IMG/VR virus record: IMGVR_UViG_3300050120_000361
Location: 62,001-126,000 of that record
DNA: 64,000 bases
Direction: 5' to 3' (one strand)
Shown here: one piece after another, positions 1-64,000 of the stretch
How the letters are laid out: the number at the start of each line of letters is the position of its first letter
Position numbering within the stretch: the first letter of the stretch is position 1
Position numbers and translations under genes: made by a program
The notes under the pieces: model-generated
The model's input: only the letters and a program-made list of their open reading frames with translations
Told to the model about the DNA's origin: nothing
Databases searched by the model: none

Positions 1-2712
1 GGGTATCATCAGCTTGTAGCCCTCCCGCAGGAGCTCCACCGCCTTCGCGGCAAGCCTCGTAACTGAGTCCAATGTGTCCCCGCACACCATGAACTCCATA
101 AGCTTCTCGTGGCTTGGCTTGGTCATGCGTATCACGTTTGCAACCTGACTGAAGAAGCTCAGCTCCCCGGTCTCAGTGCCGGTGAGCATTACCAGTTTTG
201 CGGCGAAAGGGTCGTTGGACGATATGAAGAACAGTTCCTTCATCTTCTTAATCACATTGGACGTTGCCTCTATGCGGTATGCGGAAGTGAACAGCAGGTG
301 GCTCTCGTCTATCAGTATGTAGTCGAACATCCTGCTCAGCTTCTCGTAGTTCGACCTGCTGAACTTGTCGAAAGTGGTCACAGCGTTCCTGCCGTACTGT
401 ATGTCCTTTATGTCCTGTGAGCCGTAGAAGGTGTCAAACATCTCCGTTATCGAGGCGTCATTGACCACCTTGTTCTTTATCACGCTTATGTACGGAAGCA
501 CCAGCAGTATGCGCTTCCCGTCGCGCGCCATCTGCTTTATCCATTCGGTCTTACCGCTGCCGGGTGGGGACAGGACTATGTTCACCCTGTCGCCGACAAC
601 GAGCTTGTAAAGCTGCTCCTTGTAGTCTGAAATGTACTCGTGCTCGGACATTATGAACATCGGCACCAGCACGTCGTTCTTCAGGCTCTTCATTATCTTT
701 TCGGAGAAGTTCCGCCTGAAGTCGTTGTCCACCTTTTCGGCGACCTCGGGCTCTATGGACTTTATGATGCCTGACCGCTTGAGTATTTCAAGGCCGTATT
801 TGGTGGGCTCCTTGCGGTTCGACATGGCGCAGGAGTAGAACGAGTTTATTTCGCCCTTGTTCTTGAGCTGCTCGGAGTTCAGTATAATGTGCGCTATGGG
901 CAGTCCGTTCTTACCGAAAAGGGCCGCGAGCGTGTTGCATACGTTGTACCTTATGTTGTAGTCTATCTTTCCGGTAATGTGGACTATCGCGGAAAGGTCC
1001 CCTCCGAGCGCGACGAATTTGGACAGGTCGACCTTCTCCTCGCGCTTCCTCAAATGCTCCACGGGCTCCTCGACCACGAGCTCCTCGTTCAGGCGGGTGG
1101 TCAGCCGCGTGGTTCGCATCAGCACCCTGTCAATTGTCTTTTGGCTTTCATACCCGTCAGGCGTCTGGCCGAGCGCGAGCGAGCAGTGCAGGTCCATGAA
1201 GTTATGGTTTATCAGCGGCATTGGGTCGTAGGCGAGGCGTATGCCCGCGGTTATCCTCGCAACTACGTTGTCCATGTACCTGTTCTCAAACACCTGCTTT
1301 CCGTCGCCGTCCCTGTAGTCGAAGGAAATCCCATTACCGTTTATGTTGTGCAGGCGCCACAGGGCCTCGTGTATGTTGCTCGACTTGACGTGGTAGTTCA
1401 CCTGGTGCCAGTACTGTGAAACGTACTCGTTGTCGCTGTCCATGGTGTAGACGTGGTGCGGCGGGGTGGACTTGGTGTATATGTGCAGTCCGTTCCCAGA
1501 TGCGGACTTGCATATCCAAAGGTACCAGTGGAACTCGCACATCATGGCGTGAAGGGCTGTCTTCAGGAGTTCAAGGTCACCACCCATCTTCTTCCAGTCC
1601 TTCAAGTCCAAATCGAAAACCTGCATGCCGTTCCACTTGTGGTAGTCAGTCATAGCAGGCCTGAAGCCGTCATATGTCATGTATATCTGCTGCCTTTCGG
1701 CCTTCGACTGTTCCGACACGTCCACGTTAGTTATCTCGAGAAGCAGTTCCCCAAGCGTCCGCGTGCGGTACACGTGCTCCGCAGTCATGTTGTTGACGTA
1801 CATTGTCTCGTGGCAGGTGACGCTGTTGTTGGTTATGAAGGCCTTTGAGAAGAGCACTCCGAGCATCCTGTTAGAGATTATCTGCTGGTACACGAGCCCC
1901 TGCAGCGCCGAAAGCGCGCCTGTGACCGGAAGGAACTCATTGACTATGTTCTTGGCTGTGTCCCCGGAAGCTACCTTATTGAACATTATGGCCGAGAGCC
2001 TGTGGGCGAGGTCTATATTGGTTTCCAGGTTGTACTTCTCGAAAAGCTCTATGTCATCGGTCTCGGTGCTCTCGGCGTACATTTCGCGCATGGTCATTAT
2101 CAATCCGAGACTGTCGTAGTCAGAGCCGAGGTGCGATGACGGGTCGAGAGCGGTCTTCACCGCGTTCTCAAGCCTTCCCTGCTCAATCAGCTTCAGCTTG
2201 CGGAACAGAACATTGTTCGATACGGATAGTGCTATCAGTTCATCAACCTTCAGGAAGTTGCGCGTGCGCTGCAGGCCTACCTTTTCGACCTCGGCGGCGT
2301 ACCATGGCATTTCGTTAAGGCCGTCTATTGTCTTGCGTATCTCAAGGTAGTTGTCGCGCTGGGCCCTGACAAGTTCGCGCTGCGCCGCACGGAACTTGGC
2401 GGTCTCCTCGTCGTTCCACAGCTTAAGGCGCATGGACTCCATAACCTCCTTATCTATCACGACGCCTGAGTCCAATTCCTGCACAGACTCTATGAAGTCC
2501 GAATGCTCGTCGAATTCGACGTCATCCTGCTCGGGTTCGCCCTCGGGCATTGCGCGCTTCTGGTCCCGTAGCTTCTTAACCTCCCTGCGCAGCCTTTTCT
2601 TGTTGTAGGCGACGACCCTTTCCTCGACGATGCGGTCTATTGACTTCTCGTTGTTTTCCAGGTCTATTGCTGTTATAATATCTGATGAGTATGACGACCT
2701 TAGTTCGGACAT
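1..2712 (-). CDS. Primase-helicase fusion: AEP/VirE-N(BT4734)-like primase-polymerase + PriCT-like domain + SF2 DExH helicase; C-terminus runs off the window
   Basis: Absent from the ORF track because it has no stop in the window. Read manually from ATG at 2712 (MSELRSSYSS...), open to position 1. Motifs: QVFDLDLK and CKSASGNGLHIY (AEP motifs I/II, ~1480-1625), DYNIRYNVCNTLAALFG (PriCT-like), Walker A LSPPGSGKT (~547-575), LLVLPYISV, TTFDKF, ILIDESH (~297-320), MLTGT. Confidence 0.8.
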   Translation of the reverse strand, partial: MSELRSSYSSDIITAIDLENNEKSIDRIVEERVVAYNKKRLRREVKKLRDQKRAMPEGEPEQDDVEFDEHSDFIESVQELDSGVVIDKEVMESMRLKLWNDEETAKFRAAQRELVRAQRDNYLEIRKTIDGLNEMPWYAAEVEKVGLQRTRNFLKVDELIALSVSNNVLFRKLKLIEQGRLENAVKTALDPSSHLGSDYDSLGLIMTMREMYAESTETDDIELFEKYNLETNIDLAHRLSAIMFNKVASGDTAKNIVNEFLPVTGALSALQGLVYQQIISNRMLGVLFSKAFITNNSVTCHETMYVNNMTAEHVYRTRTLGELLLEITNVDVSEQSKAERQQIYMTYDGFRPAMTDYHKWNGMQVFDLDLKDWKKMGGDLELLKTALHAMMCEFHWYLWICKSASGNGLHIYTKSTPPHHVYTMDSDNEYVSQYWHQVNYHVKSSNIHEALWRLHNINGNGISFDYRDGDGKQVFENRYMDNVVARITAGIRLAYDPMPLINHNFMDLHCSLALGQTPDGYESQKTIDRVLMRTTRLTTRLNEELVVEEPVEHLRKREEKVDLSKFVALGGDLSAIVHITGKIDYNIRYNVCNTLAALFGKNGLPIAHIILNSEQLKNKGEINSFYSCAMSNRKEPTKYGLEILKRSGIIKSIEPEVAEKVDNDFRRNFSEKIMKSLKNDVLVPMFIMSEHEYISDYKEQLYKLVVGDRVNIVLSPPGSGKTEWIKQMARDGKRILLVLPYISVIKNKVVNDASITEMFDTFYGSQDIKDIQYGRNAVTTFDKFSRSNYEKLSRMFDYILIDESHLLFTSAYRIEATSNVIKKMKELFFISSNDPFAAKLVMLTGTETGELSFFSQVANVIRMTKPSHEKLMEFMVCGDTLDSVTRLAAKAVELLREGYKLMIP

Positions 2713-2733
2713 TTATGGATTTGTTATGGAATG

Positions 2734-2758
2734 GAAAAGCCCCCGGTTGGAGGCTTTC
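2734..2758 (-). terminator. Probable intrinsic terminator
   Basis: Minus strand GAAAGCCTCC-AACC-GGGGGCTTTTC hairpin, intergenic. Confidence 0.6.
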
Positions 2759-2778
2759 GTTATTTGGTGATTGTGTCT

Positions 2779-3039
2779 TCAGTTTGAAATCAACTCGCAG
2801 TCACCCTTGTCAAGGAATAGGCTGCCGTTCAGCTGCCAGTGATTGGTGAACATGGGGTTGGTTGAGTCGGTAACGACAAGGGTCTGACCGGTCTTGTCCC
2901 CGCTCGCGTCATAGTACCACCTGGCGTTTCTGCCCGTATTGGGCTTGACCCTAATCGTGTGCTGCGGGGCGGGCTTTCCGAAAGAGCCGGTAACTCCGAA
3001 TATTTTTACGTTCTTAGCCTTTCTGTCCTTCTTGCTCAT
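2779..3039 (-). CDS. Hypothetical protein
   Basis: 86-aa ORF packed in the minus-strand gene array. Confidence 0.7.
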   Translation of the reverse strand: MSKKDRKAKNVKIFGVTGSFGKPAPQHTIRVKPNTGRNARWYYDASGDKTGQTLVVTDSTNPMFTNHWQLNGSLFLDKGDCELISN

Positions 3040-3045
3040 TACAGT

Positions 3046-4377
3046 TTATGGGTTTACTATGGTGCCTCTGGTTATTATACCCTTAGTGGTCGAGTCCGTC
3101 ACGGTGTACGCGGTGCCGTTTTCCGGCTGGGTTATCGTTCCCAAATCGAAGTAGTACTTATTGTCTTCGGTCTGCTGGCCGACAATGTACTGCAGCGGCG
3201 ATATGTCGGAAGCCGCAACGTTCATTATCGATGGTGTCTTCACGTTCGGAAACGATACCTTCTTGTTCTCATAGGTTATATCCTGAGACTGCATCTCCAC
3301 ATAGACAGGCTGAAGTATCGGCACTATCTTAACCGACTGGTTGGTGTCGATTACCGTGTTGTTCACTGTAGTCTGCTTGGTCACCGTCACTGGGTATACG
3401 GTTATCTCCTGATTGCTTATGACCGCGTTCAGGAAAGGGGCGACATTGTCCTGCAGGTCGAATATCCTGTTCTGCTGCCTGCTGAGCATTACATTGTTGG
3501 CAGTCACCTCCATTACAACTAGTATAGTGACCAGCCCGCTCCCAAGCCATGGCGTAAAGTCCAGGCCCACCTTAACGGGTTCGAAGTTATTGTCCTCATT
3601 CGAGAGTCGCAGCGTAGAGTAGCCGACTGCATCGTTGCCGTACCTCAAGGTGTACTCTATGCCCACAGGAACTACATTGTTTGTGAAGCCGAAGTAGTCC
3701 AGTATAGACTGCTGCAGGGTCTTGTTGGTCTCAAGCGTCTGGGGGGTGACGACAACGTACTGGTTGTTGTCGAATGATATTGCCGCTGTTATGTAGTCTG
3801 GGAGCGGCGCGGACGAGTTCAGGGGCTCGAAAGCCGAAACGTCATTAGGGTAGTTGGTTACCAGGCCTATGTCAGGCCCATCGGCCAGTATGTCGTCGTA
3901 GGTAACGTATATGGCGGACGCCATCAGGGACTCATTTCCCATGTTCGGCAGGTTGAACGGCACCGAGTAAACGAACATGGCGCCGTCAACCAATTGCACG
4001 TCAGTGTCCTCGGTTATAGCCATATCGCTAATCTGCCACAGCCTCGAGATGAGCACGTTACCGGTTTCCATTCCCTTAACAACCAGCATTATGCCGAATA
4101 CGTTATTCCATGAGAAGCCCTGTCTTACGAGCAAACTTCCAGACATTATGCGTTGGTTGTCGGTCGCGAGGTCCCCGACCGGTATAAGCTCCGTGGACGT
4201 GGCCACCTTGTTCAGTTTGGCCTGGTAAGGCCCCGCATTCCACACGACCTTGTCTATAGTGCCGGCTTCAAGCCATTGCGGACCCTGCGCGTATTTCAAA
4301 AAATCGATACGCGCGCTGTCCGTGGTGTTTATAGACAACAGGACGTCATCCGTAATTCTGTACTGTAGTGCTCCCAT
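3046..4377 (-). CDS. Hypothetical protein, probably virion structural
   Basis: 443 aa, acidic, N/T/V/I-rich beta-type composition like the baseplate genes in this window. Confidence 0.6.
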   Translation of the reverse strand: MGALQYRITDDVLLSINTTDSARIDFLKYAQGPQWLEAGTIDKVVWNAGPYQAKLNKVATSTELIPVGDLATDNQRIMSGSLLVRQGFSWNNVFGIMLVVKGMETGNVLISRLWQISDMAITEDTDVQLVDGAMFVYSVPFNLPNMGNESLMASAIYVTYDDILADGPDIGLVTNYPNDVSAFEPLNSSAPLPDYITAAISFDNNQYVVVTPQTLETNKTLQQSILDYFGFTNNVVPVGIEYTLRYGNDAVGYSTLRLSNEDNNFEPVKVGLDFTPWLGSGLVTILVVMEVTANNVMLSRQQNRIFDLQDNVAPFLNAVISNQEITVYPVTVTKQTTVNNTVIDTNQSVKIVPILQPVYVEMQSQDITYENKKVSFPNVKTPSIMNVAASDISPLQYIVGQQTEDNKYYFDLGTITQPENGTAYTVTDSTTKGIITRGTIVNP

Positions 4378-4380
4378 TTG

Positions 4381-4572
4381 CTATTTATGCCTGTCCGGCT
4401 TTATGTATTTTATGAAGTATGTTTTCCCGCACCTGGCGCAAACCACGTTTATTGCCGTTTCAACGGGCAATTCGCCATCTTCAAACCAAATCCTTGCCTT
4501 TCCCCGTTTGGACAGGCGCACAGACCTGTACGAACCGTAATCGTTAACTACGGTAGCATGAACTCCAAGCAT
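4381..4572 (-). CDS. Small hypothetical protein with a CxxC motif
   Basis: 63 aa, CARCG; fills the gap exactly between neighbours. Confidence 0.55.
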   Translation of the reverse strand: MLGVHATVVNDYGSYRSVRLSKRGKARIWFEDGELPVETAINVVCARCGKTYFIKYIKPDRHK

Positions 4573-4573
4573 G

Positions 4574-6043
4574 CTATATCTCTATCACGCCTTTCGGGAG
4601 TGCCTTCTTGGGCGTTACAAACCCAATGCCCGGAACGATACCCATGTATTTGCGCCTAAGGTCCACCAAATCCTTTTTGTACATGTCCTCTATTGAAGTG
4701 GCCTTGATGTATGCGAGCTCCTGCTTCAGTGCGATTACCTTTTCGTTTGCCTTCTCAATCTCCTCAGGCGTCAGTCTGTATATCTCCAACTGCATGCCTG
4801 CTTCGGTAACCCCGAACCTCTTGCAGTCCTCAGCTATTGCCGCCTTCGGACGCTTCACCACTATAATCTTTCCGTCAACCACCAGCTGTATGAACTTGGC
4901 CTTGTCCTCAAGGTCGATTATCTGCTGGTCTATTATCGTTATCATACGGACCTTGCGCTGACGGTATATTTCGAGCCTGCGCTTGACGAACCCGTCTATG
5001 AGGTCCTGCGCGGTGTCGAAGTACACGATGCTTTTGCAGTCCTTGTCGATAATGTTCAGCGTGAGCTTGGGTATCTTCTGGTAAAGCTTGAACATTCCGT
5101 AGAACCGCCACTTGTCCTTGTATGCCTTTTGAAGTCCGCCCTTGGGGAACACCGCCACGTATAGTATTGGCTGGGTCTTCGTCTTGCGGTTGTACCAGTC
5201 GGAAATGACACCCTTCTCCTTCAGCTCATTCAATAGTATGGTGTACTTGGCGAAGGACACCCCGTACGGGAGGTCGGTTATTGAGAGCGTGTCCTCGTGG
5301 AACGAGTAGGTACCGACGTTGTACCACGAAGCCTTCGCCTCGTTCCACACCAGGTTCTCGTCCTTTATGCCGAGTATGCGCGGCTTGAGCGGCACGTCCC
5401 ACAGACCCGAGCACGTCCCGTTAACGACTGAGCATATGGTCGCGTCCAGCACGTCCTCGAAGCGGTAGGAGAACGAGCGGAACGAGAAGCCGAAGCCCGG
5501 AGAGTTCGTACGCCACAGAAGCACTATGGGCACGAGGGGCATGAAGTACTTAGGCTCGGTCCACTTGCCGTCCTCGAATATGCGCTCGAGCAGTTCGGTA
5601 TCGGTCTTGAACAGGTCAATGTACTGGGTGGCAGCCACTTCAAGGTACCTCGCGGCAGTCGTGGCGTCAGGAACTCTAAGGCTGCCCTTCTGGCCGATTA
5701 TCTTGAGCGGCGCGGTCTCGAACAAGTGCCCTGAGCCGAACTGCTCTATGGTGTTCTTGAGCGAACTGTCGCCGTGGTGGAACTCGTACTTCATGGTGTC
5801 ACCAATCATGTCAACCATCTTTATCTTCTTGTACTTCCTGAGGTCACCGTTCAGGGCGGCCCACATTATCTTGCGGCCCCCAATGCGTAGTCCGTCCATT
5901 ATGTTCGGAAGCGCCCTGCTTATCACCACGTAGTGAGCGTAGTTCTTGACCTCCGTGTTCAGGAAATCGTCTATGTAACGCTCTGAAAGCTCGGGCCTTT
6001 CCGTAAGTACCGGCGTTTTGTTGGTTATCAATGTCTTAGCCAT
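4574..6043 (-). CDS. DNA topoisomerase II medium (GyrA/ParC-like, T4 gp52-like) subunit
   Basis: RALPNIMDGLR, YEFHHGDSSL, catalytic AARY, EPKYFMPLVP, ITDLPYG. Confidence 0.93.
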   Translation of the reverse strand: MAKTLITNKTPVLTERPELSERYIDDFLNTEVKNYAHYVVISRALPNIMDGLRIGGRKIMWAALNGDLRKYKKIKMVDMIGDTMKYEFHHGDSSLKNTIEQFGSGHLFETAPLKIIGQKGSLRVPDATTAARYLEVAATQYIDLFKTDTELLERIFEDGKWTEPKYFMPLVPIVLLWRTNSPGFGFSFRSFSYRFEDVLDATICSVVNGTCSGLWDVPLKPRILGIKDENLVWNEAKASWYNVGTYSFHEDTLSITDLPYGVSFAKYTILLNELKEKGVISDWYNRKTKTQPILYVAVFPKGGLQKAYKDKWRFYGMFKLYQKIPKLTLNIIDKDCKSIVYFDTAQDLIDGFVKRRLEIYRQRKVRMITIIDQQIIDLEDKAKFIQLVVDGKIIVVKRPKAAIAEDCKRFGVTEAGMQLEIYRLTPEEIEKANEKVIALKQELAYIKATSIEDMYKKDLVDLRRKYMGIVPGIGFVTPKKALPKGVIEI

Positions 6044-6050
6044 TTAGTTG

Positions 6051-6584
6051 TTATTTGTTATTATCGTTATCCATTGAAATGCCACCTTTATCGGGCGTTT
6101 TGGGCGTTTCGTTCCTATAGTTGTGGTCCTCCATGGTTGTCATCCTCTTGCCGAGCAATGCCGCCAATTTTCTGCCGTAGTCGCAGTCGAGTATTCCAAG
6201 CATTCCACTGTTGTGTGTCTGCGAGTAGAGCCCGAAAGTTGAGCGGCGAGTCTTAACGGTTACCAGGGGATTTACTTTGCTCAGGTCGGTAGCCCAAATA
6301 TTGAATGTTATCGACCTGACGAAGTGAAGGCTGTTGTTCAGGTTGACAGTCCCGAAAAGCCTGAAAATCTCCTTTGGTGGAAGCAGGCCCTTCGCCTCAA
6401 GAGACCTTGCCTTCGCGCCGTCACTGTCATTGTAGCAGGAGTACTTCCACGACTTGCGCTCATCATCGGTTGATATAGACCTGACGGCAAAGCCATTCAC
6501 TATTGGAAGCCTGCAAAAGCGCAGGTACTCTCCGCTCTTGTGGGCGAAGTCGTATACGGACAATTCCTTTTTCTTTCTCGACAC
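6051..6584 (-). CDS. Hypothetical protein
   Basis: 177-aa ORF in the gene array. Confidence 0.6.
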   Translation of the reverse strand: MSRKKKELSVYDFAHKSGEYLRFCRLPIVNGFAVRSISTDDERKSWKYSCYNDSDGAKARSLEAKGLLPPKEIFRLFGTVNLNNSLHFVRSITFNIWATDLSKVNPLVTVKTRRSTFGLYSQTHNSGMLGILDCDYGRKLAALLGKRMTTMEDHNYRNETPKTPDKGGISMDNDNNK

Positions 6585-6621
6585 TTCAGTTTACGGATTG
6601 AAGGGATTAATCTGGTTCCTG

Positions 6622-7122
6622 TCAGTCGTGACCTATGTTGGTCACGTTCAATATAGTTATGCGGCTCGGGTCATAGACTATGTAGTGCGGAAGGTCCGGA
6701 ATGTCAGGGGTTATGTGGTCTTCCGTGTGGGTGTATCCGCAGGAGGTCAGAGCATCCGTTATCTCCTTAACGGAAAGGTCGTGCACCCGTACGATTTCCG
6801 CTATAACGCCTGTATCGGACGTTTCGCCGTTGGTTATTGAAGCTATGCTCGGCCAGTTGTCGCTGTCAGGCCTTGCAGCCTTTATTATCTGCCTGAAATG
6901 CGGCGCCTTTAGGGTTATCTCATGGTTGCTGAGGGACTCGCCGAGCCGCAGCGTAACCTCGTACAGCACAGGCCCGTAAGTCAGGGCATCAGATTTTGAA
7001 GTAGAGAAGTACAGTCCGCACCCGGCGCCTATAGAGCCTCCGTGCTCGCCGCACTCGCTGAAGTTGAACTCATCGAACATGTTGGATGAGCCGTGGTAGG
7101 CGTGTACTGTTTCGTTGTTCAT
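6622..7122 (-). CDS. ADP-ribosyltransferase-like protein (ART-PolyVal type)
   Basis: AYHGS...FDEF, GAGCGLYFSTSKSDALTYG, terminal strand YIVYDPSRI match the H-Y ART signature. Confidence 0.7.
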   Translation of the reverse strand: MNNETVHAYHGSSNMFDEFNFSECGEHGGSIGAGCGLYFSTSKSDALTYGPVLYEVTLRLGESLSNHEITLKAPHFRQIIKAARPDSDNWPSIASITNGETSDTGVIAEIVRVHDLSVKEITDALTSCGYTHTEDHITPDIPDLPHYIVYDPSRITILNVTNIGHD

Positions 7123-7128
7123 AATGCG

Positions 7129-7842
7129 CTATTTATCGAAAAGTCCTATGATTTGTTCCCTAAGTGCTATTGAAACCCGCATGCCAACATTCTCGTCCTG
7201 CACCCAATCCCTTGAGTACCTGTCGTTGTACTCGGCGTGGTTCCTTGACATGTGCACCCAATCCCCGCTCAGTTTCAGATAGTACTGTCCAGTGTCCACT
7301 ATGTAGCACTTGTACCAGTCGCCGAAAATCCTGCCAATCAGTCCAGAGGTGATACGCATCCTGTGAGGCACCAGGTTGTGCCTCCAAAGAGCCATAACGT
7401 CCGCCTCCTCCATGTCAATAAGCTTCTTCCTGTGGTCGCCTCCGCGCAGCCTCTCGAATGTCTCGAACATCTCCGCAATCCTTTCCTGAAAAGAACGCGG
7501 CACAGTGAACTTGCGGGTAGTGTCGTGCCAGCGCCACGTGCCGCTGTGGTCAAGGTACGGGTTTTCGGGCATCATGTCGCAGTAGGCCTGGCAGTTCACA
7601 GCGGCCACGCATCCGAGCACGTTTATCCTGTAGTCCCTGGCGCTTATCACGTATTCGTTCAGTTTTGGACCGAACAGGAGCCACTTGCGCGTCTTCTCAA
7701 TCCGCGAGTCGTTGAAAACCGGTATCCCGTACACTTCGCGGCACAGGGACAACAGCTCCTCATTGTCGTCCATGGGGTCAAGGGCCAGGAAACGCTTGTC
7801 GAGCCCAGCGTAGTGCTCGTCTTCGGTAACATTCACTTCCAT
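7129..7842 (-). CDS. Hypothetical protein
   Basis: 237-aa ORF. Confidence 0.7.
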   Translation of the reverse strand: MEVNVTEDEHYAGLDKRFLALDPMDDNEELLSLCREVYGIPVFNDSRIEKTRKWLLFGPKLNEYVISARDYRINVLGCVAAVNCQAYCDMMPENPYLDHSGTWRWHDTTRKFTVPRSFQERIAEMFETFERLRGGDHRKKLIDMEEADVMALWRHNLVPHRMRITSGLIGRIFGDWYKCYIVDTGQYYLKLSGDWVHMSRNHAEYNDRYSRDWVQDENVGMRVSIALREQIIGLFDK

Positions 7843-7863
7843 AATATGGTTGGTTTAATAGGT

Positions 7864-8256
7864 TTAGAATGGCAAATCGTCGTCCTGCGGCGTGCTGTCG
7901 AAGGTCGTGCTCTGTGGCATGTTTCCCGAGCCGTAAGTGCTGTTTCCCTTGCGGACCGCATGGTCGTCGCCCCGTTGGAAACGCCAGGCCACGAAAGTGT
8001 TGAACCAGAACTTCTTCCCCTGAGGGTTGGTCCAAAGCCGGCCCCTCAGGTTGAAGTGCACCGTGACCTCCTCGCCCTCGTTGTAGCTGTCGAGCAGCCC
8101 GGTGTTCCCTCCGTGGAGTTCGAACCTTATGTACTCAGGCCACTGCTGGTTCCCGCTCGGGTAGTACAGCAGCACGAAGGCGAGCTTCTTGAACTTCTCG
8201 CTCACCTGCTCCTCATCGAATATTTCGTGCAGTATTCCTGTTATCTCCTGACTCAT
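7864..8256 (-). CDS. DUF3127-family OB-fold single-stranded DNA-binding protein
   Basis: FKKLAFVL, PEYIRFEL, GEEVTVHFNLRGRLW, WFNTFVAWR, and the SSB tail DDDLPF. Confidence 0.85.
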   Translation of the reverse strand: MSQEITGILHEIFDEEQVSEKFKKLAFVLLYYPSGNQQWPEYIRFELHGGNTGLLDSYNEGEEVTVHFNLRGRLWTNPQGKKFWFNTFVAWRFQRGDDHAVRKGNSTYGSGNMPQSTTFDSTPQDDDLPF

Positions 8257-8259
8257 CTT

Positions 8260-8523
8260 TTACTGTAAATTGTTTGGTTTGAGTCCGCCTTGGTACTTGA
8301 CCATGCGGACGCTGTATCTGTCCTGTATCGTAAGACAGTCCTCGGTGTGGAAGGCCTCCTTGCGTATCTCCCGCAGCTGGCCGAGAGAGCCCGACTTCAT
8401 AAGCCTTTTGAGGAATACCGATGAAGGGCCTATCTCAACCATTACGCAAACCTCCCCCTTGTACGAAAAGGGCACGTAGTGCCTGAACTCTCCGAGCCTT
8501 ATCTCCTGTTGTTCGAAAGCCAT
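8260..8523 (-). CDS. Hypothetical protein
   Basis: Likely start MAFEQQEI at 8523, which avoids overlap with the upstream gene. Confidence 0.6.
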   Translation of the reverse strand: MAFEQQEIRLGEFRHYVPFSYKGEVCVMVEIGPSSVFLKRLMKSGSLGQLREIRKEAFHTEDCLTIQDRYSVRMVKYQGGLKPNNLQ

Positions 8524-8527
8524 GTTA

Positions 8528-8800
8528 TTAGAATATTGTGACGTCGAGCGCAAACTCCGTATCGCACTCGAGCAAGCTGTCATCCTGCGTGAACTGTTCG
8601 GTTATGAAACCCGCATGCTCTCCAAAGTCCTTTCCCTTGTGGAAGGCCCAGTCAAGGACCTCATTGTAAAGCTCCTCTCCGTCCACGTTTGGCATCTCAC
8701 CTGATACTAGCCTAACGGACAGTACCTTGACGGTTACCGGCTTTTCAACGTTTTTGGGTATTTTCCAAGTTGACAAATCAACCATTCCCGTACCCTCCAT
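8528..8800 (-). CDS. Hypothetical protein
   Basis: 90-aa acidic ORF in the array. Confidence 0.6.
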   Translation of the reverse strand: MEGTGMVDLSTWKIPKNVEKPVTVKVLSVRLVSGEMPNVDGEELYNEVLDWAFHKGKDFGEHAGFITEQFTQDDSLLECDTEFALDVTIF

Positions 8801-8990
8801 TCAGTTGCACTGTCTGTGACTCGGGCACCTCAAGCACCTGCTCCATTTTGATTACGTCCGCGAGGTTGTTTATGAAGCCGTTCTGGCTTTGCACCTCATT
8901 CATGAAATTATACATGTTCCACTGGTCAACGCTTATCTTCTTGGCCTTCAGCTGGCTGTACTCGTTCCAGGTTATTTTCCAAACAGGCAT
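8778..8990 (-). CDS. Hypothetical protein
   Basis: 70-aa ORF translationally coupled (TGATG) to the MazG-like gene. Confidence 0.6.
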   Translation of the reverse strand: MPVWKITWNEYSQLKAKKISVDQWNMYNFMNEVQSQNGFINNLADVIKMEQVLEVPESQTVQLNGGYGNG

Positions 8991-9505
8991 CAGTCATTCC
9001 CTCCCTGAACCGTTAGGAACTGTCTGAGGTCCGCCTTTGAGTAGTTTATTGACTTGAGCGTTTTGTCGTCGCTTGCCCTGTAGACCAGGTACATGTTTGT
9101 TTTCGGGTCCTTTTTGTAGTAGGCCTCGCAGCGCTCTGGGTGGGCTTCGGAGCCGTAGTGGCCTATGGTTGCCTCGGCGGTTTCCACGTCCTGGCAGGCC
9201 TTTGACATGTTGGAGCGGTGCACCTCGGCGAATGCGCTCGAGAAAAGCTCCTGCATGCCGCACTCGAGAATGGTGCCGGACAGCACGTACTGCAGGTCGC
9301 AGAGCGCGTCGAGCACCCCAGCCTCGTCGCCGCCCCTCATTGCCGTGTCCAATTCCTTCAGCTCCTCGCCTATGAGCTTGACGCGCAGCGCGGCCCTCTT
9401 CTCGTTAGGTATTCCGGGCCTGTCGGCAACAGGGTGCTTGAATGTCTCGTGGAATTGGCCTACCATTGTCAATCCGCTCGGTTCTGTGTAAGATTTTACG
9501 TCCAT
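8990..9505 (-). CDS. MazG-like (PRA-PH/DR2231-type) nucleoside triphosphate pyrophosphohydrolase
   Basis: VGQFHETF, LRVKLIGEELKEL, DALCDLQYV, FAEVHRSNMSK, DDKTLKS. Confidence 0.88.
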   Translation of the reverse strand: MDVKSYTEPSGLTMVGQFHETFKHPVADRPGIPNEKRAALRVKLIGEELKELDTAMRGGDEAGVLDALCDLQYVLSGTILECGMQELFSSAFAEVHRSNMSKACQDVETAEATIGHYGSEAHPERCEAYYKKDPKTNMYLVYRASDDKTLKSINYSKADLRQFLTVQGGND

Positions 9506-9538
9506 TTTTGTGTTATCGTTTCTTATTCGTTATATTTC

Positions 9539-10042
9539 TTATATCTGCGCCGGGTACCATTCGCCCTTGAGCATTACCTCCAGACGCGCCTCTGAAGGCT
9601 TGTTCCAAATGGTGACGTATCCGTTGTTCATTTCGTACCGTCTCTCCCTGCCGTTCAGTTCTGAGGTCACTATGTCCAATACTTCGAAGTAGGTTCCGCG
9701 CTCGTAGTTGAAAGCCCTGAACTTAAGGTCTACGGGCTGTTGCGGCCCCACTTCCCTGTATTCGAGGTTGAATATTATTGCCGGCACGTATTTGGCGTTG
9801 TTCGCGGAAACGACGTAGTAGCCGCCCGCGCTGTAGTTCTTCATTTTGAACTCGTTTTCTGACACATTCACTGTGCCGAAGTTCTTATCCTCGAACTCTA
9901 TGGCTATAACGGGCCGGTTTTCGTCGCGGCGCACGTTCGCTATCTTTAGCGCCCATACCCTGTTAAGGGACAAATAGCTGGGCATTTCAAGCCCGTTTGC
10001 GAACCAGGGCTTTGTGTATTTCGATGAGTCTCCCATAATCAT
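9539..10042 (-). CDS. Conserved phage-type hypothetical protein
   Basis: RVWALKI...GGYYVV...YVPAIIF...Y resembles a widespread small phage domain. Confidence 0.55.
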   Translation of the reverse strand: MIMGDSSKYTKPWFANGLEMPSYLSLNRVWALKIANVRRDENRPVIAIEFEDKNFGTVNVSENEFKMKNYSAGGYYVVSANNAKYVPAIIFNLEYREVGPQQPVDLKFRAFNYERGTYFEVLDIVTSELNGRERRYEMNNGYVTIWNKPSEARLEVMLKGEWYPAQI

Positions 10043-10584
10043 TCGGTTTCAATTGTTTCATAACCAAGGTTCTCTCCACGGAGTATCGCCCATCGTTTGT
10101 CCTCACGCAGGTACGGCCTCTCCACCACCCAGCAATCCATGAATTGTTCCATCAAATGGTCCGCATCCCGTAGTATAACCATTTCCTTGCGGCGCGGGTC
10201 GAGATAGTGCAGCACGTTACCAAGTTTGAGAATTCCCACCGCATGAAACATGGACGGTATCAGGCGCACGGTTAGGTGATATGGTACTATAGGGGTTTCG
10301 ACGAACAGTTCTCCTGGCGCCTCTTCCATCATCACCACGTTCCATATGTGCTCTTTTGGCAATGGTGGGTATGCAGGATTGGATTGAGTTACAAGTCCCA
10401 TTTTCAGTTCGGGAACGCTCATCAATAGCATAGCTTCCACGCGGGTCTCGTCACAGGCCTTGTAATTTGGGTCTTCGCACAGCCTCAACAGATTTTTATC
10501 CTTGAGAATGTTGGCCAACAAGTACACGGTGCACCAGCCTATGGAAGGCTGAACGTATGGTACTTCAAGTTTCAGATGCCTCAC
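10039..10584 (-). CDS. Putative papain-fold cysteine peptidase (C39-like/Josephin-like)
   Basis: LEVPYVQPSIGWC (Gln, then Cys at a helix start), FHAVGI (His), YLDP (Asp). Confidence 0.55.
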   Translation of the reverse strand: MRHLKLEVPYVQPSIGWCTVYLLANILKDKNLLRLCEDPNYKACDETRVEAMLLMSVPELKMGLVTQSNPAYPPLPKEHIWNVVMMEEAPGELFVETPIVPYHLTVRLIPSMFHAVGILKLGNVLHYLDPRRKEMVILRDADHLMEQFMDCWVVERPYLREDKRWAILRGENLGYETIETE

Positions 10585-12527
10585 GCGGCGTCCTCCATTC
10601 CCTCAGTACCACCGTCTCCAATATCCATGAGCAATTCCTTGCGGAGAGCCGTAGACTTGTCGAACCATGTCCTAACCGTGTTGAGGTAGTCCTTGTTCTT
10701 GAGCTTGAACTGTATCAGGCGCTGGTTGTGGAGCATCTCCTCATAGTGCCTGTCCTCAAGGGAGCCGAGACCCTTCTTGTAAGCGATGTCCCACCCCTTG
10801 ATGTTCGGAACGTCCCTGTCGTACTCCTCGAGGGTGTAGTAGTACCTCTCCTGCCCGCCGCTTTCAGGGTCGCCCTTGGAGGCTATGATTATTGGCGACA
10901 CAAGCCTGTAGATGCGCTTGGCAAGGAACAGCTCTGGAAAGTGCATGGCGAAGAAGGTTATCAGAAGCCCGCAGATGTGCGAGCCGTCATGGTCCATATC
11001 CGTGCCGAACACAATCTTTCCGAAGGCGCAGTTCTTTATGTTGTTTTGGGCGTCATTGAACTGCAGGTTCAGTATGGCTATTATCTCTCTGAGCTCCTGG
11101 TTCTCGACAATTTCAGTCTTTGACAGGTTAAGCGTGTTCTTCACCTTGCCCCTAAGCTCATAGGACGCCATATTCCATGGGTTTGCGAACATTGCGAACC
11201 CGTTGGCCGCGGAAGTCCCCTCGAACAGGAACAGCTCGTTCTGCTCCTTGTTGGTGCGGTTAGAGCAGTTGGTGAACTTGCGGCTCTTGGTCTTCTTTAT
11301 CTCTGCGTTAAGCTTCTTCAGAAGCTTCTTCTGCTCGGCGGCGTACTTCAATTGGTAGTACTCCACCATGTTCTCCACTATCTTGCCCTCCTCCAAACGG
11401 TCGAGAAATGACTTGGGCAGCGAAAGGCAGTCGTGAGGTATGGGCGTTACGAGTATGGTCTTTGTCTGGGCGTCGTAGTCTGGGTTGGTAACTGAGGTGG
11501 ACACGAACACGGACACCGCGTCGCGTATGTCGCGTTCGGTTATCAGCTCCATGTCCTTCTTCCTGAACACCTCGAGGAACTTGTCGGTTACCTTCTTCAT
11601 CACCTTCTTGATGTGCGTCCCCTGGGAGCACACGGCGCCGTTTATGAAGCCGTAGTCGTATCCGATGTTCGGGAGTATCACCACATGGTCCCTGAGAGTG
11701 TCGTGGCTCACGCACTGCCCGCGCTGCTCCTCGGTCAGGTGGAGGCTGACGAACTCCTGAAAGTGAGCGAACTTGAATGTCTGGTTCAGCGCCCCTTCGC
11801 CCGCGTCCGTCTCGAACGAGATTTCAAGTCCCGGATTGGCGGCGCACGCGTCGATGCAGCGCTTCTGCATTATCCTTATGGACGCAGTGTCGAGCTCCGC
11901 TATGGCGAAGCGCGAAAGCTCAATCCTGAAGTCCACCTGGGTGTAGTGTCCCTTGTGGGGCTCTACGGTCTCGGACACGAGGTCCTTCATGTTGTTCGCC
12001 CACTCGGTGCGTATCCTGTTCGCGCCGTCGGCAGTCTCTACTGAGAACTTGGTGGAGTATATGTTCGTTAGCTTCGCGCCGAGCCCGTTCAGACCCGCGC
12101 CTTCGCGCTCCTCGGTGTAGTTGCTCGAGGTCTTCAGAAGCCCGAATATCATGGTGGAGACGTACATCTTGAGCACGCCGTGCACCACCACCGGAATGCC
12201 GCCGTCGTCCCTGACGGAAACGGTGCCGTCGCGCATCACCCTGACGGCTATCCTGTTTATGTCGAAGAGCCTGCTCTTCCTGCGGCGCTCGTCTATCGGA
12301 TTGGTCAGTATCTCATCGAAAAGCTTCAGAAGGCCGGCGTTGTAGCCCACCTTGTCCAGCCGCACAATCATGTTGTCAGATGGCTTGTACAGGTTGTACG
12401 GGCCAACAACGGAGTATATGTTGCCTATGTAAACCGCCGGCCTTAGAAGCACATGGTCTATCTCAGACATCAGCGTGTACTTTTCCTCAATGCTCAATTT
12501 ATTATCAATACTGTTATTTTCTGACAT
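10581..12527 (-). CDS. DNA topoisomerase II large (GyrB/ParE-like, T4 gp39+gp60 fused) subunit
   Basis: HVLLRPAVYIG, KLFDEILTN, DDGGIPV, GLNGLGAKLTNIYS, TOPRIM FEGTSA, LRGKVKN, TDMDHDGSHI, YKKGLGS. Confidence 0.95.
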   Translation of the reverse strand: MSENNSIDNKLSIEEKYTLMSEIDHVLLRPAVYIGNIYSVVGPYNLYKPSDNMIVRLDKVGYNAGLLKLFDEILTNPIDERRRKSRLFDINRIAVRVMRDGTVSVRDDGGIPVVVHGVLKMYVSTMIFGLLKTSSNYTEEREGAGLNGLGAKLTNIYSTKFSVETADGANRIRTEWANNMKDLVSETVEPHKGHYTQVDFRIELSRFAIAELDTASIRIMQKRCIDACAANPGLEISFETDAGEGALNQTFKFAHFQEFVSLHLTEEQRGQCVSHDTLRDHVVILPNIGYDYGFINGAVCSQGTHIKKVMKKVTDKFLEVFRKKDMELITERDIRDAVSVFVSTSVTNPDYDAQTKTILVTPIPHDCLSLPKSFLDRLEEGKIVENMVEYYQLKYAAEQKKLLKKLNAEIKKTKSRKFTNCSNRTNKEQNELFLFEGTSAANGFAMFANPWNMASYELRGKVKNTLNLSKTEIVENQELREIIAILNLQFNDAQNNIKNCAFGKIVFGTDMDHDGSHICGLLITFFAMHFPELFLAKRIYRLVSPIIIASKGDPESGGQERYYYTLEEYDRDVPNIKGWDIAYKKGLGSLEDRHYEEMLHNQRLIQFKLKNKDYLNTVRTWFDKSTALRKELLMDIGDGGTEGMEDAA

Positions 12528-12686
12528 ATCAGTCCGTTATTTCTACCTTGTAATTAATTAGTGCTTGATAAACTTTATCGGAAATTCTATCCCTATATAG
12601 CCTATTCCATACTGACTGCGCTTGAGCCTTATGTTCATTAATTCTTGATTTTATGCTGTAATTATTATATCCCAACAGTAGGCCCT
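12528..12686. promoter_or_regulatory. AT-rich intergenic region upstream of the topoisomerase gene, with palindromes
   Basis: TAATTAATTA (12551-12560), GATAAA-C-TTTATC inverted repeat (12567-12579), and CCGATAAA on the minus strand (12574-12581). Confidence 0.45.
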
Positions 12687-13133
12687 TTAAACGGGCGTTT
12701 CCACGGGCCCTTGGCCTTTCCAGCCTATGGACACCAGGTACTTTATAAGCTCTTTCTCGAGCGATACTATTTCCCTGTTGCGGAGCTGGTGCTCCCAGAC
12801 CCTAAGCACCCTGTAGCCTTTTTTGTTTAGCGCTTTTATGTGTTCTGAGTCACGTTCAACATTTCTTGCCAGTTTTGGCAACCAAAATTCAGTATTGCTC
12901 TTGGGCTACTTGTAGCACTTAGGGCATTTATGCCAGTAGCAGCCGTGCATGAATATCGCCAGGTTTAGTTCCCAAACCACCGCGTCGGGCTTTCCGGGAA
13001 GGTGTCTGGAGTGCTTCTGGTATGTCACGCCCATCCCGTCCAGTATTGCGAAGAGTCGCAGTTCGGGTTTGGTGTTTGTGGAGCCTATTTTCGACATTAT
13101 GTCGCTTCTCTTCTCCTTGGTGAACTTGTCCAT
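12687..13133 (-). pseudogene. vsr: Very-short-patch repair endonuclease Vsr, interrupted by one in-frame TAG at 12906-12908
   Basis: MDKFTKEKRSDIMSKIGSTNTKPE, LPGKPD, IFMHGCYWHKC...CYK*PKSNTEFWLPKLARNVERD...GYRVLRVWEH; both halves are in the same frame. Confidence 0.88.
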
Positions 13134-13154
13134 TCTTTTCTGGGCCAATGGTAA

Positions 13155-13186
13155 GGCCCCCTGCTCTGTTTCCAGTGCAGGGGGCC
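13155..13186 (-). terminator. Strong hairpin (terminator or RNA processing site)
   Basis: GGCCCCCTGC / GCAGGGGGCC 10-bp stem plus 3 further bp, GAAA loop on the minus strand; weak U tract. Confidence 0.55.
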
Positions 13187-13216
13187 GTTATAGGGCGTCA
13201 AAGCGCTTTTGGCTTG

Positions 13217-14332
13217 TCAGATGCCAAGGGATGACTTTATCCTGTCGTTTGTGGTGCCCTTCGGGTAGTCGTGCTGTTCGGTGTCCGGATTGGACAGGGC
13301 CGCGACAAGGCGTTCCTTCTTGTCGGATGTCATGTAGGGCGGCTCGGGCTGCTTGCTGGTTACGGCCCCACGGGCTCCGGTGCCTGAGCCGAGGAAACTC
13401 GTCTCGTATACGGTAGAGCCGTATGAGCCGCTGTAGCCGCTGTCCCCGTGAGCGGTTACGACCCCGGCGGCCGGGAGAACCTTTATCGCTCCGGTCTTCA
13501 GGTTCTTGAGCTTGAGGGCGTAGAGCGGCCACTCGCTCTCGAATGAGCGGTACTTGATCCAGCTTATCTGGTTCAGCTGGCCGCCAACCGACACCATGTC
13601 CCGGTCGGTCTCGAGAGGCTCGCGCTTGAACGAGCCGGTGTAGCCCATGCCGGCCTTGCGCCTCACGGACGTGGCCATTCCGGGCTTTCCGCTCTTTGGC
13701 ATTGTTGAAGGCTTAACGGAGTGAGCATTATCATACCCGTGCCCGAAGGATATTCCAGACCACACCTGACCGTCAAGCGCTGCCTTCATTTTTGCCCTTA
13801 CCGCTCCAGATGCCGTTGACGGAAGCCCCTGAAGGTCCTTCAATTCCTGCTCGGTGTAGCCGGTGAATATAGCCGCGAACTGCGGGTCGGAACGGAAGTC
13901 GCCCCAAACCGATGATATTAGGTCGTCCCAAGCGTCCTGTTCGACAATTATGTCCTTGTAGTCCTGGTAAGACTCGTACTTCGGGTGCTCGTCGGCGTGC
14001 ATCATTCCGCTCTCCATGACCTCGGTGTCGTTGCCGTTAGCTCCCCACACGCCGTAGTTCCCTATTATCACCCCGTTAACACCGCGCAGGAAGTCGTCGT
14101 AGTTCTCCCACAGGGTTGTGAGCTTCAGCGGTGTTCCAGCCCCCTCGTCAAGCCTGTCCATGTCGTTCAGTCTGGGACCCTCGAGTATGTCCATACTTGC
14201 CGGGAGGCCGTATGACTCGTTCACGTTGGCGCCGCACGCGTCGCAGAGCCCGCACTTCTGCTCGGCTGCGTTCGAGAGCGGTGTGTGGCACACGGAGCAC
14301 GCTCCGAATTGGTCGTTTGCTACTATCTTCAT
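13217..14332 (-). CDS. Hypothetical protein with N-terminal Zn finger, possibly an internal head protein
   Basis: CSVC...CGLCDAC; acidic N-terminal half with VNES, ILE, LWE and IVE motifs reminiscent of prohead-protease sites. Confidence 0.55.
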   Translation of the reverse strand: MKIVANDQFGACSVCHTPLSNAAEQKCGLCDACGANVNESYGLPASMDILEGPRLNDMDRLDEGAGTPLKLTTLWENYDDFLRGVNGVIIGNYGVWGANGNDTEVMESGMMHADEHPKYESYQDYKDIIVEQDAWDDLISSVWGDFRSDPQFAAIFTGYTEQELKDLQGLPSTASGAVRAKMKAALDGQVWSGISFGHGYDNAHSVKPSTMPKSGKPGMATSVRRKAGMGYTGSFKREPLETDRDMVSVGGQLNQISWIKYRSFESEWPLYALKLKNLKTGAIKVLPAAGVVTAHGDSGYSGSYGSTVYETSFLGSGTGARGAVTSKQPEPPYMTSDKKERLVAALSNPDTEQHDYPKGTTNDRIKSSLGI

Positions 14333-14336
14333 GTCC

Positions 14337-14621
14337 TTAGAGTGCTGTTAAAAATGCGTAAGCTGCGTCCATGTCCGCGAATGCCGTCCATACGTAAGGG
14401 TCCTCACCCGTTCCTGAACCGGTTCTCGTGGAGGCGTCGGCGAGGTCGGCCGGCGCCACGTTGTTCAGCACGGTGTCGCCACGCTGGGCCGCGTTGAACA
14501 CAGTGAGCGTGCCGTCGTCGTTGGGGCGCACCGCGTACTGACCCTTTGGGTAAAGGGTGGGGTACTTGTCGTTTGAGTCCTGCACGGTCAGGAAGCTCGT
14601 GGTTGTTCCTATTATCTTCAT
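14337..14621 (-). CDS. Hypothetical protein, possibly virion
   Basis: 94-aa ORF with A-rich leader directly after the terminase gene. Confidence 0.65.
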   Translation of the reverse strand: MKIIGTTTSFLTVQDSNDKYPTLYPKGQYAVRPNDDGTLTVFNAAQRGDTVLNNVAPADLADASTRTGSGTGEDPYVWTAFADMDAAYAFLTAL

Positions 14622-14638
14622 TTCGATTTATTTATTCG

Positions 14639-16603
14639 TTATAGTATGTATCCGTTTTTGTTCTTTCGCCCCCTGCCGCCGCTTGAGTTCCACATCTGCT
14701 CGTGGTTCCGAAGGTGAAAGCCAGTGGGTATCCTGTACACGTTCGCCTGGGCAACCCTTAATTTCTCCTGCTCGTCAAGAAGCTCCTGTGCTATGTCGTT
14801 GCACCGCTGACGCATGTTAGTTTCGGCGTCCGCGAGGAACTCCCTGCTGTACATGTTGCCCGACTTGACGAAATGGGCTATGGTGACGTCCACCATCACG
14901 GTATCGTCATGCCCGTACTGCGCGGCGTAGGTGTCGTTGGCGTTCTTTCCGAAGTTGAGGTACTCCTCAACCGACATGTAGTGCGTTTCGTCGAATGTCT
15001 CGTTTACTATCAGCGAAGAGAAGGACTTGACGCCGACCTTCTTGTTGTACTGGTCCCAGCGTATTCCGCGCTCGTAGTCCTCCTTGCTTGCCCGCATGAA
15101 CTTGGCGAATACGATGTTGTCGAACCACGAGTACGCCTTGTCGAACCTTACCAGGTGGTCTATGTGCGCGAAGAACTCCCCGCCGTAGTTGTTCGTCTCC
15201 ACCACGACGCGAACCTGCGAAGGGTTGAAGTACTTGAGCAGGTCGAGCGTTTTCTGAGCGAAGTCCTCAACTGAAATCTCCTTGTCCCTGAACACGCCAA
15301 TGTTCTTGAACTCTATGCGCTTTTTGGTCCTGTTCCACTCCATCTTCCGTATCTTCAGTACAGAGCTGTCCTGCCCGAGGCCTTCGGCGATGTCTATTCC
15401 CATTATGAAGTAATCCTCCATGAAGTCGTATTCGGTCCCGACCTCAACGCTCTTTCCGTCCTCGGTCTCCGCCATGAAGTGGTTGGCCTTGAACTGTATG
15501 TCGAACAGTTCCCCGAGGTAGTGGTTGTCCTTGGACCAGGCGTTCTTGTTGAGCGTCTGCTCCTGCCTCAGGGATTTCTGTATCTTGACGTTGAAAATGC
15601 TCTTCAGCTGCGTGTCGAATGAGCACTCAAAGCCCATCTCCCACGCCTCGAGGCCCACGTTGGCTATTGTGTCCTGCTTGAACGACTCGTCCCTGCCAGG
15701 AACCTCGTGCCAGTAAATCCTGCTCGATATGAACCTGTTCGTCTTCTCCTGCGAGCCGAGCCAAAGGTCGTAGAACTTGTTCCTGCCGTTCGGGGTGGAG
15801 GCTATTATGCACCTGGACTTGGGATTATTGACAAGGGCCGGGTAGATGTTGTTCCAGAACTTATCCACCTTGGACGCGGGTATGTACGCGAACTCGTCAA
15901 TGAACAGGAAGTCGAGAGAGAAGCCCTGAACCACTGACTCCGACGCGATGCCTATCGATAGCCTGCACCCGTTGTCGAGCGTGAAGCCCCTGGCGTTGAA
16001 TGATATGAAGCCGGGCTGCATGAAGAACGGGAGCCCGTTGAACGCCTCCTTGATCTTCTTGAGTATCTCGTTAACGACCATTTCGGACTGGGCCACTACG
16101 ACGCAGTCCTTATCGAAGTTGAAGCAGCAGAAGTGCACTATCTCAACCACAGTGGTTGTGGTCTTTCCCGACTGGCGGGGAAACATCAGAATGTTCCAGT
16201 TATGCGCCGCGTACTTCGCGAGCAAATCCTCCTGGTACCGGCGAAGGGCAATCTTCTGCCAGCCGTCATTACCGTCCTTGAGCTGCACGAAGTTGTTGCC
16301 GAAAAGCACCTTATCCCCCATGCACATCTCAAGCACCGCCATCTCATCCTCAGTGTACTTGAAGGGCAGGTTTCCCTTGCGGAGGTTGGCGTCCCTCACG
16401 GTCTTAAGGAACGGGGACTCCTTCAGCTTGTAGCCGTCAAGTATGCCAGACTTGGCAAGCTCAACAGACTCGCTGTTCCATACGGACCTGCTCGCCTCGT
16501 CGTTTACGATGATACGAGGGTCAAACACACCGTGGGTTCCCCCAAGCCGCTTGTTCAGCAGGTCATTGGTCCTATTTATGCGTTCCGCGGTCTCGGTGGC
16601 CAT
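14639..16603 (-). CDS. terL: Terminase large subunit (T4 gp17-like)
   Basis: LRRYQ, PRQSGKTTT (Walker A), FLFIDEFAYI (Walker B), STPNGRNKFY, nuclease GIDIAEGLGQDSS, VETNNYG, HDDTVM. Confidence 0.95.
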   Translation of the reverse strand: MATETAERINRTNDLLNKRLGGTHGVFDPRIIVNDEASRSVWNSESVELAKSGILDGYKLKESPFLKTVRDANLRKGNLPFKYTEDEMAVLEMCMGDKVLFGNNFVQLKDGNDGWQKIALRRYQEDLLAKYAAHNWNILMFPRQSGKTTTTVVEIVHFCCFNFDKDCVVVAQSEMVVNEILKKIKEAFNGLPFFMQPGFISFNARGFTLDNGCRLSIGIASESVVQGFSLDFLFIDEFAYIPASKVDKFWNNIYPALVNNPKSRCIIASTPNGRNKFYDLWLGSQEKTNRFISSRIYWHEVPGRDESFKQDTIANVGLEAWEMGFECSFDTQLKSIFNVKIQKSLRQEQTLNKNAWSKDNHYLGELFDIQFKANHFMAETEDGKSVEVGTEYDFMEDYFIMGIDIAEGLGQDSSVLKIRKMEWNRTKKRIEFKNIGVFRDKEISVEDFAQKTLDLLKYFNPSQVRVVVETNNYGGEFFAHIDHLVRFDKAYSWFDNIVFAKFMRASKEDYERGIRWDQYNKKVGVKSFSSLIVNETFDETHYMSVEEYLNFGKNANDTYAAQYGHDDTVMVDVTIAHFVKSGNMYSREFLADAETNMRQRCNDIAQELLDEQEKLRVAQANVYRIPTGFHLRNHEQMWNSSGGRGRKNKNGYIL

Positions 16604-16621
16604 TGGTGTTCAAAAATGTTT

Positions 16622-17332
16622 TTACAGGCAGTCGTCGCAATAGCCCTCAGTTACCAGGTACTCCCTGTCGAGTTCGCAGCCGCACCCAGTGCAGTACATT
16701 TCGGGGTTATCCTCGCGGTTGCGCGCCTCCTTGGAGTCGTCGTCCAGGTCTATGTCAAAAGCCTTGAGATTGCCGTTGGCGTCCCAGCCGAGGTTTCCCT
16801 CATGAAGGTCAGAAGCGCCAATCCGCCTGTACTCGAGGCTCAAAGCTACCAATTGGTGGTAGAACGACTCGACAGCGTCGGAGATTGGCTTAAGCTTTGG
16901 AGTAACTGTTTTTCTGTCGCTGCCTGAGGCTATGTTCATGGCGCGCTGTATTGCGGCCTTTTTCTGGTTGTATTCGGTGCAGAACCTCTCATAGTCGAAT
17001 TCGAAGGCATTGGGAGGGCGGACCTTTTGCGTTGCGAGCATGGTGTCAACCATTTGGAAAAGGTTGGTTATCTCATCGTCCTTCTGCAGGAAGTCCGCCA
17101 CGTAGAAGTAGAGAGACTCGTTCCTGGCAGTTGCGTGTATTCTGGCGAAGAGAGGCCACTCGCCCGTGGTCTGTTTCACAGCGAAATCGTATTCCCATTT
17201 GGACCTGGTCTGCTTGACGACAAAGCCCCCGCAGCGCCAGGCTGTTCCATTGTCGCCCGAGCCCAGCAGCGCCATATCGGGAAGACTGATGCCGTTTTCA
17301 ATCAGGAAGTTTTCAAGTGTCCGTTGTTCCAT
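16622..17332 (-). CDS. Protein kinase-like enzyme with C-terminal Zn ribbon
   Basis: LGSGDNGTAW (Gly loop), VVKQT (Lys), WEY (helix C Glu), DLHEGNLG (catalytic loop), AFDID; tail CTGCGC...CDDC. Confidence 0.75.
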   Translation of the reverse strand: MEQRTLENFLIENGISLPDMALLGSGDNGTAWRCGGFVVKQTRSKWEYDFAVKQTTGEWPLFARIHATARNESLYFYVADFLQKDDEITNLFQMVDTMLATQKVRPPNAFEFDYERFCTEYNQKKAAIQRAMNIASGSDRKTVTPKLKPISDAVESFYHQLVALSLEYRRIGASDLHEGNLGWDANGNLKAFDIDLDDDSKEARNREDNPEMYCTGCGCELDREYLVTEGYCDDCL

Positions 17333-17337
17333 AACTA

Positions 17338-17724
17338 TTATAGCATAACCAGTTCAAAGCCGTTTTCGAGCCTGTAACCGTTTCTTAGTATATCCACAAC
17401 GCCAGGCTGGATATGATACGGAAGGTACGAGTGAGCCGTCAGAAGCCTCGCGGCCAGTCCGGACATTCCCGGCAAAGCCACCCTTATCTCCATCCGCTTC
17501 GGCCTGGATATGGAAGAGTACACTGTGTCTGTAACGAAGGCGTTCCGCCCTCCTGTCCAGTTATGTATGTCCTCGCGTATGAGGAGCAATCCCTCTATTT
17601 TCTCCAATTCCGTGCAAACGTATTCGACCCCGCTTTTCCTCAAAAGGATTGCGGGGTCGAATGGTGCCTGTATGTAAAGGTCGGACCAGTGATGGTCTCC
17701 TATGGTTTCTTTGCCTACCGTCAT
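17338..17724 (-). CDS. Hypothetical protein
   Basis: 128-aa ORF coupled by ATGA overlap. Confidence 0.6.
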   Translation of the reverse strand: MTVGKETIGDHHWSDLYIQAPFDPAILLRKSGVEYVCTELEKIEGLLLIREDIHNWTGGRNAFVTDTVYSSISRPKRMEIRVALPGMSGLAARLLTAHSYLPYHIQPGVVDILRNGYRLENGFELVML

Positions 17725-18392
17725 TTCGCTATTACGTAGTCCTCCACGCGGTCTATCTGCAGGTAGGGCGTGCGGGACACTATGTGCGTCTGAACGCCAA
17801 TTACCTTATGGAAGAATATCCAAACGCGCTTGCGAAGCGTCGTGTGCGCCAGCGTTATGCTGTCGACCAGGCGAAGGTTCAAATTGGTGAGGTACGGGGA
17901 GCGTTTCGGGAACAGGTTAACGTCCACAGTGAAAGTGGCGAACCTGTCGTTGTACGCCGCCACGTACTTGCCCTCCTGTATTGTGAACCTTGAGGTGTCC
18001 GCACGGTTCTTTGCAGTCGTGTCCCTATGCGTTCCTATGCTGTCCTGGCGGAAGTCGCTGTGCGCCGCTATGGATGTGGCTGACAGCAATTGGCTCATGG
18101 TTATTCCCATGTTCTGAAGCTGCGAATTTAGGTTGGAGTTCTGCGCCTTTAGCTCATCCGTAGTCACCTGCAGGGAGGCGAGTGTGCCCTGGACCAAGCC
18201 GTCCTTGGTCTTTGTGGTATCCATCTTGAACCCACTGTTCTTAAGGGCCAGTGAGGCCCTGTCGCGGTCTGCGGCCGTCTCGTCCAATTGCTTGTGGAGA
18301 AACCACATGCCAGTAACCAATCCGGCAATGATTATCCCCATGCCCCATTTGCTCGTGATGAAGGACCACGCTCCTGTCAAAAATGTCAACAT
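17721..18392 (-). CDS. Membrane-anchored coiled-coil protein, spanin-like
   Basis: N-terminal TM (GMGIIIAGLVTGMWFL), coiled coil, then beta-rich domain with DSI...RKRVWIFF...PY; typical of Bacteroidota phage spanin-like proteins. Confidence 0.55.
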   Translation of the reverse strand: MLTFLTGAWSFITSKWGMGIIIAGLVTGMWFLHKQLDETAADRDRASLALKNSGFKMDTTKTKDGLVQGTLASLQVTTDELKAQNSNLNSQLQNMGITMSQLLSATSIAAHSDFRQDSIGTHRDTTAKNRADTSRFTIQEGKYVAAYNDRFATFTVDVNLFPKRSPYLTNLNLRLVDSITLAHTTLRKRVWIFFHKVIGVQTHIVSRTPYLQIDRVEDYVIAK

Positions 18393-18421
18393 ATCCTTAT
18401 TGTTTTGGTTTTACTTGTTCT

Positions 18422-19009
18422 TCAGAATGCCTGTACCTGCCTGGTCTTGCGCGCCTTTTCAGCAGCCTTCTCCATTTCAGCCTTGAGTCGTATCATGTCC
18501 TCACCTATCAGGTGGTTGCCAAGCCTTTGAGCCTTCTCTCCCCATTTCAGGTATTCGTAGGTCTTTTCGTCCCACATCAGAAGGGTCATAAGCTCGGCCT
18601 TTATGTGCGGCTCGAACTCCACGGCGTCCTTAGGCTTCTTTCGCTCCTTCACTCCCTCGACCTTAGCCTTCTTTGTGGACTGCTTGTAGAAGAGGTACTG
18701 CGGGACCCGCGGGCGCGTGAAGCCTGTTACGAATTTGGTCCGCTGCAACGCCTTCATTATCGCTGGGCTCTCTATCGCCTTAACGAACGGAGGAGAGTAC
18801 ATGTTCAGGACCTCGTCCGCGAGGTGCGGGAAGCCCTTGTACATGTTTATCAGCAGGGTAACAGCGAACAGCTTTATCTCATAGTGCGTGTAGTTCGCGA
18901 AGCCCTCCACGCTTGTGTAGAAGTCCGATTGGAACTTGTTCTGGAAGGTGTAGTCCTTTGCGGCCGGTGATGCGCTCATTTCATTATCGTTTTGTCGGCC
19001 TGTCGCCAT
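18422..19009 (-). CDS. Hypothetical protein, possibly clamp-loader small subunit (gp62-like)
   Basis: LLINMYKGFPHLADEVLN...RVPQYLFYKQSTKK pattern and size; start may be MSAS at ~18979. Confidence 0.35.
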   Translation of the reverse strand: MATGRQNDNEMSASPAAKDYTFQNKFQSDFYTSVEGFANYTHYEIKLFAVTLLINMYKGFPHLADEVLNMYSPPFVKAIESPAIMKALQRTKFVTGFTRPRVPQYLFYKQSTKKAKVEGVKERKKPKDAVEFEPHIKAELMTLLMWDEKTYEYLKWGEKAQRLGNHLIGEDMIRLKAEMEKAAEKARKTRQVQAF

Positions 19010-19080
19010 CTGGGTGGCACGCGCGGGTAATGGCTAATGACCGTGGCGTTCATCTCCATCAGGCGACAGGCAGGCATTTG

Positions 19081-19722
19081 TTAGTTTATGTCAGGATTAC
19101 CGGCGGCCTTGGCCCTGCGCTCCTCATTGGCTACTTTCTCCATTTCCACCATGTGCGCGTTCATCTCCACGGCGTCATGAAGCATCACGTGCGCCATCAC
19201 CATTTTTCCAATGTCGATAGGGTACATTGCCTCCATATCGATGAATATCGTCTTGGCCGCCGGCGATATTATCAGCACTGACGGCGGCGTGTCCGTAGGC
19301 ATCTTGCGCACAAGGGCGAAGGGCTCGAACAGCTTGCGATGGGTTTCAATGTCGTCGCAGTAGTAGGCCTTTGCCGGAACCACCCTGCTTATCTTGTCGA
19401 ATATTATCAGTCTGGCCTCCTCGAAAGTAGCTTCGTCCATTCCGGGTATTGGCTTGAGAGCCTTGGCCAGCAGGTCGTAGTTGTTGTGTATTCTCATGAA
19501 GCCGTCGTACTCGTCCAGCAGGTAGGCCGAATTGAAGACCGGCGTGTCAAAGAATATGAGCGTGTTCTCAGTCACGAAAAGCTCGGCGGTTTCACCCATT
19601 AGAGAAGCGGTGTCGAAAAGCCTGTCAATGTCTTCCATGGAGCGGATGCGACCTATCTTCAGTCTCTCAAGTATCTCCGCGTAGTGCGGGTTGGTTTCGT
19701 TTTGTTTGTGCGCGATTTCCAT
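19081..19722 (-). CDS. Hypothetical protein
   Basis: 213-aa ORF. Confidence 0.7.
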   Translation of the reverse strand: MEIAHKQNETNPHYAEILERLKIGRIRSMEDIDRLFDTASLMGETAELFVTENTLIFFDTPVFNSAYLLDEYDGFMRIHNNYDLLAKALKPIPGMDEATFEEARLIIFDKISRVVPAKAYYCDDIETHRKLFEPFALVRKMPTDTPPSVLIISPAAKTIFIDMEAMYPIDIGKMVMAHVMLHDAVEMNAHMVEMEKVANEERRAKAAGNPDIN

Positions 19723-19728
19723 CGTATG

Positions 19729-21036
19729 TTATGCGTTTAGTATGTCGTCTATGAATGATCTTTCCGTTACCTGCTGGTTCTGCTGGCCGGGAGCCGCGGC
19801 CTTTATCGATGGTGCCGACGAGGCTATGAGCTCCGTGGCGGAGTCAACAGTGTTCACTGAGAAGTTGAGCCTGAGCAGGTCCTGCATGCTCAGCGGCGCG
19901 AGAACCTGCTCCTTTATTGTAATCCAATGGGACTCGAACGCCTGTACCACGTGTTCCGGCAGGTACTCCTTGCGGAGCATTATTATCTTCAGGTTGTGCT
20001 TGTAATGGTTGCCGACCGACTTCTTGTCTATGGGGTCCGGCGTCTCGCCCTGGGCCTTTGCTATCAGGTTTATGAGAGTGCTCAGCTGCATGTCCTTGTC
20101 GAGGAAGAACCTCTGCGCGGTCTCTTCGCTGAGCGGCCCGTACTTCAGCTTGGCCCAAACGGCCTCAATCATCTTCTCGGTTATCTTGAAGTTCTTGCCG
20201 CCCTTCTTCCACCTGAGTATGGGGAACACGTTGTCCTTCTTGTCGCCGCATATAGTCTTGCATAGGCCGGTAAGCAGGGGCTCGGCCACCTGTATTCCCT
20301 GGCCCGGGACGCGGTTCATGTTTGAGCGCTGCCTTCCGCCGTTCAGCTGCACGCGGAACGTCCTGTCGAAATGCGTTCTGTCCTCACTGGTCTGCGTCAT
20401 CCTCGCGAGCATGTCCATAGGCTGGTCGTTTGCGAACAGCTTCTTGTATATTCCGGCCGATATGTAGAACTCGCCCTCGGGGTTCGCCTTGGAGCTTATG
20501 TTCTTGAACAGCCTAACGCGGTTGTTAACAATCTGCGACAAATCGCCGTCGCTCGCGAACATCCAAAGGTTTATGTTGTTAGCCGAGAGCTTGTCTCCGA
20601 GAAGCAGCAGTGCGTCGTCGCCTTCGCAGCCCGTGACCCTGAAGCAGGGGACGTGCGGGGCTATTCTGCCATGGAATTCCTCCATCAGCCTGTCGAACTC
20701 ATCCCAATTTATGTCAGACTCCTCCTTTATAGCAGTGCGGTTGTCCTTGTAGTTTATCGGCTCCTCGGACCCTTCAGGCAGGTAGTAGGGCCTGTAGCCT
20801 GGAATGTCCTTACGCCATGAGTGGTTGTCGAAAACGAACACAAGCCCGTCCATTAGCGTGTGGTACTCGTTATTGAACGAGGCGTATATGGATAGGAGGC
20901 TCTCGTTCAGCGCGGCCGCGAAGTTCGCGTGGTCCTGCATGCTGTTCAGCGTTATCTCGGGCTGCTTCGAACGCATGCCGTGCAGCATCCTGTGGCCGAA
21001 GTAATTCCCGTCTATGCCAAGGTAGTTTCTCTCCAT
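19729..21036 (-). CDS. 5'-3' exonuclease / T4-type RNase H (FEN family)
   Basis: GIDGN, VFD..SWRK, YKDNR, EGDD, SDGDLSQ, ICGDKKDNV. Confidence 0.9.
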   Translation of the reverse strand: MERNYLGIDGNYFGHRMLHGMRSKQPEITLNSMQDHANFAAALNESLLSIYASFNNEYHTLMDGLVFVFDNHSWRKDIPGYRPYYLPEGSEEPINYKDNRTAIKEESDINWDEFDRLMEEFHGRIAPHVPCFRVTGCEGDDALLLLGDKLSANNINLWMFASDGDLSQIVNNRVRLFKNISSKANPEGEFYISAGIYKKLFANDQPMDMLARMTQTSEDRTHFDRTFRVQLNGGRQRSNMNRVPGQGIQVAEPLLTGLCKTICGDKKDNVFPILRWKKGGKNFKITEKMIEAVWAKLKYGPLSEETAQRFFLDKDMQLSTLINLIAKAQGETPDPIDKKSVGNHYKHNLKIIMLRKEYLPEHVVQAFESHWITIKEQVLAPLSMQDLLRLNFSVNTVDSATELIASSAPSIKAAAPGQQNQQVTERSFIDDILNA

Positions 21037-21063
21037 TGTCTTCTTTTGTTATTTCCGTTATCG

Positions 21064-21145
21064 TACGCGGGATGGGACTCGAACCCACACACCTATTGGC
21101 ACCGCCCCCTCAAAGCGGCTCGTCTACCAGTTTCGACACCCGCGC
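21064..21145 (-). tRNA. tRNA-Leu(GAG)
   Basis: GCGCGGG/CCCGCGT acceptor stem, D-loop TGGTAGAC, anticodon arm CCGCT-TTGAGGG-GGCGG, long variable arm, GGTTCGAGTCC; CCA not encoded. Confidence 0.92.
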
Positions 21146-21170
21146 GTAATTTCATGCATATCCCCGGCCA

Positions 21171-22484
21171 CTACCAAACCATAAGCTGGTTGTACTTGTT
21201 GCCGAAATTCGCTATCAGCTCCCTCTTTATGAGCTTGAGGCAGGCGTCCGCGTCATGCATGCTCTTGCTCGCGAGCCTTGCGGCCTCATCGATTTTCTTT
21301 CCCTTGTAGACCAGTGCCTCAAAGACAACCTTCATCCAACCGGCCTTGTACTCGAGGTTCTTCTTCATGAAGGCCTTGAACTCCTCATCGATTTCAATGA
21401 TGTCCGCGTGGGCCTTTTCCGGAGCAATGCCCATTCGCTCCTCAATGCTTGCAACCTTGGACTTTGCGCCATTCGCTGAAACGGCCATGTTCTTGGCCAA
21501 TCCGTAAATCCAGGACATGAACCGCTCATTGTCTGAATAGAAATCGAGCTGCTTCTCCCTTGGCAGCCATGACTCGAGCTCCTCATACATTTGCGCCATT
21601 GCGAGGTCCATGTCCCAACCCCTTATTTCCGCAACGCCCTTTACCGATATGCGTATGCGCCTGTAGTTGCGCGTGCACATAGCCTTAAGCCCGTGGGCCG
21701 GGTCGCTCGCCCGGTACCTCAGCGAGAAAGGCAGCGTGGACGCCTCTTCGACCTCCTCTCCCTTTGCCCGCTCACCGTACTTTTTGACCACCGGCCTGCC
21801 GTTATTGAAGTGGCTGTCGGCTGGGTCAATGCTGTTCTGCTTCTCCACACGCCTGCGCAGCTTGTCTTTCAGGTCCTGTGCGGTTTTTATCTTTTTAGGT
21901 TCTTTGAATTCCTTGACCTTTTTAACCTTGGGTTCTTTAGGCGGCTTGGGAGTCCACGGCTTGTCGTCGCTTATGTACCATCCACTATTGTCTGACCTGA
22001 ACTTCCTGTCAAGGTCAATCAGCATTATGCCGTAAAGTGCGGCGAGTTTGGTTATGGAGTCCCGCTTGCCCTTTGACGTTCCAGCCTCTATGGCGTATAT
22101 GTTCTTGTCACTCGTCCCTGTCGCGTCAACGGCGGCCTGCAGCGGCTTCAGAAGGTAAAGCCTTATGTTCTTGGCGTTCCTCAGGAAGTCGTCAACGAGC
22201 ATGGCGTCCTGAAATATGAAGTTGTCTTCAGGTCTCTGAACCTTCCTTATGCCTCGAGAATTTCCGGACTTGGAGACCTCCTTGTGCGGTTTCGGCTCCT
22301 TGGGCTTAAGGTCTCGGAGCTTCAACTGCCTGGTGGTTATGCCCAATGTTTCCGGGGAAACGTCGGGGAAAGCGTTTTTGTTCAGTATGCTCAACATGCG
22401 CCTGGTATCCTTAACCTCTTTGGCAAGAATTGCAAGCCTCTCCTCGAGGAAATTGCGCATGGTATCCGTGGTGCTCTTTGCCAT
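21171..22484 (-). CDS. XRE-HTH + ECF-type sigma70 factor fusion
   Basis: XRE: NIRLYL..LQAAVDATGTSDKNIYAIEAG...SITKLAALYG. Sigma region 2: ERFMSWIYGLAKNMA. Region 4: VFEALVYKGKKIDEAARLA...CLKLIKREL. Confidence 0.6.
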   Translation of the reverse strand: MAKSTTDTMRNFLEERLAILAKEVKDTRRMLSILNKNAFPDVSPETLGITTRQLKLRDLKPKEPKPHKEVSKSGNSRGIRKVQRPEDNFIFQDAMLVDDFLRNAKNIRLYLLKPLQAAVDATGTSDKNIYAIEAGTSKGKRDSITKLAALYGIMLIDLDRKFRSDNSGWYISDDKPWTPKPPKEPKVKKVKEFKEPKKIKTAQDLKDKLRRRVEKQNSIDPADSHFNNGRPVVKKYGERAKGEEVEEASTLPFSLRYRASDPAHGLKAMCTRNYRRIRISVKGVAEIRGWDMDLAMAQMYEELESWLPREKQLDFYSDNERFMSWIYGLAKNMAVSANGAKSKVASIEERMGIAPEKAHADIIEIDEEFKAFMKKNLEYKAGWMKVVFEALVYKGKKIDEAARLASKSMHDADACLKLIKRELIANFGNKYNQLMVW

Positions 22485-22497
22485 TGCTTAAGCTTTT

Positions 22498-22665
22498 TTA
22501 CTTTGTTGTCATTGGGCACTGAGACTCAAAGCCTGTGATGGGCCCTATGCCGGAACCGGAAAGATTGCACTCGGAACCAGGCGAGCAGCACTCGTCACCG
22601 CATTGGAGCTTTGTAACCGGGCACGTGTTGTCTTCACCCACGATAAGTTTTTCATTGTTTTCCAT
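22498..22665 (-). CDS. 55-aa six-cysteine micro-protein (C-C-CC-C-C pattern)
   Basis: Manual translation MENNEKLIVGEDNTCPVTKLQCGDECCSPGSECNLSGSGIGPITGFESQCPMTTK*; fills the gap between flanking genes; below the ORF-track size cutoff. Confidence 0.65.
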   Translation of the reverse strand: MENNEKLIVGEDNTCPVTKLQCGDECCSPGSECNLSGSGIGPITGFESQCPMTTK

Positions 22666-22903
22666 GTAAGTCTATATTTCTTTTTAGGTGGTTCTTTTGC
22701 AAGTCGTCAATGGGCATCGTCTTTTCAATCGGGCCGAGGCCTGCGATGCAGGCGTCCGCTATTTTTCTCGCGAGTTTTGGGTTAACCGAGGTTTCCACAA
22801 AATCCTCGAGGAAATCCAGCTGGCTCCTGCGAAGCCTTTTTCTGAAATCGTGAATGAATTCCTCGAACGCCTTTTCGCGGGATATGTCTAATTCTTCCGG
22901 CAC
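22652..22903 (-). CDS. Hypothetical protein
   Basis: Likely GTG start at 22903, just after the kinase stop (track ORF 22652..23035). Confidence 0.55.
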   Translation of the reverse strand: MPEELDISREKAFEEFIHDFRKRLRRSQLDFLEDFVETSVNPKLARKIADACIAGLGPIEKTMPIDDLQKNHLKRNIDLHGKQ

Positions 22904-22907
22904 GGCA

Positions 22908-23612
22908 CTACCCCTTATGTGTGTCGCGTGGCGCGAGCCACTTGTCCAATACCATGTCGACAAATTCAACGAGCTGTTCGCCGGTGCACTTCTCGGGAGG
23001 AGATGCCACGGTAACGTCAGGCGAAAGCTTTTCAATGAATTCGAGACGTTCGCCCTTTGTCATTGAGCCGTTGAACACCACCACCATCCTCTCGCCATAG
23101 TCCAGCATGTTCGAAAGCTCCACTATTGTGCCGTTATCGAACATGTTGTTTTCTGTGAAGTGGTCCGCCTTGCGGAACTCATCCGTTGTGCGCTCAAGGA
23201 ATATGCCAACCCAATTGGCGTCAAGCAGAACTATAGCCTCATCCTTAGTGCGCACGTCCTCCACCACTATTGGGTTTTCGGGGTCGTCCACTATCGTAAG
23301 GTCGAAGCTCTCGTGTGCCGCTATCAGCGCTGTGCGGTTCAATGAGCCGTGCTGGTTGCCGAGCATTTGGCTTACCTCATGGTGCTTGAGCCTGACGGCA
23401 GGGTCTTTGCGCTTCCGCTCCTCAAGCTCGTCCGGCGTCACGCCCAAATCCTCGCATATTATCTGCTTTATAGTCCCCGCTATTCGCATCTTGCGCATGC
23501 CGTAGTACGAGTGCAGAAAGCTCGCCACAGTGGATTTGCCGCTGCCGGTCAGACCGGCCACGAACATGTCCACGTACTCGGGGTTTCGCTTTGTGGTAGT
23601 GTCTCTATTCAT
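22908..23612 (-). CDS. Deoxynucleoside monophosphate kinase (T4 gp1-like)
   Basis: AGLTGSGKSTVA, IAGTIKQI, VVEDVRTKDE, HFTE. Confidence 0.8.
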   Translation of the reverse strand: MNRDTTTKRNPEYVDMFVAGLTGSGKSTVASFLHSYYGMRKMRIAGTIKQIICEDLGVTPDELEERKRKDPAVRLKHHEVSQMLGNQHGSLNRTALIAAHESFDLTIVDDPENPIVVEDVRTKDEAIVLLDANWVGIFLERTTDEFRKADHFTENNMFDNGTIVELSNMLDYGERMVVVFNGSMTKGERLEFIEKLSPDVTVASPPEKCTGEQLVEFVDMVLDKWLAPRDTHKG

Positions 23613-23625
23613 CTGTTATATGGTT

Positions 23626-24075
23626 TTATGTTTTGGCGAAAAGCTCCATGAACCTCTCTTTCGTTATCCTGAAATCATCGTCAGGCACAGCCAATTTGTA
23701 GTTGTCATTGGTTATGTCGCTGAACGCCTCGTCTATGTACAGGAGCTTAAAGTCGTTGTTCATTGCCATGTTCTCATTGACCGGGTTCCGCATGCTGAGC
23801 TTCTGAATGTATATCGTCCGGTTCATCAGGAGCACGTAGCTGTGGTGCCTGCCAACTATGTCCAGATTGTCCGCGGCAACGTTGGGGTGCCACAGCAGCA
23901 CGTCCTCAGGGAAGAATTCGGGGAGCCGCGACTCGAATATGTGCTTCGGATTGTACACTATTGAGTACCGCTGCCTTTCGGGCAGTTCCCTCAGGAGGGA
24001 CTTGAGGTATGCTATGGATTTCGGCTGCAGCTCGTCCCTGCGGTCGGTAGTGGCCATGTAGTAAAGAACGCCCAT
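23626..24075 (-). CDS. Hypothetical protein
   Basis: 149-aa ORF. Confidence 0.65.
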   Translation of the reverse strand: MGVLYYMATTDRRDELQPKSIAYLKSLLRELPERQRYSIVYNPKHIFESRLPEFFPEDVLLWHPNVAADNLDIVGRHHSYVLLMNRTIYIQKLSMRNPVNENMAMNNDFKLLYIDEAFSDITNDNYKLAVPDDDFRITKERFMELFAKT

Positions 24076-24633
24076 TTACTTCTGAAGGCCTTTGGTTGTT
24101 GGCTTCGGCATGACGTGCGTTGGCCTGTTGTCGAATATCTCCATACTGTCCCAAGGCTCCGTCTCATACCTGTCCTGCTCGTTATCCCATCTTGCGCTTG
24201 ACCACACCCCCTCATCGTTTATGAAGCAGATGCGCACGCCTTCTGGGTTGTAGTCCTCGTCCACCCACTTAGGCGAGTAGCCGAGTACTTCGCTGTTGAC
24301 CGGCCCCCAAAGAGGCATCAAATAGTCCGGACCTGTTTCAGTCCAATACGAAACTACGCACGCGCATCCTGGCGAAATCTCAAAGTCTGGTTCAACCTTA
24401 CCTGTAGTCTCAATGTCGGGTACATTTGAGGAGAACAATCGCTTCCACCACCTTTTCCTCACTATTGGCGTAAAGTGCTGTCTTTTATGTTCAGGAGCGT
24501 GTGGGCCGATTTTGGCCATCCTTCCCTCAAGGCCCTCGCGCGCCGCCTTCCTGTCGGGGTAATTATCCAATATTATTCCGTATTCCTCGAATAGCCCGTC
24601 CTCTATCTCGGTGAGTGTCATGTCTGTTCCCAT
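24076..24633 (-). CDS. Hypothetical protein
   Basis: 185 aa; C-terminal ...PTHVMPKP resembles DUF551-like endings. Confidence 0.6.
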   Translation of the reverse strand: MGTDMTLTEIEDGLFEEYGIILDNYPDRKAAREGLEGRMAKIGPHAPEHKRQHFTPIVRKRWWKRLFSSNVPDIETTGKVEPDFEISPGCACVVSYWTETGPDYLMPLWGPVNSEVLGYSPKWVDEDYNPEGVRICFINDEGVWSSARWDNEQDRYETEPWDSMEIFDNRPTHVMPKPTTKGLQK

Positions 24634-24649
24634 ATACTTGTTATTGTTG

Positions 24650-25591
24650 TTATCTGAATATCGAGCGCAGTGCCGAAATGCACGCGAAGAATGTGCCGAA
24701 CTTGTTTATGGTGGTCACGTACCTGAACGAGTAGTCGCAGACTATCGCGGCAGCCTTCATGGTGTGCTCGTACTTGCCCTGGCTGTTAAGCCATGTGAAG
24801 TACGGCTCTCCAAGGGATATTAGACACTCGCGCTCCTTGCCCTTGTAGGCGCTCACGGCCTCGTAGAACTTCTGCGCCTCGGCGTTGGACTGTATCAGCT
24901 CGTAGAGCTCCACGTTGGCCGTTCCGTTTTCGGACAGTATAACCACATTGTCCTCGGTAACGTCCCGCTTGCTGTCTATGAATTGCTGCAGTATCACGAG
25001 CAAGTGCCTGAAGTCCGGAAAGTTCATCTGGTATATGAGCTTCAGGCCGCGGTTGTCATACCTGATGTTGTTCTCGTTGCATATGCGTACGGCGTACGAT
25101 ATGTACTTCTTCTGCTGCTCGGTTATCTCCTGGCCCTGGTAAGAGTACTCAACGTTCACGCAGCGCGACTTTATGGCGGAGTTGACGGTTTCTGGCTCGT
25201 TGGTGTTGAACACGAAGTTCACGCTCTTGGCGGTGTCCAGCACGACCTTGAAACCGTCCTGTATCTTGTTGGCAACGTTCTCGCACTCGTCAACGATGAG
25301 GGACTTCTGCCTGCCGAGCACTGAGTGCCCTGACACGAATGGGTACACCTTCTGGCGCATCACCTCCACGTTGAAGTCGTTCGAACCGGACAGGTACAGA
25401 ACGTCGTGCCCGAGCGTAAGGAGCTTGGCCGTGGATGTCTTGCCGGTTCCGGGAGGCCCGTGCTGGAAAAGCCGCCACCCCCTCGCGTCCGTTGTTGTGT
25501 TGGTCAGGAGGGTCTCTATCCTGTTTGGCAGGTAGAGGTCTTTGAGGGATTTCGGGGAATATATCTCAAGCAGTGTCTTCTTTTCGCTCAT
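24650..25591 (-). CDS. Sliding clamp loader AAA+ subunit (T4 gp44/RFC-like)
   Basis: LEIYSPKSL, HGPPGTGKTS, IVDECE, NTN, IKSRC, FPDFRH. Confidence 0.92.
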   Translation of the reverse strand: MSEKKTLLEIYSPKSLKDLYLPNRIETLLTNTTTDARGWRLFQHGPPGTGKTSTAKLLTLGHDVLYLSGSNDFNVEVMRQKVYPFVSGHSVLGRQKSLIVDECENVANKIQDGFKVVLDTAKSVNFVFNTNEPETVNSAIKSRCVNVEYSYQGQEITEQQKKYISYAVRICNENNIRYDNRGLKLIYQMNFPDFRHLLVILQQFIDSKRDVTEDNVVILSENGTANVELYELIQSNAEAQKFYEAVSAYKGKERECLISLGEPYFTWLNSQGKYEHTMKAAAIVCDYSFRYVTTINKFGTFFACISALRSIFR

Positions 25592-25854
25592 GGTTTGGGC
25601 ATGTAGTAGGCTTCAAATGTCGCCTCGTTCATAATTCCTATATCACCCCACGAGTAAAGCATGACCCATTCGCCGTCCCTTACGGTTGAGAACCCCTTCT
25701 GTGCCGTCCTGACTATGAGCTGCTTGTTGGGCTTGGCGATGTTCTGAAGAGCGTTCGCCTCGCCAAGCAGTTCGATTATTTCAGCGTTTGCTGAGCCGTC
25801 ATCCCGGTACTGCACCGCGTCGACGACGTTCTTTTTGTATACGTATTTAGCCAT
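25588..25854 (-). CDS. Conserved small phage protein (KK.VV.AVQ...GEWV family)
   Basis: MAKYVYKKNVVDAVQY...GEWV...FEAYY. Confidence 0.65.
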   Translation of the reverse strand: MAKYVYKKNVVDAVQYRDDGSANAEIIELLGEANALQNIAKPNKQLIVRTAQKGFSTVRDGEWVMLYSWGDIGIMNEATFEAYYMPKP

Positions 25855-25866
25855 TTTACCATTACT

Positions 25867-26769
25867 TTATGATTTGCCTTTGTTCAATTCGTCAAAGGAC
25901 TTGCTCATTATGTTCTTTACCTTGTTCTCAAACTGCTTTAGGAACTGGGCTGAATTGCGCTCAAAGGCCTGGTTCATCTGCTCGTCAATGTGCTGCACCT
26001 TTTCCGAAAGGACCTTCTGCACCAGCTCATTTGCCATCGCCTCATCGACAACAGGCTCCTTCATGCGCAGCTCAATGAGTTCAGCCTGAAACTGCTCCAC
26101 GAGCGGCTTTAGCACGGTTTCTATATTCTCTTCGGAAGGCTCCCACCTGACGTTCAGCTCCTCATTGCTTTTGAAGAAACGCTCATTGTCCATGTTGCCC
26201 ATCCCGTGCTCCGGCCAGAACTTGTTAGGCAGCTCATCGGATGGGTCCTTGTGCAGGTCGTCGGAAACCAATGCGGAACGGTCGTGCTCTATGTCAATAA
26301 TCCAATCTTTTGCTCTTATGTGACTGGCGTACAACTTTATGGTTATGGGTATCATTACTGATATGAGCATCGCGAAGCCAAAGTCAAAATAACCAACAAG
26401 GTTCGGCTGCTTGCCAAGGGCCATGGGGTCAATCATTATGTGTCGCGCGTAGTAGTAGACGTTTATGACTATCTCAACGAAAGTGAACATCGTAACGGCT
26501 CGGTGTATTCTGCGGGCGGCGTCAGAGTCCTCATCGTCGGAAATCGCAACAAAGAAAAGGAGGGATGAGCTTATGAAGATTGAAAGGAGTGTCGCCTGGA
26601 CCGTGCGCCAACCGCCCTCGAGCGAGGATATTGAATTAACCAGGAAATACGTGTGCGACACCTGGGCCACGGTTCCAGTGATACAGTACATAAACGCCCA
26701 TTCGCGTGAAGTAAGTATTGCCACCACAAACCTTATTGCGGCCTTTATTCCTAATATCGCTTTTTTCAT
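25867..26769 (-). CDS. Multi-pass membrane protein with C-terminal coiled coil
   Basis: About four hydrophobic segments in the N-terminal half; E/Q/K-rich helical tail. Confidence 0.7.
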   Translation of the reverse strand: MKKAILGIKAAIRFVVAILTSREWAFMYCITGTVAQVSHTYFLVNSISSLEGGWRTVQATLLSIFISSSLLFFVAISDDEDSDAARRIHRAVTMFTFVEIVINVYYYARHIMIDPMALGKQPNLVGYFDFGFAMLISVMIPITIKLYASHIRAKDWIIDIEHDRSALVSDDLHKDPSDELPNKFWPEHGMGNMDNERFFKSNEELNVRWEPSEENIETVLKPLVEQFQAELIELRMKEPVVDEAMANELVQKVLSEKVQHIDEQMNQAFERNSAQFLKQFENKVKNIMSKSFDELNKGKS

Positions 26770-26792
26770 ATTTCCTGGTCTTTAAATGAAAT

Positions 26793-28379
26793 TTATTTCT
26801 TGTGGTGCATATGCTTAACGGTGGCCTCACCCGCTTCGGCCTTCTGCTTAGGCTCGTATTCGGGACGGCCAACCTTATAGGTATCGAAAGAGTTCTCTTC
26901 CTTTACTTCAACCTTAAGGAAGTCCGCAACCCCACCGTATATGCTCAATTTCAGCTGTATGGAGTCAATAGCCTGAACCTCCTCGAACAGCCTTACGAAC
27001 GGATAGTCATGGTTGAACAGGTAGTCGTGCAGGTCAACGTATGCGGACGTTTTCGAGCCGTCGATGTTGCACTCCTCAATAAGGTTGATGGTCTGGTGGA
27101 GGTGCTTGTAAGTGCTAATCTGGTTCATCGTCACTTGCTGCATAAGGGCCGATTTGCGCTCGCCGCCCTGTATCACGAGCGAGTATATCAGCTCGTTAAC
27201 GTAACCGACTATTCGCTGAATGTTGTCCGCGGGTATCTCCTCGGTGTAGCGGAGCACGAGTTCCTTGTAGGCCTCCTTCTGGGCCTCAATGTCCAGAGCC
27301 AGCGTGTCCACAATCTCATCCCATTTGGTCCAGGCCTTGGCGCCGGTCCTGCGCAAGTTCATGTTAGCCTTGATGAACTTGTAGAAGTCCGGTCCGAGCT
27401 TTTCATCCTTGATTACGCTGTCCAAGCAGCGCATGAAGGAGTCGCCCCCAACAATTTCTTCGCCGCCGCTTTCTTCCATAACGGCTTTGATGAACCTGTC
27501 GCTGTCGTTCTGGTCAATTATGCCTGGATTGTACTTGGGCTTGTTGACCAGTGATGGGTCAGGCGCAACGTGCTCTGTCTGCGGCAATTCGTGCCTGTCT
27601 GGAAGGGCTAGCGGTCCCTCAGCTATGCGGGCGGGGTCGTCATAGTAGTCGAGTATCGAGGGGTATCCGTGAACGGCCTGAAACTCCTTCAATGAGAAAA
27701 CGCTCTCGTAGTATATCAGAGCGAACTTGCTCAAATCGAAGTAGTCGCTTCCGTCGTTCAGGGCCTTGCGGTAGTCATCGTTGTTGTACAGCTTGCTCAT
27801 CATTTTGATGTACTTGCCAGGAAGCTCGATCTGCTCGTAAATCATGCTGTTCAGTTTCAGGAAGTCCTGGTAGCTGAACTGCTTCTTGCGCTTCAGCTCA
27901 TCGATGTCCTTGGCGAACATTACCGGAAAGCTCGTGCTGTTCAGAAGGGTGGTTATTGCGGTGCGTATGGGCATGAACCTGTCAGCTGGCAGGGGAACAA
28001 TGTTCTCTACCATTGTGGTGGTAAGGTCCTTCGGCTTTTCAAGCGTTATTGGCTCCAAATTCCTAATAATGCCGAAGAACCAGTCTATGGCTACGGTCGG
28101 TACGTTCAGGTCCGAAAAGCGCTTGCACACATTCAGAACAACCGGACCTGTCAGACCACCCTGCTGCGAGGTGTAGTCCAGTCCTGTCATGTAGGCCATC
28201 ATGCCAAGCAGTTGAAAGTCCTTCTGCGAGAGCTCGGCGTTTCCGTCTTTGGCGTACAAGCCGTAGATGCGCTCCAATTCCTTTTCGAGTGAACCGTCCT
28301 CGACTCTTTCGGTTATGTCTTTCTTTATCTTCTCGTAGAAGATGTTGGTGTTCTGCTTGGCAGGATTAGTCATTTCCAT
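26793..28379 (-). CDS. Hypothetical protein (528 aa, helical)
   Basis: Long ORF with phage-typical codon use; no motif recognised. Confidence 0.75.
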   Translation of the reverse strand: MEMTNPAKQNTNIFYEKIKKDITERVEDGSLEKELERIYGLYAKDGNAELSQKDFQLLGMMAYMTGLDYTSQQGGLTGPVVLNVCKRFSDLNVPTVAIDWFFGIIRNLEPITLEKPKDLTTTMVENIVPLPADRFMPIRTAITTLLNSTSFPVMFAKDIDELKRKKQFSYQDFLKLNSMIYEQIELPGKYIKMMSKLYNNDDYRKALNDGSDYFDLSKFALIYYESVFSLKEFQAVHGYPSILDYYDDPARIAEGPLALPDRHELPQTEHVAPDPSLVNKPKYNPGIIDQNDSDRFIKAVMEESGGEEIVGGDSFMRCLDSVIKDEKLGPDFYKFIKANMNLRRTGAKAWTKWDEIVDTLALDIEAQKEAYKELVLRYTEEIPADNIQRIVGYVNELIYSLVIQGGERKSALMQQVTMNQISTYKHLHQTINLIEECNIDGSKTSAYVDLHDYLFNHDYPFVRLFEEVQAIDSIQLKLSIYGGVADFLKVEVKEENSFDTYKVGRPEYEPKQKAEAGEATVKHMHHKK

Positions 28380-28470
28380 TGTTATCTGTTTTATCTTTTA
28401 TTGATTGATTTGCTTTGTGCATAGTAATTCAATCCCGCGGCAAGGCGCGGGCATAGGGCATGTTCGGATT

Positions 28471-29043
28471 TCAGACCGAAAATGTGAAATGGTGAAGTGC
28501 AAGGAAGCGTATTGCCCAATTGGCCGCAAGCCACAACGAGCCTGCTGTAACGAGCCATATTGGCAACGATTTGAGCCAGTTCATGCGGACCACGTACCAG
28601 CGGTAGTACTGCATCGAGACGTTGTATATGCGGAACTTGCTGTCTGGGTCTATGCTGGTAACGCATATCAGGGACACGTACTCCTCTATGTCGGTTGAGG
28701 TGTTCTCGCGGATTATCTTCAGTATTGAGGTGGTGAACTCGCGCTCGACCTGCACCTTAAGCTCATCGAACTTTATGGTGTCCAGAAAGCTGTCAGGCTC
28801 TATCATGTCCTTCTTGTACAGCTTCCACCACTTGTAGCCGAACTCGTTTTCGTCGAAGAACTTTACAACGTTCTCCTGGGTCAAAAGGGCTGGAACTATC
28901 ACAACGCGCCAGCACCACAGGAAGCAGAATGTGTCCAGCAGGAGCGTGATTGGCAGGAACAGCATGTACAGCCTCATCAGCCACTTGTTCTTTTCTGTGG
29001 CGTCGAAGAATTTCAGGAATATGCCTATGAGTCTGAGTATCAT
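28471..29043 (-). CDS. Membrane protein (2 TM regions)
   Basis: Hydrophobic N- and C-terminal segments flanking a soluble loop. Confidence 0.65.
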   Translation of the reverse strand: MILRLIGIFLKFFDATEKNKWLMRLYMLFLPITLLLDTFCFLWCWRVVIVPALLTQENVVKFFDENEFGYKWWKLYKKDMIEPDSFLDTIKFDELKVQVEREFTTSILKIIRENTSTDIEEYVSLICVTSIDPDSKFRIYNVSMQYYRWYVVRMNWLKSLPIWLVTAGSLWLAANWAIRFLALHHFTFSV

Positions 29044-29065
29044 TGTTATCGGTGTTATCGGTCAG

Positions 29066-29824
29066 TTACTGTTGTTGGTTCTTTGTCAGTGTGGGGTCCG
29101 AGGGGTCTGTCGGGTTTATGGCGTCAGTGTAGGTAGGCGCATCAGCGTTTATGGTGAACATAGTTCCAGCGAATTTGGCCTGGTCTATTGGCTGTATCGT
29201 CTCAGCGCGGACCATCATAGGCTGCATTATAACGTCTACGGTGCACTTTATCGTTGTGTTTATTGCGCCCGCGTCCGGCGTGACAGCGCCGGCCTCTATT
29301 GAGAACGACTGTGAGGCGAAAGAGCCCTCGTACGTGTTTCCGAGCACGTCGTACGTGAAAACGTTGTCGATACACATTATGCAACCCAGGGCCTCAAGAC
29401 TGTCTATGGCTATTATGTAGTTTGGGCACACCCAGCTTATAACCACGGGAATGTTGGTGGCCTGCCTGCGGCCCTTGGCGTTCCACACCTGGTCGTTCCA
29501 CTTGTACTGGAACTGCGTGAACTGGTTGCTGTTCTGGTCAGACTGGAACTGCACGTCATCGAATGACAGGACCACCCGCGGAACCTTTTGGTATATCTCG
29601 GTGTGCTTCTTCTTGTGCTGCTCCACGTCCCCAAAAGAGACCCACTTGCCCTGGAACCAGTAGCTCGAGTCTCCGGTGTTCATAACGAACACGGGCAGGT
29701 TTGGCACCATGAACTGCAGCTTCTTCTCGAGGTTTGCTATGAATGCCTCAAGGCCCGTGCGCAGGTGGCCGAACTTGTAGTTTATCGCGTAGCCAACGTT
29801 GGAGGCGTCATCCTTTTCTTCCAT
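29066..29824 (-). CDS. Tail completion/sheath terminator-like protein (T4 gp15-like)
   Basis: YQKVPRVVL motif, size and beta-rich pattern. Confidence 0.5.
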   Translation of the reverse strand: MEEKDDASNVGYAINYKFGHLRTGLEAFIANLEKKLQFMVPNLPVFVMNTGDSSYWFQGKWVSFGDVEQHKKKHTEIYQKVPRVVLSFDDVQFQSDQNSNQFTQFQYKWNDQVWNAKGRRQATNIPVVISWVCPNYIIAIDSLEALGCIMCIDNVFTYDVLGNTYEGSFASQSFSIEAGAVTPDAGAINTTIKCTVDVIMQPMMVRAETIQPIDQAKFAGTMFTINADAPTYTDAINPTDPSDPTLTKNQQQ

Positions 29825-29842
29825 GTCTTTGTTTGTTTATCG

Positions 29843-30337
29843 TCACACCTGACTGTCCGCTCCGCCGCCGTAGAGGTCGAACAGCGAGCGCGGCTTGTCA
29901 GGGTTTGCGCGCCTTTCGAATTTTTTGTACTCGTTTGTTCCTATCATGCGCTTAAGCCCGCGGACCACCAAAGCCTTAAGCTTGTCGTGGAGTCGCTCAT
30001 ATGCCTTGGCGTACTCCATGTCGTAGTGGTCGCAGAACACCGTGAAAGCGAAGCCCACGTCGCCTGCGCCCTTTGAGGCGCAGTGCTTTATGTAGGTAAC
30101 GAATGTCAGGTTCAACTTGTTTACGTCGCCAGCGAGCTCGGCCGGGTCCAGCATAAGCGACTCCTTGTCAAGGCTGTCCCGGAGCATTTCCTGGAACTCG
30201 CGGGTCTTCTCCAATACGTCGAAATCGCTGTCCGGATGAACAGCGATTTGGCGGTATATCGAGGCTACGTCCTTCTCGTTCTTTTCGTCGAACTGGTAGG
30301 GCTGCCGCCACGACTCAAATGTATTCTGGTCAGACAC
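29843..30337 (-). CDS. Putative late-transcription coactivator (T4 gp33-like) with C-terminal clamp-binding motif
   Basis: FTVFCDHYDMEYAKAYERLHDKLKALV helical core; tail KPRSLFDLY. Confidence 0.45.
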   Translation of the reverse strand: MSDQNTFESWRQPYQFDEKNEKDVASIYRQIAVHPDSDFDVLEKTREFQEMLRDSLDKESLMLDPAELAGDVNKLNLTFVTYIKHCASKGAGDVGFAFTVFCDHYDMEYAKAYERLHDKLKALVVRGLKRMIGTNEYKKFERRANPDKPRSLFDLYGGGADSQV

Positions 30338-30339
30338 TA

Positions 30340-30966
30340 TCAGGCGGCCTTAGAGTGTGATAGCTCGGCCACGCCGTCCTGCAAAAACTGCTTGTAAGCC
30401 GTCCTGTCCATACTGTAGAAGTTTTCGGCGTAGAACGCGTAACCCTCCCTGTAGCCGTCGACCGCCTTAGCGATGTCCTCGTTGCTTTCAATGAATTCTG
30501 ATATGTCAAGGCTGAGAAGAACCGGGACGTTAACGAAAAGCGGCACAAGCCAGAAGAACTCCATTACGAAGCCGTCCGCAGAAACCTTCATGTTCCGAGC
30601 GCCCTTCTTAACGTACATGTCGAATTTGGACGTGTTCATCAGCACGAAGTAGAACATCTTCATCAGCTTGTTGCGCTCGGCCTTGCTGTCCGTTACGGAA
30701 AGGGAAGCCAGCATGAACATCACGGACCACTCGTCGTACACGTTCTTTGCGATGCTCGCGCCGATGTTCATGTCAAGGAACTTGGCCGATGTGAGCAGCA
30801 GCTGGTCAGCCACCTGGCTCGGCCTTATCGAGGAGAGCAGCGCCTGGTTGTTGGTTACGAATGCCTCGAGGTGCTCGCTCGTGCGCAGCTTTTCGCCGGA
30901 GTGGATGAAATCCTTCTGCTTGGGCATTCTCCCTATAATGGCGTCCAATAGTTCTGATGTTGTCAT
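30340..30966 (-). CDS. Hypothetical protein
   Basis: 208-aa helical ORF. Confidence 0.7.
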   Translation of the reverse strand: MTTSELLDAIIGRMPKQKDFIHSGEKLRTSEHLEAFVTNNQALLSSIRPSQVADQLLLTSAKFLDMNIGASIAKNVYDEWSVMFMLASLSVTDSKAERNKLMKMFYFVLMNTSKFDMYVKKGARNMKVSADGFVMEFFWLVPLFVNVPVLLSLDISEFIESNEDIAKAVDGYREGYAFYAENFYSMDRTAYKQFLQDGVAELSHSKAA

Positions 30967-31038
30967 TTCCCTGTATATTTTATGTACTGTGTGGTTTGAA
31001 AGGTATTTATGCTGTGCGCCGTTATCGGAAAAATCGGC

Positions 31039-31617
31039 CTATTGCCGCCATAGACGCATTGAAACCAGTCTGCAGACTGGAACCTCAAACCCTATTATCC
31101 GCAAATGCCTGTGCGGCGGGTGGACTACTTGCTGCTCTATCAGCTGCTCGAGCATTCCCTCGCTTTCCGACCAGGTCTTGAAAGCGACCTCGTCGTGCCC
31201 CAACGTCTCATATTCCGGGTTCACGCTGAGCGTGGCGAATTTCAGGCCGTCCGCAATGTCGTAAGCCTCAACGGACAGGTTGGCGGGCTTTTGGTACTTC
31301 CTAAGCCGCAGCTCCACATTGTACCCGTTGAGCCTGGCGACATTGCTGGTGTTCGGCGCGGGCTTTTCCTCGGCCTTTAGGAAGCGGTTCAGGTTCACTT
31401 TCACAGTATATCCATTATCGTTCTTGATTATAAGGAACTCGTCCCAGTAATTCATTGAACTGTTGAGGTACGCGAAGTGGTTCATCACCTTGTACGGGCG
31501 GCCCCCGGTCATTGTTGGCGATGGGCTCTGGCACACCAGCATTTCGCCTTGCCTTATCTCCTTTGGCTTGGGAGGAAGCTTTGTCCCGCGACTGTTTCTT
31601 GTCCTTATCTGAAGCAT
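31039..31617 (-). CDS. Two-domain hypothetical protein (C-terminus DUF4313-like)
   Basis: FATLSVN...EVAFKTWSESEGMLEQLIEQ...GF..PVC. Confidence 0.5.
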   Translation of the reverse strand: MLQIRTRNSRGTKLPPKPKEIRQGEMLVCQSPSPTMTGGRPYKVMNHFAYLNSSMNYWDEFLIIKNDNGYTVKVNLNRFLKAEEKPAPNTSNVARLNGYNVELRLRKYQKPANLSVEAYDIADGLKFATLSVNPEYETLGHDEVAFKTWSESEGMLEQLIEQQVVHPPHRHLRIIGFEVPVCRLVSMRLWRQ

Positions 31618-31635
31618 GTTTATTGTTATTTCTTG

Positions 31636-31881
31636 TTATTCGTTCTTAGTCTCGTAGCAGTCAGAGCACATGTCGTCCTCATCCGACCAGCAATCAACCC
31701 CATACCAACAGCCGCAGGTCTCGCAGTGGAATGTAGTATTGTTTATAAAGTCCCAATCCTCGCCTGCAAAGTCCAATGAATTCATGCCAGGCCAGAGCGT
31801 GTCCAGGCACGAGTCGAGAGTGTCGCATGAGCCATCAAGGGTTTCGCAGAGCGCGTTCGCGTCGAAGCCGGGATGTCTCAT
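31636..31881 (-). CDS. Small acidic Zn-ribbon protein
   Basis: CETCGCW...CSDC; ATG overlaps the UvsW stop (TGATG). Confidence 0.65.
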   Translation of the reverse strand: MRHPGFDANALCETLDGSCDTLDSCLDTLWPGMNSLDFAGEDWDFINNTTFHCETCGCWYGVDCWSDEDDMCSDCYETKNE

Positions 31882-33401
31882 CAGGCGGCTGTCTTCAAAT
31901 ACACGTCGTACTCGACGCATGGGTGTTTTTCGGCCTCGTATATCTTGTTCCGTGCCGACGCGTGGTTCTTAAACGAGCATCCTGGTATCAGGTCCTGATA
32001 GTCCCATACATTTGCGAAAAGCTTGGCAAGGTATATCCTGATTGACCTTCCAACGGATTGCTTAATGCGTATCTCCGACCTACCTCCGTCCGGAAAATGG
32101 ACGTGGGCTACGGAAGGTACGGACACGCCGGTGGACATCGTCTCGTATGTAGCCACGAGCACGCAGTCGTCGCGGCCCTTTACAAGGTTCAGTATCTCGT
32201 CCCTTCCTTTCACGCTTCCGTGTATTATCTCCACAATACGTTCTGGACACCTCTCCTGTATAAAGTCCTTAAGCATCTTGCAGTAGTCCACGCTTTCAAC
32301 AAGTACGAGGTGGTTCAGCTCATGACTGTTTATCAGCTTGCACATAAGGTTTGTGCGCTGCTCGTGCGAGTGAAACCATGCCTTTTCTATGTGGTATCTC
32401 TCAATGCCTGTAAAGCCGCTTTCCTTAAGGTTCTTGCTCATATCGTTCTCCTCGCCGGAGTAGTGTATGCGCACCTTGTTTATCTTAACAGGGCATGCGT
32501 TGCCATCGGCTATGAGTTCCCAAGTCTTTTTCACAAGCACTCTGGGGCCGAACATGCTCACAATGTTAAGGTAATCGAGGGTCTTCCATTCGGGAAACGA
32601 ACCGGTCATTCCGAAAAAGTACTCCGTATGGAAGCACTTGGCGTATATCCCGTTGCGTATGGAATTCGACTTGGCTCCGTGAACCTCATCGCATATCACC
32701 GCGAAAAAGTCGTCGAAATACTCAGCATCATAATCCGAAAGCGAGTTGTAGACGCCAACCACTATTTGAGCATCCTCTATCCTTTTGGAGCCTGAGAATA
32801 TTGTCTCTACCTTGAATGGACTGTCGCTGAATTCATCGTATTCCTTGAAGTCGGCCTGAAGCTGCTTTGCGAGGAGTTGCCGTGGAACTATTATCAGAAG
32901 CTTCTTACCCTTGGGCACCACGTGATCAATCATGTACCTGCAGTATAGGTAGGTTATGAGCGTCTTGCCCCCAGAAGTCCCAACCTCAATGCGCGCAGTC
33001 TTGAAGAGTATCGCCCTGTATGCGGACTCCATCTGGTAAAGGTACTCAGCCTTCCAGATGTCATACTTCTCCGGCAGTATGAGCGACTCCATGTATTCGT
33101 TGAAGTGCGACCGAGTCAGCTTGTTATTGTAGAATATGTGGTCGTTCTCTATCTCAAGCTTGTATGGAAGCGCTGGACCCACTTTCTGCCTGATATCCTG
33201 CCAAAATTGGAAAGGCACGAATGTCGAATTTATAAAGTATGACTGGCTTACGTTCTTGTTAAGCGACTTGATAAAGGGCTTGTACTCCGTCCTACTCACC
33301 ACATTCTCAATTAGCTTTAAGTGCGGAAGGTCCTCGGGTTTCAGGTCCCAAATCTGTATGAAATTCTTGTGGTTCTTGCCCTCAACAGCTGTCAGTCTCA
33401 T
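31881..33401 (-). CDS. uvsW: UvsW-like SF2 DNA helicase
   Basis: YQ, GTSGGKT, IIVPRQLL, ICDEVH, GMTGS, IHG, ATYETMSTGVSVP, QSVGRSIR. Confidence 0.88.
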   Translation of the reverse strand: MRLTAVEGKNHKNFIQIWDLKPEDLPHLKLIENVVSRTEYKPFIKSLNKNVSQSYFINSTFVPFQFWQDIRQKVGPALPYKLEIENDHIFYNNKLTRSHFNEYMESLILPEKYDIWKAEYLYQMESAYRAILFKTARIEVGTSGGKTLITYLYCRYMIDHVVPKGKKLLIIVPRQLLAKQLQADFKEYDEFSDSPFKVETIFSGSKRIEDAQIVVGVYNSLSDYDAEYFDDFFAVICDEVHGAKSNSIRNGIYAKCFHTEYFFGMTGSFPEWKTLDYLNIVSMFGPRVLVKKTWELIADGNACPVKINKVRIHYSGEENDMSKNLKESGFTGIERYHIEKAWFHSHEQRTNLMCKLINSHELNHLVLVESVDYCKMLKDFIQERCPERIVEIIHGSVKGRDEILNLVKGRDDCVLVATYETMSTGVSVPSVAHVHFPDGGRSEIRIKQSVGRSIRIYLAKLFANVWDYQDLIPGCSFKNHASARNKIYEAEKHPCVEYDVYLKTAA

Positions 33402-33418
33402 ATATCCTCCTTTAACGG

Positions 33419-33449
33419 GAAAGGCCCCGCTTTTGCACGGGGCCCTTTC
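33419..33449 (-). terminator. Intrinsic terminator after the SSB gene
   Basis: GAAAGGCCCCG...CGGGGCCCTTTC hairpin. Confidence 0.65.
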
Positions 33450-33478
33450 GGTTCAATTAATTTCGATTTTGTTGTTCG

Positions 33479-34759
33479 TTAAGAATTAAGGATGTCCTCA
33501 ACATCCGGAGACTTTTGCGTTATCTCAGCGCTTGTAGCCGGTGCCTCAGCCGCTGGAGCGGATTGTACGGGCGCCTCAGCCGCTGGCGGCGCCTGTTGGG
33601 TTTGGGCTGCAGGTGGCGGCGTTGGCGCCTGAACTGGTGATGCTCCTGCCGCGAGCACGGAGTCAACGAGCTCGGTTGGCGCGGAGTTCTTCAGGATGTC
33701 CTGCGCCGAAGCGCCTGAAAGCGTGGTGGCGCTGTCGCTTCCCTCGGTCGAGCCTGTGGCGACCGTGCCGTAGGACTTGATTTCCTGGATGGAGGTGGCG
33801 TTCAGGATAACCGGAATTATCTCGTCAATCTTCAAAGCCAAGTCGATAAGGTACTTGTTGGTGTCCTCAGTGTTCTTAGGGTCGTTCAACGCCTTGTAGG
33901 CGAAGTAGTTGTGGATTGAAAGCTCGGGCTTGGTCATGTTGGCGATGAGGGCGCTGAAGAAGTCGTCAAGCCCATCAGCCAATGAGCCGTCGGCGTTCTT
34001 GTCGGCCTGCGTGAAGGTGTGCTCCCTGCCGTCCTCCAACTTCACGTAAGCGCCGCGAATGTTCTTCGTGAAGGCGGACTTCGTGAAGTCGCGCCCCTTG
34101 CGGCCGTCGTAGTCGGCCTCGTCGCATTGGATGAAAAGCGCGCTCGAGCCGAACGAGTCAAAGATGTCCTCCTTCTCAAACCCCTGCTTCTGCTTGGCCT
34201 CGGACGGGTTCAGCTTCTCATCAATCAGGTTGGCGATTGTCGCGTTTGGTCCGAATGTCGAGAAGGTGAAGAGTCGGATGATGCCTATCTCAGCGGCATC
34301 ATCCGACTCAAGCACCTGTACCACTGAACAGCCCTGATTTGTAACGCTCAAAAAGTCGTCGATTTTCTGTATGGCCAGGGCGTCGCCGTTCTTTTTCAGA
34401 GCGTGGAGCTGGAAGAACGCGTCGAGAACCTTGTCGGTTTTCGCGTTGTTTGATGAAACTGATTGGAATGTCTTGCCGCGGCGGGTAGGGTCTGGAAGGT
34501 TCTTGTATACCTTGCGGTGTATGATGTCATTGTTGCCCGCAAGGGTGGTTGACTCCAGGTTGCGGAGCAATTTGACCGTGTAGGATTTGCCTACCTGGGG
34601 TTCAAAGAAGATTAGGGAGTAGTCCATTCCACCACCAAGAGGAATATCCTCCGCCTTAACGGCCTGTGAAACGTCTGTTTTTGTTGTGAGCATGGCGGCC
34701 TTCAAGGCGTCCATGTTGTTTGCGGCTGGTTGCTGCGTGGTCGAATTCTGATCTGACAT
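33479..34759 (-). CDS. Single-stranded DNA-binding protein (T4 gp32-like)
   Basis: IRLFTFSTFG...LIDEKLNP...EDIFD..G...DFTKSAF; long A/P/Q-rich linker and acidic tail; A-rich leader and a downstream terminator, as expected for a highly expressed gene. Confidence 0.7.
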   Translation of the reverse strand: MSDQNSTTQQPAANNMDALKAAMLTTKTDVSQAVKAEDIPLGGGMDYSLIFFEPQVGKSYTVKLLRNLESTTLAGNNDIIHRKVYKNLPDPTRRGKTFQSVSSNNAKTDKVLDAFFQLHALKKNGDALAIQKIDDFLSVTNQGCSVVQVLESDDAAEIGIIRLFTFSTFGPNATIANLIDEKLNPSEAKQKQGFEKEDIFDSFGSSALFIQCDEADYDGRKGRDFTKSAFTKNIRGAYVKLEDGREHTFTQADKNADGSLADGLDDFFSALIANMTKPELSIHNYFAYKALNDPKNTEDTNKYLIDLALKIDEIIPVILNATSIQEIKSYGTVATGSTEGSDSATTLSGASAQDILKNSAPTELVDSVLAAGASPVQAPTPPPAAQTQQAPPAAEAPVQSAPAAEAPATSAEITQKSPDVEDILNS

Positions 34760-34849
34760 GATTGAAAAATTAATGAATTTGTTTGAAATTTGATTGAAGA
34801 TTATTGAAACTTTTATTGAACTTATATGTTATCCGAAACCTATGCGCGG

Positions 34850-35734
34850 CTATAGGGTGGTCGGCATTTGCTTGATAGGGTCAAATCCCAATTGCTGCAC
34901 AATGTAGTCGTATGTCCTTATGCGGGCGGCCACCAGGTCCTTTGTTTCGGTAGGCAGGTTTGGCATCCAGAAGCATTCCACATGCAGCGCGTTTGAGGAG
35001 TCCCTGTAAACCATAACCTTCCAGTACACGTCAGGAACCGTTACGGTGTTCCTGCCGTCAGTGTAGGTTGTCGGCTTAACCTTTGCGTCTTTGGCGTACT
35101 TGGCAGGGTCCACCCAGGTACCGGCCCATATGTCTATGCGTGCCGTAACCGCTATTATTTCTCCAGACCTTGACCAACCAGTAAGCATCCTGCACCTGTC
35201 CTCCGTGGCTATCTCGGTTCCGACGTTCTGCCCCTGGTACTGCATAGCGGCGTTGTAGTCGTAAACGTCAGAATAGACCATGCCCCATTGGCACCACGCT
35301 AGCAGTACCCATGCGGCGCCGCAGTGCCCGTAAGCTATTTCGTAGGGCGAGTCGGGCCTGTTTATGATCCTGTTCGCAGCCGAGTAGACCGCAGTCACGT
35401 CCCTCGCGGCTGTCACGTGGTGCCACTCCGACTCAGGGCCCTTGCGGTTTCCTGTGCCGAGAGCCTGCTGCATCAGCCTGTGCTGCTTCGTATACACGTA
35501 GTGCTCCAGCAAGGGCATGTGCCTCACGGTGTCCGCAATAGATGAGTAGTACGGGTTCACCCACAGGCGGCAGGCCGGGCACAGGTCAGATTTCCTGGTA
35601 GGGTATTTGGCGAACTCGGCCTGTATGTCCTTGGCCGTAAGCACTGGGAACTTGGACTGGCCGTCAGCTTCGTACATCAGCAGCGAAAGCGCGAGCGCCG
35701 CCATAAAGCATAGAATGACATTGGGGTTTTTCAT
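34850..35734 (-). CDS. Secreted DNA/RNA non-specific endonuclease (His-Me finger, NucA/EndoG-like)
   Basis: Signal peptide MKNPNVILCFMAALALSLLMYEADG/Q; AYGHCGAA (His), NAAMQYQGQNVG (metal-binding Asn), VTVPDVYWKVMV, FWMPN. Confidence 0.75.
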   Translation of the reverse strand: MKNPNVILCFMAALALSLLMYEADGQSKFPVLTAKDIQAEFAKYPTRKSDLCPACRLWVNPYYSSIADTVRHMPLLEHYVYTKQHRLMQQALGTGNRKGPESEWHHVTAARDVTAVYSAANRIINRPDSPYEIAYGHCGAAWVLLAWCQWGMVYSDVYDYNAAMQYQGQNVGTEIATEDRCRMLTGWSRSGEIIAVTARIDIWAGTWVDPAKYAKDAKVKPTTYTDGRNTVTVPDVYWKVMVYRDSSNALHVECFWMPNLPTETKDLVAARIRTYDYIVQQLGFDPIKQMPTTL

Positions 35735-35776
35735 CGTGTTTTGGTTATGTGTTTAAATGGGAAAAGGGCCAGACAA

Positions 35777-35977
35777 TCAAGCCTGGTCCGTTACAAATAT
35801 GTTTATCGGAGTCTGCACGGGCACCTTGCCCACGAGTTCTGCGTGTGCTCTTACCATCAGATGATGCGGGCAGGATGGCTCATTGTCCAATAGGAATGGC
35901 GGGAGTTTAGGGAGTCCCTGGTTCCACCACTCAATGGCCATCTCTCCGTATCTGCTGCGGCTTACCTCTGCGAACAT
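35777..35977 (-). CDS. Hypothetical protein
   Basis: 66 aa, TAATG coupled. Confidence 0.55.
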   Translation of the reverse strand: MFAEVSRSRYGEMAIEWWNQGLPKLPPFLLDNEPSCPHHLMVRAHAELVGKVPVQTPINIFVTDQA

Positions 35978-36447
35978 TATCCCTGTGAGCTAAGGAGTCC
36001 TCCCACAATTGATGTGTTCTCTCCGAACTTGCGGTTCTCAGGAAGAACGACAACCTTGGCCTTTTCAACAACAGGCTCGTCAAGTTCGCATTCCAGCTGC
36101 AGCATCTTTGCCATATTCTCGAATTCCTCACGAAGGGAATATACAAAGAGGTCAACCTCGTACTCGCATCCGCCTCGCTGCTTCATGAATTCAATGAATA
36201 TACCAACCTGCATCGCGCCAGGAAGTTCATGGTATTTTGGAGCAACGGTCTGTTTACTGTTTGAAAGCCCGGGCTGTGTTGAATGTCCAGCATTGAACAG
36301 GCTTTTCCAGTTTATGGCCTTTTTGTACTCGTCAATCCAGTCAAGAAATACCTGCATGCCCAACGGGTACTTGTCCTTGAGGACCCTAAAGTAGTCCATT
36401 TCAAGGTCTTCCTGCTGCAGGCGCATTTTGGTATCGTTTTCTTTCAT
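35977..36447 (-). CDS. Hypothetical protein
   Basis: 156-aa ORF. Confidence 0.65.
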   Translation of the reverse strand: MKENDTKMRLQQEDLEMDYFRVLKDKYPLGMQVFLDWIDEYKKAINWKSLFNAGHSTQPGLSNSKQTVAPKYHELPGAMQVGIFIEFMKQRGGCEYEVDLFVYSLREEFENMAKMLQLECELDEPVVEKAKVVVLPENRKFGENTSIVGGLLSSQG

Positions 36448-36448
36448 A

Positions 36449-36688
36449 TTATCTGTTATTTTTTGCTTTGTTGTAATAATCCGCTATTTCTTCGTTGCGA
36501 CGCCTTACGTATTCCGCGCCCCTAAGGACATCCTCGATTGTTAGCCTTTTGCCTTCAAGTGAAATACTGACTTGTTCTTTGTGCCGCCTGTAAAGGCCTT
36601 CGAACATGGCCTCAATGAGTATCGGCTTCGGCTGTTCAACGCCTTTGTCCGGAACGCATTCCATTGCTGTTAGGTTCTTTTCTTTCAT
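36449..36688 (-). CDS. Hypothetical protein
   Basis: 79-aa ORF. Confidence 0.55.
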   Translation of the reverse strand: MKEKNLTAMECVPDKGVEQPKPILIEAMFEGLYRRHKEQVSISLEGKRLTIEDVLRGAEYVRRRNEEIADYYNKAKNNR

Positions 36689-36869
36689 TTGCTGATAGTG
36701 ATAAGCTCATCACACTCTCAAGGTATTCCATAACCCGTTGATGGTCCTCGTCCGTGAATTTCGTGCCCTGGATTTTAAGCGTATTCGAGCCTATTACGGC
36801 GAAACCGCCGGTTAGCTTCGGCGGACACGCCAGCAGCATCTTTCTCCTGCCGTCAGTCATTGCCTTCAT
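36636..36869 (-). CDS. Hypothetical protein
   Basis: 77-aa ORF overlapping both neighbours. Confidence 0.5.
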   Translation of the reverse strand: MKAMTDGRRKMLLACPPKLTGGFAVIGSNTLKIQGTKFTDEDHQRVMEYLESVMSLSLSANERKEPNSNGMRSGQRR

Positions 36870-37347
36870 CGCTATCGAGCATTCGCTCCATGTCTTTCCA
36901 GGACCTGTTGGTCATTTCGGCTATGTTGGCCATTGGCTCCATGCGCAGTATGCTGAAGAACCCGGGCGCGTATATCACGCTGAGTATCATCTGCTCGAGC
37001 CTGAGCCAATCAGGAAACGTGGGGTCGCAGAGCGCGTGTATGTCCTTGTCGTCGACGTACACGTCCGCGCTCATCTTGCGGGTGTCGCATCCGAATATTA
37101 TGTGCATGTCCGGGTGCTGCTCGTTCTGGTAGTGGGTCTGCACGCCCTCGGCCTCAAGGTAATTTTTGGCCTCCCGAAGCGGCTCGCCGTCCCTGCAGGT
37201 GTTCAGGATTACGCAGCAGTCGTGCACGTCTACGAGCCTGTTTATGACCTCCCGCGCGTTCGGGTGCAGGCCCACTATGTCCGGGTAGTTAGACACCACG
37301 ACCGTCTTGTCGAAGTCTATAGCCAATAGGGCCCTGTACTGCTTCAT
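36853..37347 (-). CDS. HAD-superfamily phosphatase (BT0820-like)
   Basis: AIDFDKTVV, ILNTCR, RKMSADVYVDDK. Confidence 0.85.
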   Translation of the reverse strand: MKQYRALLAIDFDKTVVVSNYPDIVGLHPNAREVINRLVDVHDCCVILNTCRDGEPLREAKNYLEAEGVQTHYQNEQHPDMHIIFGCDTRKMSADVYVDDKDIHALCDPTFPDWLRLEQMILSVIYAPGFFSILRMEPMANIAEMTNRSWKDMERMLDSDEGND

Positions 37348-37361
37348 GTTATTTGCTTTTG

Positions 37362-37432
37362 TTGTCCCACAAGGATTCGAACCTCAACACTCTGAACCAA
37401 AATCAGATGTACTACCTTTATACGATGGGACA
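37362..37432 (-). tRNA. tRNA-Gln(TTG)
   Basis: TGTCCCA/TGGGACA acceptor stem, anticodon arm TCTGA-TTTTGGT-TCAGA, GGTTCGAATCC T-arm; CCA not encoded. Confidence 0.92.
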
Positions 37433-37440
37433 GTTACTTG

Positions 37441-37776
37441 TTATATCATTTGCTGACGGTCATCCTCGTGAAGGAAGCCCACGCCAAAAAGCCTTTTAAC
37501 CACCTCGGAAACCACGTTCAATTTGAAAATCTCTGTCAATTCGTAGTGGTTCACGGCCGCCGTTCCAAGGTCAATGTCCTGGCAAACCCATCCGCGCAGG
37601 GATGTCTGCTTCTTTAGGGTGAAAAGGGAGCGCGTTTCCAGCTCATTTTCAGAAGTGGCTTCCGTGTCCACGCACACGGTGTTGAAGCCCAACCCGTGAA
37701 GCTTTTCAACCACCTGTTTTATCAGGCTGTAAGCGGAAACTCTTGTCCTTTCTGGTGATGTCGCAGTGTCTTGCAT
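37441..37776 (-). CDS. Hypothetical protein
   Basis: 111-aa ORF. Confidence 0.6.
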   Translation of the reverse strand: MQDTATSPERTRVSAYSLIKQVVEKLHGLGFNTVCVDTEATSENELETRSLFTLKKQTSLRGWVCQDIDLGTAAVNHYELTEIFKLNVVSEVVKRLFGVGFLHEDDRQQMI

Positions 37777-37786
37777 TTTATTTTAT

Positions 37787-38293
37787 TTATCCGAGAATGT
37801 GCATGTCGGTGGGTATTTCAGGCTCCTTCAGAAGCTGCTCCCTGCTGAGGAGTTCGTACATGTCCCATTCCTGTACCTCAGGCGACCAGTCGTTCTGGCT
37901 GAGGCTGCCGAAGTCGTCGTCTCCGGCCCCGCGCTCCACCACGCCGTTCATTGTGAACAGCTCCTGAAGGGACATGGACATAACAGTGTCCTGCCCAGTT
38001 TCCGGATGCTTCTGGAGCGAAACTACCACGAAGTCGTACACCGTGCTCTCAAATGGGGTATCCGCCGAGGCTTCGCCCTTATAGGACGGGTCGGCCGCCA
38101 GATTGGAGATGAAGCTGGTGACGTCCTCGGACACGTCGGCCTCGACGCACAGTATGGTGAAGCCCGGCTTCAGGTCAGAAACTATCCTTAGCATTCCGGC
38201 GTCTTCGAAGTCGTAGGCGTCGGTTATCACTCCCATCATGAGCTCATTCAAAGACACCTTGGTCGCGAGCCCCTTCATTACCATTTTTTCCAT
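37787..38293 (-). CDS. Acidic hypothetical protein
   Basis: 168 aa, very D/E-rich. Confidence 0.7.
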   Translation of the reverse strand: MEKMVMKGLATKVSLNELMMGVITDAYDFEDAGMLRIVSDLKPGFTILCVEADVSEDVTSFISNLAADPSYKGEASADTPFESTVYDFVVVSLQKHPETGQDTVMSMSLQELFTMNGVVERGAGDDDFGSLSQNDWSPEVQEWDMYELLSREQLLKEPEIPTDMHILG

Positions 38294-38317
38294 TATCTGC
38301 TATGCGTTGTTATGCTG

Positions 38318-39157
38318 TTATATGATTATTATCGGTATGTTAAGCTTTGCCGGCTGCTTCTTCTTTTTCTTCTTTTTGGCGTCATTCGCCATCGCAGCCT
38401 CGAGCCTGACCTCCTTCTTCTTCTGCGAGGTCGTCATCCTGCGCTCCTGCGTGGTGTGGAGCCTCCAGTGGCAATTCAGCATGAGGGCGAAGGAGTCCAC
38501 CACGTCATTGACCTTGGCGAGCGACATGGTGTCCGGAAGCAGGGCCGCGCCGCCGAAGGTAACCAGGAACGCGTCCAGCATTTCCTGCTTGTCAGCGTCC
38601 CCGTACCCCGAGAAGAACAGCTTAAGTTCGGAAGGCGAGGTTATGGTTATCCTAAGCGAAGCCCGCCCGTTAAGCGTTATCTTCAACTTTATGAGCTCGG
38701 AGCGCAGCATGCCCTGAAGCATTATAAGGCCTCCGAGCACCCTGAGCTGCATCTGGCCAGCCATAGAAGGCATCACGAAACCCTCGATATTGAACTGGAT
38801 GTCATAGGGGCCGAACCCCCACTGCTCGCCGCTGGCCGTCACGGGGCACCCGCACCTGACAAGCTGCTCGAAAACTATCTGCATTATGCGCTTCACGCAC
38901 ACCATGGCCTTAAGGGTTATGTGCGCCTGGTCCTCGCTGTAGAAGTCGTCTTCCCCTACGGTCTGTATCAGGTCGGTGACGTCAACGTTAGATGGCATGC
39001 GGTAGGTCTGCTGGTTTATGTTCCTTATTGGGTCTGGAACCTTATCGAACACGAGCCTGTGGAAGGCCATGTCTGTGCACCTGCCGTCGTCCCAGCAGGC
39101 GGTGGTTATTCCAGTGGAGTTAAATGAGAGGTCAATTCCAAATACTATTCTTTTCAT
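38318..39157 (-). CDS. ruvC: RuvC-like Holliday junction resolvase
   Basis: FGIDLSFNSTG, NIEG, SPSELKLFFSGYGDADKQEM, NDVVDSF; poly-Lys tail. Confidence 0.82.
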   Translation of the reverse strand: MKRIVFGIDLSFNSTGITTACWDDGRCTDMAFHRLVFDKVPDPIRNINQQTYRMPSNVDVTDLIQTVGEDDFYSEDQAHITLKAMVCVKRIMQIVFEQLVRCGCPVTASGEQWGFGPYDIQFNIEGFVMPSMAGQMQLRVLGGLIMLQGMLRSELIKLKITLNGRASLRITITSPSELKLFFSGYGDADKQEMLDAFLVTFGGAALLPDTMSLAKVNDVVDSFALMLNCHWRLHTTQERRMTTSQKKKEVRLEAAMANDAKKKKKKKQPAKLNIPIIII

Positions 39158-39178
39158 GTGTTATCAGTGTTATGTCTG

Positions 39179-42148
39179 TCAATAAGCCGCGGCGTCCAAA
39201 TCGAATGAGAAGCTTGTGAACAGCGCCTCCTTTGTTATGGTGTAATCGCTCCAATTGCCGTTAGAGCCCGCGGTGAACTGCAGAACTATGTCGTATATGG
39301 TGTTCTCGTTTATGCGGTACTTCAGCGCGAAGTCGCTCGTCTGGAAAAGCACCGCCTTAGTGAATGAGTTCCTGACGGTCCATATCAGGTCCTTGGCGTT
39401 CGATATGAACAGGGGGTCGAAGCGGCACAGGAACACGTCCCCGAGAGAAAGCACCTGGTTTCCAGGCTGGTCTGACCCAACCCTGTACAGGCGCGGCCAT
39501 ATCGACTTTATCACTGGGAGCTTGTCCCATGTGTCGTCAGGGTCTATCGGCGGCCAATTAACAAAGTCCGGCTGAAGCGTGGATGGCCTGAAAAACAGCG
39601 GAAAGTCATAGTTGACCGGAAGCCTCGCCTTCTGCATGCCGCTGCCTTCCGGTATGTCGTATATGCTCTGCAGCGCGGACGCGTCATCAACCTCTTCGTT
39701 GAAGCCGTCCGGAACAAACACGAGGTCGAACAGCTCGCGCACGAGGTCTATGCCGGCCTCCACTGTTGTTATGAAAATCCACGGAGTTACCGTCTGAGGG
39801 GCCGACTGGTCTTCTACTATATCCATTGCCGTAATGAACAGCCTGTCTGGCGTGGACACGTATCCCGTAACGTCGAAATAGTTCTTCAGTGTCTTGAGAA
39901 GGGTGAGCTCATCGGTCTTGCGAAGCATTAGCGTGTGTCCGGACTGTGCCCTGACAGAGATGAGGTCAATCCAATTGTCCATGAAATCCGCCTGCATGTC
40001 AGTGGCCGCGTCCATGCCGAAATTCTTGTTTATGTCGGAAGGCTGGTACCGCCCATTCGAGAACAGGTACCTCAGCGCCAAACCGGCGGTTGGGTACTGG
40101 TAGTAGCCCACAAGGTCGTCGCCCGTTATGGACGGAACCGGCAGCACGTAATTCCCGTTGTGCGGAGAGGCTTCCCAAGGGCTGTCAACGTCAAGGTCTA
40201 TCGTACCGAGTATCGTATCATCGAGGGTGGCCACGGCATTGTCGGGGAGCGGCTCGTATGCCGGTTCCGGCTGAAAGTCGAACCAAGCCTGCAGGTACAG
40301 GTTGCCTGCCATGTTCCCGAAGCCGCTGAACGTGTCGTCGGCGGCCAATTGGAAACCGAGGCCGTCATTGGTCTCAAGGTTGCCGCCGTCATTCAGCACC
40401 AATTCGGTGCCATCGTCGTTTGAGTACTTGAGCGCCTGCGGGGTTGGGTTGTCGAAAGGCGCAATATCGAACACGGTTCCGTTAACCTTCAACCTGAAAG
40501 GGGTCTGCTGCACGCCAACGGCCACCAGCGTGTATGGCGCCTTTGAGGTTGGTGATGTCACTGCGCCTGTGTCCCCCTGCGATGCTATACTCCTTGAAAG
40601 GGCCACAACGCCAAGAGAGTCAACTATCTGCAGCACCCCGCTCGATGCCGGGTCGTCGTTGCCGCCTCCGACCTCTATCTCAAGGTTGAAAAAGCCCGGC
40701 AGCGTGTTAATGTCCTCGGAAACAGTTGAGCTGTCGAACGCCTCTATGGCAAGGCGCGTGTTAACGTCATTCACCACATACTCGAATGTCCACTCGTCCT
40801 TGTTGTTGTGCAGGTCCCAAACGGTCACCACCACGTCGTACGTTCCATTGGCGGCTGTAACGACTATTACTTCATCATGGCCTATAAGGCCGCCACCGTC
40901 GGGATTGTCGAATATAAAATTGTTGGCCGGAGCCAAAGCAATCATTGGATTTTCCCGATTGGTTATGGTGTAGTTCCAGTAGTACCCCAAAGGGCCCGCG
41001 AGCTCAAGGTGCAGAACTGAAGCGAACACGTCCTCAAGCAGTGTTGGGTCCAAATCAATGGTGAAATCCTCATCGGCGTAAAGCTGTCTCGGAACCGTGT
41101 ATATGTCGTCTATCAGGTCAGGAGAGTTTCCGTAGGTGCGGGCAGCGAACTTGTCAACATTGGTTTGTCGCTGTACGTTGTTCCAGGCCACCCATGTGTG
41201 CGGTCCGGCCAGGTAGTTCATTTCGAATATGTCTATCTTGACGTCCCCGCGCCAGCCGTATACCAGGTTCTCATACCATATGTGCGTTATCGCCACCGCG
41301 CTGAGGAACTGCGGGCCGTTTGCCGACGACACGACACCGAAGAAGTTTATCGACTGCTCCGGAAGCGTGAAGTACACGTTTGCCAGGCTCAGCGCATAGA
41401 ACAGCTTTTTGAAGAAATCCGTAAGGTCCGTTTCCGTTATGGTTCGCAACGGCATGTTCAGGTCCGTGTACGGATTGTTAGGGTCCGTCTCGTAGTTCTC
41501 GAACAGCAGGTGGTAGTTGCCGGTCTTCACGTCCGTTAGGGTGTTGGGCGTCAGGGTTATGCCACCAGAAGGCGTCTTCCACTCGTCTGTTACCACTATG
41601 GAGGCCGGGTCGAAGCCTATGAATTCAAGGAATTTCTCGATACCGCTCTTCTTCCCCTTGTCGCGCATCAGCGCCCTGAAGTCCAACAGCAACCTCCGGA
41701 GCATGTCGGCAGGGTTGCTGCCAATGTAGGCCGGCTCAAGCTCCTCGAAAGTTGGCAGCCTGTAGTTCACGAGAAGGTCGGCGTACTGGGCCTGCTGCGC
41801 GTCGAGCACGTTTTCTGGGCGGTAGGATATGCTTATCTGCCTCAGTATGTTGTCTATGCCGTAGTACTGTATGACGCAGTCGGACTCAATGTACAGCGTG
41901 TAGCTGCTGTTGTCGAGCCTTTGAAATATCTTAGACGGGACTATGTCGAACATTCCGTCAATGCCGCCGCCTGTTGGTGGGTCCTTGGGAGTGACTGAGT
42001 ACAGAAGGTTATTGGACTCAACGGACTCGAGTATGCACACCGAAAAAAGCTGCGTGGCCCTTATGAAGAAAGAGTTGCTTTTGGCCACCGCGTTAAGTGG
42101 GACTGGATTGGAGCCTATGTCCAATAGGATTACAGGAAATCTTTCCAT
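39179..42148 (-). CDS. Large virion structural protein (baseplate/hub-associated)
   Basis: 989 aa, acidic and beta-rich; KGKKSGIEKFLEFIG resembles baseplate-wedge motifs; coupled to the spike-like gene. Confidence 0.55.
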   Translation of the reverse strand: MERFPVILLDIGSNPVPLNAVAKSNSFFIRATQLFSVCILESVESNNLLYSVTPKDPPTGGGIDGMFDIVPSKIFQRLDNSSYTLYIESDCVIQYYGIDNILRQISISYRPENVLDAQQAQYADLLVNYRLPTFEELEPAYIGSNPADMLRRLLLDFRALMRDKGKKSGIEKFLEFIGFDPASIVVTDEWKTPSGGITLTPNTLTDVKTGNYHLLFENYETDPNNPYTDLNMPLRTITETDLTDFFKKLFYALSLANVYFTLPEQSINFFGVVSSANGPQFLSAVAITHIWYENLVYGWRGDVKIDIFEMNYLAGPHTWVAWNNVQRQTNVDKFAARTYGNSPDLIDDIYTVPRQLYADEDFTIDLDPTLLEDVFASVLHLELAGPLGYYWNYTITNRENPMIALAPANNFIFDNPDGGGLIGHDEVIVVTAANGTYDVVVTVWDLHNNKDEWTFEYVVNDVNTRLAIEAFDSSTVSEDINTLPGFFNLEIEVGGGNDDPASSGVLQIVDSLGVVALSRSIASQGDTGAVTSPTSKAPYTLVAVGVQQTPFRLKVNGTVFDIAPFDNPTPQALKYSNDDGTELVLNDGGNLETNDGLGFQLAADDTFSGFGNMAGNLYLQAWFDFQPEPAYEPLPDNAVATLDDTILGTIDLDVDSPWEASPHNGNYVLPVPSITGDDLVGYYQYPTAGLALRYLFSNGRYQPSDINKNFGMDAATDMQADFMDNWIDLISVRAQSGHTLMLRKTDELTLLKTLKNYFDVTGYVSTPDRLFITAMDIVEDQSAPQTVTPWIFITTVEAGIDLVRELFDLVFVPDGFNEEVDDASALQSIYDIPEGSGMQKARLPVNYDFPLFFRPSTLQPDFVNWPPIDPDDTWDKLPVIKSIWPRLYRVGSDQPGNQVLSLGDVFLCRFDPLFISNAKDLIWTVRNSFTKAVLFQTSDFALKYRINENTIYDIVLQFTAGSNGNWSDYTITKEALFTSFSFDLDAAAY

Positions 42149-42855
42149 TATTCTATGAATGTCTTGTTTGATTGGATTGTGTCAAGGTACTGCATGTCCT
42201 TCTGCTCCACCGGCGGGAACTGCGCGTTGTTTACCGGTATTGCCGCGGTGAGAGCGATGCGCAGCGAGGCGAGCATGGGCGCCGACGACGCGGTTTTTAC
42301 CACATTGAACATGGTGAACACCATCTGGCGCAGGGTGCTTATCTCAGTGAGAGCGTTCTTTAGGGCTGTTACATTGTCATCCCCGAGCACTGTAGCCTGA
42401 CCGTTGGTGCCGAGGTCTATGCGCTTATCGGTCATGTGTATCTGGTTGTCGGACACGTTCATACTCGCCTCGGTGTCCTGCACGTTCAGGTTTCCCTTTC
42501 CGTTAATGAAGTTTATGCCAAGTGAAGGCGTATAGCTCAGCTCGACGTTCCTATCATCAATGGTCCGCTTGAACAGCTCCACGTAGTTGAGGTAGTCGTC
42601 GTCTGACAGTCCGTTAGCTGGTGGGTCCACCTTGTTGAGGTACATGCCGGTGCTAAAGTTGCCGTTGAATATGAGAACCGGCACGCAGTCATTCTCCACC
42701 GGCAGGTACCGCACGCCCATGAACGGGAAATACCATGGAAGGTCATCCACAGCTATCTGCTCCGTATAGCCGGCAACCGTCGCCTTCACGCGGTACAGCT
42801 TCTGGTCGTCGTCCACCTTTACGATTTTGGCGAACATTATGGTAACGTTCTGCAT
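42148..42855 (-). CDS. Baseplate spike (gp5/gpV OB-fold-like)
   Basis: VDDDQKLYRVKA, DDLPWYFP, LPVENDCV.V.IFNGN, then beta repeats and ATVLGD. Confidence 0.75.
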   Translation of the reverse strand: MQNVTIMFAKIVKVDDDQKLYRVKATVAGYTEQIAVDDLPWYFPFMGVRYLPVENDCVPVLIFNGNFSTGMYLNKVDPPANGLSDDDYLNYVELFKRTIDDRNVELSYTPSLGINFINGKGNLNVQDTEASMNVSDNQIHMTDKRIDLGTNGQATVLGDDNVTALKNALTEISTLRQMVFTMFNVVKTASSAPMLASLRIALTAAIPVNNAQFPPVEQKDMQYLDTIQSNKTFIE

Positions 42856-44189
42856 TAGAAGCCCCTCCTCCTGTAGGCGTTGTACTCGCCGAGCTGCGGG
42901 TTCTTCTGCGCCGGGGCGTTCACCGCCGGCACGTAGGGGGTCCCGGCGGTGACGTCTGAGACCTGCTGCGGCGGAAGCAGTCCGGCTCCCTGAACGCTGT
43001 TGCCCAGGTTCAGAAGCGCATTGAAGTTCTTTGTTATGAGGCTTGCGAGACTGTCCTCCGCATTGAGCACGGTTGTGTCCACGTAGTTTATGCCGGCTGC
43101 GAACGCGTTCTGAACCATTGAGGAAGCGTTCGCAGCCGTGAAGCCGCTTATTATCTGGCCAAGAAACTGATTGCTCGATGTGAGCTTCTGCGCCTCGGAC
43201 CTGACAAGTCCTGGAAGCTGAACCGCCGCCGTCTTTGCCATCTTGCCAAGCGAGGAGGTCAACTGCTTGAAAAGCGAAGCGTCCGGCTGCTGGGCCTGCG
43301 TGCCGAGAGCAGCCACCCTGTTCTGTGCCGCCAGTGCCGCGAGGACGCTGCCGAAGTCGAAGTTGCCCATGCTGTTGTTGAACCTGCCGGTGTAGTTGCC
43401 GAAGCGGAAGTTCAGTGAAAGGTTCTGCATGAGCGGCGTTCCCTGCATCTCATTGGAAACGGTGCCGGCGAACTGGCTGCCGGTCTCAAGCGGGTTTATG
43501 TTTACGTCTCCGAACTTGTATATGACGTGGTTGAACTGCGCCATGGTGCCGTTCTGCGAGAACTGCTGGTCAGACAGCTTGCGCAGGGTAGGGAAAACCA
43601 CCTGCTGTATCTTGTCTATTGGTATGTTGTTGGGGTCCACCGAATTGTCAGGGTCCTGGTCGTAGAGGTCCATGCGGTAGTAGTTAGAGTTGAACACCAG
43701 CACGCTCATGTCGAACCTGCGCAAATTGGCCGGAAGCACCTCAACCTGCCTCGTGTCGTCATGCCATATCTGCCTGTAAGTCGCCATGAGGCCGGTGAAA
43801 AGCATGTCGGATGTCTCACGTATCTGAAACACCAGCTTCTCGCTCTCGTTGAAGTTGTCCTGCGGCGCCCAGTTCTCCACAATGGAAAGCCCGTCAACCT
43901 GCATTACAAGGAAGTCGTAATCAGACCAGAACTGCTGCCAAACGGAAATCCACTGCTTAAGCATCGTGTACCTCGCACTGTCGCCAATCCTCCTTAGGTA
44001 TGCGAGCGCGCTGTCCGTGTATGACTCATCAGCCAACAAACCGTAGGTCTTGTCGTAGTTCATGAGCACCTTGAATGACAGAGACAGCGGGTCGTGGTAA
44101 GTCTTCATGGTGAGAGCGCGCATCTCACCGGTAATGAACTCGGTATAGTTACCCAATTGGTAGTACTGGTTTGTAGGGCTGCTGCTCAT
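42855..44189 (-). CDS. Tail/baseplate structural protein
   Basis: 444 aa, coupled to the spike gene; VLPANLRRFDMSV motif, N/Q-rich. Confidence 0.55.
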   Translation of the reverse strand: MSSSPTNQYYQLGNYTEFITGEMRALTMKTYHDPLSLSFKVLMNYDKTYGLLADESYTDSALAYLRRIGDSARYTMLKQWISVWQQFWSDYDFLVMQVDGLSIVENWAPQDNFNESEKLVFQIRETSDMLFTGLMATYRQIWHDDTRQVEVLPANLRRFDMSVLVFNSNYYRMDLYDQDPDNSVDPNNIPIDKIQQVVFPTLRKLSDQQFSQNGTMAQFNHVIYKFGDVNINPLETGSQFAGTVSNEMQGTPLMQNLSLNFRFGNYTGRFNNSMGNFDFGSVLAALAAQNRVAALGTQAQQPDASLFKQLTSSLGKMAKTAAVQLPGLVRSEAQKLTSSNQFLGQIISGFTAANASSMVQNAFAAGINYVDTTVLNAEDSLASLITKNFNALLNLGNSVQGAGLLPPQQVSDVTAGTPYVPAVNAPAQKNPQLGEYNAYRRRGF

Positions 44190-44418
44190 TTTCCTGTTTG
44201 GATTTTATTTGGTTTTTGGGGTCCTTTTTGTTATGTTATTTATGGTATGCTTATTTCGCTGAAAATTCTTTTTCGTCCCGTCGGGCCGTGTTGTACCGGC
44301 CGCCGCGCCAGGACAGGCCCGCCCTTTATCGGCGAAGGGTAACGGGAAAAACCAACTATAACGCGAATGATACATATTATTCGGTGACTTTACACCAAAA
44401 ACACATAACGAAGCGAAG
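44190..44418. promoter_or_regulatory. Divergent intergenic region at the strand switch
   Basis: All genes to the left are minus and all to the right are plus; GC-rich core flanked by T-rich and A-rich leaders; contains GCCGATAAAGGG (minus, 44322-44333). Confidence 0.6.
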
Positions 44419-45369
44419 ATGAATTTACCTGAAATAGGCCCGCTGCTAACCAACCAATCCACTTACATAACCGCCACCGGCGCACTGCTCGATTTGGACA
44501 AGGCCAACCAGAACAGCACCCCCTTCTTTTTCTCGAGGATGGTGGCCATGCAGCTGCCGCAGTACGCGGTGCCCAATTTCTTTTTGGACCTTACGAGCCA
44601 GGGCGTGATTTCCACGAGCCCAAACACCATACTGCCGAAGGGCATTCAGTACTACACGGAGAACATATCAAGGAACTTCCTTTCCTCTTACTCCAAACGC
44701 GGAACAGAGCTTGCTTTCTGGAAGCTCCTGAACAAGTGCGGCATGTCCTACGCCGACATCCAGGCCTCCATCAAATTCGTAAACAAGGTGGCCACTTCGA
44801 ACTTCATAACCATTGAGAACAACGGCGGCTGGGGCGAAATCGTCGGCGTAATACCGAACCAGTGCAGCATACTCACCACCGCCTGGGCTAACAACCCCAA
44901 CGTTCCGGACATAGTGACTTCGGACCCGCAGAACGACAGCGACGGCCTGTTCGACACCGGCGATAAGGAGTTCACCTTCACCGATCCCCTTTCAAAGCAG
45001 ACACTGGACTTCGACAACTGCACGTTCGACACCGACACCCCGAACGAGTCTTTCGACTTCAACCTACTGCTGTTCTTCTACCAGGACGCGGACGGAATAG
45101 ACAAGCTGCACGGCGTGAACTTCATAGCCCCGTACGTTAACATGGTTTCCTACTGGCAGCTCCCGATCTCGACACAGTTCAACAACCAGGCTACATCGGT
45201 TGGGTACCAGTACAAACTGAATTTGAAGACCTGCAACAATGCGGCTTCTTTGGTGCTTGTCCAGGACTACAACGGCGACGGCTCGCAGTGGAACCTGTAC
45301 TTCGAGAGCCTATCAAACTTCAACAGCTTCCTTGAGCTGCAGAAGCGCGGCAACACGCCAGTGGGCTAA
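44419..45369 (+). CDS. Virion structural protein (hypothetical)
   Basis: 316 aa, N/D/F-rich; FDFNLLLFFY...LHGVNF. Confidence 0.6.
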   Translation: MNLPEIGPLLTNQSTYITATGALLDLDKANQNSTPFFFSRMVAMQLPQYAVPNFFLDLTSQGVISTSPNTILPKGIQYYTENISRNFLSSYSKRGTELAFWKLLNKCGMSYADIQASIKFVNKVATSNFITIENNGGWGEIVGVIPNQCSILTTAWANNPNVPDIVTSDPQNDSDGLFDTGDKEFTFTDPLSKQTLDFDNCTFDTDTPNESFDFNLLLFFYQDADGIDKLHGVNFIAPYVNMVSYWQLPISTQFNNQATSVGYQYKLNLKTCNNAASLVLVQDYNGDGSQWNLYFESLSNFNSFLELQKRGNTPVG

Positions 45370-45442
45370 TACAGATACGATACCCAAAACGGCGGACCAA
45401 TAAAAGGGCGGCCGCCGGTACGAAACTAACGAAAAGCGAAAC

Positions 45443-45739
45443 ATGGCATTGGACAGGAAAGTTCCGGTTACACTGGTCTGGGTTGATACGATGCCCGACT
45501 ACAATACAATGGAGGATGGCGTGGTGTACATATCGGAAAAGTACCACACCTCCACACACAGGTGCCTTTGCGGGTGCGGGTCTAAGACGGTGCTTCCAAT
45601 AAACGAGCGCCCCGGAAGGGATTTCGGTTGGGACCTGGCAAAGCACCCGAACGGTAAGGTCTCTTTCACACCATCCATAGGAAACTACCCATGCAAAGCG
45701 CACTACCACATAACAGAAAATGTCGGCGTATTCGTGTGA
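45443..45739 (+). CDS. DUF6527-like protein
   Basis: EDGVVYIS...HRCLCGCG...W.L...VSFTPSIGN..CKAHYHIT...V. Confidence 0.75.
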   Translation: MALDRKVPVTLVWVDTMPDYNTMEDGVVYISEKYHTSTHRCLCGCGSKTVLPINERPGRDFGWDLAKHPNGKVSFTPSIGNYPCKAHYHITENVGVFV

Positions 45740-46012
45740 GTATATAGTGTGAGAAAATAGAGCCCGTACGTTATCCCAAAGAAGTTAAATCAGGTCAGGA
45801 TTGGTAGAAACACTAACTATAGGTTAATTTTGTAACACAGAGTAAATATCGTTAATTAACGGCTAATTATCCAAGCAATCCTCGATAAAAATAAGGAAAA
45901 AGCGTGAAAAACTGCAGAAAAACACCCTACGTTTATACTATAAAGCGAAATGAAACAGAATTTTCGCCCTTGAATTTAGGTGATATATAACCGATAAGGC
46001 CCAGAAAATCAG
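45740..46012. promoter_or_regulatory. AT-rich non-coding region (promoter or origin candidate)
   Basis: Longest and most AT-rich gap; perfect palindrome CGTTAATTAACG (45850-45861); GATATATAA-CCGATAA just upstream of the next gene. Confidence 0.45.
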
Positions 46013-46408
46013 ATGTCATCACAGCCGTACATAGATATAAACCTGGCAGGTACCGGCATATCGGACAATGTCATAACCAACGACCTGCAGCTTTTCTTCC
46101 AGGAGGTCCAGCTCGCCCTGTCGGTGGGTCCGGACGGCTCATGGGGTTCCAGGGACTCGATAGACATCACGAAGTACCTTTTCAACCAGTACGTGACTGT
46201 CAATCAGATACAGAACGAGATTGACTCGTTCATTACCGCATACTGCAGCCAGGCCGGCACCTTCCAGCACAGCATAGACGTGAGCATACTGAAGGTGAAC
46301 AGCCAAGACCTAATCTACATCGTGATGACCGTCTACCCTGCCGGCGCCAACAGGTCTTTCGTACAGAAGTATCTGCTTGGGTCTGATGCGATAACCGAGC
46401 TACAATAA
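46013..46408 (+). CDS. Baseplate wedge protein, gp25-like
   Basis: LQLFFQEVQLAL...GSWG...IDITKYLF...IQNEIDSFI; size and position before the gp6-like gene. Confidence 0.6.
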   Translation: MSSQPYIDINLAGTGISDNVITNDLQLFFQEVQLALSVGPDGSWGSRDSIDITKYLFNQYVTVNQIQNEIDSFITAYCSQAGTFQHSIDVSILKVNSQDLIYIVMTVYPAGANRSFVQKYLLGSDAITELQ

Positions 46409-46421
46409 AAATAATAAGGAA

Positions 46422-47966
46422 ATGTCGAACCAGCCATCAACAGGTAACACTCTAACCAAAATATTCCAGAAGTTCATTCCGGACAATATAGCGCGAAGCC
46501 AGACATCCGTGTTCTGGCAGCTATTCTCGGGCTTTGACGCGATGGCGCAGCAGTTCGAAACCATACTCAAGACATTCAAGAAGGAGCGCAACATGCTCAC
46601 AGCGAACCACGTGACTTCGCTCCGCTCGCTGGCCGCCGGCAACGGTTTCGAGCCAACCCTAAAGACGCCAGCCACGGGAATGGCGTCAATTCAGGCCAGT
46701 TCCGCGCTTTTCAACCGGGTAGGCTTTCCGCTGTACCTGCCGCCATACGCCCAGTTCACAGAAACCAACTCAGGGCTGGCATTCTACTACGACTCCAGCA
46801 AAGTGCTTCGCATAGACAACAGCGCGGCGCTGCTAACCCTCACAGAGGGCGAGCCGCAGCAGCAGACACAGGTGTCCACGGGAAGGTACATCGAAAGGTA
46901 CTACCTGAGCAGCGACGCCGTCGCTGATGGAAGCATAATGGTCAGCGTGGGTTCGGTTCAGTACCTGAACGTCAAGTCATTCTTCGACTCGGCCAACCTG
47001 AACGGTGGGCTGCTGTTCATGGTAAAGTTCAGCAACAGGGCGGACATGCCTATAGTCGTTTACGTCATGGGCGCTCAGCTGAACGACACGGTCACTATAG
47101 CCTGGAAGTCAACCGCCGGCGAGGGGGGCAACCTCCCGGCCGACGCGTCTTTCACCACCACGGACATGATTACCGCCCAGGGGCTCGAGGTGAACCCTTC
47201 CTCGACGGAGGCCATAATATCCGTGGTGTCCGGCTTCCGACTCGGCAGCAACGGCACCGATGAGAACGCTCTGCGGGCGGCAATCGGTTTCAATCACGGT
47301 GTGGTGCTTCTTTTCGATACCGTGTCCTACACGGCATTCATAGACAAGTTCAGCACCCTGCTAACGCAGAAGGTCGTGCCCAACCAGTCCTCCAAGCAGA
47401 TAAGCAACATATACGTCTCGCTCAAGACTTACCTCAATCCGAACCTTTCGCTCTCGCTTCAGCAGCAGTACCAGGACATAATCGGCACGGGTTCGTGGCT
47501 CGTGCCTTCGGACCAGAAGACGATACTTGACGGGCTCATTTCAGCGAATGAGTACGCGCTCAGCTCGCACAACCTTTTCGACTCTGAGACCAACAGCTAC
47601 GCGCTTCAGGTCCTGTTCGACACCAGCCTAGACCAGCAGGCGAACCAGCAGGCGCTGCTTAACACGATATACGAGGCTTTCAGCCAATTCCTATGGAACT
47701 CCTCGTGGACCGTCAACCTCGAGCTCCTTTTCGACGGTTTCATGACCGACAACAACGTAACTTTCGCCTGGACCGTATTCTCACAGTCGGACGAGGCCGC
47801 CAAGCTCTCAACAAAGGCGGTGGGCCAGCCCACGTCCCACGTCCTGACCAATATCGGCGGAATTACACCGGTACTTCACGGCAACTTCCCGATAGCAGAC
47901 CAGAACATGAACCCAGTGCAGCTGTTCTTCGACGTGAACATAGTCTCACAGGAGTCCCTCGGGTAA
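46422..47966 (+). CDS. Baseplate wedge protein, gp6/BplJ-like
   Basis: ERNMLTA...SLRSLAAGNGFEP, STAGEGGN, GSNGTDENALR. Confidence 0.7.
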   Translation: MSNQPSTGNTLTKIFQKFIPDNIARSQTSVFWQLFSGFDAMAQQFETILKTFKKERNMLTANHVTSLRSLAAGNGFEPTLKTPATGMASIQASSALFNRVGFPLYLPPYAQFTETNSGLAFYYDSSKVLRIDNSAALLTLTEGEPQQQTQVSTGRYIERYYLSSDAVADGSIMVSVGSVQYLNVKSFFDSANLNGGLLFMVKFSNRADMPIVVYVMGAQLNDTVTIAWKSTAGEGGNLPADASFTTTDMITAQGLEVNPSSTEAIISVVSGFRLGSNGTDENALRAAIGFNHGVVLLFDTVSYTAFIDKFSTLLTQKVVPNQSSKQISNIYVSLKTYLNPNLSLSLQQQYQDIIGTGSWLVPSDQKTILDGLISANEYALSSHNLFDSETNSYALQVLFDTSLDQQANQQALLNTIYEAFSQFLWNSSWTVNLELLFDGFMTDNNVTFAWTVFSQSDEAAKLSTKAVGQPTSHVLTNIGGITPVLHGNFPIADQNMNPVQLFFDVNIVSQESLG

Positions 47967-48019
47967 GCGGAAAGGGAAAAATCAAATGAAATCAACAGTG
48001 ATAAATAAGGCAAAACGAT

Positions 48020-50815
48020 ATGACTCTGATAGCACCAAATAAGCATTTAAAGGCCAATCCCATAGTACTCACCGTGGCTGCAGTGTCGGGTGCTATTCTT
48101 CAGTTTTCCATAAGCTCCGGCAACCCGGCGCTGTATTCCTACAGGCCGATAAGGGTCACCATACACGGAGTTGAGTACGCGACAACCTACTACCCTGTGA
48201 ATGGCGTGCCGTCCCTCGTGCTCGGAGCTTCATGGTCCGGCGTAGGCGTTGGCGACCAGGTGACCTTCAACGACTCATTCAACATGAGCGCCACGGAGGA
48301 CAACGAGAACGTAACCGTAAGGGACATCATAATGAACCTCGGCGCCATAGACGATAGCATCAGCAATGGCGCGTTGACGGTCAAGGGAAGGCCTGGACTG
48401 ATGACCGGCGAGCAGTCCATGAAGGCAAACCAGGCGAAGTTCCCTGTCAGCTGGTACGGCAGCTCGGTGACTCTCGTGAATTCGCCGCTGTCCTACCAGT
48501 TGGCCGGCATAGTCGATTTCGGCATATTCCAAAGCATAGACAACCAGCACCAAATCGTTCATGAGTTCGTAATGAGCTGGCACACATCGCAGGCGGTGTT
48601 CAGGCTTACGTACCAGGACCAGGAAAACACCCTCGACGCCAACGGGCACGTCGTGGACCCTTGGTGCCTGCAGTGCCTCTCCTACGCCAACCCGCACGGG
48701 ATAGGCATAACGCTGCAGATGGTGAAGCAGTACGGACAGAACCCGGCCCTGGCCGTGTACGTGAGGTTTGACGGGGTGCAGGCCGGGCCGGACACAAATG
48801 ACAACGTCCTGGTAACGCACTACATCCGCAGCCTGCAGAACCTTCACTCGACAATGCCGACAAATACCGGCCTGATAGGGAACCTGTACTGGACAATACC
48901 GGCGAATGCGGACAATACCAGCCTTAACAATTACAGCATAACCGCGAGCGACGACATGCGCTTCGTGAAGGGGCAGAGCGGCTACACCAATTCCGGCCCG
49001 CTCGACCCCACGCCCATTGGGCACTCCAAGCTCGTTCCAATAGCGATACCGAGCGGAGCGGACCTGAACAACTACTCATTCCCTGGATACTACGCGAACT
49101 ACTCCTCATCAGGCATAACTAACCTGCCCTCGGGCGTGGTCTACGCTTTCAACCTCGAGGTCTCGCCGTACAGCGCGATAGGGGTTCCCGGCACCAGCAG
49201 GATGGTTCTGCAGAGGCTCGAGACGCTCACGGCCACAGGCACGGGCCCGTTCGTGAACCATTCAATAGTCTGGGAGCGCGTCTCGAACCAGGCGACAGGG
49301 GCCCTTTCATGGTCCCCTTGGGAGGCTGTCGGCAAGGCGGTGCACACGCACCCTGCAACAGACATAGTGACGGACTCCACACACCTGTTCGTAACCCAGG
49401 CCGAAATTGACGCCTGGAACGCCCTATCGGCCGGCTCATCTTACTGGAACACTCCGGTGGCCACAGTGGGCGCGCTTTCTGGCCCTATAGGGTCCACGCG
49501 CTTCGTCACCGGCACGGGCTACTTCTACACCAATGTGGGCGGCGTCTGGGTTCCAACCTCGGCCAATTCCATACCGAACGCAGACGCAACCCACGACGGC
49601 ATACTTACGGCGGCGGATTGGACCCGTTTCGGACAGTCATATTTCGGAAGGCTCGCCAACAATAACGCTTGGGTTATGACGCCGAACCCCAACACGGTAT
49701 ACGGCGCCTCGTTCGCCAACCTGCCCAATGACGTGTTGGACATGGTCACGCGCGCAACGCCTCTTTCATCCATACTCGGACAGAAGTCCATTGCCTTCGG
49801 CTTTGAGGACAGCAGGGCCGGCGGGGCCTACGGCATAGTGCTGGGCTCATCCGTAACGGCTAACGGCGCCAACGCAACGGCCATTGGGTACAACTTCTCA
49901 AGCAATTTCGCCAACATAGTGGCGATAGGGGCCGGAATGCTCGCCGACGCCGCGGGGGCAGTGGTGCTCGGAAGGTGGAACACCTCTCCCGCGTCCGGAG
50001 GCTACGGCTTCCTGATAGGGAACGGCGGCGGCTCGGGCTCAAGGGCTAACCTTTTCGGTGTGACAACGGGCGGGGTTGCCGTCCTCGCCGGCGGCTACTC
50101 GGTTACGGGCAAGACTTCAGACGATGTCCTTACCGGCGACGGCGGCTCATTCAGCAAATCCGCGTTTGAGGCGGCTATACTCGCCGTGACCAATTCGGGA
50201 AGCAAGACTGAGATTTACCTGAAGCCGGGCTTCTCGCAGTTCGTGCTCGACTGGTCGCTGTTCTCCGCGCAGTACGGCTCATTCGGCAACATAGCGGCCT
50301 ACTCGCTGATAGACAAGAACAAGTACTCTTCAGAGACCCTGCCCACCATAATGAAGACTGGCTGGGTCAACTCATCGGCCCTTGACCCAACGCTCACGCA
50401 ATTGGACCTGAACGTTCTGTCGCTATCCGTTTCTGGCGGCAACTGGGTGCTGAGCGGCGATTTGGTGCCTGCTCTCGGGGAGACAAGCGGCTACACGCTT
50501 CAGTGGGCGAACGACGCCGGCGGGGCCACTTGGGCCAACCTGTCCACCACAAGCACGGGAGGCGTGATAGGCGCGCAGTCGATACCGGTCTCCTCACTGC
50601 CCAACGGGCTGAAGCTGCGTGTGCTCGCAACCTCACTCTCCACAACCGGGCCCGTATACCATATAGGCCTTGACTACGAAAGCGATTTGGCCGTGCTGGA
50701 CATTGACTGGCCGAGCGGCGAGAACGGTTCCGGACAGTACGTGAACGTCGCCAAGCAGGCGCTGTCATACACAATAGACCTATCAAACCTTGAGGCGCTT
50801 CTGATAATATCCTAA
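48020..50815 (+). CDS. Tail fibre/receptor-binding protein
   Basis: 931 aa; knob-type ADLNNYSFPGYY...NLP...LEV...Q, HTHPATDI..DSTHLFVT.AEI..WN, YadA-like repeats SIAFG/ATAIG/IVAIG, IGNGG...RAN. Confidence 0.7.
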   Translation: MTLIAPNKHLKANPIVLTVAAVSGAILQFSISSGNPALYSYRPIRVTIHGVEYATTYYPVNGVPSLVLGASWSGVGVGDQVTFNDSFNMSATEDNENVTVRDIIMNLGAIDDSISNGALTVKGRPGLMTGEQSMKANQAKFPVSWYGSSVTLVNSPLSYQLAGIVDFGIFQSIDNQHQIVHEFVMSWHTSQAVFRLTYQDQENTLDANGHVVDPWCLQCLSYANPHGIGITLQMVKQYGQNPALAVYVRFDGVQAGPDTNDNVLVTHYIRSLQNLHSTMPTNTGLIGNLYWTIPANADNTSLNNYSITASDDMRFVKGQSGYTNSGPLDPTPIGHSKLVPIAIPSGADLNNYSFPGYYANYSSSGITNLPSGVVYAFNLEVSPYSAIGVPGTSRMVLQRLETLTATGTGPFVNHSIVWERVSNQATGALSWSPWEAVGKAVHTHPATDIVTDSTHLFVTQAEIDAWNALSAGSSYWNTPVATVGALSGPIGSTRFVTGTGYFYTNVGGVWVPTSANSIPNADATHDGILTAADWTRFGQSYFGRLANNNAWVMTPNPNTVYGASFANLPNDVLDMVTRATPLSSILGQKSIAFGFEDSRAGGAYGIVLGSSVTANGANATAIGYNFSSNFANIVAIGAGMLADAAGAVVLGRWNTSPASGGYGFLIGNGGGSGSRANLFGVTTGGVAVLAGGYSVTGKTSDDVLTGDGGSFSKSAFEAAILAVTNSGSKTEIYLKPGFSQFVLDWSLFSAQYGSFGNIAAYSLIDKNKYSSETLPTIMKTGWVNSSALDPTLTQLDLNVLSLSVSGGNWVLSGDLVPALGETSGYTLQWANDAGGATWANLSTTSTGGVIGAQSIPVSSLPNGLKLRVLATSLSTTGPVYHIGLDYESDLAVLDIDWPSGENGSGQYVNVAKQALSYTIDLSNLEALLIIS

Positions 50816-50826
50816 CAAACGAGAAC

Positions 50827-51795
50827 ATGACATTAGTTAAAAAACGAAGCGAGGGCATCGGCCAGATAGACGACTACCTATCGGTAGCGCAGCAGTTCGC
50901 CATACCCACGGGCGGCGTTGACCCAGTGGGGATGCAGCCAACCGACGAGTCGGGCGGAACCACCAAGGTGCCCCTGTTCTTCAACACCTCATCCAATGAG
51001 CTGCGGGCGTTCTACAGCGGGGCGTGGAACGCCGTGTCTCCAGACCTTTCAGGCTACGCCCTGACAGCTGACATGGAGTCCTACGTGGCGACGGCGCTTG
51101 GCGGCTACTACGACGCTGCGGCCATAAACAGCATGCTGGCGCTGCTCAACTGCGGGTCGTTCAACCTCGGCGTGGACCCCACGGGGAACCTGACCGCGCT
51201 TCGCGAGCAGGGCGGCGACGCCGAGCAGACCGCGGGCGCGCTTTGGATTGGATGGAACCTGAGCAACGGACTCGGCGAGATAGACTTTCTGTCCACGCAG
51301 GGCACATCAGACGTGGCCGTGGGCGGGTTCCAGTTCTGGAAGATAAACAACGAGTGGCAGACCGGCCAGGAGGACAAGCTGCTTCTGAACCTAAAGGGAG
51401 ACGACTACATAGCGGTTTTCGGCGGAATGGTGGCGCTCGGCGAACTCGACGACTACGCGTCGCCGGCCGCACTGGCGCTTACCGTGGACCCCACGTTCAA
51501 CATAATACGCGGCAGGAGCATATACAATTTCGGCCAGGACTTGAACCTTGTGCTGAGCGGAACTTTTTTCCAAGCCGCAATGGGAGCCAATTCGGCGGTA
51601 ACCATAGAGCTTCCCGCGGTGCAGGCGAACGACGTCTATCAGGTTTTCATACAGCCGGTAACCGGAAACTCCAGGGGAAACATAGTGCAGAACCAGACGC
51701 AGGAGTCATTCGATGTGGAATGGCCGGACGGCGAGATAAGCGGCGACACCATGTTCAATTGGCTGATAATACCGAACAACTTCTTCCTGCCATAA
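50827..51795 (+). CDS. Short tail fibre-like protein (N-terminus paralogous to 52604)
   Basis: IGWNLSNGLGEIDF...GGFQF knob motif; C-terminal H-type lectin/gp53-like domain. Confidence 0.6.
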   Translation: MTLVKKRSEGIGQIDDYLSVAQQFAIPTGGVDPVGMQPTDESGGTTKVPLFFNTSSNELRAFYSGAWNAVSPDLSGYALTADMESYVATALGGYYDAAAINSMLALLNCGSFNLGVDPTGNLTALREQGGDAEQTAGALWIGWNLSNGLGEIDFLSTQGTSDVAVGGFQFWKINNEWQTGQEDKLLLNLKGDDYIAVFGGMVALGELDDYASPAALALTVDPTFNIIRGRSIYNFGQDLNLVLSGTFFQAAMGANSAVTIELPAVQANDVYQVFIQPVTGNSRGNIVQNQTQESFDVEWPDGEISGDTMFNWLIIPNNFFLP

Positions 51796-51831
51796 AATAA
51801 ACATAAAACTAAAACCATAAAAACTAATAAA

Positions 51832-52122
51832 ATGCCACAAACTCCATCAACAATGAAGCTTCCGCCTGACCCAAAAACAAAGGCCCAGCGCAACCTGAAC
51901 TCGGCCCTCAAGTCGGTTACTTTCCAATTCTCAACAGACCGTGTTGGCGCTTCAGGCTCCCTCGTGCCCGGGCTCCCTTCAAACATAACAATAACTGGAA
52001 CGCCTTCACCCGCCGACAGTCCTGAAGTAGCCGCGCTTAAGGCAACCCTTGTGCTTGCTGTCGAGCAGGCCGGCCTAACGTACCAGGCTGCTGTTATAGC
52101 CCTTTCGGAAGCGGACCAGTAA
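51832..52122 (+). CDS. Small fibre-associated protein
   Basis: 96 aa, A-rich leader. Confidence 0.6.
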   Translation: MPQTPSTMKLPPDPKTKAQRNLNSALKSVTFQFSTDRVGASGSLVPGLPSNITITGTPSPADSPEVAALKATLVLAVEQAGLTYQAAVIALSEADQ

Positions 52123-52145
52123 TCAACACAGCATACAAGGATAAC

Positions 52146-52556
52146 ATGAAAATAACGTTCAACAGCCTCTACAAGATAAAGGCGACACTCGACAAAATAC
52201 CGCTTAACGTTAACGACAAGACAACACTTGCGGTGAAGGAGCTTCAGGACCAGATGCGCGATGCTGTAAAGCCTGAGCTTGAGTTGCTCGTGCGCAGAAA
52301 GCGAAAATTCGACACGCTGAAGGCATCCGTTGACGACAGGAAAAACCTGATAAGGGACCAATGGGGTCGGTTGGTGTTCACTCCCGGAAACCAATTGGTC
52401 GTGGACGACGAGCACGAGCGCCTGGACATGGAGCACAACGAGGGCAGCGTAGAGCTCGAGCCCTGCGTATTGGACCTGAACGACCCAGACTACTCCCGCG
52501 CCGCCAAGTACCTGGACGATTGGGACAGGGAACTGCTAAAAGGCCTGCTGACATAG
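52146..52556 (+). CDS. DUF1617-like helical protein, putative fibre chaperone
   Basis: MKIT...L.KI...ELE...; C-terminal ...ELLKGLL; follows the fibre gene. Confidence 0.45.
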   Translation: MKITFNSLYKIKATLDKIPLNVNDKTTLAVKELQDQMRDAVKPELELLVRRKRKFDTLKASVDDRKNLIRDQWGRLVFTPGNQLVVDDEHERLDMEHNEGSVELEPCVLDLNDPDYSRAAKYLDDWDRELLKGLLT

Positions 52557-52564
52557 ATACCTGT

Positions 52565-52595
52565 AGGCGGCAATCGAAATGCCGCCTTTTCTTTT
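52565..52595 (+). terminator. Intrinsic terminator
   Basis: AGGCGGCA-ATCGAAA-TGCCGCCT followed by TTTCTTTT. Confidence 0.85.
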
Positions 52596-52603
52596 AGACA
52601 AAA

Positions 52604-55600
52604 ATGACGCTCAGAACCAAGCACAGAAGTGACGAAGTAGGCCAGGTAGACGAAAGGCTCGCCATAAGCGTACAGCTTGGAATACCCACCTATACTGCCG
52701 ACCCAACTCCGTCTCCAACGGACGCCGAGGGCGGCTACGCCAACACCCCAATCTACTGGAACACCGCTCTCGGCTCGCTTCGCCTGAACCCGGGAGGGCT
52801 GGGCTGGCAGTCACTGGGCGCCGTTTCGCCCGGGTCGGGCATAGACATAACCTCGGGGATAGCCTCATTGGGCGCCCCGGTCACAAGGGACACGGACCTT
52901 GACGGCGTGCACAAGACGCGCATCGGGGACATCACCGGCGGCAAGTCCTACGTGTCCATAGACCCGGCGAATTCTCAGGCAGTGCTGCAGTCGCTTTCGG
53001 GCGGAGTTTCAGCGTTTTCAGGCGCGTACGGCGGAAACGCCCAGATGGGCGTTTCGCAGCCAGGGGCCCACTCCTACGTTTACGTGGACCCGTCCCAAAT
53101 GGTGGTATCGGACACGATAAACAGCAGGGGCCTGATAAACGGAGGCGACTATGAGGCGAACTTTGTCGCGAGGTCGCTCGTTACATACCAGTGGGCCAGC
53201 GCTCAGAACGCCCTTTACATGCCAAAGACCGGCGGCACGTTCACTGGCGACGTTCAGATAACAACCCCGCCTGTCAACGGGACCTCGGCGATAAACAAGA
53301 ACTACGCCGACAGCATAGCCATGGGCGTCGTGTGGATAGGCGCCGACACCGACTCCGGAAGCAACGTGACGCTCTCTGGCGAGCAGGTGCTTTCCGGGTA
53401 CCTTACGTCCAACTCGCGCGCGTTCCTTCACGGGCAGACCAACGCCGCCAATAACGGCGTTTGGCTGACGAGCGGAGGCGCGTGGACGAGAACATCCGAC
53501 GCCTCGACGCCTTCCCAGCTCGTGAGGTGCGCGGTCATAATAGACGCGGGTAACAATGCGGGTCAGACCTGGTTAAACACCAATTCCTCAATAGTTCTTG
53601 GCACCACGGCCATAACGTTCACGCGCGCGGGCGGGCTTAACTACATCAACGGCACGGGCATAGCGATAGCCGCTTCGACAATATCTCTTGACCTCACGTA
53701 TACTGACGCGAGATACGCATTGAACTCTTGGGGCATTCAGTCCTTCACAACATCAGGCAGCAGCGGCACGCCTACGTTCTCGGGCGGCACATTGAATGTG
53801 CCAGCCTATACCCTCACAGGTCTCGGCGGACAGGCCGCACTGGTTTCGGGAACCAACATAAAGAACATAAACTCCGCGTCACTGCTCGGCGGAGGTAACA
53901 TTGCGCTGCAGACGCCATTGGTTGCGGGAACGGACTATTTGACACCCACGGGGTCCGCTGCTGGATTGGTTTCATTCCCGACATTCAACCAGAACACAAC
54001 CGGCAACTCTGCCACCTCTACAAAGCTTGCGACAGGCCGCAGCATACAGGGAGTGCTTTTCGACGGAACGTCGGACATTAGCATCCTGAACGGTACCGGC
54101 CTTGTGCGCATGGCCGGCACCTCCATATCCTACGACAATTCAACATACATTACCTCGGCAGGCGCTGACGGCCTTTACCTGCCACTGCACGGGACCGCGG
54201 ACAACTCCGCGCTGTGGAACGGCCTGGCGTACTACGGCGGCGGCCTCGTTGCATCGGTGCTCTACGCGATGGCCTACGACGGGACCAATAACAGGCAGGG
54301 GCCCGCTAACGCCGCGCAGATGCAGGGATGGCTCGGGCTCGGCTCCGCGGCGTACCTGAACGCATCTGCCTCCGCCGCCGCCAACGCGGTTGTGCAGCGG
54401 GACGGCTCGGGATACATAAACAACACATACATACTCACCACTGACGACTCTTCTTCCGCACTGGGGTACATGGTTGGCAAGTCTCCATCGGACAACTACC
54501 ACAGGACGTACGCGGTCGGCACGGTTCAGTCATGGCTGGGCCTTGGCGCGAGGGCGTACGACTCCGCGGCATACCTTCCGCTTCACGCCGAAGCAGACAA
54601 CTCGGCCCTGTGGAACGGCAACAGCTACACCCCTGTGTCTTACAGCGGGGCCCTCCAATACATTCTCGGATACGACCAGTCGGCTTCCACTTGGAAACCC
54701 TCCACTGCGGCCTCCATTTCCTATTTCCTTGGGCTCGGGTCCAACGCCTTCGACTCCGCCGCGTACCTTCCGCTGCACTCGACGGCTGATGCGGCTACGC
54801 TTTGGGGCGGGCAGCAGGCAAACCTTTCAACGACGGTGTCATCGATAGCCAATATGGTGGCCCAGCAGCCAGGCGGCTCTGTTGCGGTGGCCTCATTGGG
54901 TCAGGTCCAGGGATGGCTGGGACTCGGCTCTAACGCCTACAATTCGACAGCCTACCTGCCGCTTCACGCAAAGGCAGACAGTTCGGCAACCGCCGACATG
55001 GGGTACGCGATGGCTGTACAGGACTTTGACAGGCCGATGTCCGTTGTTACCCCCAACTTCAACGGCGGCCACCAGATGCGTTTGGACTTTGTGAACTCTG
55101 CCGTGATAGGCGGTGCAACCGGCAACTTCGGCGGCGTGGTCACGCTCATTCCCTACGACGGTAACACCGCATCGACCGGCGACGCGTCATACCAGCTCGG
55201 TTTCGTGGGGACCGGGGCAAACGGCTCAGGAACGCCGCGCATGGTCATCCGCAAGGGGATAGACGCGACATGGAACGGGTGGCATGAAATGCTCACGGAC
55301 TCCAACTACAGCTCGTACTCCCCTACACTCACAGGCGGCGGAGCATCTGGCGTTTGGGGTATTAGCGTGACTGGAAACGCGGCAACCGCGAACTCAGCCA
55401 CAACGGCGGGCAGCGCCGGGAACTCCACGCTCTGGAACGGGTACGACAACCAGTTCGCGAGCGGCGTGAGGTCGGACATAGCGCCATCATCTATTAACGG
55501 CTTCTACTCCAACGGGCACGTGTACCAGTTCGCGGCGAACCAGGTGCAGTCATTCCTCGGGCTCGGAACCGCGGCCTACCTCAACGCTACTACTGCCGGA

Positions 55601-58600
55601 AATTCGGGGGCCGGGGCTAACCAGGTTGTCAGGTACGATGGCAGCGGATACATTCAGGCCTACTACATAAATTCGGACTCTCCATCCAGTGAGGGCGGGC
55701 CCATAGGGCAGTTCGTGACCACCAACGGCTCAGACAACTACTACAGACGCCAGAGCTTATCGGCGGTGGCCTCGACAATAGCCACAGCGATAGGCCTTGG
55801 AGGATACCTGCCTCTTTCCGGCGGTACCCTGACTGGGGCCCTGAGCGGCACCACTGCAAATTTCAACGCCAATGTGAACATAATACAGCAGGGAAGCGAC
55901 ACCATAGGCGTAGGCTCGTACATGCAGATTGGGCGCTCGGACTCGGGAATAAGCGCCGGAGTTGTCACGCAACTGAGCTCAGCATACAACATGGATTGGT
56001 GGACCCTGGCCAACGGAGGCGGCTGGACGCGTAGGATGACGCTTGCCAACAACGGCTCAGGGCTGTCGCTCACGGCCGGCTCATACAACGGCGTGCCCTT
56101 TCAGGCGAATGACATAACTGGAGTGCAGAACGCGCCTTTCTGGGCGGGCTCACTGGCAAATCCGGGAAGCGGCCAGCAGACTTTCATGCCTGTAATAGGC
56201 CAATACTCCGTTGTCTCGGGAGTCGGAGGCGCGCACTACATGTCCATTGGCACATGGCGCTCAGGAAATTCTGGATATACCGGGGCCGTTTACATAGCGC
56301 CTGGCGGTGGTTCGGACTCCTATTCAACGGATTACTTCCTGCTCTCGCACGGTGGCGCTATAACGCACAGCTCTGGAACCACCTTCCTGAATTCAGTCAA
56401 TTATGGCACGTGGGCTCTTCCGCTCTCGGCTGGTGCTTCATACCCTTTGACGAACACCCTTTACCTTTCAACAACCGAGGGCGCGCGCACCGTTTCGGAT
56501 GCAGGATACCTGTCATTCTACAATTCTGCTGACTCCTCAAGGACAGGGTACATTCAATTCAACGCCGGCAGCGGCGTGTACATAGCTGCAGAGAACGCCA
56601 CAAGCATAAACCTGCAGGGCGCCCCGGTGGCGATTAACAACACATTGACTGTAACGGTCAACGGCGCAGTGAACCCGCTCCACGTGGTCAACAACATATC
56701 ATCTGGATACACGGGCACCATGCTGTGGGGTCAGGTCGCGCAGGCCACTGGAACCGCTTTCGACCTCATAGGGCTCTACACCTCGACGAACACGCAGAGG
56801 CAGTTCAGCGTTAGCGGCGCGGGCCAGATGAGGCTTGACGGCGCGATGTACGGTACAAGCGCATACCACCAGCTAAACAGGAACGCCCTGACCACTGAGA
56901 ACATGTTCGTCTGGCGCACTGCAGGTACAGAGAAGTGGTATTTCGGCCAGCGCAACAAGAACTCTGAGGATGGGCTGTCGCTTTACAACACGGCGTACGG
57001 CGACGACAACATGTACTTCCACCCGAACGGGACTGTTGACTTTTCCGGCAATCTGAACTTTTCTACCTGGAACGGGCTGACCTACGCGGCCACGAGCTCG
57101 CCGAACAATATAGTGCAGTACAACGGTAGCGGCTACATATTCGCGAACTATTTCAACACGCCATCGGGTGGCGGGGAGCGAAACGCCAGCGGGCTCGGAT
57201 ACGTGGCCGGCTTCAACAGCTCGGACACCTATATCAGGTCCTACAACTCCTCCGCGGTAGCTGGAATGTTGGGGCTGGGCACCGCGGCATACAGCGACAA
57301 GACGCAGCTCTGGTCGGTGTCGCACCCGACCGCCTACTACATCTCGAACACCTGGGACGGAACCTACTGGCAGCTGACGTCCAACCACCCGGCAGCGGTG
57401 AACGTGGGGCACGCGACGAACGCAGACCACGCCACGTCTGCCGCGTACGCGGCCTACCTCCCGACCAACTACATCGGAGGGGTGCAGACGAACCCGCAGA
57501 CCTACTTCGGGAACGGGGCCGGCCTGCAGGTGGCGATGACGGGTTCGGTCGCCACATGGTCCGACACCCTCTGGATAAACGGGTACGCCGGAGGGGACGT
57601 GCCGAACATGGTGGCCATGCACTTCCTCAGGAACGGCACGCCGCGCGCGTTCCTTAGCACGCAGCAGAGCACCGCAACGGCATACGGGTCTTACTACGAG
57701 TTCCTTACAGAATACAACTGGAACAACTACGCGCCATCGCTGACCGGCGCAGGGGCGTCCGGCTCCTGGGGCATCAACATTACCGGTTCTTCGATATATT
57801 CAGGTTCTTCTGGCTACTCACAATATGTTGATTTATTGGCGGGTAGAACTGACGCAGCTTCTTATCCCGTACTGTGGGGCGTATCGCAGGGCACAAATCC
57901 GCACACGGGAAATCCAGGCACTTTCGCCTTCTCCTGCGCCGCGGTTACGATAAACTCGAGCACGGGAACCCTAAGCGCCACCAACCTCAGCGCCTCAAAC
58001 TCAATAGGCGTGGCCGGCAGCCCTGGCTCGACACTCGGCTACTACGCCAACGGGCAGCTCTTCGGTGGGTGGGAGGTGTTGGCGGGCTACTACATCGACC
58101 CGTCTAACGGCGCCTACAGGGCCCCAAACGGCGCGGCTCTGGCCGGGTACTATTTCCAAACATACAATGGCGCGGCCACGCAGCTATACGTGGGCCTTAC
58201 CGGAACCTACGCCGGCAGGGTCGGGATAGGCACAACCACGCCGGGGTACAACCTGGACGCCGGTACGGGAAATATAGGGGCCGGCGGCTTCTACTCATCG
58301 GCTTCCCAGTCGTCCATATGGGGTTACGGCTCGAGCGGCACGGGCTCGGGATACAGCACCTCTGACTGGGGCGTTTGGTCCGCGAGGTCCGGCGGCCCGA
58401 CGCTCGGCTTCCACTACCAGGGGGTCGTGGCCTCCACCATAGGCATAGAGGCCAGCGGGCGCATAGCCATCAGGAACAATCCCGGAACGGGTTACGAAAA
58501 CTTCATAGCCAATAATATACAGGCTGCATCAGCTTTGCAAGCAGATAGGGTTTTCGCGGGTTATGACAGCGGTGTGAGCGGCTCTGTTAGCGCTTCCGGC

Positions 58601-59407
58601 TGGTTCAGGTGCTCCGGCCCGACCGGGCTGTACAACGCCTCGTACGCCGTGGGGATTTACGCCGGGGACGCCTCCACAATGCACCTGTACGGCTCGAGCG
58701 GCTCGTCTTTCGGATTGAAGATGTCCTACAACGGGGAAAGCTCCACCACTGGGTACCTTTACGGGGACTCCTCTGGTTTCGGACTGCTCACCACTTCTGG
58801 CGGATGGGGACTCAGGATGACTGGAGGCGGGGACGTTCAGGCAATGTCCTCGGTATCCGCGCCTGTGGTGTACTCAACCTCGGACGGCTTCCACAGCCAA
58901 TCGGTTAAGGGCATTGCCGGAAACTACGTGGCGCAGGGGAACACGCAAATGATTATATGGACAATTGGGGACAGTTGGAACACTCTCGCCAACATGTACG
59001 GCCTCACCTACACGTACGGCGCTACCTTCTCTGACCATGAAATCTCAATAGCAGAGGCTGGGACAGTGAACATATCATTCGCCATGGGAGGCAGGGGGTG
59101 GTTCCGCAACGACGTCACAGCATCGGCCTTCTACCAGTCGTCCTCCCGCTCGCTGAAGACCGCCATAAGGGATACCCGAATAAACGCATTGGACCTGGTG
59201 CGAGGGCTCCGCGTCAGGGACTACGTGTACAGGGAGCGCCCTTCGGAGAGGCGCGTGGGCGTGATAGCCGAGGAGGCGCCCAGGGAGTTCCTCAGCCAGG
59301 CGGGCGACTCGGTCAACCTCCAGGACTCTCTGATGATAGCCCTGAAGGCCATACAGGAATTGAACGCTAAAGTGGAGGACCTTCAATGCCGACTTGGGCA
59401 GGCCTGA
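52604..59407 (+). CDS. Long tail fibre (2267 aa) with C-terminal peptidase S74 intramolecular chaperone
   Basis: G/S/A/T/N-rich; GQTNAANNGVW...AWTR, LVSGTNIKNIN, YLPLSGGTLTG, GRVGIGTTTP, SGWFR..G.TG.YN; C-terminal SSRSLKTAI...GVIAEE...LKAIQEL coiled coil. Confidence 0.9.
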   Translation: MTLRTKHRSDEVGQVDERLAISVQLGIPTYTADPTPSPTDAEGGYANTPIYWNTALGSLRLNPGGLGWQSLGAVSPGSGIDITSGIASLGAPVTRDTDLDGVHKTRIGDITGGKSYVSIDPANSQAVLQSLSGGVSAFSGAYGGNAQMGVSQPGAHSYVYVDPSQMVVSDTINSRGLINGGDYEANFVARSLVTYQWASAQNALYMPKTGGTFTGDVQITTPPVNGTSAINKNYADSIAMGVVWIGADTDSGSNVTLSGEQVLSGYLTSNSRAFLHGQTNAANNGVWLTSGGAWTRTSDASTPSQLVRCAVIIDAGNNAGQTWLNTNSSIVLGTTAITFTRAGGLNYINGTGIAIAASTISLDLTYTDARYALNSWGIQSFTTSGSSGTPTFSGGTLNVPAYTLTGLGGQAALVSGTNIKNINSASLLGGGNIALQTPLVAGTDYLTPTGSAAGLVSFPTFNQNTTGNSATSTKLATGRSIQGVLFDGTSDISILNGTGLVRMAGTSISYDNSTYITSAGADGLYLPLHGTADNSALWNGLAYYGGGLVASVLYAMAYDGTNNRQGPANAAQMQGWLGLGSAAYLNASASAAANAVVQRDGSGYINNTYILTTDDSSSALGYMVGKSPSDNYHRTYAVGTVQSWLGLGARAYDSAAYLPLHAEADNSALWNGNSYTPVSYSGALQYILGYDQSASTWKPSTAASISYFLGLGSNAFDSAAYLPLHSTADAATLWGGQQANLSTTVSSIANMVAQQPGGSVAVASLGQVQGWLGLGSNAYNSTAYLPLHAKADSSATADMGYAMAVQDFDRPMSVVTPNFNGGHQMRLDFVNSAVIGGATGNFGGVVTLIPYDGNTASTGDASYQLGFVGTGANGSGTPRMVIRKGIDATWNGWHEMLTDSNYSSYSPTLTGGGASGVWGISVTGNAATANSATTAGSAGNSTLWNGYDNQFASGVRSDIAPSSINGFYSNGHVYQFAANQVQSFLGLGTAAYLNATTAGNSGAGANQVVRYDGSGYIQAYYINSDSPSSEGGPIGQFVTTNGSDNYYRRQSLSAVASTIATAIGLGGYLPLSGGTLTGALSGTTANFNANVNIIQQGSDTIGVGSYMQIGRSDSGISAGVVTQLSSAYNMDWWTLANGGGWTRRMTLANNGSGLSLTAGSYNGVPFQANDITGVQNAPFWAGSLANPGSGQQTFMPVIGQYSVVSGVGGAHYMSIGTWRSGNSGYTGAVYIAPGGGSDSYSTDYFLLSHGGAITHSSGTTFLNSVNYGTWALPLSAGASYPLTNTLYLSTTEGARTVSDAGYLSFYNSADSSRTGYIQFNAGSGVYIAAENATSINLQGAPVAINNTLTVTVNGAVNPLHVVNNISSGYTGTMLWGQVAQATGTAFDLIGLYTSTNTQRQFSVSGAGQMRLDGAMYGTSAYHQLNRNALTTENMFVWRTAGTEKWYFGQRNKNSEDGLSLYNTAYGDDNMYFHPNGTVDFSGNLNFSTWNGLTYAATSSPNNIVQYNGSGYIFANYFNTPSGGGERNASGLGYVAGFNSSDTYIRSYNSSAVAGMLGLGTAAYSDKTQLWSVSHPTAYYISNTWDGTYWQLTSNHPAAVNVGHATNADHATSAAYAAYLPTNYIGGVQTNPQTYFGNGAGLQVAMTGSVATWSDTLWINGYAGGDVPNMVAMHFLRNGTPRAFLSTQQSTATAYGSYYEFLTEYNWNNYAPSLTGAGASGSWGINITGSSIYSGSSGYSQYVDLLAGRTDAASYPVLWGVSQGTNPHTGNPGTFAFSCAAVTINSSTGTLSATNLSASNSIGVAGSPGSTLGYYANGQLFGGWEVLAGYYIDPSNGAYRAPNGAALAGYYFQTYNGAATQLYVGLTGTYAGRVGIGTTTPGYNLDAGTGNIGAGGFYSSASQSSIWGYGSSGTGSGYSTSDWGVWSARSGGPTLGFHYQGVVASTIGIEASGRIAIRNNPGTGYENFIANNIQAASALQADRVFAGYDSGVSGSVSASGWFRCSGPTGLYNASYAVGIYAGDASTMHLYGSSGSSFGLKMSYNGESSTTGYLYGDSSGFGLLTTSGGWGLRMTGGGDVQAMSSVSAPVVYSTSDGFHSQSVKGIAGNYVAQGNTQMIIWTIGDSWNTLANMYGLTYTYGATFSDHEISIAEAGTVNISFAMGGRGWFRNDVTASAFYQSSSRSLKTAIRDTRINALDLVRGLRVRDYVYRERPSERRVGVIAEEAPREFLSQAGDSVNLQDSLMIALKAIQELNAKVEDLQCRLGQA
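54170..57300 (+). repeat. Degenerate protein-level repeats within the tail fibre
   Basis: LGLGxxA(Y/F) six times, YLPLHxxAD four times, V(Q/R)x(D/N)GSGYI...SD(N/T)YxR three times. Confidence 0.8.
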
Positions 59408-60258
59408 GCTCCAACCAGCTGGTTGACCGGGCGGCGATAGCCGACGCAGTAACCAACCAGGCCCTGTTCTACAATTCGGGGCAGTCAACGAGCGGCAGCC
59501 AGTGCGTCGGCGTCGCCGACGCCGAAACGATACTGCAGCTTGACCCGTCGGGAATGCCGACCGATGGGAGCATGCCCGTGAAGTCGGATTTCCTGAACTA
59601 CCAAACAGAAGTAAACGTATACAACAATCAGCAGACGAGTCCTGCCTTCGTGCCTTGCGTGACCTTCTTCGGAATAGACGGAGTTAACCAGGACACCATT
59701 GTGGCGAGCCAGACCGTGACGCATTTGGTCAGGGGCGGTCAGGGGATAAACGTTGTTTTGAACATGGGAGGCGGCTCACCAGACTTCGGCGCGCTCGCGC
59801 CTTCGCTTCGTGTGCAGGTTTACAGGAACGGAACGCTCATATACGACCAGGCCCAGGACGTTAATGCTGGCAACCTTTCATGGGCGATTATAGCCGACCC
59901 GAACGTAATATACGACATATACTGCTTCTCGCAGTCCTACTCCGGGCCATGGTACATATTCAACAGGTGCGGCTACGACATCACCCTCTATCTTTTCGCG
60001 ACAGACACGAGCTACACGATAGGCGACGGTTCAGGCCAGGATGTAACTTCGCTTCTCGGCTTCAGCTCAAACGACACCTTCGACCTTTACCCAACGGTGG
60101 ACGGTAACTACGAGGTGGACTCCAGCACAGGCGCGGTAGTGTCCTTTGAGACGGGGCTCTCGGCCCCTACTGAGGCCATGTGGTCGGGCTTCATGCCATA
60201 CACGATAGAGCAGCTGATGATACAGGGCGCGAGCAGCGTGGCAGTGTACAAGTTCTGA
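59386..60258 (+). CDS. Fibre-tip/adhesin-associated protein
   Basis: Overlaps the end of the S74 gene; MPTWAGLSSNQLV...C...PVKSD N-terminal motif, Ig-like beta composition. Confidence 0.6.
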   Translation: MPTWAGLSSNQLVDRAAIADAVTNQALFYNSGQSTSGSQCVGVADAETILQLDPSGMPTDGSMPVKSDFLNYQTEVNVYNNQQTSPAFVPCVTFFGIDGVNQDTIVASQTVTHLVRGGQGINVVLNMGGGSPDFGALAPSLRVQVYRNGTLIYDQAQDVNAGNLSWAIIADPNVIYDIYCFSQSYSGPWYIFNRCGYDITLYLFATDTSYTIGDGSGQDVTSLLGFSSNDTFDLYPTVDGNYEVDSSTGAVVSFETGLSAPTEAMWSGFMPYTIEQLMIQGASSVAVYKF

Positions 60259-60339
60259 GCCAGCCGATAAAGGGGACGCGGTTCTGGATAAACGCGCAAA
60301 GAACTAACAGGTAAATAGTAATTAGAACCCAATAAGGAA

Positions 60340-60711
60340 ATGACAACAAAAGACTTGACCCCCAAAGCGGGTCTGAATCGGGAGGCGACAATCACGCTCC
60401 AGGGTGTGACGATAAAGCACTCAGTGCACTACACCTCAACAGACGGCGCCATAGACATCGAGGGCAAGGACGCCTACATACAGATCAACAATGGCATGCC
60501 GCACCAGACGGCGATGATAGGCGCACAGTCCCCAGCCTCCGCCGCCCTGACCCAGCAGCAGGTGGCGGACAACAAGCTCGCGGCCGCCATTGAAGAGTAC
60601 GTAGCCGCAAACTACGACGACCTCGTAACAGCGCCTCCAACCACTATCACTGCTCAGCCCGCCGCTTCCGCACAGCCAGCAGCTTCAGCGACTAACACGG
60701 CAAAACCGTAA
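60340..60711 (+). CDS. Small fibre-associated protein
   Basis: 123 aa, A/Q/P-rich tail. Confidence 0.6.
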   Translation: MTTKDLTPKAGLNREATITLQGVTIKHSVHYTSTDGAIDIEGKDAYIQINNGMPHQTAMIGAQSPASAALTQQQVADNKLAAAIEEYVAANYDDLVTAPPTTITAQPAASAQPAASATNTAKP

Positions 60712-60744
60712 GACAAACAAATAACACCAGATAACAATAAAACC

Positions 60745-61254
60745 ATGCTCAAAAAAGACAAATTCGACCTAACAATAGGCGAAATATTCGCCATAGAGAC
60801 TCAGATAGCTGTGCTCCGCTCATTCCCAACACTGCCAATGGACCTGGCAAACAACATCAATATGAACTGGCCCATTGTAAAGAAATTGACAAAGGCGCAC
60901 AACGAAAAGGTTGAGCTTATTGACGAACGCGCAAAGGACCGGGCAGCAATTATCGAAAAGGACAAGGAGGACGGAAAACCACTGAACCCTGAACACGCGA
61001 CAGCTGAGAAGAAGGACCAGGAAGAGCGCGAAAAGCTAAACAAGGTGAAGTTTACCAAGCTCGAATTGAACACAGTAAGCGCCTCCGACTTCAAGGACGA
61101 TGAGGGGAAGACCATACAGATAACCGGCGACAAGCAGGTAGCGCAGAGCGAGAACCGGGTGATGGTTTTCGCCTACAGGGACGCCTACTTCTTCCTCGAG
61201 GAAATGGGCCTCATAGTACAGTCTACGGAGTCTCCCGGGCCCAAAAAGCCCTAA
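60745..61254 (+). CDS. DUF1617-like helical protein, putative fibre chaperone
   Basis: LTIGEI..I...L...TLP..LA.NI..N...; charged coiled coil; C-terminal FLEEMGLI. Confidence 0.45.
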   Translation: MLKKDKFDLTIGEIFAIETQIAVLRSFPTLPMDLANNINMNWPIVKKLTKAHNEKVELIDERAKDRAAIIEKDKEDGKPLNPEHATAEKKDQEEREKLNKVKFTKLELNTVSASDFKDDEGKTIQITGDKQVAQSENRVMVFAYRDAYFFLEEMGLIVQSTESPGPKKP

Positions 61255-61289
61255 AACGAATAACTGATGCTAAATGAACACTTTAGGCG

Positions 61290-61319
61290 AGGCACGGCGG
61301 GATTTTCTCGTCCGTGCCT
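61290..61319 (+). terminator. Hairpin, probable terminator
   Basis: AGGCACGG...CCGTGCCT stem, followed by TGT. Confidence 0.55.
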
Positions 61320-61377
61320 TGTCCGTATATAGCCTGAAACCCCTAATAGCCATTATACCCCAACAAAATAAGGAAAA

Positions 61378-61980
61378 ATGAAACCGACAAAGACATTAGC
61401 CTCAATAGCCGTGATACTTTTCGCGGTCGTTCTGTGCTTCGTGCCGCCGCGCAGCGGATACCCAGAAGCCAAGTACCAAACGCCCGTTCCCGCGCCGGCC
61501 CAAAAGCCAGACACCGCCAAGCGCGCCGACGCGGACGCCAAGCAGTTCGCCCTGATAACTCAGAAGAAGAACCAGATAGGCTATGAGAGCAAGCAGGTGC
61601 GGTACAGGGCGCACACGGTAGAGGACATATACAGGCTGCAGGTGCAGACTTACAACACACTTGAGCAGAGCCACGACCTGACCAAGAAGGAGATACTGAA
61701 GAACGACACGCTCAGGGGACAGGCGATAATACTCACGAAGTACGCCAAGGAGCAGGAGCGCTACTCCCAGAAGCTTCTAAAGGGGCAGAACGACATGCGC
61801 AGGACGCTCATAACGTACGGGCAGTTCAAGCATGAAATCGAAATAGTGGAGAACTTCCTGACGAAATCGGCGTACCTGGTATCCATTCTCGGGCTTCTGA
61901 TGTTCGCCGTGAGGGTGGGGCTGCGCGAGTGGTACAAGCGCAACAGGCACCGGGCGCCAAAAGAGAACCTTCAGCAGTAA
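61378..61980 (+). CDS. Membrane protein: N-terminal TM/signal, coiled coil, C-terminal TM
   Basis: LASIAVILFAVVLCFV and YLVSILGLLMFAV. Confidence 0.65.
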   Translation: MKPTKTLASIAVILFAVVLCFVPPRSGYPEAKYQTPVPAPAQKPDTAKRADADAKQFALITQKKNQIGYESKQVRYRAHTVEDIYRLQVQTYNTLEQSHDLTKKEILKNDTLRGQAIILTKYAKEQERYSQKLLKGQNDMRRTLITYGQFKHEIEIVENFLTKSAYLVSILGLLMFAVRVGLREWYKRNRHRAPKENLQQ

Positions 61981-62088
61981 CCTTCCGATACTAATTGCGC
62001 CAATCCGCAGCGCCGAGCCATTTCCCTTGAAGGGCGGGGCATCCCAAATAACACAATAAACCTAAGAGAAACAACAAAAAACAGAACT

Positions 62089-62418
62089 ATGACCGCCAAG
62101 GTAATCAAGAAAATAACCGGTAAGCGAGGGGAGACGGGGTGGGTGTCGGACGTGCAGGAGAGCTTTTTCTGGAGCGGGGTGGTTTCATTTCTGATGATAT
62201 TCGCGTTCGACCTGGAATTCGTGGAAAAGGGCTTCGGGGCGTACATACTTCTGGCGAAGGCCATGAACACAGGCGTGTGCTGGTTCTGCTTCATAATGGG
62301 AAGCAGGAAGACATTGAACGTGCTTTCCCAGTTCATGAAGCTCTTCAACGCGATAAAGCGCGGCGACGAGAGGCTGGCCGAGGACGAAGAGGAGGCAGGA
62401 ACGCCAGAAACAGAGTAA
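62089..62418 (+). CDS. Holin-like small membrane protein
   Basis: Two TM segments, charged C-terminal tail. Confidence 0.4.
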   Translation: MTAKVIKKITGKRGETGWVSDVQESFFWSGVVSFLMIFAFDLEFVEKGFGAYILLAKAMNTGVCWFCFIMGSRKTLNVLSQFMKLFNAIKRGDERLAEDEEEAGTPETE

Positions 62419-62436
62419 GACCAAAAACAAATAACC

Positions 62437-62856
62437 ATGAACACCACTATCAGCCACCCCGACAAGCAGCAGCTCATTGAAATGAGTCTCAGCTCCTACT
62501 ACGTATGGATAATACTCGGCGCGACCGCTTTTACAGCCGCTGGTTGGGTGTGGTGCATGGCAATAAACAGGAGGCAGGGCGTCGGCTCCTTTAACATGGG
62601 AAACCTGCTGTACCTAACATCTTACCTCCTGCTCATTGGCAGGAACGTGTACCTCTGCCTGCAGGGCCCCAACATGCGGGACGCGCTGGCCATAAGGCTC
62701 ACGCTCACGATAACGCTCCTGCAGCTCGGCGCCGTCGCGTGGTTCGTGATGACCTACTACTGGAACAGGCAGCAGAAGAACGAGTGGGGCGGAAGCCGGA
62801 GCATAGGCGCATTCGACGCGCAAATGGACAAAACCGGCGATAACGACAAAAAGTAA
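62437..62856 (+). CDS. Three-TM membrane protein
   Basis: Three hydrophobic helices. Confidence 0.6.
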   Translation: MNTTISHPDKQQLIEMSLSSYYVWIILGATAFTAAGWVWCMAINRRQGVGSFNMGNLLYLTSYLLLIGRNVYLCLQGPNMRDALAIRLTLTITLLQLGAVAWFVMTYYWNRQQKNEWGGSRSIGAFDAQMDKTGDNDKK

Positions 62857-62887
62857 ATAGGTTTCAGGACCAAAACAAATACAGAAC

Positions 62888-64000
62888 ATGAGCAATTTTC
62901 TCGAGCTTCCATTCGGAATTAAGACATTAACCCCAACACCAGTGATATACTGGGAAGGCCCGTATTCATCCATAGCGGCCGCGAACGCCGCGGTGCCTTT
63001 GGGCGTGCGTTACCCATCCATGACTGTGCGAATAGTCCCTGGCGGCAACACGGCACCGTACATGGCCATGTGGGGCAATGACGTTTCGGACAACGGGCTC
63101 GCGGCGGTGCAGACGGGCGGCGGAGGGGGGAACGTGCAGCCGGTTTCTGGAACTTACGCGGAATTGACGGCTCTGGCCCAGGCGGGTTCATTGGTCCCAG
63201 GCGGCAGGTACCTGCTCACGGACTACAAGACGAGCTGGTGGTCGCCGGCCGACAGCCAGGCGCACACCGCGGATGTCGGCGAGACTTTGGTCCTTTTGGC
63301 GGCGAACGCAAACATATTCTCAAGAATAGCGCAGTCTCTCCAGAACCCAGACGATGAGCTCATATACGAATTCGCCTACAACAACCTGAGCGTAGGCTTT
63401 GAAATAAACTACCCCGTTACCGGCCGCATAATACGGCGCACTGACGTTCGGGGCAACCAGATAAACTTCGACTTCGTGGCGATACAGTTCGCCGGCGTGC
63501 CGGTTTTCGACCCGGACGCCCAGTGCGCCAACAACGTCATAGTCGGCAGCTTCGGCTTCACCGGGACCAACCAGCAGAACCCGGTAGCCGTCATGATACC
63601 GCTAATATACCCAATGGCCATAGCCGCCGGCGCTAACGAGAACTTCATAGACTCTGGCTCCCAGAACATAACCATAGGCGCGGGCTCATGCGGCAACAGG
63701 ATAGGGAAGAACGTCGGGCAGCAGCACGGATACGTAATATCACCGGGCTCTAACAACAACACGGTGGCCGACAACGCCAACCAGGGCGTGGCCGGAATAA
63801 TTGGCTCGGGCTCGAGCTACAATTTACTCGGGAACGGCGTCAGCCGCATAGGCTCGGGATGCTCGCACAACACGGTGCATGACGGCTGGAGCGCGGACAT
63901 AGCCTTCAACAACGGCGGCTCGAGCGGCAACGAAATAGGCCTGAAGGGCAACAGCGGCGGAAGCGGCATAGTGCTCGGCGGCGGCTGCGCCAACAACAAG
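62888..64000 (+). CDS. Tail spike/beta-helix structural protein, truncated by the window edge
   Basis: Absent from the track (no stop). MSNFLELPFGIK...TYAELTALAQAGSLVPGGRYLLTDY...GRIIRRTD, then N-x-I-G-x-G beta-helix repeats. Confidence 0.75.
   Translation, partial: MSNFLELPFGIKTLTPTPVIYWEGPYSSIAAANAAVPLGVRYPSMTVRIVPGGNTAPYMAMWGNDVSDNGLAAVQTGGGGGNVQPVSGTYAELTALAQAGSLVPGGRYLLTDYKTSWWSPADSQAHTADVGETLVLLAANANIFSRIAQSLQNPDDELIYEFAYNNLSVGFEINYPVTGRIIRRTDVRGNQINFDFVAIQFAGVPVFDPDAQCANNVIVGSFGFTGTNQQNPVAVMIPLIYPMAIAAGANENFIDSGSQNITIGAGSCGNRIGKNVGQQHGYVISPGSNNNTVADNANQGVAGIIGSGSSYNLLGNGVSRIGSGCSHNTVHDGWSADIAFNNGGSSGNEIGLKGNSGGSGIVLGGGCANNK

What the first reader, a model, noticed from the sequence alone, without database searches (positions are those of the whole stretch)
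1..2712. AEP primase + SF2 helicase fusion inside an otherwise T4-type replisome
Seen: one ORF of more than 900 aa with AEP-type DLD and SASGNGLH motifs, a PriCT-like helix and a DESH SF2 helicase, preceded by ~300 aa of unknown helical sequence. Known: T4-like phages use a DnaG-type primase (gp61) and an SF4 helicase (gp41), and AEP primases usually pair with SF3 or VirE helicases. Inference: this is an initiator/primosome, with a helicase resembling origin-binding SF2 enzymes, working alongside gp32-, gp44-, RNase H- and UvsW-like proteins in a hybrid replisome.
Basis: partly seen in the sequence, partly recalled or inferred. Interest (0 to 1): 0.6.

Follow-up and report, generated by a model that had tools for sequence, protein, structure and literature searches.

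The report
Phage AEP primase–SF2 helicase fusion
A 208-kb phage encodes one 1413-residue protein that joins an archaeal/eukaryotic-type primase to a superfamily-2 helicase; it is the phage's only recognisable primase and fork-helicase candidate, and it is a relative of Sphingomonas phage PAU gp68, where this fusion was already noted in 2016.

Summary
It lies on the minus strand, starts at window 2712 and runs off the window. In the 208,538-bp DTR phage genome it is 1413 aa long.

The domain order is:
- a clade-specific N-terminal extension (1-~330)
- an AEP primase (~340-520) with invariant D367/D369, S405/G408/H410 and D481
- a PriCT-like helical domain (~560-690)
- an SF2 helicase (~696-1130: GSGKT, DESH, TGT, QxxxRxR)
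- a confidently modelled C-terminal domain (1131-1413) with no known fold

The AEP call rests on profile-profile alignment to AEPs that pass Pfam BT4734-like_N (99.4%). Weak but consistent fold hits to PrimPols agree with it.

No gp41/DnaB or gp61/DnaG homologue was detected. A split T4-like PolB, a gp44-like clamp loader, a FEN/RNase H-like exonuclease and topoisomerase II are present. gp32 was not confirmed.

The protein matches PAU gp68 (30% identity, E 4e-162). Kazlauskas et al. 2016 already called gp68 an SF2 candidate replicative helicase with an AEP domain. This is therefore a new member of a known but biochemically untested kind. At least 100 clusters at 50% identity match the AEP region, and about 80 carry both domains. 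Some homologues have an intein inside the helicase Walker A motif.

The parts
1..2712 (-). In-window part (residues 1-904) of a 1413-aa primase-helicase gene. The full gene is genome 60471-64712 (minus strand), equal to L002:10474-14712(-). The last 509 residues lie upstream of window base 1.
1723..2712 (-). N-terminal extension, residues 1-~330. It matches no family and is the least conserved part (mean column identity 34%). It is found only in the closest ~6 of 107 representative clusters and does not align with PAU gp68.
1153..1695 (-). AEP (archaeo-eukaryotic primase) catalytic domain, residues ~340-520.
   Evidence: hhalign of A1 against remote AEPs gives 99.4% probability, E 6.7e-22. Those remote hits pass the Pfam BT4734-like_N cut-off. 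Fold hits go to ASFV PrimPol and the LigD polymerase domain. Atlas searches agree.
1600..1617 (-). AEP motif I (FDLDLK; D367 and D369, metal ligands).
   Evidence: Invariant in 26/26 homologues. Aligned to the DxD of remote AEPs.
1483..1506 (-). AEP motif II (SASGNGLH; G408-L409-H410 is the 'sxH' nucleotide-binding motif).
   Evidence: S403, S405, G408 and H410 are invariant. Aligned to StgGkGiH of remote AEPs.
1225..1278 (-). AEP motif III region (YMDNVVARITAGIRLAYD; D481, with R486 and D496).
   Evidence: D481, N482, R486 and D496 are invariant. Aligned to 'lD' of remote AEPs.
643..1035 (-). PriCT-like helical domain, residues ~560-690 (RYNVCNTLA... and EINSFYSCA.SN.KEP.K.GLEIL blocks).
1..627 (-). 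SF2 helicase, first RecA-like lobe (residues 696-904 inside the window). Walker A is at window 547-567, DESH at 298-309 and TGT at 172-186. The second lobe (to ~1130) and the C-terminal domain (1131-1413) lie outside the window, at genome 60471-62000.
   Evidence: Pfam ResIII scores 23.5 bits against a cut-off of 22.5, and DEAD also matches. ResIII matches 25/25 homologues, DEAD 19/25 and Helicase_C 18/25. Motif residues are invariant. The CTD model has pLDDT 89 and no fold match.
2737..2756 (-). Short G+C hairpin in the 66-nt gap between the upstream 86-aa ORF and the ATG at 2712. There is no Shine-Dalgarno-like sequence before the start.
   Evidence: Read directly from the sequence. The terminator scan did not call it.

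Best explanation
The gene encodes the phage's own primase-helicase, the counterpart of Sphingomonas phage PAU gp68.

Shown:
- One polypeptide carries a catalytically intact AEP primase domain and a following PriCT-like helical domain. In other AEPs that domain is the counterpart of the primase large subunit.
- It also carries a complete SF2 helicase core and a conserved, well-folded C-terminal domain of unknown fold.
- No SF4 (gp41/DnaB) helicase or DnaG/gp61-type primase was detected in the genome. A T4-like PolB (split into two genes), a gp44-like clamp loader, a FEN/RNase H-like exonuclease, an NAD-dependent ligase and topoisomerase II are present.

Inferred:
- The SF2 motor opens or translocates along phage DNA. 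The tethered AEP, helped by the PriCT-like domain, makes primers on the exposed single strand.
- The PolB/clamp-loader machinery extends those primers, and the 5'-3' exonuclease and ligase process them.
- Most SF2 helicases of the ResIII/DEAD type move 3'->5'. The motor would then ride the leading-strand template, unlike gp41. This is inference only.
- The C-terminal domain and the clade-specific N-terminal extension are most likely DNA-binding or partner-binding modules. Their roles are not known.
For: Architecture.

AEP identity:
- The A1 profile search over 1.84 billion proteins finds 107 clusters.
- The distant hits P0213 and P0220 pass the Pfam BT4734-like_N cut-off, and P0199, P0207 and P0214 are hits to the AEP-region profile that carry a VapE ATPase domain.
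- hhalign of A1 against these gives 99.4% probability with motifs I-III in register.
- The Atlas neighbours by features and by shape are BT4734-like_N (+PriCT_2) proteins.

No rival primase or helicase detected:
- DnaB_C, Toprim_2 and Toprim_4 find nothing in six frames. DnaB_C does find T4 gp41.
- phmmer --max with T4 gp41, gp61 and dda finds nothing.
- Among the called ORFs with a Walker A-like motif (the screen is not exhaustive, it missed the 506-aa SF2 helicase), the only other helicase is the DinG-like one.
- PAU and PTm1, which carry the same fusion, also lack DnaB_C.

Importance: about 15% of homologues carry an intein exactly inside the Walker A motif (GSGK|C...HN|T). From general knowledge, that is a site typical of indispensable replication ATPases.

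Conservation:
- All four segments are kept in about 120 homologues.
- The helicase co-occurs with the AEP in about 80 of the 107 clusters.
- The gene order topoisomerase II - 443-aa ORF - primase-helicase is kept in a 46%-identical relative on a 218-kb contig.

Literature: PAU gp68 was named an SF2 candidate replicative helicase with an AEP domain, alongside a T4-like clamp and clamp loader (PMC4889955).
Against: - There is no biochemical or genetic evidence for any member of this family.
- P0002 itself reaches no Pfam AEP model.
- SF2 helicases are rarely replicative (PMC4889955).
- The genome has two other helicases that could serve at forks: a DinG-like one at genome 15954-17906 and an SF2 one at window 31884-33401.
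- Use of host DnaB/DnaG cannot be excluded.
- The Toprim Pfam models do not detect T4 gp61 itself. Absence of a gp61-type primase therefore rests on single-sequence phmmer and on there being no Toprim hit other than the GyrB-like topoisomerase.
Confidence: 0.65

Rival explanations
1. It is an origin-specific initiator and not the fork helicase. As with herpesvirus UL9, the SF2 motor together with the C-terminal domain would recognise and open an origin. The AEP would lay the first primer. Fork unwinding would then be done by another helicase: the phage's DinG-like or second SF2 helicase, or host DnaB.
For: - SF2 helicases act as monomers or dimers and are rarely fork helicases (PMC4889955).
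- A conserved extra C-terminal domain follows the helicase.
- The non-significant Foldseek hits of that domain include winged-helix DNA binders such as Cdc6/ORC, CodY, MarR and LexA.
- Two other helicases are encoded.
Against: - No hit to the herpes origin-binding family appears among the listed Pfam rows (first 25 of 33 families shown), and no UL9 chain appears among the PDB hits.
- No iterons or repeat arrays occur in the AT-rich or strand-switch regions.
- Lagging-strand synthesis would still need a primase at the fork, and this is the only primase found.
Confidence: 0.2
2. It is an accessory repriming or repair PrimPol-helicase used for damage tolerance, replication restart or recombination-dependent replication. 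It would be dispensable for bulk replication, which would be primed by host enzymes or by recombination intermediates.
For: - Characterised AEPs related to the BT4734/VirE-N lineage behave as DNA primase-polymerases (PMC11724360).
- T4-like phages rely heavily on recombination-dependent replication (PMC7824862).
- An SbcCD-like fusion protein is encoded.
Against: - The fusion is kept in about 80 of the 107 clusters, in every ~140-220-kb relative looked at.
- Homologues carry inteins in the P-loop.
- The gene sits among core replication genes with conserved synteny.
- No UvsX homologue was detected.
- No alternative primase was found.
Confidence: 0.1
3. The AEP-like region is a degenerate, non-catalytic module, and the protein is only a helicase, as the database annotations of PAU gp68 and PTm1 ORF-117 say.
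For: - Public annotations say only 'helicase'.
- No Pfam AEP model matches this protein.
Against: All three catalytic motifs are invariant across sequences that are otherwise only 44-80% identical in this region, and they align with the motifs of recognised AEPs.
Confidence: 0.04

Closest known systems
Sphingomonas phage PAU gp68 (and Tenacibaculum phage PTm1 ORF-117 / PTm5 / pT24 'helicase')
   Same: The AEP, PriCT-like, SF2 helicase and (in PAU) C-terminal domains come in the same order. tblastn gives 30% identity over residues 286-1406, E 4e-162. The reverse phmmer search picks this ORF at E 1.7e-180. PAU is likewise a ~200-kb phage with a split PolB and a T4-like clamp loader and without DnaB (PMC4889955).
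   Different: The first ~285 residues do not align with PAU gp68. Identity is only 30%. PTm1 aligns only to residue 1157, so its C-terminal domain differs.
BT4734-like / VirE-N AEP primases (Pfam PF08800), usually fused to VapE/VirE, DnaB-like or DUF927 ATPases
   Same: This is the nearest recognised AEP lineage by profile search, profile-profile alignment, protein-language-model neighbours and predicted shape. As there, an AEP is followed by a PriCT-type helical domain and an NTPase.
   Different: This protein does not reach the PF08800 cut-off. Motif II keeps the canonical His (H410), whereas Lys is reported as the family's signature (PMC11724360, citing Iyer et al. 2005). The fused motor is an SF2 helicase, not a VapE, SF3 or SF4 ATPase.
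T4 gp41-gp61 primosome
   Same: The presumed job is the same: unwinding and priming for a PolB + clamp/clamp-loader replisome.
   Different: The folds are unrelated. Here there is an AEP instead of a Toprim/DnaG primase, and a two-lobe SF2 helicase instead of a hexameric SF4. The two are in one polypeptide instead of two proteins. No gp41, gp61 or dda homologue is present.
Other primase-helicase fusions: poxvirus D5 / ASFV C962R (AEP+SF3), T7 gp4 (DnaG+SF4), N15/PY54 RepA (DnaG+SF2)
   Same: The primase lies N-terminal to the helicase in one chain. ASFV PrimPol is the best solved structural match to the AEP + helical region. According to PMC4889955, N15/PY54 RepA shows that an SF2 helicase fused to a primase can be replicative.
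   Different: The pairing differs: AEP with SF2. Kazlauskas et al. list this pairing for PAU gp68 only. AEPs usually pair with SF3 helicases.
all3500-family AEPs fused to remote SF2 helicases (pVOG1685/9714, UL9-like) described by Kazlauskas et al. 2018
   Same: These are also AEP + SF2-like fusions in mobile elements. The paper says the closest helicase homologues are in some T4-like phages (PMC5862659).
   Different: The AEP lineage is different (PrimPol-PV1 supergroup). No test here links the two helicase groups.

Membership tests
AEP (archaeo-eukaryotic primase) superfamily | Motif I hhhDhD/E (metal binding) | tested here: met
   QVFDLD, with D367 and D369 invariant in 26/26 homologues. 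Aligned to the DiD of remote AEPs.
AEP (archaeo-eukaryotic primase) superfamily | Motif II sxH (nucleotide binding) | tested here: met
   G408-L409-H410 within SASGNGLH. S405, G408 and H410 are invariant.
AEP (archaeo-eukaryotic primase) superfamily | Motif III hD/E | tested here: met
   M480-D481 is invariant and aligns to 'lD' of remote AEPs.
AEP (archaeo-eukaryotic primase) superfamily | Significant profile-level homology to recognised AEPs | tested here: met
   The A1 profile reaches proteins that pass the PF08800 cut-off (P0213 at 24.3 bits and P0220 at 25.7 bits against 22.4) with library-wide E-values of 2e-6 and 3.5e-4; P0220's match lies in the PriCT-like part of the profile, downstream of its AEP domain. 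hhalign gives 99.4% probability, E 6.7e-22.
AEP (archaeo-eukaryotic primase) superfamily | RRM-like catalytic fold | tested here: inconclusive
AEP (archaeo-eukaryotic primase) superfamily | Template-dependent primer synthesis | not testable with these tools
   Needs a biochemical assay.
BT4734-like AEP family (Pfam PF08800) | Score above the Pfam gathering cut-off | tested here: not met
   No Pfam families matched P0002 residues 296-690. Only 4 of 26 homologues matched, with best E 0.0052. The six-frame search of the genome found nothing.
BT4734-like AEP family (Pfam PF08800) | Lys in place of His in motif II (signature reported in PMC11724360, citing Iyer et al. 2005) | tested here: not met
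   H410 is invariant. The literature statement was read.
PriCT-2 domain (PF08707) | Pfam match, or a clear structural match, of the helical domain after the AEP | tested here: inconclusive
SF2 helicases | Walker A, motif II DExH, motif III and motif VI arginines in two RecA-like lobes | tested here: met
   GSGKT at 718-722, DESH at 802-805, TGT at 844-846 and QFNARIRR at 990-997, all invariant. ResIII scores 23.5 bits against a cut-off of 22.5. ResIII matches 25/25 homologues and Helicase_C 18/25.
SF2 helicases | ATP-dependent unwinding and its polarity | not testable with these tools
   Needs a biochemical assay.
Herpesvirus UL9-type origin-binding helicases (PF02399) | Family-level sequence match | tested here: not met
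   It is not among the four families matched by this protein's helicase region. It is also absent from the 25 commonest of the 33 families matched by the 25 homologues at E<=1. The PDB profile search returns the reverse-gyrase helicase domain and XPB, not UL9. Whether that PDB copy holds UL9 was not checked.
T4-type primosome (gp41 SF4 helicase + gp61 DnaG-type primase) | Presence of gp41/DnaB_C and gp61 homologues | tested here: not met
   DnaB_C finds nothing in this genome but does find T4 gp41. phmmer --max with gp41 and gp61 gives best E-values of 1.3 and 0.56. Toprim_2 and Toprim_4 find nothing, but they also miss T4 gp61.
PAU gp68-type AEP-SF2 primase-helicases | Best-hit match in both directions, with the same domain order | tested here: met
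   tblastn of P0002 hits PAU gp68 at E 4e-162 over residues 286-1406. phmmer of PAU gp68 against this genome's ORFs hits this ORF at E 1.7e-180. PAU gp68 (H9NBU5) is the top BFVD structural hit, E 6e-21.

The most novel reading that the evidence does not exclude
The SF2 motor is the true fork helicase of a T4-like PolB/clamp-loader replisome. It would move 3'->5' on the leading-strand template while its covalently tethered AEP + PriCT module primes the displaced strand. That geometry resembles eukaryotic CMG with Pol alpha-primase more than any bacterial or T4 primosome. The C-terminal domain of unknown fold would be the tether to DNA or to the polymerase or clamp loader.
Probability: 0.25. 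Interest if true: 0.7.

Novelty: new member of a known kind. Interest (0 to 1): 0.42.

Why it matters
If this protein is the replicative primase-helicase, a whole clade of ~140-220-kb phages replaces the textbook gp41/gp61 (DnaB/DnaG-type) primosome. The clade includes PAU, the Tenacibaculum and Chryseobacterium jumbo phages and many metagenomic contigs. The replacement is a single chain built from an archaeal/eukaryotic-type primase and a non-hexameric SF2 motor, while T4-like polymerase accessory proteins are kept.

That makes the family a natural test of how freely replisome modules can be swapped. It also bears on whether a two-lobe SF2 helicase can drive a fork. The family is large, uncharacterised and annotated in databases only as 'helicase'. 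The domain map, catalytic residues and P-loop intein sites given here make it directly testable. PAU gp68 offers an isolate-based system.

The idea itself is not new. It was put forward for PAU gp68 in 2016.

Tried and rejected
- Direct sequence searches of the whole protein and of the AEP profile against PDB sequences found nothing.
- Pfam and PHROGs on the whole protein recognise only the helicase N-lobe.
- Six-frame searches with PF08800 and PF09250 found nothing in this genome, and PF08800 found nothing in PAU or PTm1.
- C-terminal domain: PDB profile search, Atlas feature search, Foldseek and VIA-wide gave no convincing relative despite a confident model. A winged-helix reading was considered, but only non-significant Foldseek rows support it, so I do not adopt it.
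- Origin hypothesis: the repeat search of window 44100-46500, 12400-13300 and 2600-3100 gave only short chance-level repeats.
- gp32: PF08804 found nothing.
- Sliding clamp: PAU gp109, the clamp proposed by Kazlauskas et al., has no BLASTP similarity to either ORF lying between the two PolB halves here.
- Toprim_2 and Toprim_4 turned out to be poor controls because they miss T4 gp61.
- PAU gp67, the upstream neighbour of gp68, is not homologous to the upstream 443-aa ORF here.
Its 'helical' character is therefore unverified.
- The search for homologous proteins sees only candidates of 0.55-1.75 times the query length. Shorter and longer relatives came from the exhaustive profile search.
Full report
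**What is there**

The finding's coordinates hold one long ORF on the minus strand. Its ATG is at window 2712 and it stays open to window base 1, giving 904 aa inside the window. The window is bases 62001-126000 of a 208,538-bp virus record with direct terminal repeats, rated complete. In the genome the ORF continues to 60471 and encodes 1413 aa (P0002). The plus-strand ORFs listed over the same bases are shadows of this gene.

**Motifs and conservation**

- FDLDLK at residues 366-371
- SASGNGLH at 403-410
- PPGSGKT at 716-722
- DESH at 802-805
- TGT at 844-846
- QFNARIRRMG at 990-999, which lies outside the window

A word-based search with residues 300-690 found 176 proteins, nearly all ~1370-1790 aa and from metagenomic contigs of up to 218 kb. 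BLAST of four segments shows that all of them are kept in about 120 of these proteins: the N-terminal, AEP, helicase and C-terminal segments. The helicase is the most conserved (60-85% identity) and the N-terminus the least (27-60%). Alignments of 25-26 diverse members show these invariant residues:
- AEP region: D367, D369, S403, S405, G408, H410, D481, N482, R486 and D496
- Helicase region: G720, K721, D802, E803, H805, G845, T846, Q990, R994 and R996

**Is residue ~340-520 an AEP?**

Direct tests were blank. Pfam and PHROGs see only the helicase N-lobe. PDB sequence searches found nothing. Six-frame scans with BT4734-like_N and Prim-Pol found nothing. Indirect evidence converges:

1. Four of 26 homologues give sub-threshold Pfam hits to BT4734-like_N, an AEP family.
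2. The protein-language-model neighbours of residues 330-690 are clusters carrying BT4734-like_N plus PriCT_2. The nearest predicted shapes in the ESM Atlas are BT4734-like_N proteins fused to DnaB-like, VapE or DUF927 ATPases.
3. An AF2 model of residues 296-690 (pLDDT 70) has AEPs as its best PDB matches.
   - Foldseek returns ASFV PrimPol, the LigD polymerase domain, human PrimPol, NrS-1 and Prim-PolC at E 8e-3 to 0.5.
   - These scores are weak and count only as consistent.
4. The decisive evidence is at the sequence-profile level.
   - An exhaustive profile search of 1.84 billion representatives with alignment A1 found 107 clusters at E<=1e-3.
   - Among the distant ones, P0213 and P0220 pass the Pfam cut-off for BT4734-like_N.
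   - P0199, P0207 and P0214 carry a VapE ATPase domain after the region that matches the AEP profile. P0152 and P0176 combine a sub-threshold BT4734-like_N match with DEAD/ResIII.
   - hhalign of A1 against an alignment of these distant proteins gives 99.4% probability and E 6.7e-22 over 141 columns, with motifs I, II and III in register.
   - The distant set was chosen from A1's own hits, so hhalign is not independent of the search. The Pfam assignments of those proteins are independent.

I conclude that this is a catalytically intact AEP. Its nearest recognised lineage is the BT4734/VirE-N family. It is not a member in the strict sense, for three reasons. It misses the Pfam cut-off. It keeps His in motif II, where Lys is reported as that family's signature (PMC11724360). 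Its motor is an SF2 helicase and not VapE.

**The PriCT-like domain**

Residues ~560-690 are highly conserved and predicted helical. Three things support a PriCT reading:
- the PriCT_2 content of the Atlas neighbours;
- the A1 profile matching the region just downstream of the AEP domain in P0220;

No Pfam model matches, so the call is tentative.

**The helicase**

ResIII passes its Pfam cut-off on this protein. Across 25 homologues, ResIII matches 25, DEAD 19 and Helicase_C 18. A profile search of PDB sequences returns the reverse-gyrase helicase domain (E 6e-6) and XPB. About 15% of homologues are ~350 aa longer and carry Hom_end/LAGLIDADG domains. Alignment shows an intein inserted exactly inside the Walker A motif: GSGK|C...HN|T. 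From general knowledge, inteins settle in the most conserved sites of indispensable replication proteins. This is indirect support for an essential ATPase.

**The flanking domains**

The N-terminal ~330 residues match nothing. They are confined to about 6 clusters and do not align with PAU gp68. They were not folded.

**Genome context**

Present:
- Topoisomerase II subunits: window 4577-6043 and 10584-12527.
- A T4-type large terminase: window 14642-16603.
- A 5'-3' exonuclease/RNase H-like protein: window 19732-21036.
- A gp44-like clamp loader: window 24653-25591, phrog_168 E 8e-38, T4 gp44 E 1e-17.
- A second SF2 helicase: window 31884-33401.
- A DinG-like helicase, an NAD-dependent ligase, an SbcD-SbcC fusion, a dCMP deaminase and DHFR.
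- A T4 gp43-like PolB split into two genes, at genome 173942-175474 and 177486-178757, as in PAU gp105/gp110.

Not detected:
- DnaB_C finds nothing in this genome, while the same search finds T4 gp41.
- Toprim_2 and Toprim_4 find nothing.
- T4 gp41, gp61, dda and uvsX find nothing by phmmer --max.
- gp32 (PF08804) finds nothing.

Among the called ORFs with a Walker A-like motif, the only other helicase is the DinG-like one. That screen is not exhaustive, since it missed the 506-aa SF2 helicase. One caveat applies to the primase: the Toprim models also miss T4 gp61, so absence of a divergent DnaG-type primase is not proven. PAU and PTm1 likewise lack DnaB_C. PTm1's only weak hit lies inside its own AEP-SF2 gene.

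**Relatives and literature**

Among isolates, the best matches are PAU gp68 (30% identity over residues 286-1406, E 4e-162), the PTm1/PTm5/pT24 'helicases' and Chryseobacterium phages MA9V-1 and MA9V-2. All are annotated as helicase or hypothetical protein. PAU gp68 is also the top hit in BFVD.

Kazlauskas, Krupovic and Venclovas (2016, PMC4889955) wrote that PAU gp68 is a likely SF2 replicative helicase that has an AEP primase domain. They also reported that PAU has a T4-like clamp and clamp loader, and that AEPs usually co-occur with SF3 helicases. The jumbo-phage survey of Iyer et al. 2021 (PMC7824862) assigns DnaG-like primases to group 2 phages in general. In the passages I retrieved it does not discuss this fusion.

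The present gene is therefore a new, divergent member of a kind that is already described computationally and has never been tested. What this analysis adds:
- the size of the family: at least 107 clusters at 50% identity match the AEP region, and about 80 of them also carry the SF2 helicase;
- the affinity of the AEP to the BT4734/VirE-N lineage, with a canonical His in motif II;
- the P-loop inteins;
- the confidently folded C-terminal domain with no known fold;
- the clade-specific N-terminal extension;
- conserved synteny with topoisomerase II and a 443-aa unknown ORF.

**Mechanism and confidence**

- The domain architecture is close to certain.
- That the AEP primes phage DNA synthesis is likely (about 0.7). 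The catalytic residues are intact, it is the only primase found, and it is fused to a motor.
- That the SF2 motor is the fork helicase is about even. The alternative is an origin-opening or restart engine.
- Polarity, primer chemistry (RNA or DNA) and the roles of the N- and C-terminal domains are inference or unknown.

**Limits**

No alternative genetic code was needed.

Noticed in passing
genome 173942-175474 and 177486-178757 (outside the window; L009:5942-7471 and 9486-10754): The T4 gp43-like family B DNA polymerase is split into an exonuclease half (phrog_2062) and a polymerase half (phrog_1918), with two unknown ORFs (287 and 325 aa) between them. PAU has the same split (gp105/gp110, with gp106-109 between). 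PAU's proposed clamp gp109 shows no BLASTP similarity to either intervening ORF here.
   Followed up: partly
genome 28620-30698, minus strand (L006:9623-11698): A 692-aa protein contains a strong match to ribosome modulation factor (PF04957, E 8e-23, residues 425-458). This is an unusual domain to find inside a large phage protein.
   Followed up: no
homologues P0012, P0015, P0017, P0047, P0071, P0073, P0126 (corresponding to window 547-567): About 15% of homologues carry a ~350-aa intein with homing-endonuclease domains, inserted exactly inside the helicase Walker A motif (GSGK|C...HN|T). The copy in this window is intein-free.
   Followed up: yes
window 3046-4377, minus strand: A 443-aa ORF matches no Pfam or PHROG family. 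It lies one small ORF upstream of the primase-helicase and is syntenic and 33% identical (E 1e-77) in a 218-kb relative contig (L010). There the order GyrB-like ... topoisomerase IIA - small ORF - 448-aa ORF - primase-helicase is conserved. It could be a partner protein, or its position could simply be conserved.
   Followed up: partly
genome 41739-45827, minus strand (L007:3742-7827): A single 1362-aa protein combines an N-terminal Metallophos (SbcD/gp47-like) domain with an SMC_N/AAA_23 (SbcC/gp46-like) domain. The two T4 recombination nuclease subunits are fused in one chain. A relative contig shows the same arrangement (L010, 1260-aa gene).
   Followed up: no
window 2713-2778: The 66-nt gap before the ATG holds a short G+C hairpin (2737-2756) and no Shine-Dalgarno-like sequence. 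The promoter and terminator scans found nothing convincing at the gene start.
   Followed up: partly
window ~44000-46500: Gene orientation and AT skew switch here, from a minus-strand block to a plus-strand structural block. No iterons or repeat arrays were found there or at 12528-12686.
   Followed up: partly
genome 46332-47072 (L007:8335-9072) and genome 13272-14123 (L005:13275-14123): A 246-aa protein gives a weak PurA/Whirly-type ssDNA-binding hit (E 0.007) and might be the missing SSB. A 283-aa protein carries a Walker A motif (GMGKT) and matches no family. Neither gp32 nor UvsX was detected anywhere in the genome.
   Followed up: no
genome 53590-54930 (L002:3593-4930) and window 34853-35734: A BCS1-like AAA ATPase (BCS1_N + AAA + lid) and a non-specific DNA/RNA endonuclease (Endonuclease_NS) are encoded within the early/replication gene block.
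   Followed up: no

What the first reader, a model, noticed from the sequence alone, without database searches (positions are those of the whole stretch)
19729..19800. RNase H and the gp32-like SSB end in the same motif (DDILNA / EDILNS)
Seen: the 5'-exonuclease ends ...AAAPGQQNQQVTERSFIDDILNA*, and the SSB (33479) ends ...AEAPATSAEITQKSPDVEDILNS*. Both tails follow flexible A/P/Q-rich linkers. Known: T4 gp32 uses an acidic DDLLN-like tail for partner binding. Inference: a shared docking peptide lets the primer-removal nuclease mimic the SSB tail and compete for the same replisome site; I do not recognise this hand-off mechanism as described.
Basis: partly seen in the sequence, partly recalled or inferred. 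Interest (0 to 1): 0.6.

Follow-up and report, generated by a model that had tools for sequence, protein, structure and literature searches.

The report
SSB and nuclease share docking tails
In this giant phage and more than a hundred relatives, the protein that coats single-stranded DNA and the nuclease that removes primers carry the same two short peptide motifs on their floppy C-terminal ends. The motifs change together from phage to phage, so both proteins probably plug into one common site of the replication machine, which is still unidentified.

Summary
The 435-aa ORF (window 19729-21036, minus) is a FEN/T4-RNase-H-type 5' nuclease. The 426-aa ORF (33479-34759, minus) is a gp32-type SSB by predicted fold only, with no family match. 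Both end in [DE]DILN[SA]. No other ORF of the 208.5-kb genome does (0 of 5000 shuffles).

Relatives from metagenomes (90 SSB, 31 nuclease) largely keep this tail. They also reveal a second shared motif upstream (two hydrophobics, x, x, Ser, hydrophobic, Pro) that is more widely conserved. Some distant nucleases end right after it.

Within a genome the SSB and nuclease versions of this motif resemble each other more than across genomes (permutation p about 2e-4). Identical residues mostly use different codons, so selection acts on the peptide rather than through recent gene conversion. In cultured Sphingomonas phage PAU both proteins end in a different word, FDELGI, which is coded nowhere else in that genome.

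Best reading: bipartite docking motifs for one common receptor. The receptor is not identified; one complex prediction against the SSB body gave no answer. The nearest precedents are the T4 gp32 A domain and the interchangeable T7 gp2.5/gp4 tails. I rate it a new variant of a known kind, of moderate interest.

The parts
19729..21036 (-). Gene for a 435-aa FEN-family 5'-3' exonuclease / flap endonuclease, the functional analogue of T4 RNase H (P0001)
   Evidence: Pfam PF02739 scores 38.4 bits against a cut-off of 34.3. phrog_107 exonuclease, E 8e-19. AF2 model pLDDT 85. Foldseek hits T5 FEN 5hml at E 1e-10 and T4 RNase H 1tfr/3h8j at TM about 0.68. Acidic residues D9, D70, E138, D140, D141, D163, D165, D265 and D268 are invariant in 26 sequences.
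19810..19845 (-). Nuclease motif 1 (aa 398-409): a short helix ending in Ser-Ala-Pro, placed just after the folded body
   Evidence: Helix 399-407 in the AF2 model with pLDDT about 50. S407 is at least 90% conserved in alignment A2. The motif co-varies with SSB motif 1.
19759..19809 (-). Nuclease linker (aa 410-426), rich in A/P/Q and variable in length and sequence among relatives
   Evidence: pLDDT below 50. The linker is absent or 0-25 residues long in relatives.
19732..19758 (-). Nuclease motif 2 (aa 427-435), the C-terminal word ending DDILNA
   Evidence: Predicted helix 428-433. Kept in 15 of 32 family members as D[ILV]L[NG]x0-3 at the end.
33479..34759 (-). Gene for a 426-aa gp32-type single-stranded-DNA-binding protein (P0002)
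   Evidence: No Pfam or PHROG hit. In the AF2 model with a 32-row alignment the core has pLDDT above 90. Foldseek top hits are T4 gp32 core 1gpc (E 3.8e-7, TM by target 0.71), RB69 gp32 2a1k, and gp32-Dda 8gme.
33653..33706 (-). SSB motif 1 (aa 352-369): a short helix followed by Ser-Ala-Pro-x-Glu-Leu, about 20 residues after the core
   Evidence: P361 and E363 are invariant, and S359, L364 and S367 are at least 90% conserved in A1. Helix 352-359. Found in 86 of 90 family members.
33509..33652 (-). SSB linker 2 (aa 370-417), rich in A/P/Q/T and hypervariable
   Evidence: pLDDT below 50. Its length ranges from about 20 to 70 residues in relatives.
33482..33508 (-). SSB motif 2 (aa 418-426), the C-terminal word ending EDILNS; counterpart of the LDDLLNDL end of T4 gp32
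   Evidence: An IL-x end is found in 72 of 90 relatives. T4 gp32 end read from NC_000866.
34688..34714 (-). Conserved N-terminal helix of the SSB (aa 16-24), the likely counterpart of the gp32 B (cooperativity) region
   Evidence: Helix 12-24 in the model. Conserved D-A-L..A-F-L pattern in A1. Its function is inferred by position only.

Best explanation
The SSB and the primer-removing 5' nuclease each carry the same two short linear motifs on a disordered C-terminal extension. Motif 1 is a short amphipathic helix ending in Ser-hydrophobic-Pro. Motif 2 is an acidic-hydrophobic word at the very C-terminus.

I read these as docking peptides for one and the same receptor surface in the phage replication machinery. 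On this reading the nuclease is recruited to, or competes for, the place that SSB tails occupy.

Shown:
- the sharing of the motifs;
- their conservation;
- their restriction to these two proteins;
- their within-genome co-variation;
- their maintenance at protein level rather than DNA level.

Inferred: that they bind something, and what that is. My ranking of the receptor, given that the general reading holds:
- The SSB body itself, about 0.3. The nuclease would then sit next to the last SSB at the 5' end of the previous Okazaki fragment. This is the job done in T4 by contact between the RNase H C-domain and the gp32 core.
- The split family-B polymerase, about 0.25. This would be a T7-like arrangement in which the polymerase strips SSBs by their tails and then meets the nuclease as the 'last SSB'.
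- The clamp or clamp loader, about 0.15.
- A helicase-primase or an unknown protein, the rest.
For: - Only these two ORFs of the genome carry the terminal word.
- Motif 1 lies in the last 110 aa of 86/90 SSB relatives and, by the same pattern, 22/32 nuclease relatives. Motif 2 is kept in most SSBs and about half of the nucleases.
- Over 17 genome pairs, the SSB and nuclease motif-1 windows of the same genome share 79 identities against 61.7 +/- 4.3 for shuffled pairings, p 1.5e-4. With only the 12 pairs verified on one IMG/VR record, p is about 8e-4. In G002, for example, both proteins have an unusual Asn in place of Ser and the same following five residues.
- Phage PAU uses another terminal word, FDELGI, on both proteins. 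The first five residues (FDELG) are coded only twice in 219 kb.
- Identical residues use different codons. In G002, 11 residues are identical but only 2 share a codon, so the peptide is under selection.
- In whole-genome scans of four relatives (150-178 kb), no other ORF has motif 1 plausibly placed near its end or has the terminal word.
- Both tails are predicted disordered with two short helices at the motifs.
- Established knowledge fits. The T4 gp32 A domain is a partner-recruiting tail with a helix at 248-270 and an acidic tip (PMC11551737). The T7 gp2.5 tail and the gp4 tail use the same polymerase patch (PMC12339929).
Against: - No binding partner was found. The one complex prediction (SSB 12-340 with nuclease 392-435) scored 0.00, which the tool says is no evidence either way.
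- In T7 and T4 the nuclease is a client of the SSB (tail or core) and does not carry an SSB-like tail, so no direct precedent fixes the mechanism (PMC4124056, PMC3012046).
- A hub receptor with only two clients is unusual.
- In four relatives (G001-G004) the nuclease lacks motif 2 although the SSB keeps it, so the two motifs need not have the same partner.
- The genome pairs are phylogenetically related, so the permutation p-values overstate independence. I count about five independent co-variation events.
- More distant jumbo phages (PTm1, MA9V-1) show no shared tail.
Confidence: 0.6

Rival explanations
1. The motifs are sliding-clamp-binding peptides (PIP-like). The nuclease would use them as FEN1 uses its C-terminal PIP box, and the SSB would also be tethered to the clamp.
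For: A clamp loader is encoded between the two genes (phrog_168, E 8e-38), so a clamp should exist. [quoted passage not shown] T4 gp33 ends in such a word. This nuclease begins directly with its first strand and has no N-terminal clamp motif like that of T4 RNase H.
Against: The canonical PIP consensus (Gln, then an aliphatic residue, then two aromatics) is not met. No clamp gene was recognised (PF09116 and PF02916 give no match). A 325-aa protein encoded between the polymerase pieces carries a different, conserved acidic-aromatic tail that looks more like a clamp-binding word. No other likely clamp client carries the motifs. I know of no SSB that binds a clamp directly.
Confidence: 0.15
2. 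Each tail folds back on its own protein's DNA-binding surface as an autoinhibitory flap. The likeness would then reflect similar physical requirements, not a shared partner.
For: Fold-back of the acidic tip is proposed for T4 gp32 (discussion of PMC11551737), and the AlphaFold2-predicted gp2.5 structure has its tail in the positive binding groove (PMC12339929). Both tails here are net acidic: 11 acidic against 2 basic residues, and 5 against 2.
Against: The two folded bodies are unrelated (OB fold versus FEN fold), yet the hydrophobic and Ser/Pro positions co-vary within genomes and PAU changes the word in both proteins. Independent self-binding does not predict that. The conserved positions are mostly hydrophobic, not acidic.
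Confidence: 0.1
3. The motifs are a common regulatory signal, such as a degradation tag or a signal for localisation to a replication compartment, rather than a replisome docking site.
For: They are terminal, disordered and short, as degrons and targeting signals are. They are restricted to two proteins that must be present in a set ratio.
Against: Motif 1 is internal in the SSB. The SSB tip matches in position and character the partner-binding A domain of T4 gp32 (PMC11551737). No other phage protein carries the motifs, which is odd for a general targeting signal.
Confidence: 0.05
4. The likeness comes from chance, low-complexity composition, or a recent recombination between the two genes, with no functional meaning.
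For: The words are short, and the surrounding linkers are low-complexity.
Against: 0 of 5000 shuffles reproduce the strict terminal word twice. The motifs are conserved down to about 35-40% identity in both families. Codons differ at identical residues. PAU shares a different word between the same two proteins.
Confidence: 0.02

Closest known systems
T4 gp32 C-terminal A domain
   Same: It sits on the same kind of protein: the SSB core here matches the gp32 fold. Both tails are disordered, acidic and bipartite, with an upstream helix and a terminal acidic-hydrophobic word. T4 ends LDDLLNDL and this SSB ends EDILNS. In T4 the helix 248-270 binds Dda and the tip is thought to act on the ssDNA site (PMC11551737).
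   Different: The upstream helices share no sequence likeness. The T4-type zinc ligands are absent here, since no Cys or His is invariant at those places. Above all, T4 RNase H does not carry the gp32 tail. It binds the gp32 core through its folded C-domain and the clamp through an N-terminal motif (PMC3012046).
T7 gp2.5 (SSB) and gp4 (helicase-primase) acidic C-terminal tails
   Same: An SSB and a second replisome enzyme carry like C-terminal tails that dock on the same surface of a third protein. That surface is the front basic patch of the polymerase, and the gp4 tail peptide in PDB 6P7E was used to place the gp2.5 tail (PMC12339929). This is the closest precedent for the logic proposed here.
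   Different: The second protein in T7 is the helicase-primase, not the 5' nuclease. The T7 nuclease gp6 is instead stimulated through the gp2.5 tail (PMC4124056). The T7 tails are acidic with a terminal Phe and are not bipartite. The receptor here is unknown.
Bacterial SSB C-terminal tip (SSB-Ct) as an interaction hub
   Same: A conserved terminal peptide follows a disordered linker and recruits genome-maintenance enzymes (general knowledge, not tested here).
   Different: In bacteria the nucleases (ExoI, RecJ, RNase HI) are receptors of the tip. Here the nuclease carries the tip-like peptide itself.
FEN1 C-terminal PIP box / T4 RNase H N-terminal clamp motif
   Same: A FEN-fold nuclease has a short docking peptide on an unstructured end (PMC3012046).
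   Different: The PIP consensus is not met, and the same peptide sits on the SSB, which is not a known clamp client. No clamp was identified here.

Membership tests
gp32-type phage SSB | OB-fold core superposable on T4/RB69 gp32 | tested here: met
   In the AF2 model the core has pLDDT above 90. Foldseek hits 1gpc at E 3.8e-7 with TM by target 0.71, plus 2a1k and 8gme, all with probability 1.00.
gp32-type phage SSB | Sequence-family match (Pfam or PHROG model of gp32) | tested here: not met
   No Pfam or PHROG family at E up to 0.1 or 0.01. tblastn against 50,697 phage records found nothing. Membership rests on fold only.
gp32-type phage SSB | Structural zinc site (His plus three Cys in T4) | tested here: not met
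   No invariant Cys in the 32-row alignment; only H81 is nearly invariant.
gp32-type phage SSB | N-terminal cooperativity region and acidic C-terminal partner-binding region | tested here: inconclusive
   A conserved N-terminal helix (aa 12-24) and an acidic disordered tail with a T4-like terminal word are present. Their functions were not tested.
FEN / 5'-3' exonuclease family (T4 RNase H, T5 D15) | N-terminal resolvase-like nuclease domain above the curated threshold | tested here: met
   PF02739 scores 38.4 bits against a cut-off of 34.3. phrog_107, E 8e-19.
FEN / 5'-3' exonuclease family (T4 RNase H, T5 D15) | Whole fold and the cluster of metal-binding carboxylates | tested here: met
   Foldseek hits T5 FEN at E 1e-10 and T4 RNase H at TM by target 0.65-0.69. 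D9, D70, E138, D140, D141, D163, D165, D265 and D268 are invariant.
FEN / 5'-3' exonuclease family (T4 RNase H, T5 D15) | 5' exonuclease / flap endonuclease activity, primer removal | not testable with these tools
   Needs an enzyme assay.
SSB-tail-type short linear docking motif | Short conserved peptide in a disordered terminal region | tested here: met
   pLDDT is below 50 around the motifs, with short helices at both motifs. Conservation across families.
SSB-tail-type short linear docking motif | Co-evolution of carriers that share a receptor | tested here: met
   Permutation p 1.5e-4 for 17 pairs and about 8e-4 for 12 verified pairs. PAU shares a different word between the two proteins. 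Codons are not shared.
SSB-tail-type short linear docking motif | Demonstrated binding to a partner | tested here: inconclusive
   The complex prediction with the SSB body scored 0.00, which the tool reports as 'no answer'. No other partner could be tested.
PIP-box / clamp-binding motif | Consensus Gln-x-x-aliphatic-x-x-aromatic-aromatic | tested here: not met
   Neither motif has the Gln or the aromatic pair.
PIP-box / clamp-binding motif | A sliding clamp encoded by the phage | tested here: inconclusive
   A clamp loader is present, but PF09116 and PF02916 find no clamp. The gene at the T4 gene-45 position encodes a membrane-like protein.

The most novel reading that the evidence does not exclude
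The nuclease has taken over the SSB's own A-domain-like tail and so behaves as the terminal 'pseudo-subunit' of the SSB array. Whatever reads SSB tails (neighbouring SSB or the advancing polymerase) would then automatically find the nuclease at the 5' end of the previous Okazaki fragment. This would be a clamp-independent hand-off for primer removal that is not described for T4, T7 or cellular replisomes.
Probability: 0.25. Interest if true: 0.7.

Novelty: new variant of a known kind. Interest (0 to 1): 0.5.

Why it matters
How the primer-removing nuclease is brought to each Okazaki fragment differs between model systems. In eukaryotes and archaea it is a PIP box on the clamp. In T4 it is contact with the gp32 core. 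In T7 and E. coli it is the SSB tail acting as bait. Here the nuclease itself wears the SSB's tail, in a large and mostly uncultured clade of jumbo phages.

If the common receptor is found, that would give a fourth solution and a clean natural example of motif sharing and co-evolution between replisome parts. One cultured member, phage PAU, makes it testable. The work also gives a first functional annotation (gp32-type SSB) to a protein family of at least 90 clusters that has no Pfam or PHROG model.

Tried and rejected
- Complex prediction of SSB 12-340 with nuclease 392-435 scored 0.00. The tool's verdict is 'no answer', so I do not use it as evidence either way.
- Search for the sliding clamp. 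Pfam PF09116 and PF02916 gave no match in the genome. Two candidate ORFs (300 aa and 252 aa) gave nothing against PDB sequences. The Atlas search of the 300-aa ORF gave nothing usable. Its five-genome alignment looks like a membrane protein, so I rejected it as a clamp.
- No Dda-like (PF13604) or DnaB-like (PF03796) helicase was found, so a T4-style gp32-Dda contact could not be pursued.
- megablast of the region and tblastn of the SSB against the phage collection gave no match. The nuclease hit only PAU and one metagenomic phage at about 24% identity.
- PTm1, pT24 and MA9V-1 were checked for shared tails and none is visible, so the feature does not extend to that part of the clade.
- The Atlas search of the 497-aa protein with a similar tail gave no usable hit.
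I repeated the test from the stored files (timed out, 41 succeeded).
- Four of the 17 genome pairs (contigs of 52,515, 35,289, 153,561 and 140,287 bp) are paired only by equal contig length in the search tables. The 196,506-bp pair was verified, and a test on the 12 IMG/VR-verified pairs alone is also significant.

Full report
**Observation**

The window lies at 62001-126000 of a single 208,538-bp virus record with direct terminal repeats and 52.9% G+C. On the minus strand, ORF 19729-21036 (435 aa) ends in the word ending DDILNA.

In all six frames of the whole genome these are the only two ORFs with such an end. Shuffling the last 60 residues of all 229 gene calls gave two or more loose matches in 0.44% of 5000 trials, and the strict word never appeared.

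**What the two proteins are**

The 435-aa protein is a FEN-family 5' nuclease.
- It passes the Pfam 5_3_exonuc_N threshold and matches phrog_107.
- Its AlphaFold2 model has pLDDT 85 and is folded to about residue 395.
- The model matches T5 flap endonuclease and T4 RNase H.
- The carboxylates typical of the family are invariant in 26 relatives.

The 426-aa protein has no Pfam or PHROG match and no tblastn match among 50,697 phage records. Its model has a core pLDDT above 90, and the best PDB matches are the cores of T4 and RB69 gp32 with probability 1.00. So 'gp32-like SSB' holds by fold. The T4 zinc ligands are missing.

**Context**

The phage belongs with Sphingomonas phage PAU, the Tenacibaculum phages PTm1/pT24 and Chryseobacterium phage MA9V, judged by its large terminase.

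Genes around the two ORFs:
- a split topoisomerase II;
- the terminase;
- a dNMP kinase;
- a clamp-loader subunit;
- a UvsW-like helicase directly downstream of the SSB gene;
- a non-specific endonuclease;
- a RuvC-like resolvase.

The family-B polymerase is split into several genes outside the window. The order SSB, helicase, five unknown genes, clamp loader, kinase, nuclease is kept in four relatives of 150-178 kb and in a 196.5-kb contig.

**Conservation, and a second motif**

Word-based searches found 90 clusters related to the SSB (39-75% identity) and 31 related to the nuclease (32-76%). Most SSBs end in a variant of the same word. An Ile-Leu-x end occurs in 72 of 90, and 15 of 32 nucleases keep the D[ILV]L[NG] end.

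Upstream of the variable linker, both families have a second short motif: two hydrophobic residues, two variable ones, then Ser-hydrophobic-Pro.
- In the SSB this motif continues with x-Glu-Leu, and its Pro and Glu are invariant.
- In the nuclease the Ser is at least 90% conserved.
- Both motifs are predicted as short helices in otherwise disordered tails.
- The more distant nucleases end right after motif 1, or have motifs 1 and 2 fused without a linker.

Motif 1 is therefore the older and more general shared element.

**Co-variation**

I paired the SSB and the nuclease of the same genome in 17 non-redundant cases.
- Twelve pairs are on one IMG/VR record.
- One pair was verified on a JGI contig.
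- Four pairs were inferred from equal contig length.

The ten-residue windows ending at the Pro share 79 identities in true pairs against 61.7 +/- 4.3 in shuffled pairings (p 1.5e-4). The result holds for the variable positions alone (p 2e-4) and for the 12 verified pairs (p about 8e-4). Examples:
- One genome replaces the Ser by Asn in both proteins.
- One genome has the same six preceding residues in both proteins.
- Three genomes have an aromatic residue at the same place in both.

The pairs are related, so I count about five independent events, not seventeen.

The clearest case is the cultured phage PAU. Its SSB and its nuclease gp83 both end in another word, FDELGI. The degenerate DNA pattern for its first five residues (FDELG) occurs exactly twice in 219 kb, at those two ends.

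At the DNA level identical residues mostly use different codons, for example 2 of 11 in one genome. The likeness is therefore kept by selection on the peptide, not by recent gene conversion.

**Exclusivity and limits**

In the five complete or near-complete genomes, a few other gene calls match the loose motif-1 pattern, but none looks like a true carrier. None but the SSB (and, in this genome, the nuclease) has the terminal word. In PTm1, pT24 and MA9V-1 the tails of the two proteins are not alike.

**Comparison with known systems**

T4 gp32 ends LDDLLNDL. Its A domain is now seen as bipartite: a helix at 248-270 binds Dda, and an acidic tip may act on the ssDNA site (PMC11551737). The SSB tail here has the same layout.

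T4 RNase H has no such tail. It touches the gp32 core with its folded C-domain and the clamp with an N-terminal motif, while FEN1 enzymes use a C-terminal PIP box (PMC3012046).

In T7 the nuclease gp6 is stimulated through the gp2.5 tail (PMC4124056). The tails of gp2.5 and of the helicase-primase gp4 use the same basic patch of the polymerase (PMC12339929).

So shared tails between an SSB and another replisome enzyme are known. A nuclease that wears the SSB's tail was not found in the papers I could search.

**Mechanism**

The best-supported reading is that both tails dock on one common receptor (confidence about 0.6). Which receptor is inference.
- The restriction to two carriers and the T4 precedent favour the SSB body.
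- The T7 precedent favours the polymerase.
- The FEN1 precedent favours a clamp, but no clamp was recognised, and a different conserved acidic-aromatic tail sits on a protein encoded among the polymerase pieces.

The one complex prediction allowed (SSB body with the nuclease tail) gave no answer and is not used.

Rivals, and why each fits worse:
- Independent autoinhibitory flaps do not explain the co-variation across two unrelated folds.
- A common degradation or targeting signal does not fit the gp32-like position of the tail.
- Chance or recombination is contradicted by the conservation and the codon data.

**Verdict**

I rate it a new variant of a known kind and of moderate interest, testable in phage PAU.

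Noticed in passing
L007:1959-3449 (+), i.e. genome 167959-169452, outside the window: A 497-aa protein of unknown function ends in an acidic low-complexity stretch followed by a word much like motif 2 (ending QDILANL). Its orthologues in four relatives keep an acidic-hydrophobic end of the same rhythm. It has no Pfam, PHROG or Atlas lead. It could be a third carrier of a related tail.
   Followed up: partly
L007:10466-11440 (+), genome 176466-177443: A 325-aa protein encoded between the exonuclease and palm pieces of the polymerase has a conserved C-terminal acidic word ending in an aromatic residue in all five genomes. It is a candidate clamp-binding tail of the polymerase.
   Followed up: partly
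L007:7942-9471 and L007:11486-12754 (+): The family-B DNA polymerase is split. The exonuclease domain (PF03104, E 2.6e-11) and a weak palm match (PF00136 and divergent PolB) lie in separate genes, with two other genes between them.
   Followed up: partly
window 24650-25591 (-) and the whole genome: A clamp-loader large subunit is present (phrog_168), but no sliding clamp is recognisable by Pfam. The gene two upstream of the clamp loader (past an 88-aa ORF), roughly where T4 has gene 45 (window 25867-26769), encodes a conserved membrane-like protein instead.
   Followed up: partly
window 33479-34759 (-), alignment A1: This SSB family of at least 90 clusters has the gp32 fold without the T4 zinc ligands. 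It has a strongly conserved basic stretch around L88-P89-D90-P91-x-R93-x-G95-K96. No Pfam or PHROG model covers the family.
   Followed up: partly
window 10039-10584 (-): A 181-aa ORF next to the topoisomerase gene has an internal word resembling motif 1 (hydrophobic pair, x, x, Ser-Val-Pro-Glu-Leu) at residue 52. It has no orthologue in at least three of the four relatives, so this is probably chance.
   Followed up: no
window 52604-59407 (+) and 62888 to beyond the window end: Two giant ORFs of 2267 and 3040 aa lie in the late region. They were not examined.
   Followed up: no
window 34850-35734 (-) and 38318-39157 (-): A non-specific DNA/RNA endonuclease (PF01223, E 2.8e-9) lies directly upstream of the SSB gene, and a RuvC-like resolvase (phrog_159) lies nearby.
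   Followed up: no
relatives G001-G004 and G000: G+C content ranges from 30.7% to 52.9% among phages that keep the same gene order in the replication module. This points to hosts of very different base composition.
   Followed up: no

What the first reader, a model, noticed from the sequence alone, without database searches (positions are those of the whole stretch)
21171..22484. XRE DNA-binding domain fused to an ECF-like sigma factor
Seen: 437 aa with an N-terminal coiled coil, an XRE-type HTH, K/P/E-rich linkers, then sigma region 2- and region 4-like segments. Known: phage and ECF sigmas are normally ~170-250 aa with no separate repressor-type HTH. Inference: a sigma tethered to operator DNA, acting as a one-protein activator-sigma for a phage temporal gene class.
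Basis: partly seen in the sequence, partly recalled or inferred. Interest (0 to 1): 0.65.

Follow-up and report, generated by a model that had tools for sequence, protein, structure and literature searches.

The report
Phage sigma factor with built-in XRE domain
A 208-kb phage, probably of Bacteroidota, encodes a protein in which a repressor-type (XRE) DNA-binding domain is joined by a long flexible linker to a complete ECF-type sigma factor; this is a rare, undescribed layout, and it may let one protein both find a DNA site and recruit the host RNA polymerase.

Summary

**Direct family scans.** The protein itself matches nothing in Pfam or PHROGs, and only two chance-level models in NCBIfam.

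**Relatives.** An exhaustive search found nine representatives. They carry XRE helix-turn-helix, Sigma70_r2 and Sigma70_r4_2 matches above Pfam cut-offs.

**Profiles.**
- Family profiles match solved ECF sigmas (SigW, 2e-6) and XRE regulators (2e-3).
- hhalign gives 96.9% to a bona fide ECF sigma, across sigma2 to sigma4.

**Structure.** An alignment-based AlphaFold model shows five parts:
- an N-terminal long helix;
- a confident XRE domain (pLDDT above 90);
- an 85-residue Lys/Pro-rich linker;
- sigma2;
- sigma4.

**Genome context.**
- It is a T4-like jumbo phage with no detectable RNA polymerase, MotA or AsiA.
- A separate gp55-like late sigma lies elsewhere.
- The gene sits among replication genes.

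**Reading.** I take it to be a phage alternative sigma for host polymerase with an extra DNA-binding module, probably for a non-late gene class. RNAP binding, DNA binding by the XRE domain and the target promoters are all untested. A candidate two-block promoter motif exists but is not linked to this protein.

**Verdict.** New variant of a known kind; interest about 0.6. In some relatives the two halves are separate ORFs with a junction that resembles translational bypassing.

The parts
21171..22484 (-). Whole CDS of the XRE-sigma fusion protein (437 aa plus stop; protein P0001)
   Evidence: ORF list and translation. Nine homologous representatives, E 6e-71 to 3e-5. Single copy in the 208.5-kb genome.
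22374..22481 (-). N-terminal long amphipathic helix (residues 2-37), a possible coiled coil or oligomerisation element
   Evidence: AF2 helix 2-37 with block pLDDT 92-95. Hydrophobic repeat pattern. Conserved at the N-terminus of all relatives that have an N-part. Oligomerisation itself was not tested.
22221..22373 (-). Linker 1 (residues 38-88), Lys/Pro-rich and predicted disordered
   Evidence: pLDDT about 40-45. Composition 12 K/R, 7 D/E and 6 P in 50 residues. Length varies among relatives.
21990..22220 (-). XRE (Cro/C1-type) helix-turn-helix domain (residues about 89-165)
   Evidence: pLDDT 91-97. VIA-align Z 6.4-7.3 with rmsd 1.9-3 A over 58-65 residues to ComR DBD, CylR2, P22 c2 and DdrO. 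Foldseek probability 0.97-1.0. Family profile against PDB XRE regulators, E 2e-3. The aligned region of homologues P0002 and P0004 scores above the Pfam cut-off for HTH_19 or HTH_3. The target region alone gives only HTH_19 at E 0.18.
21735..21989 (-). Linker 2 (residues 166-250), Lys/Pro/Glu-rich tether between the XRE domain and sigma2. It contains one short conserved basic helix (about residues 202-219).
   Evidence: 22 K/R, 15 D/E and 8 P in residues 171-250. pLDDT is mostly below 60, except for helix 202-219.
21480..21734 (-). Sigma region 2-like domain (residues about 251-335) with the family's invariant D-x-E-x-F-x-x-W motif
   Evidence: AF2 helices 266-288, 292-306 and 319-331, pLDDT about 79-87. 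hhalign of the family's sigma part against a bona fide ECF sigma gives 96.9% probability, E 1.4e-10, with 142 columns that start in sigma2. The relative L011:5889-6491 scores 25.2 bits on Pfam Sigma70_r2, above the cut-off of 24. The F, W and N of the motif align with SigW region 2.3/2.4.
21396..21479 (-). Short sigma2-sigma4 linker (residues 336-363); there is no sigma3 domain
   Evidence: pLDDT about 31-52. Profile alignments to SigW and SigH run straight from region 2 into region 4.
21174..21395 (-). Sigma region 4-like HTH domain (residues 364-437), including a family-invariant C-terminal tail F-G-x-K-Y-x-x-L
   Evidence: VIA-align Z 8.1 with rmsd 2.8 A over 63/63 residues to M. tuberculosis SigD region 4. 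Z 6.6-6.9 to sigmaE region 4 and SigH. Homologue P0004 scores 27.4 bits on Pfam Sigma70_r4_2, above the cut-off of 25.7. The invariant residues F181, K184, Y185 and L188 of alignment A2 correspond to residues 427-434.

Best explanation
The gene encodes a phage alternative sigma factor of the ECF (group 4) type: sigma2 plus sigma4, with no sigma1.1 or sigma3. Its N-terminus carries a long helix and a Cro/C1 (XRE)-type DNA-binding domain, joined to the sigma module by a flexible Lys/Pro-rich tether of about 85 residues. The phage is a 208.5-kb T4-like jumbo phage, probably infecting Bacteroidota, with no detectable RNA polymerase of its own. The proposed mechanism is as follows. The gene is expressed together with the replication genes. 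The protein binds host core RNA polymerase through sigma2 (beta-prime clamp helices) and sigma4 (beta flap), and directs it to phage promoters of a non-late class. The XRE domain gives a third, sequence-specific DNA contact at a site upstream of, or near, those promoters. It would act as a dimer through the N-terminal helix, or as a tandem pair in relatives that carry two XRE domains. That contact raises local concentration and specificity, so the protein would be an activator and a sigma in one polypeptide. What is shown: the ORF, its conservation, its domain architecture and its genomic context. What is inferred: RNAP binding, DNA binding, and which promoters and temporal class it serves.
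For: Architecture. Nine relatives were found by exhaustive HMMER search. Relatives carry Pfam XRE HTH, Sigma70_r2 and Sigma70_r4_2 matches above cut-off. The profile matches PDB SigW at 1.8e-5 and 2.3e-6, also SigH and sigmaE, and XRE regulators at 2e-3. A bona fide ECF sigma was recovered at E 1e-5 against 5.8 billion proteins, and hhalign gives it 96.9%. The AF2 model has mean pLDDT 73.9, with confident XRE, sigma2 and sigma4 domains. Fold matches go only to XRE and sigma proteins. ESM Atlas feature neighbours are sigma clusters, including one with HTH_3 plus Sigma70_r2.

Need for a sigma. No match was found to RNA_pol_Rpb2_6 (PF00562) or to the single-subunit RNA_pol family (PF00940); the PF00940 search has no working control. 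There is no MotA or AsiA. The only other sigma-like gene is a 121-aa gp55-like late sigma, which has sigma2 only. This protein is therefore the only phage product found that has both a -35-reading and a -10-reading domain.

Context. The gene lies in an unbroken minus-strand run with the clamp loader, dNMP kinase and RNase H/5'-3' exonuclease. This order is conserved in the closest relative.

The XRE part matters. It is kept in all full-length relatives and is duplicated in two of them (P0002, P0004). It is kept next to the sigma ORF even where the two halves are separate ORFs.

Candidate targets. A two-block motif, CCCTATA-N15-GGGATAT, is found 19 times in the genome against 1.4 in shuffles, and 28 against 0.7 with a PWM. 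Most sites are intergenic and 15-60 nt before gene starts. In the window there are 4 sites against 0.41 expected. The canonical Bacteroidota -7 box is depleted, 53 against 89.
Against: The protein itself gives no match in Pfam or PHROGs and only chance-level NCBIfam rows, so all domain calls are transitive or structural. Z-scores of 7-8 for small helical domains are within the range of common arrangements (note). No result shows binding to RNA polymerase: the complex prediction with B. thetaiotaomicron beta-prime 180-420 gave no answer. No result ties the motif to this sigma. The best motif copies lie in the 5.6-22.5 kb region of small genes, which could be early genes read by host sigma. The motif was not found in the relatives' loci. 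The cultured relatives by terminase (PAU, PTm1, pT24, MA9V-1) lack a detectable homologue, so the protein is not essential to this phage group. The host assignment is indirect.
Confidence: 0.6

Rival explanations
1. It is an ordinary ECF-type phage sigma, and the N-terminal helix plus XRE domain is regulatory rather than DNA-binding. The N-part could be an autoinhibitory or pro-domain, a docking site for a phage or host partner, or an oligomerisation module. It would control when the sigma is active, as the N-terminal extensions of BldN or SigC do in ECF groups.
For: The N-terminal ECF extensions described so far act as regulators, not DNA binders (PMC7826278, read). The target's own XRE region is too diverged for Pfam (E 0.18). 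No palindromic operator was found upstream of the gene family. A conserved 55-aa Cys-rich ORF lies directly upstream and could be a partner.
Against: The fold is a confident canonical five-helix XRE DNA-binding domain. Relatives score above Pfam cut-offs for HTH_3 or HTH_19, and two of them carry a tandem pair, which is typical of DNA-binding use.
Confidence: 0.2
2. The sigma-like module is not a working sigma. It would be a decoy or sequestering module, as in PhyR-type sigma mimics. Alternatively it would be a core-RNAP blocker used for host shut-off. The XRE domain would then be the real DNA-binding output, that is, a repressor.
For: The sigma part is highly diverged and has no direct Pfam hit. 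The PhyR sigma-like domain appears among the fold matches. RNAP binding is unsupported.
Against: The profile alignments are collinear with working ECF sigmas from region 2 through region 4 and keep the region 2.3/2.4 aromatic and Asn positions. There is no receiver domain and no recognisable anti-sigma partner. The phage has no other two-domain sigma and no polymerase of its own.
Confidence: 0.12
3. The fusion is an artefact: two adjacent genes, an XRE regulator and a sigma, were merged by an assembly or sequencing error.
For: In four related contigs the two halves are separate ORFs.
Against: Five further fused representatives (P0002-P0006) come from independent JGI, ENA, NCBI and Logan samples. 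Four of them are full-length (411-613 aa) with the same domain order; P0006 (314 aa) ends within sigma2. The window ORF is open for 437 codons with a conserved linker.
Confidence: 0.02

Closest known systems
ECF (group 4) sigma factors, e.g. B. subtilis SigW, M. tuberculosis SigH, E. coli sigmaE
   Same: Two-domain sigma2-sigma4 core with a short linker. Profile matches at E 2e-6 to 1e-4, collinear from region 2.3 to region 4.2. hhalign gives 96.9% to an annotated ECF sigma. Sigma4 superposes on SigD and sigmaE region 4.
   Different: It has a 250-residue N-terminal extension with a helix, an XRE HTH and Lys/Pro linkers. It has no recognisable anti-sigma gene. It has an extra invariant C-terminal tail. 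It is too diverged for Pfam on its own. The ECF reclassification describes N-terminal extensions as rare, short and regulatory, and did not capture phage ECFs (PMC7826278).
T4 MotA/AsiA sigma appropriation (middle transcription)
   Same: Same functional idea: a sequence-specific DNA-binding activator is physically coupled to a sigma so that host polymerase reads phage promoters with a non-host upstream element. Both occur in a T4-like replication-gene context.
   Different: There is no homology: MotA_activ and AsiA are absent from the genome. Here the coupling would be covalent, and the sigma is the phage's own. This is an analogy from general knowledge of T4, not a tested relationship.
T4 gp55 (with gp33 and gp45), the late sigma of T4-like and group 2 jumbo phages
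   Same: Phage-encoded sigma used with host polymerase. Group 2 jumbo phages lack a polymerase and all encode sigma factors (PMC7824862).
   Different: gp55 is a minimal sigma2-only protein. This genome has its own gp55-like gene elsewhere (G000 180639-181004; phrog_234, E 4.5e-7), and the target matches no PHROG. The jumbo-phage survey describes a minimal type and an RpoD-like type of sigma, not an XRE fusion.
Uncharacterised ESM Atlas cluster with HTH_3 plus Sigma70_r2 (about 337 aa, 56 members, Pseudomonadota)
   Same: Apparently the same domain combination. It is among the top three feature neighbours, score 0.92.
   Different: This is a lead only. There is no alignment or E-value, and only 161 of 256 features are shared. 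It is shorter, bacterial or unknown in origin, and I found no literature on it.
XRE/Cro-C1 regulators (P22 c2, 434 Cro, DdrO, ComR DNA-binding domain)
   Same: Five-helix HTH fold, Z about 7 with rmsd 2-3 A over about 60 residues. Profile E 2e-3.
   Different: Here the domain is embedded in a sigma factor rather than joined to a dimerisation or sensor domain. Operator binding is untested.

Membership tests
Sigma-70 family, ECF (group 4) | Sigma region 2 domain (Pfam Sigma70_r2) | tested here: met
   Met at family level. Relative L011:5889-6491 scores 25.2 bits, above the cut-off of 24; P0007 scores 22.5 bits. hhalign of family alignment A2 against ECF sigma P0013 gives 96.9%, E 1.4e-10, starting in region 2. 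AF2 shows a three-helix sigma2 core with pLDDT about 80-87. The target alone has no Pfam hit.
Sigma-70 family, ECF (group 4) | Sigma region 4 HTH domain (Pfam Sigma70_r4 or r4_2) | tested here: met
   P0004 scores 27.4 bits, above the cut-off of 25.7. The PDB profile hits span region 4. VIA Z 8.1 with rmsd 2.8 A over 63/63 residues to SigD region 4. Atlas sigma4-only cluster: TM 0.69, rmsd 2.1.
Sigma-70 family, ECF (group 4) | No sigma1.1 or sigma3; short sigma2-sigma4 linker | tested here: met
   About 28 low-confidence residues (336-363) lie between the two domains. Alignments to SigW and SigH are collinear without an inserted domain. No Sigma70_r3 signal in any family member.
Sigma-70 family, ECF (group 4) | Binds core RNA polymerase (beta-prime clamp helices, beta flap) | tested here: inconclusive
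   Complex prediction with RPOC_BACTN 180-420 scored 0.00, verdict 'no answer', which is not evidence either way.
Sigma-70 family, ECF (group 4) | Confers promoter-specific initiation at cognate -35 and -10 elements | not testable with these tools
   A candidate motif, CCCTATA-N15-GGGATAT, exists, but nothing links it to this protein.
XRE (Cro/C1-type) HTH DNA-binding domain | Five-helix HTH fold with matching sequence profile (Pfam HTH_3, HTH_19, HTH_31) | tested here: met
   Fold: pLDDT above 90, Foldseek probability 0.97-1.0, VIA Z about 7. Sequence: relatives P0002 (HTH_19 33.4 bits, HTH_3 32.5 bits) and P0004 (HTH_19 31.5 bits) are above cut-off in the aligned region. Profile against PDB XRE gives 2e-3. 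The target region alone gives only E 0.18.
XRE (Cro/C1-type) HTH DNA-binding domain | Sequence-specific operator binding, usually as a dimer | not testable with these tools
   There is only indirect support: the N-terminal helix and the tandem XRE domains in two relatives. No palindromic operator was found upstream of the family's genes.
T4 gp55-type late sigma | Match to the gp55 / late sigma family (phrog_234) | tested here: not met
   The target has no PHROG match. A different 121-aa gene of the same genome matches phrog_234 at E 4.5e-7.
T4 MotA/AsiA middle-transcription system | Homology to MotA_activ (PF09114) or AsiA (PF09010) | tested here: not met
   Neither family is found in the complete 208.5-kb genome at E up to 10. 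The resemblance is functional only.
PhyR-type sigma mimic | Sigma-like domain fused to a receiver domain, acting through an anti-sigma partner | tested here: not met
   No receiver domain appears in any scan or in the model. The PhyR sigma-like domain appears only as one of many sigma4 fold matches.

The most novel reading that the evidence does not exclude
The protein would be a self-contained activator-sigma. Its XRE domain would dock on upstream boxes, for example the CCGGTGCGC boxes that sit 14-40 nt upstream of several promoter-like sites in the phage's control region. The 85-residue tether would let sigma4 and sigma2 engage CCCTATA-N15-GGGATAT promoters at variable distance. The phage would thereby run its programme without canonical host-type promoters. 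In related phages the same locus would make both an XRE-only product and the XRE-sigma fusion, through a short translational hop across an Ala-TAG...Ala junction. That would give a built-in competitor-to-activator ratio.
Probability: 0.15. Interest if true: 0.85.

Novelty: new variant of a known kind. Interest (0 to 1): 0.6.

Why it matters
Sigma factors and sequence-specific activators are normally separate proteins, and phages that need both use elaborate arrangements such as T4 MotA with AsiA. A covalent XRE-sigma would be a new solution to promoter switching. It would extend the known ECF architectures, whose N-terminal extensions are so far short regulatory peptides. It would also offer a compact orthogonal transcription part for Bacteroidota, where genetic tools are limited. 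The family is rare (nine 50%-identity clusters among 1.84 billion representatives) and confined to uncultured phage contigs, so it has escaped the ECF and jumbo-phage surveys. The split relatives add a possible new case of programmed bypassing that can be tested with a simple reporter.

Tried and rejected
- **Direct family scans** of the protein: none in Pfam or PHROGs; in NCBIfam only two chance-level rows, FlhF and a Sec-independent translocase model, far below their cut-offs.
- **tblastn and megablast** against 50,697 phage records: no match.
- **Word-index protein searches** with the protein and with alignment A1: nothing new. With A2 the search added P0012 and one ECF sigma.
- **phmmer against PDB** with the single sequence: nothing.
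- **Single-sequence AF2:** useless, pLDDT 36.9.
- **The search for related loci in IMG/VR:** A1 had no conserved block. With A2, 61 pattern hits were found and none was confirmed.
- **Profile A2 in cultured relatives:** no match in PAU, PTm1, pT24 or MA9V-1. Two weak generic sigma-like hits in a 635-kb uncultured phage.
- **Complex prediction** of the sigma part with B. thetaiotaomicron beta-prime 180-420: no answer, not evidence either way (the first try found the machine busy).
- **Sigma-70-type promoter and terminator scan** around the gene: at or below chance.
- **Canonical Bacteroidota TTTG/TAnnTTTG promoters:** not enriched, in fact depleted.
- **Promoter motif in relatives' loci:** the CCCTATA...GGGATAT motif was absent.
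- **Shared palindromic operator** upstream of the family's genes: none.
- **Genome-wide TAG reassignment** in the split relatives: rejected. ORF lengths hardly change and TAG is simply a rare stop. No alternative genetic code is proposed.
- **The 127-aa ORF at window 22652-23035** overlaps the dNMP kinase gene and has no counterpart in L004, so it is probably not a gene.
- **Literature searches** for XRE-sigma fusions found no description.
Full report
**1. The observation**

The stated coordinates hold a 437-codon ORF, but on the minus strand (ATG at 22484, stop at 21171-21173). The plus strand is closed by several stops. The ORF is the longest in its neighbourhood. It lies in an unbroken run of minus-strand genes.

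- a long amphipathic helix, residues 2-37;
- a Lys/Pro-rich disordered stretch, residues 38-88;
- a compact helical domain, about residues 89-165;
- a second, longer Lys/Pro/Glu-rich stretch, residues 166-250, with 22 K/R, 15 D/E and 8 P in residues 171-250;
- two further helical domains, about residues 251-335 and 364-437.

**2. What the domains are**

The protein itself is too diverged for direct family assignment.
- Pfam and PHROGs give nothing.
- NCBIfam gives only two chance-level rows.
- Nothing came from tblastn against 50,697 phage records, from the word-index search, or from phmmer against PDB.

An exhaustive HMMER search of 1.84 billion cluster representatives found nine relatives.
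- Five cover both halves of the protein, at E 6e-71 to 5e-40 and 31-40% identity.
- Three are sigma-only.
- One is N-part only.

These relatives carry the domains in recognisable form.
- P0002 and P0004 score above Pfam cut-offs for XRE-type HTH families (HTH_19, HTH_3), exactly where they align to target residues about 89-165. Each has two such domains.
- P0004 scores above cut-off for Sigma70_r4_2.
- The full sigma ORF of locus L011 scores above cut-off for Sigma70_r2.

Profile searches agree.
- A profile of the whole family matches solved ECF sigmas (SigW 1.8e-5, SigH, sigmaE) and XRE regulators (2e-3 to 4e-3) in the two expected places.
- The sigma part alone improves SigW to 2.3e-6.
- It also recovers an annotated ECF sigma from 5.8 billion proteins at E 1e-5.
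- hhalign aligns that ECF sigma over 142 columns, from region 2 to the end of region 4, at 96.9% probability.

With a 15-row alignment, AlphaFold2 gives mean pLDDT 73.9. The XRE domain is at 91-97, sigma2 at about 80-87 and sigma4 at about 83-91.

Fold matches fall into two classes only.
- XRE proteins at residues 98-161: ComR, CylR2, P22 c2, DdrO and 434 Cro, with VIA Z about 7.
- Sigma proteins at residues 364-430: SigD region 4 with Z 8.1, also sigmaE and SigH.
- The ESM Atlas searches agree.

Z-scores of 7-8 for small helical domains would not be convincing on their own. Their weight comes from agreement with the sequence profiles.

**3. Genome and context**

The window is bases 62001-126000 of a 208,538-bp virus record with direct terminal repeats, rated complete. 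Genes run leftward over about 0-106 kb and rightward over about 106-206 kb.

The target's neighbours are T4-type replication and packaging genes:
- clamp loader, 24650-25591;
- dNMP kinase, 22908-23612;
- RNase H/5'-3' exonuclease, 19729-21036;
- topoisomerase II, 10581-12527;
- helicase, 31881-33401;
- large terminase, 14639-16603;
- a tRNA-Leu immediately downstream, 21063-21145.

In the closest relative (L004, sigma 40% identical) the order dNMP kinase, sigma, RNase H is kept. Its RNase H is 57% identical to the window's.

The terminase is nearest to those of jumbo phages PAU, Tenacibaculum PTm1/PTm5/pT24 and Chryseobacterium MA9V, and to 635-642-kb uncultured phages. Only 27 of 229 ORFs have a Shine-Dalgarno-like sequence. 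Both facts point to a Bacteroidota host. This is an inference. PAU's recorded host is Sphingomonas; from memory, it was later re-identified as Sphingobacterium.

Searches of the genome for the rest of a transcription apparatus gave the following.
- No match to RNA_pol_Rpb2_6.
- No match to the single-subunit polymerase family, although that search had no positive control.
- No MotA and no AsiA.
- Only one copy of this sigma family.
- A separate 121-aa gp55-like late sigma at G000 180639-181004.

This fits the 'group 2' jumbo phages, which lack a polymerase and rely on their own sigma factors (PMC7824862).

**4. Most likely mechanism**

I read the protein as a phage alternative sigma for host core polymerase that also carries a DNA-binding module.

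A gp55-like late sigma exists separately, and this gene sits with the replication genes. Its target class is therefore more likely a middle or other non-late class. This is inferred, not shown.

Several observations argue that the XRE part is functionally coupled to the sigma part:
- it is kept in every full-length relative;
- it is doubled in two of them;
- it stays adjacent to the sigma ORF even where the two halves are separate ORFs.

The long Lys/Pro tether would allow contact with a site at variable distance from the promoter.

**5. Candidate promoters**

A candidate promoter class exists.
- The motif CCCTATA-N15-GGGATAT occurs 19 times against 1.4 in shuffles.
- A PWM built from it gives 28 hits against 0.7.
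- Most sites are intergenic and lie 15-60 nt before starts. Strong copies also carry a downstream ATAAGA block.
- Four copies lie in the window against 0.41 expected. One, at 28431-28457, heads the gene run that contains the sigma gene.

In the region G000 5.7-9.3 kb, fifteen CCGGTGCGC boxes cluster. They often form divergent pairs 78-80 nt apart, and several lie 14-40 nt upstream of such promoter-like sites. The canonical Bacteroidota -7 box is depleted.

None of this is tied to the protein by any result.
- The strongest sites lie among small leftmost genes that could equally be early genes.
- The motif is absent from the relatives' loci.

The attempt to support RNAP binding by complex prediction gave no answer. 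No sequencing runs could be obtained.

**6. Comparison with what is known**

By homology the C-terminal half belongs to the ECF branch of the sigma-70 family: sigma2 and sigma4 are met, and there is no sigma3.

RNAP binding and promoter-specific initiation, the functional hallmarks, are untested. I therefore file it as an ECF-type sigma by sequence and fold, with function inferred. The middle domain is an XRE/Cro-C1 HTH by fold and family profile.

It is not a gp55 homologue and not a MotA/AsiA homologue. The resemblance to sigma appropriation is functional only.

The 2021 ECF reclassification says that N-terminal extensions are uncommon, short and regulatory (BldN, SigC, SigR'). It also says that phage ECFs were not captured (PMC7826278). 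The jumbo-phage survey lists minimal and RpoD-like sigmas only. Four literature searches found no XRE-sigma fusion.

An ESM Atlas cluster with HTH_3 plus Sigma70_r2 suggests the combination also exists in bacteria, but this is only a lead.

**7. Novelty and verdict**

- This is a new variant of a known kind, in a rare family. Cultured relatives by terminase lack it.
- Interest is about 0.6. A transcription specialist would find the layout unexpected, and it is directly testable in vitro.

**8. A side finding in the relatives**

In four contigs of three lineages (L006/L007, L008, L010/L011) the N-part and the sigma part are separate, differently framed ORFs. In every case the N-part ends with an Ala codon followed by TAG. 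A synonymous Ala codon in the sigma frame follows 2, 5 or 7 nt later. Conserved sigma2 residues then come before any canonical start codon.

This geometry recalls matched take-off and landing codons with a stop after take-off, as in T4 gene 60 (PMC5462505). A count under alternative stop sets gave no sign of codon reassignment, and I propose no alternative code. This is not in the window and remains unexplained.

**9. Operators' notes**

No reads were laid. No sequence was altered or joined.

Noticed in passing
Loci L006:440-560, L007:430-540, L008:10740-10900, L010:9825-9900, L011:5855-5930 (relatives, not the window): In four related contigs the XRE part and the sigma part are separate ORFs in different frames. 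Each N-part ends with an Ala codon followed by TAG. A synonymous Ala codon in the sigma frame lies 2, 5 or 7 nt further on (GCG TA GCA; GCG TAGTT GCA; GCT TAGATAG GCT). Conserved sigma2 residues precede any canonical start codon. This looks like a short translational hop or bypass that would yield both an XRE-only product and the XRE-sigma fusion. Genome-wide TAG recoding was not supported.
   Followed up: partly
window 22498-22665 (-): A 55-aa Cys-rich ORF lies directly upstream of the sigma gene. It is conserved in the closest relative (L004:2150-2326; 44% identity over 43 aa, E 2e-13), keeps the positions of four Cys, and has no Pfam match. It could be a small metal-binding partner or regulator of the sigma; this is speculation.
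   Followed up: partly
window 28431-28457 (-), 34830-34856 (-), 38059-38085 (-), 40881-40906 (+); strongest copies at G000 5665-22460: A two-block promoter-like motif, CCCTATA-N15-GGGATAT, often with a downstream ATAAGA. Genome-wide there are 19 pattern hits against 1.4 in shuffles, and 28 PWM hits against 0.7. Most are intergenic and 15-60 nt before gene starts. Which sigma reads it is unknown.
   Followed up: partly
G000 5700-9300 (outside the window; locus L012:1200-4800): Fifteen CCGGTGCGC boxes cluster here, many as divergent pairs 78-80 nt apart within repeats of about 424 nt. The region has few convincing ORFs and a strand switch. Several boxes lie 14-40 nt upstream of the promoter-like motif. 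It could be a control region, an operator array or an origin.
   Followed up: partly
G000 180639-181004 (+) (outside the window; locus L002:1381-1746): A 121-aa gp55-like late sigma (phrog_234, E 4.5e-7; weak Sigma70_r2) lies in the structural-gene arm, so the phage has two sigma-like proteins. A-rich motifs such as TAAATA, ATAGATA and GATAACA are enriched before plus-strand genes and may mark late promoters.
   Followed up: partly
window 21063-21145 (-) and 37361-37432 (-): tRNA-Leu(GAG) lies immediately downstream of the sigma gene, between it and the RNase H gene. tRNA-Gln(TTG) lies further on.
   Followed up: no
whole genome G000: Only 27 of 229 ORFs have a Shine-Dalgarno-like sequence, and leaders are A-rich (TAAGAAACAAA recurs). 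The canonical Bacteroidota -7 box TAnnTTTG is depleted (53 against about 89 in shuffles), with only 2 copies within 100 nt of a gene start. The phage seems to lack host-type promoters.
   Followed up: partly
window residues 427-437 of the protein = 21174-21206 (-): The extreme C-terminal tail F-G-x-K-Y-x-x-L-(I/M) is invariant across the family and better conserved than most of sigma4. Ordinary ECF sigmas have no counterpart. Its role is unknown; it could be a docking peptide.
   Followed up: no
window 52604-59407 (+) and 62888-64000+ (+): Two giant ORFs of 2267 aa and 3040 aa (the second runs on to G000 134010) lie in a GC-richer part (58-60%) of the structural arm. They were not annotated here.
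   Followed up: no
window 22652-23035 (-): A 127-aa TTG-start ORF overlaps the dNMP kinase gene by 128 nt and has no counterpart in the syntenic relative. It is probably not a gene.
   Followed up: yes
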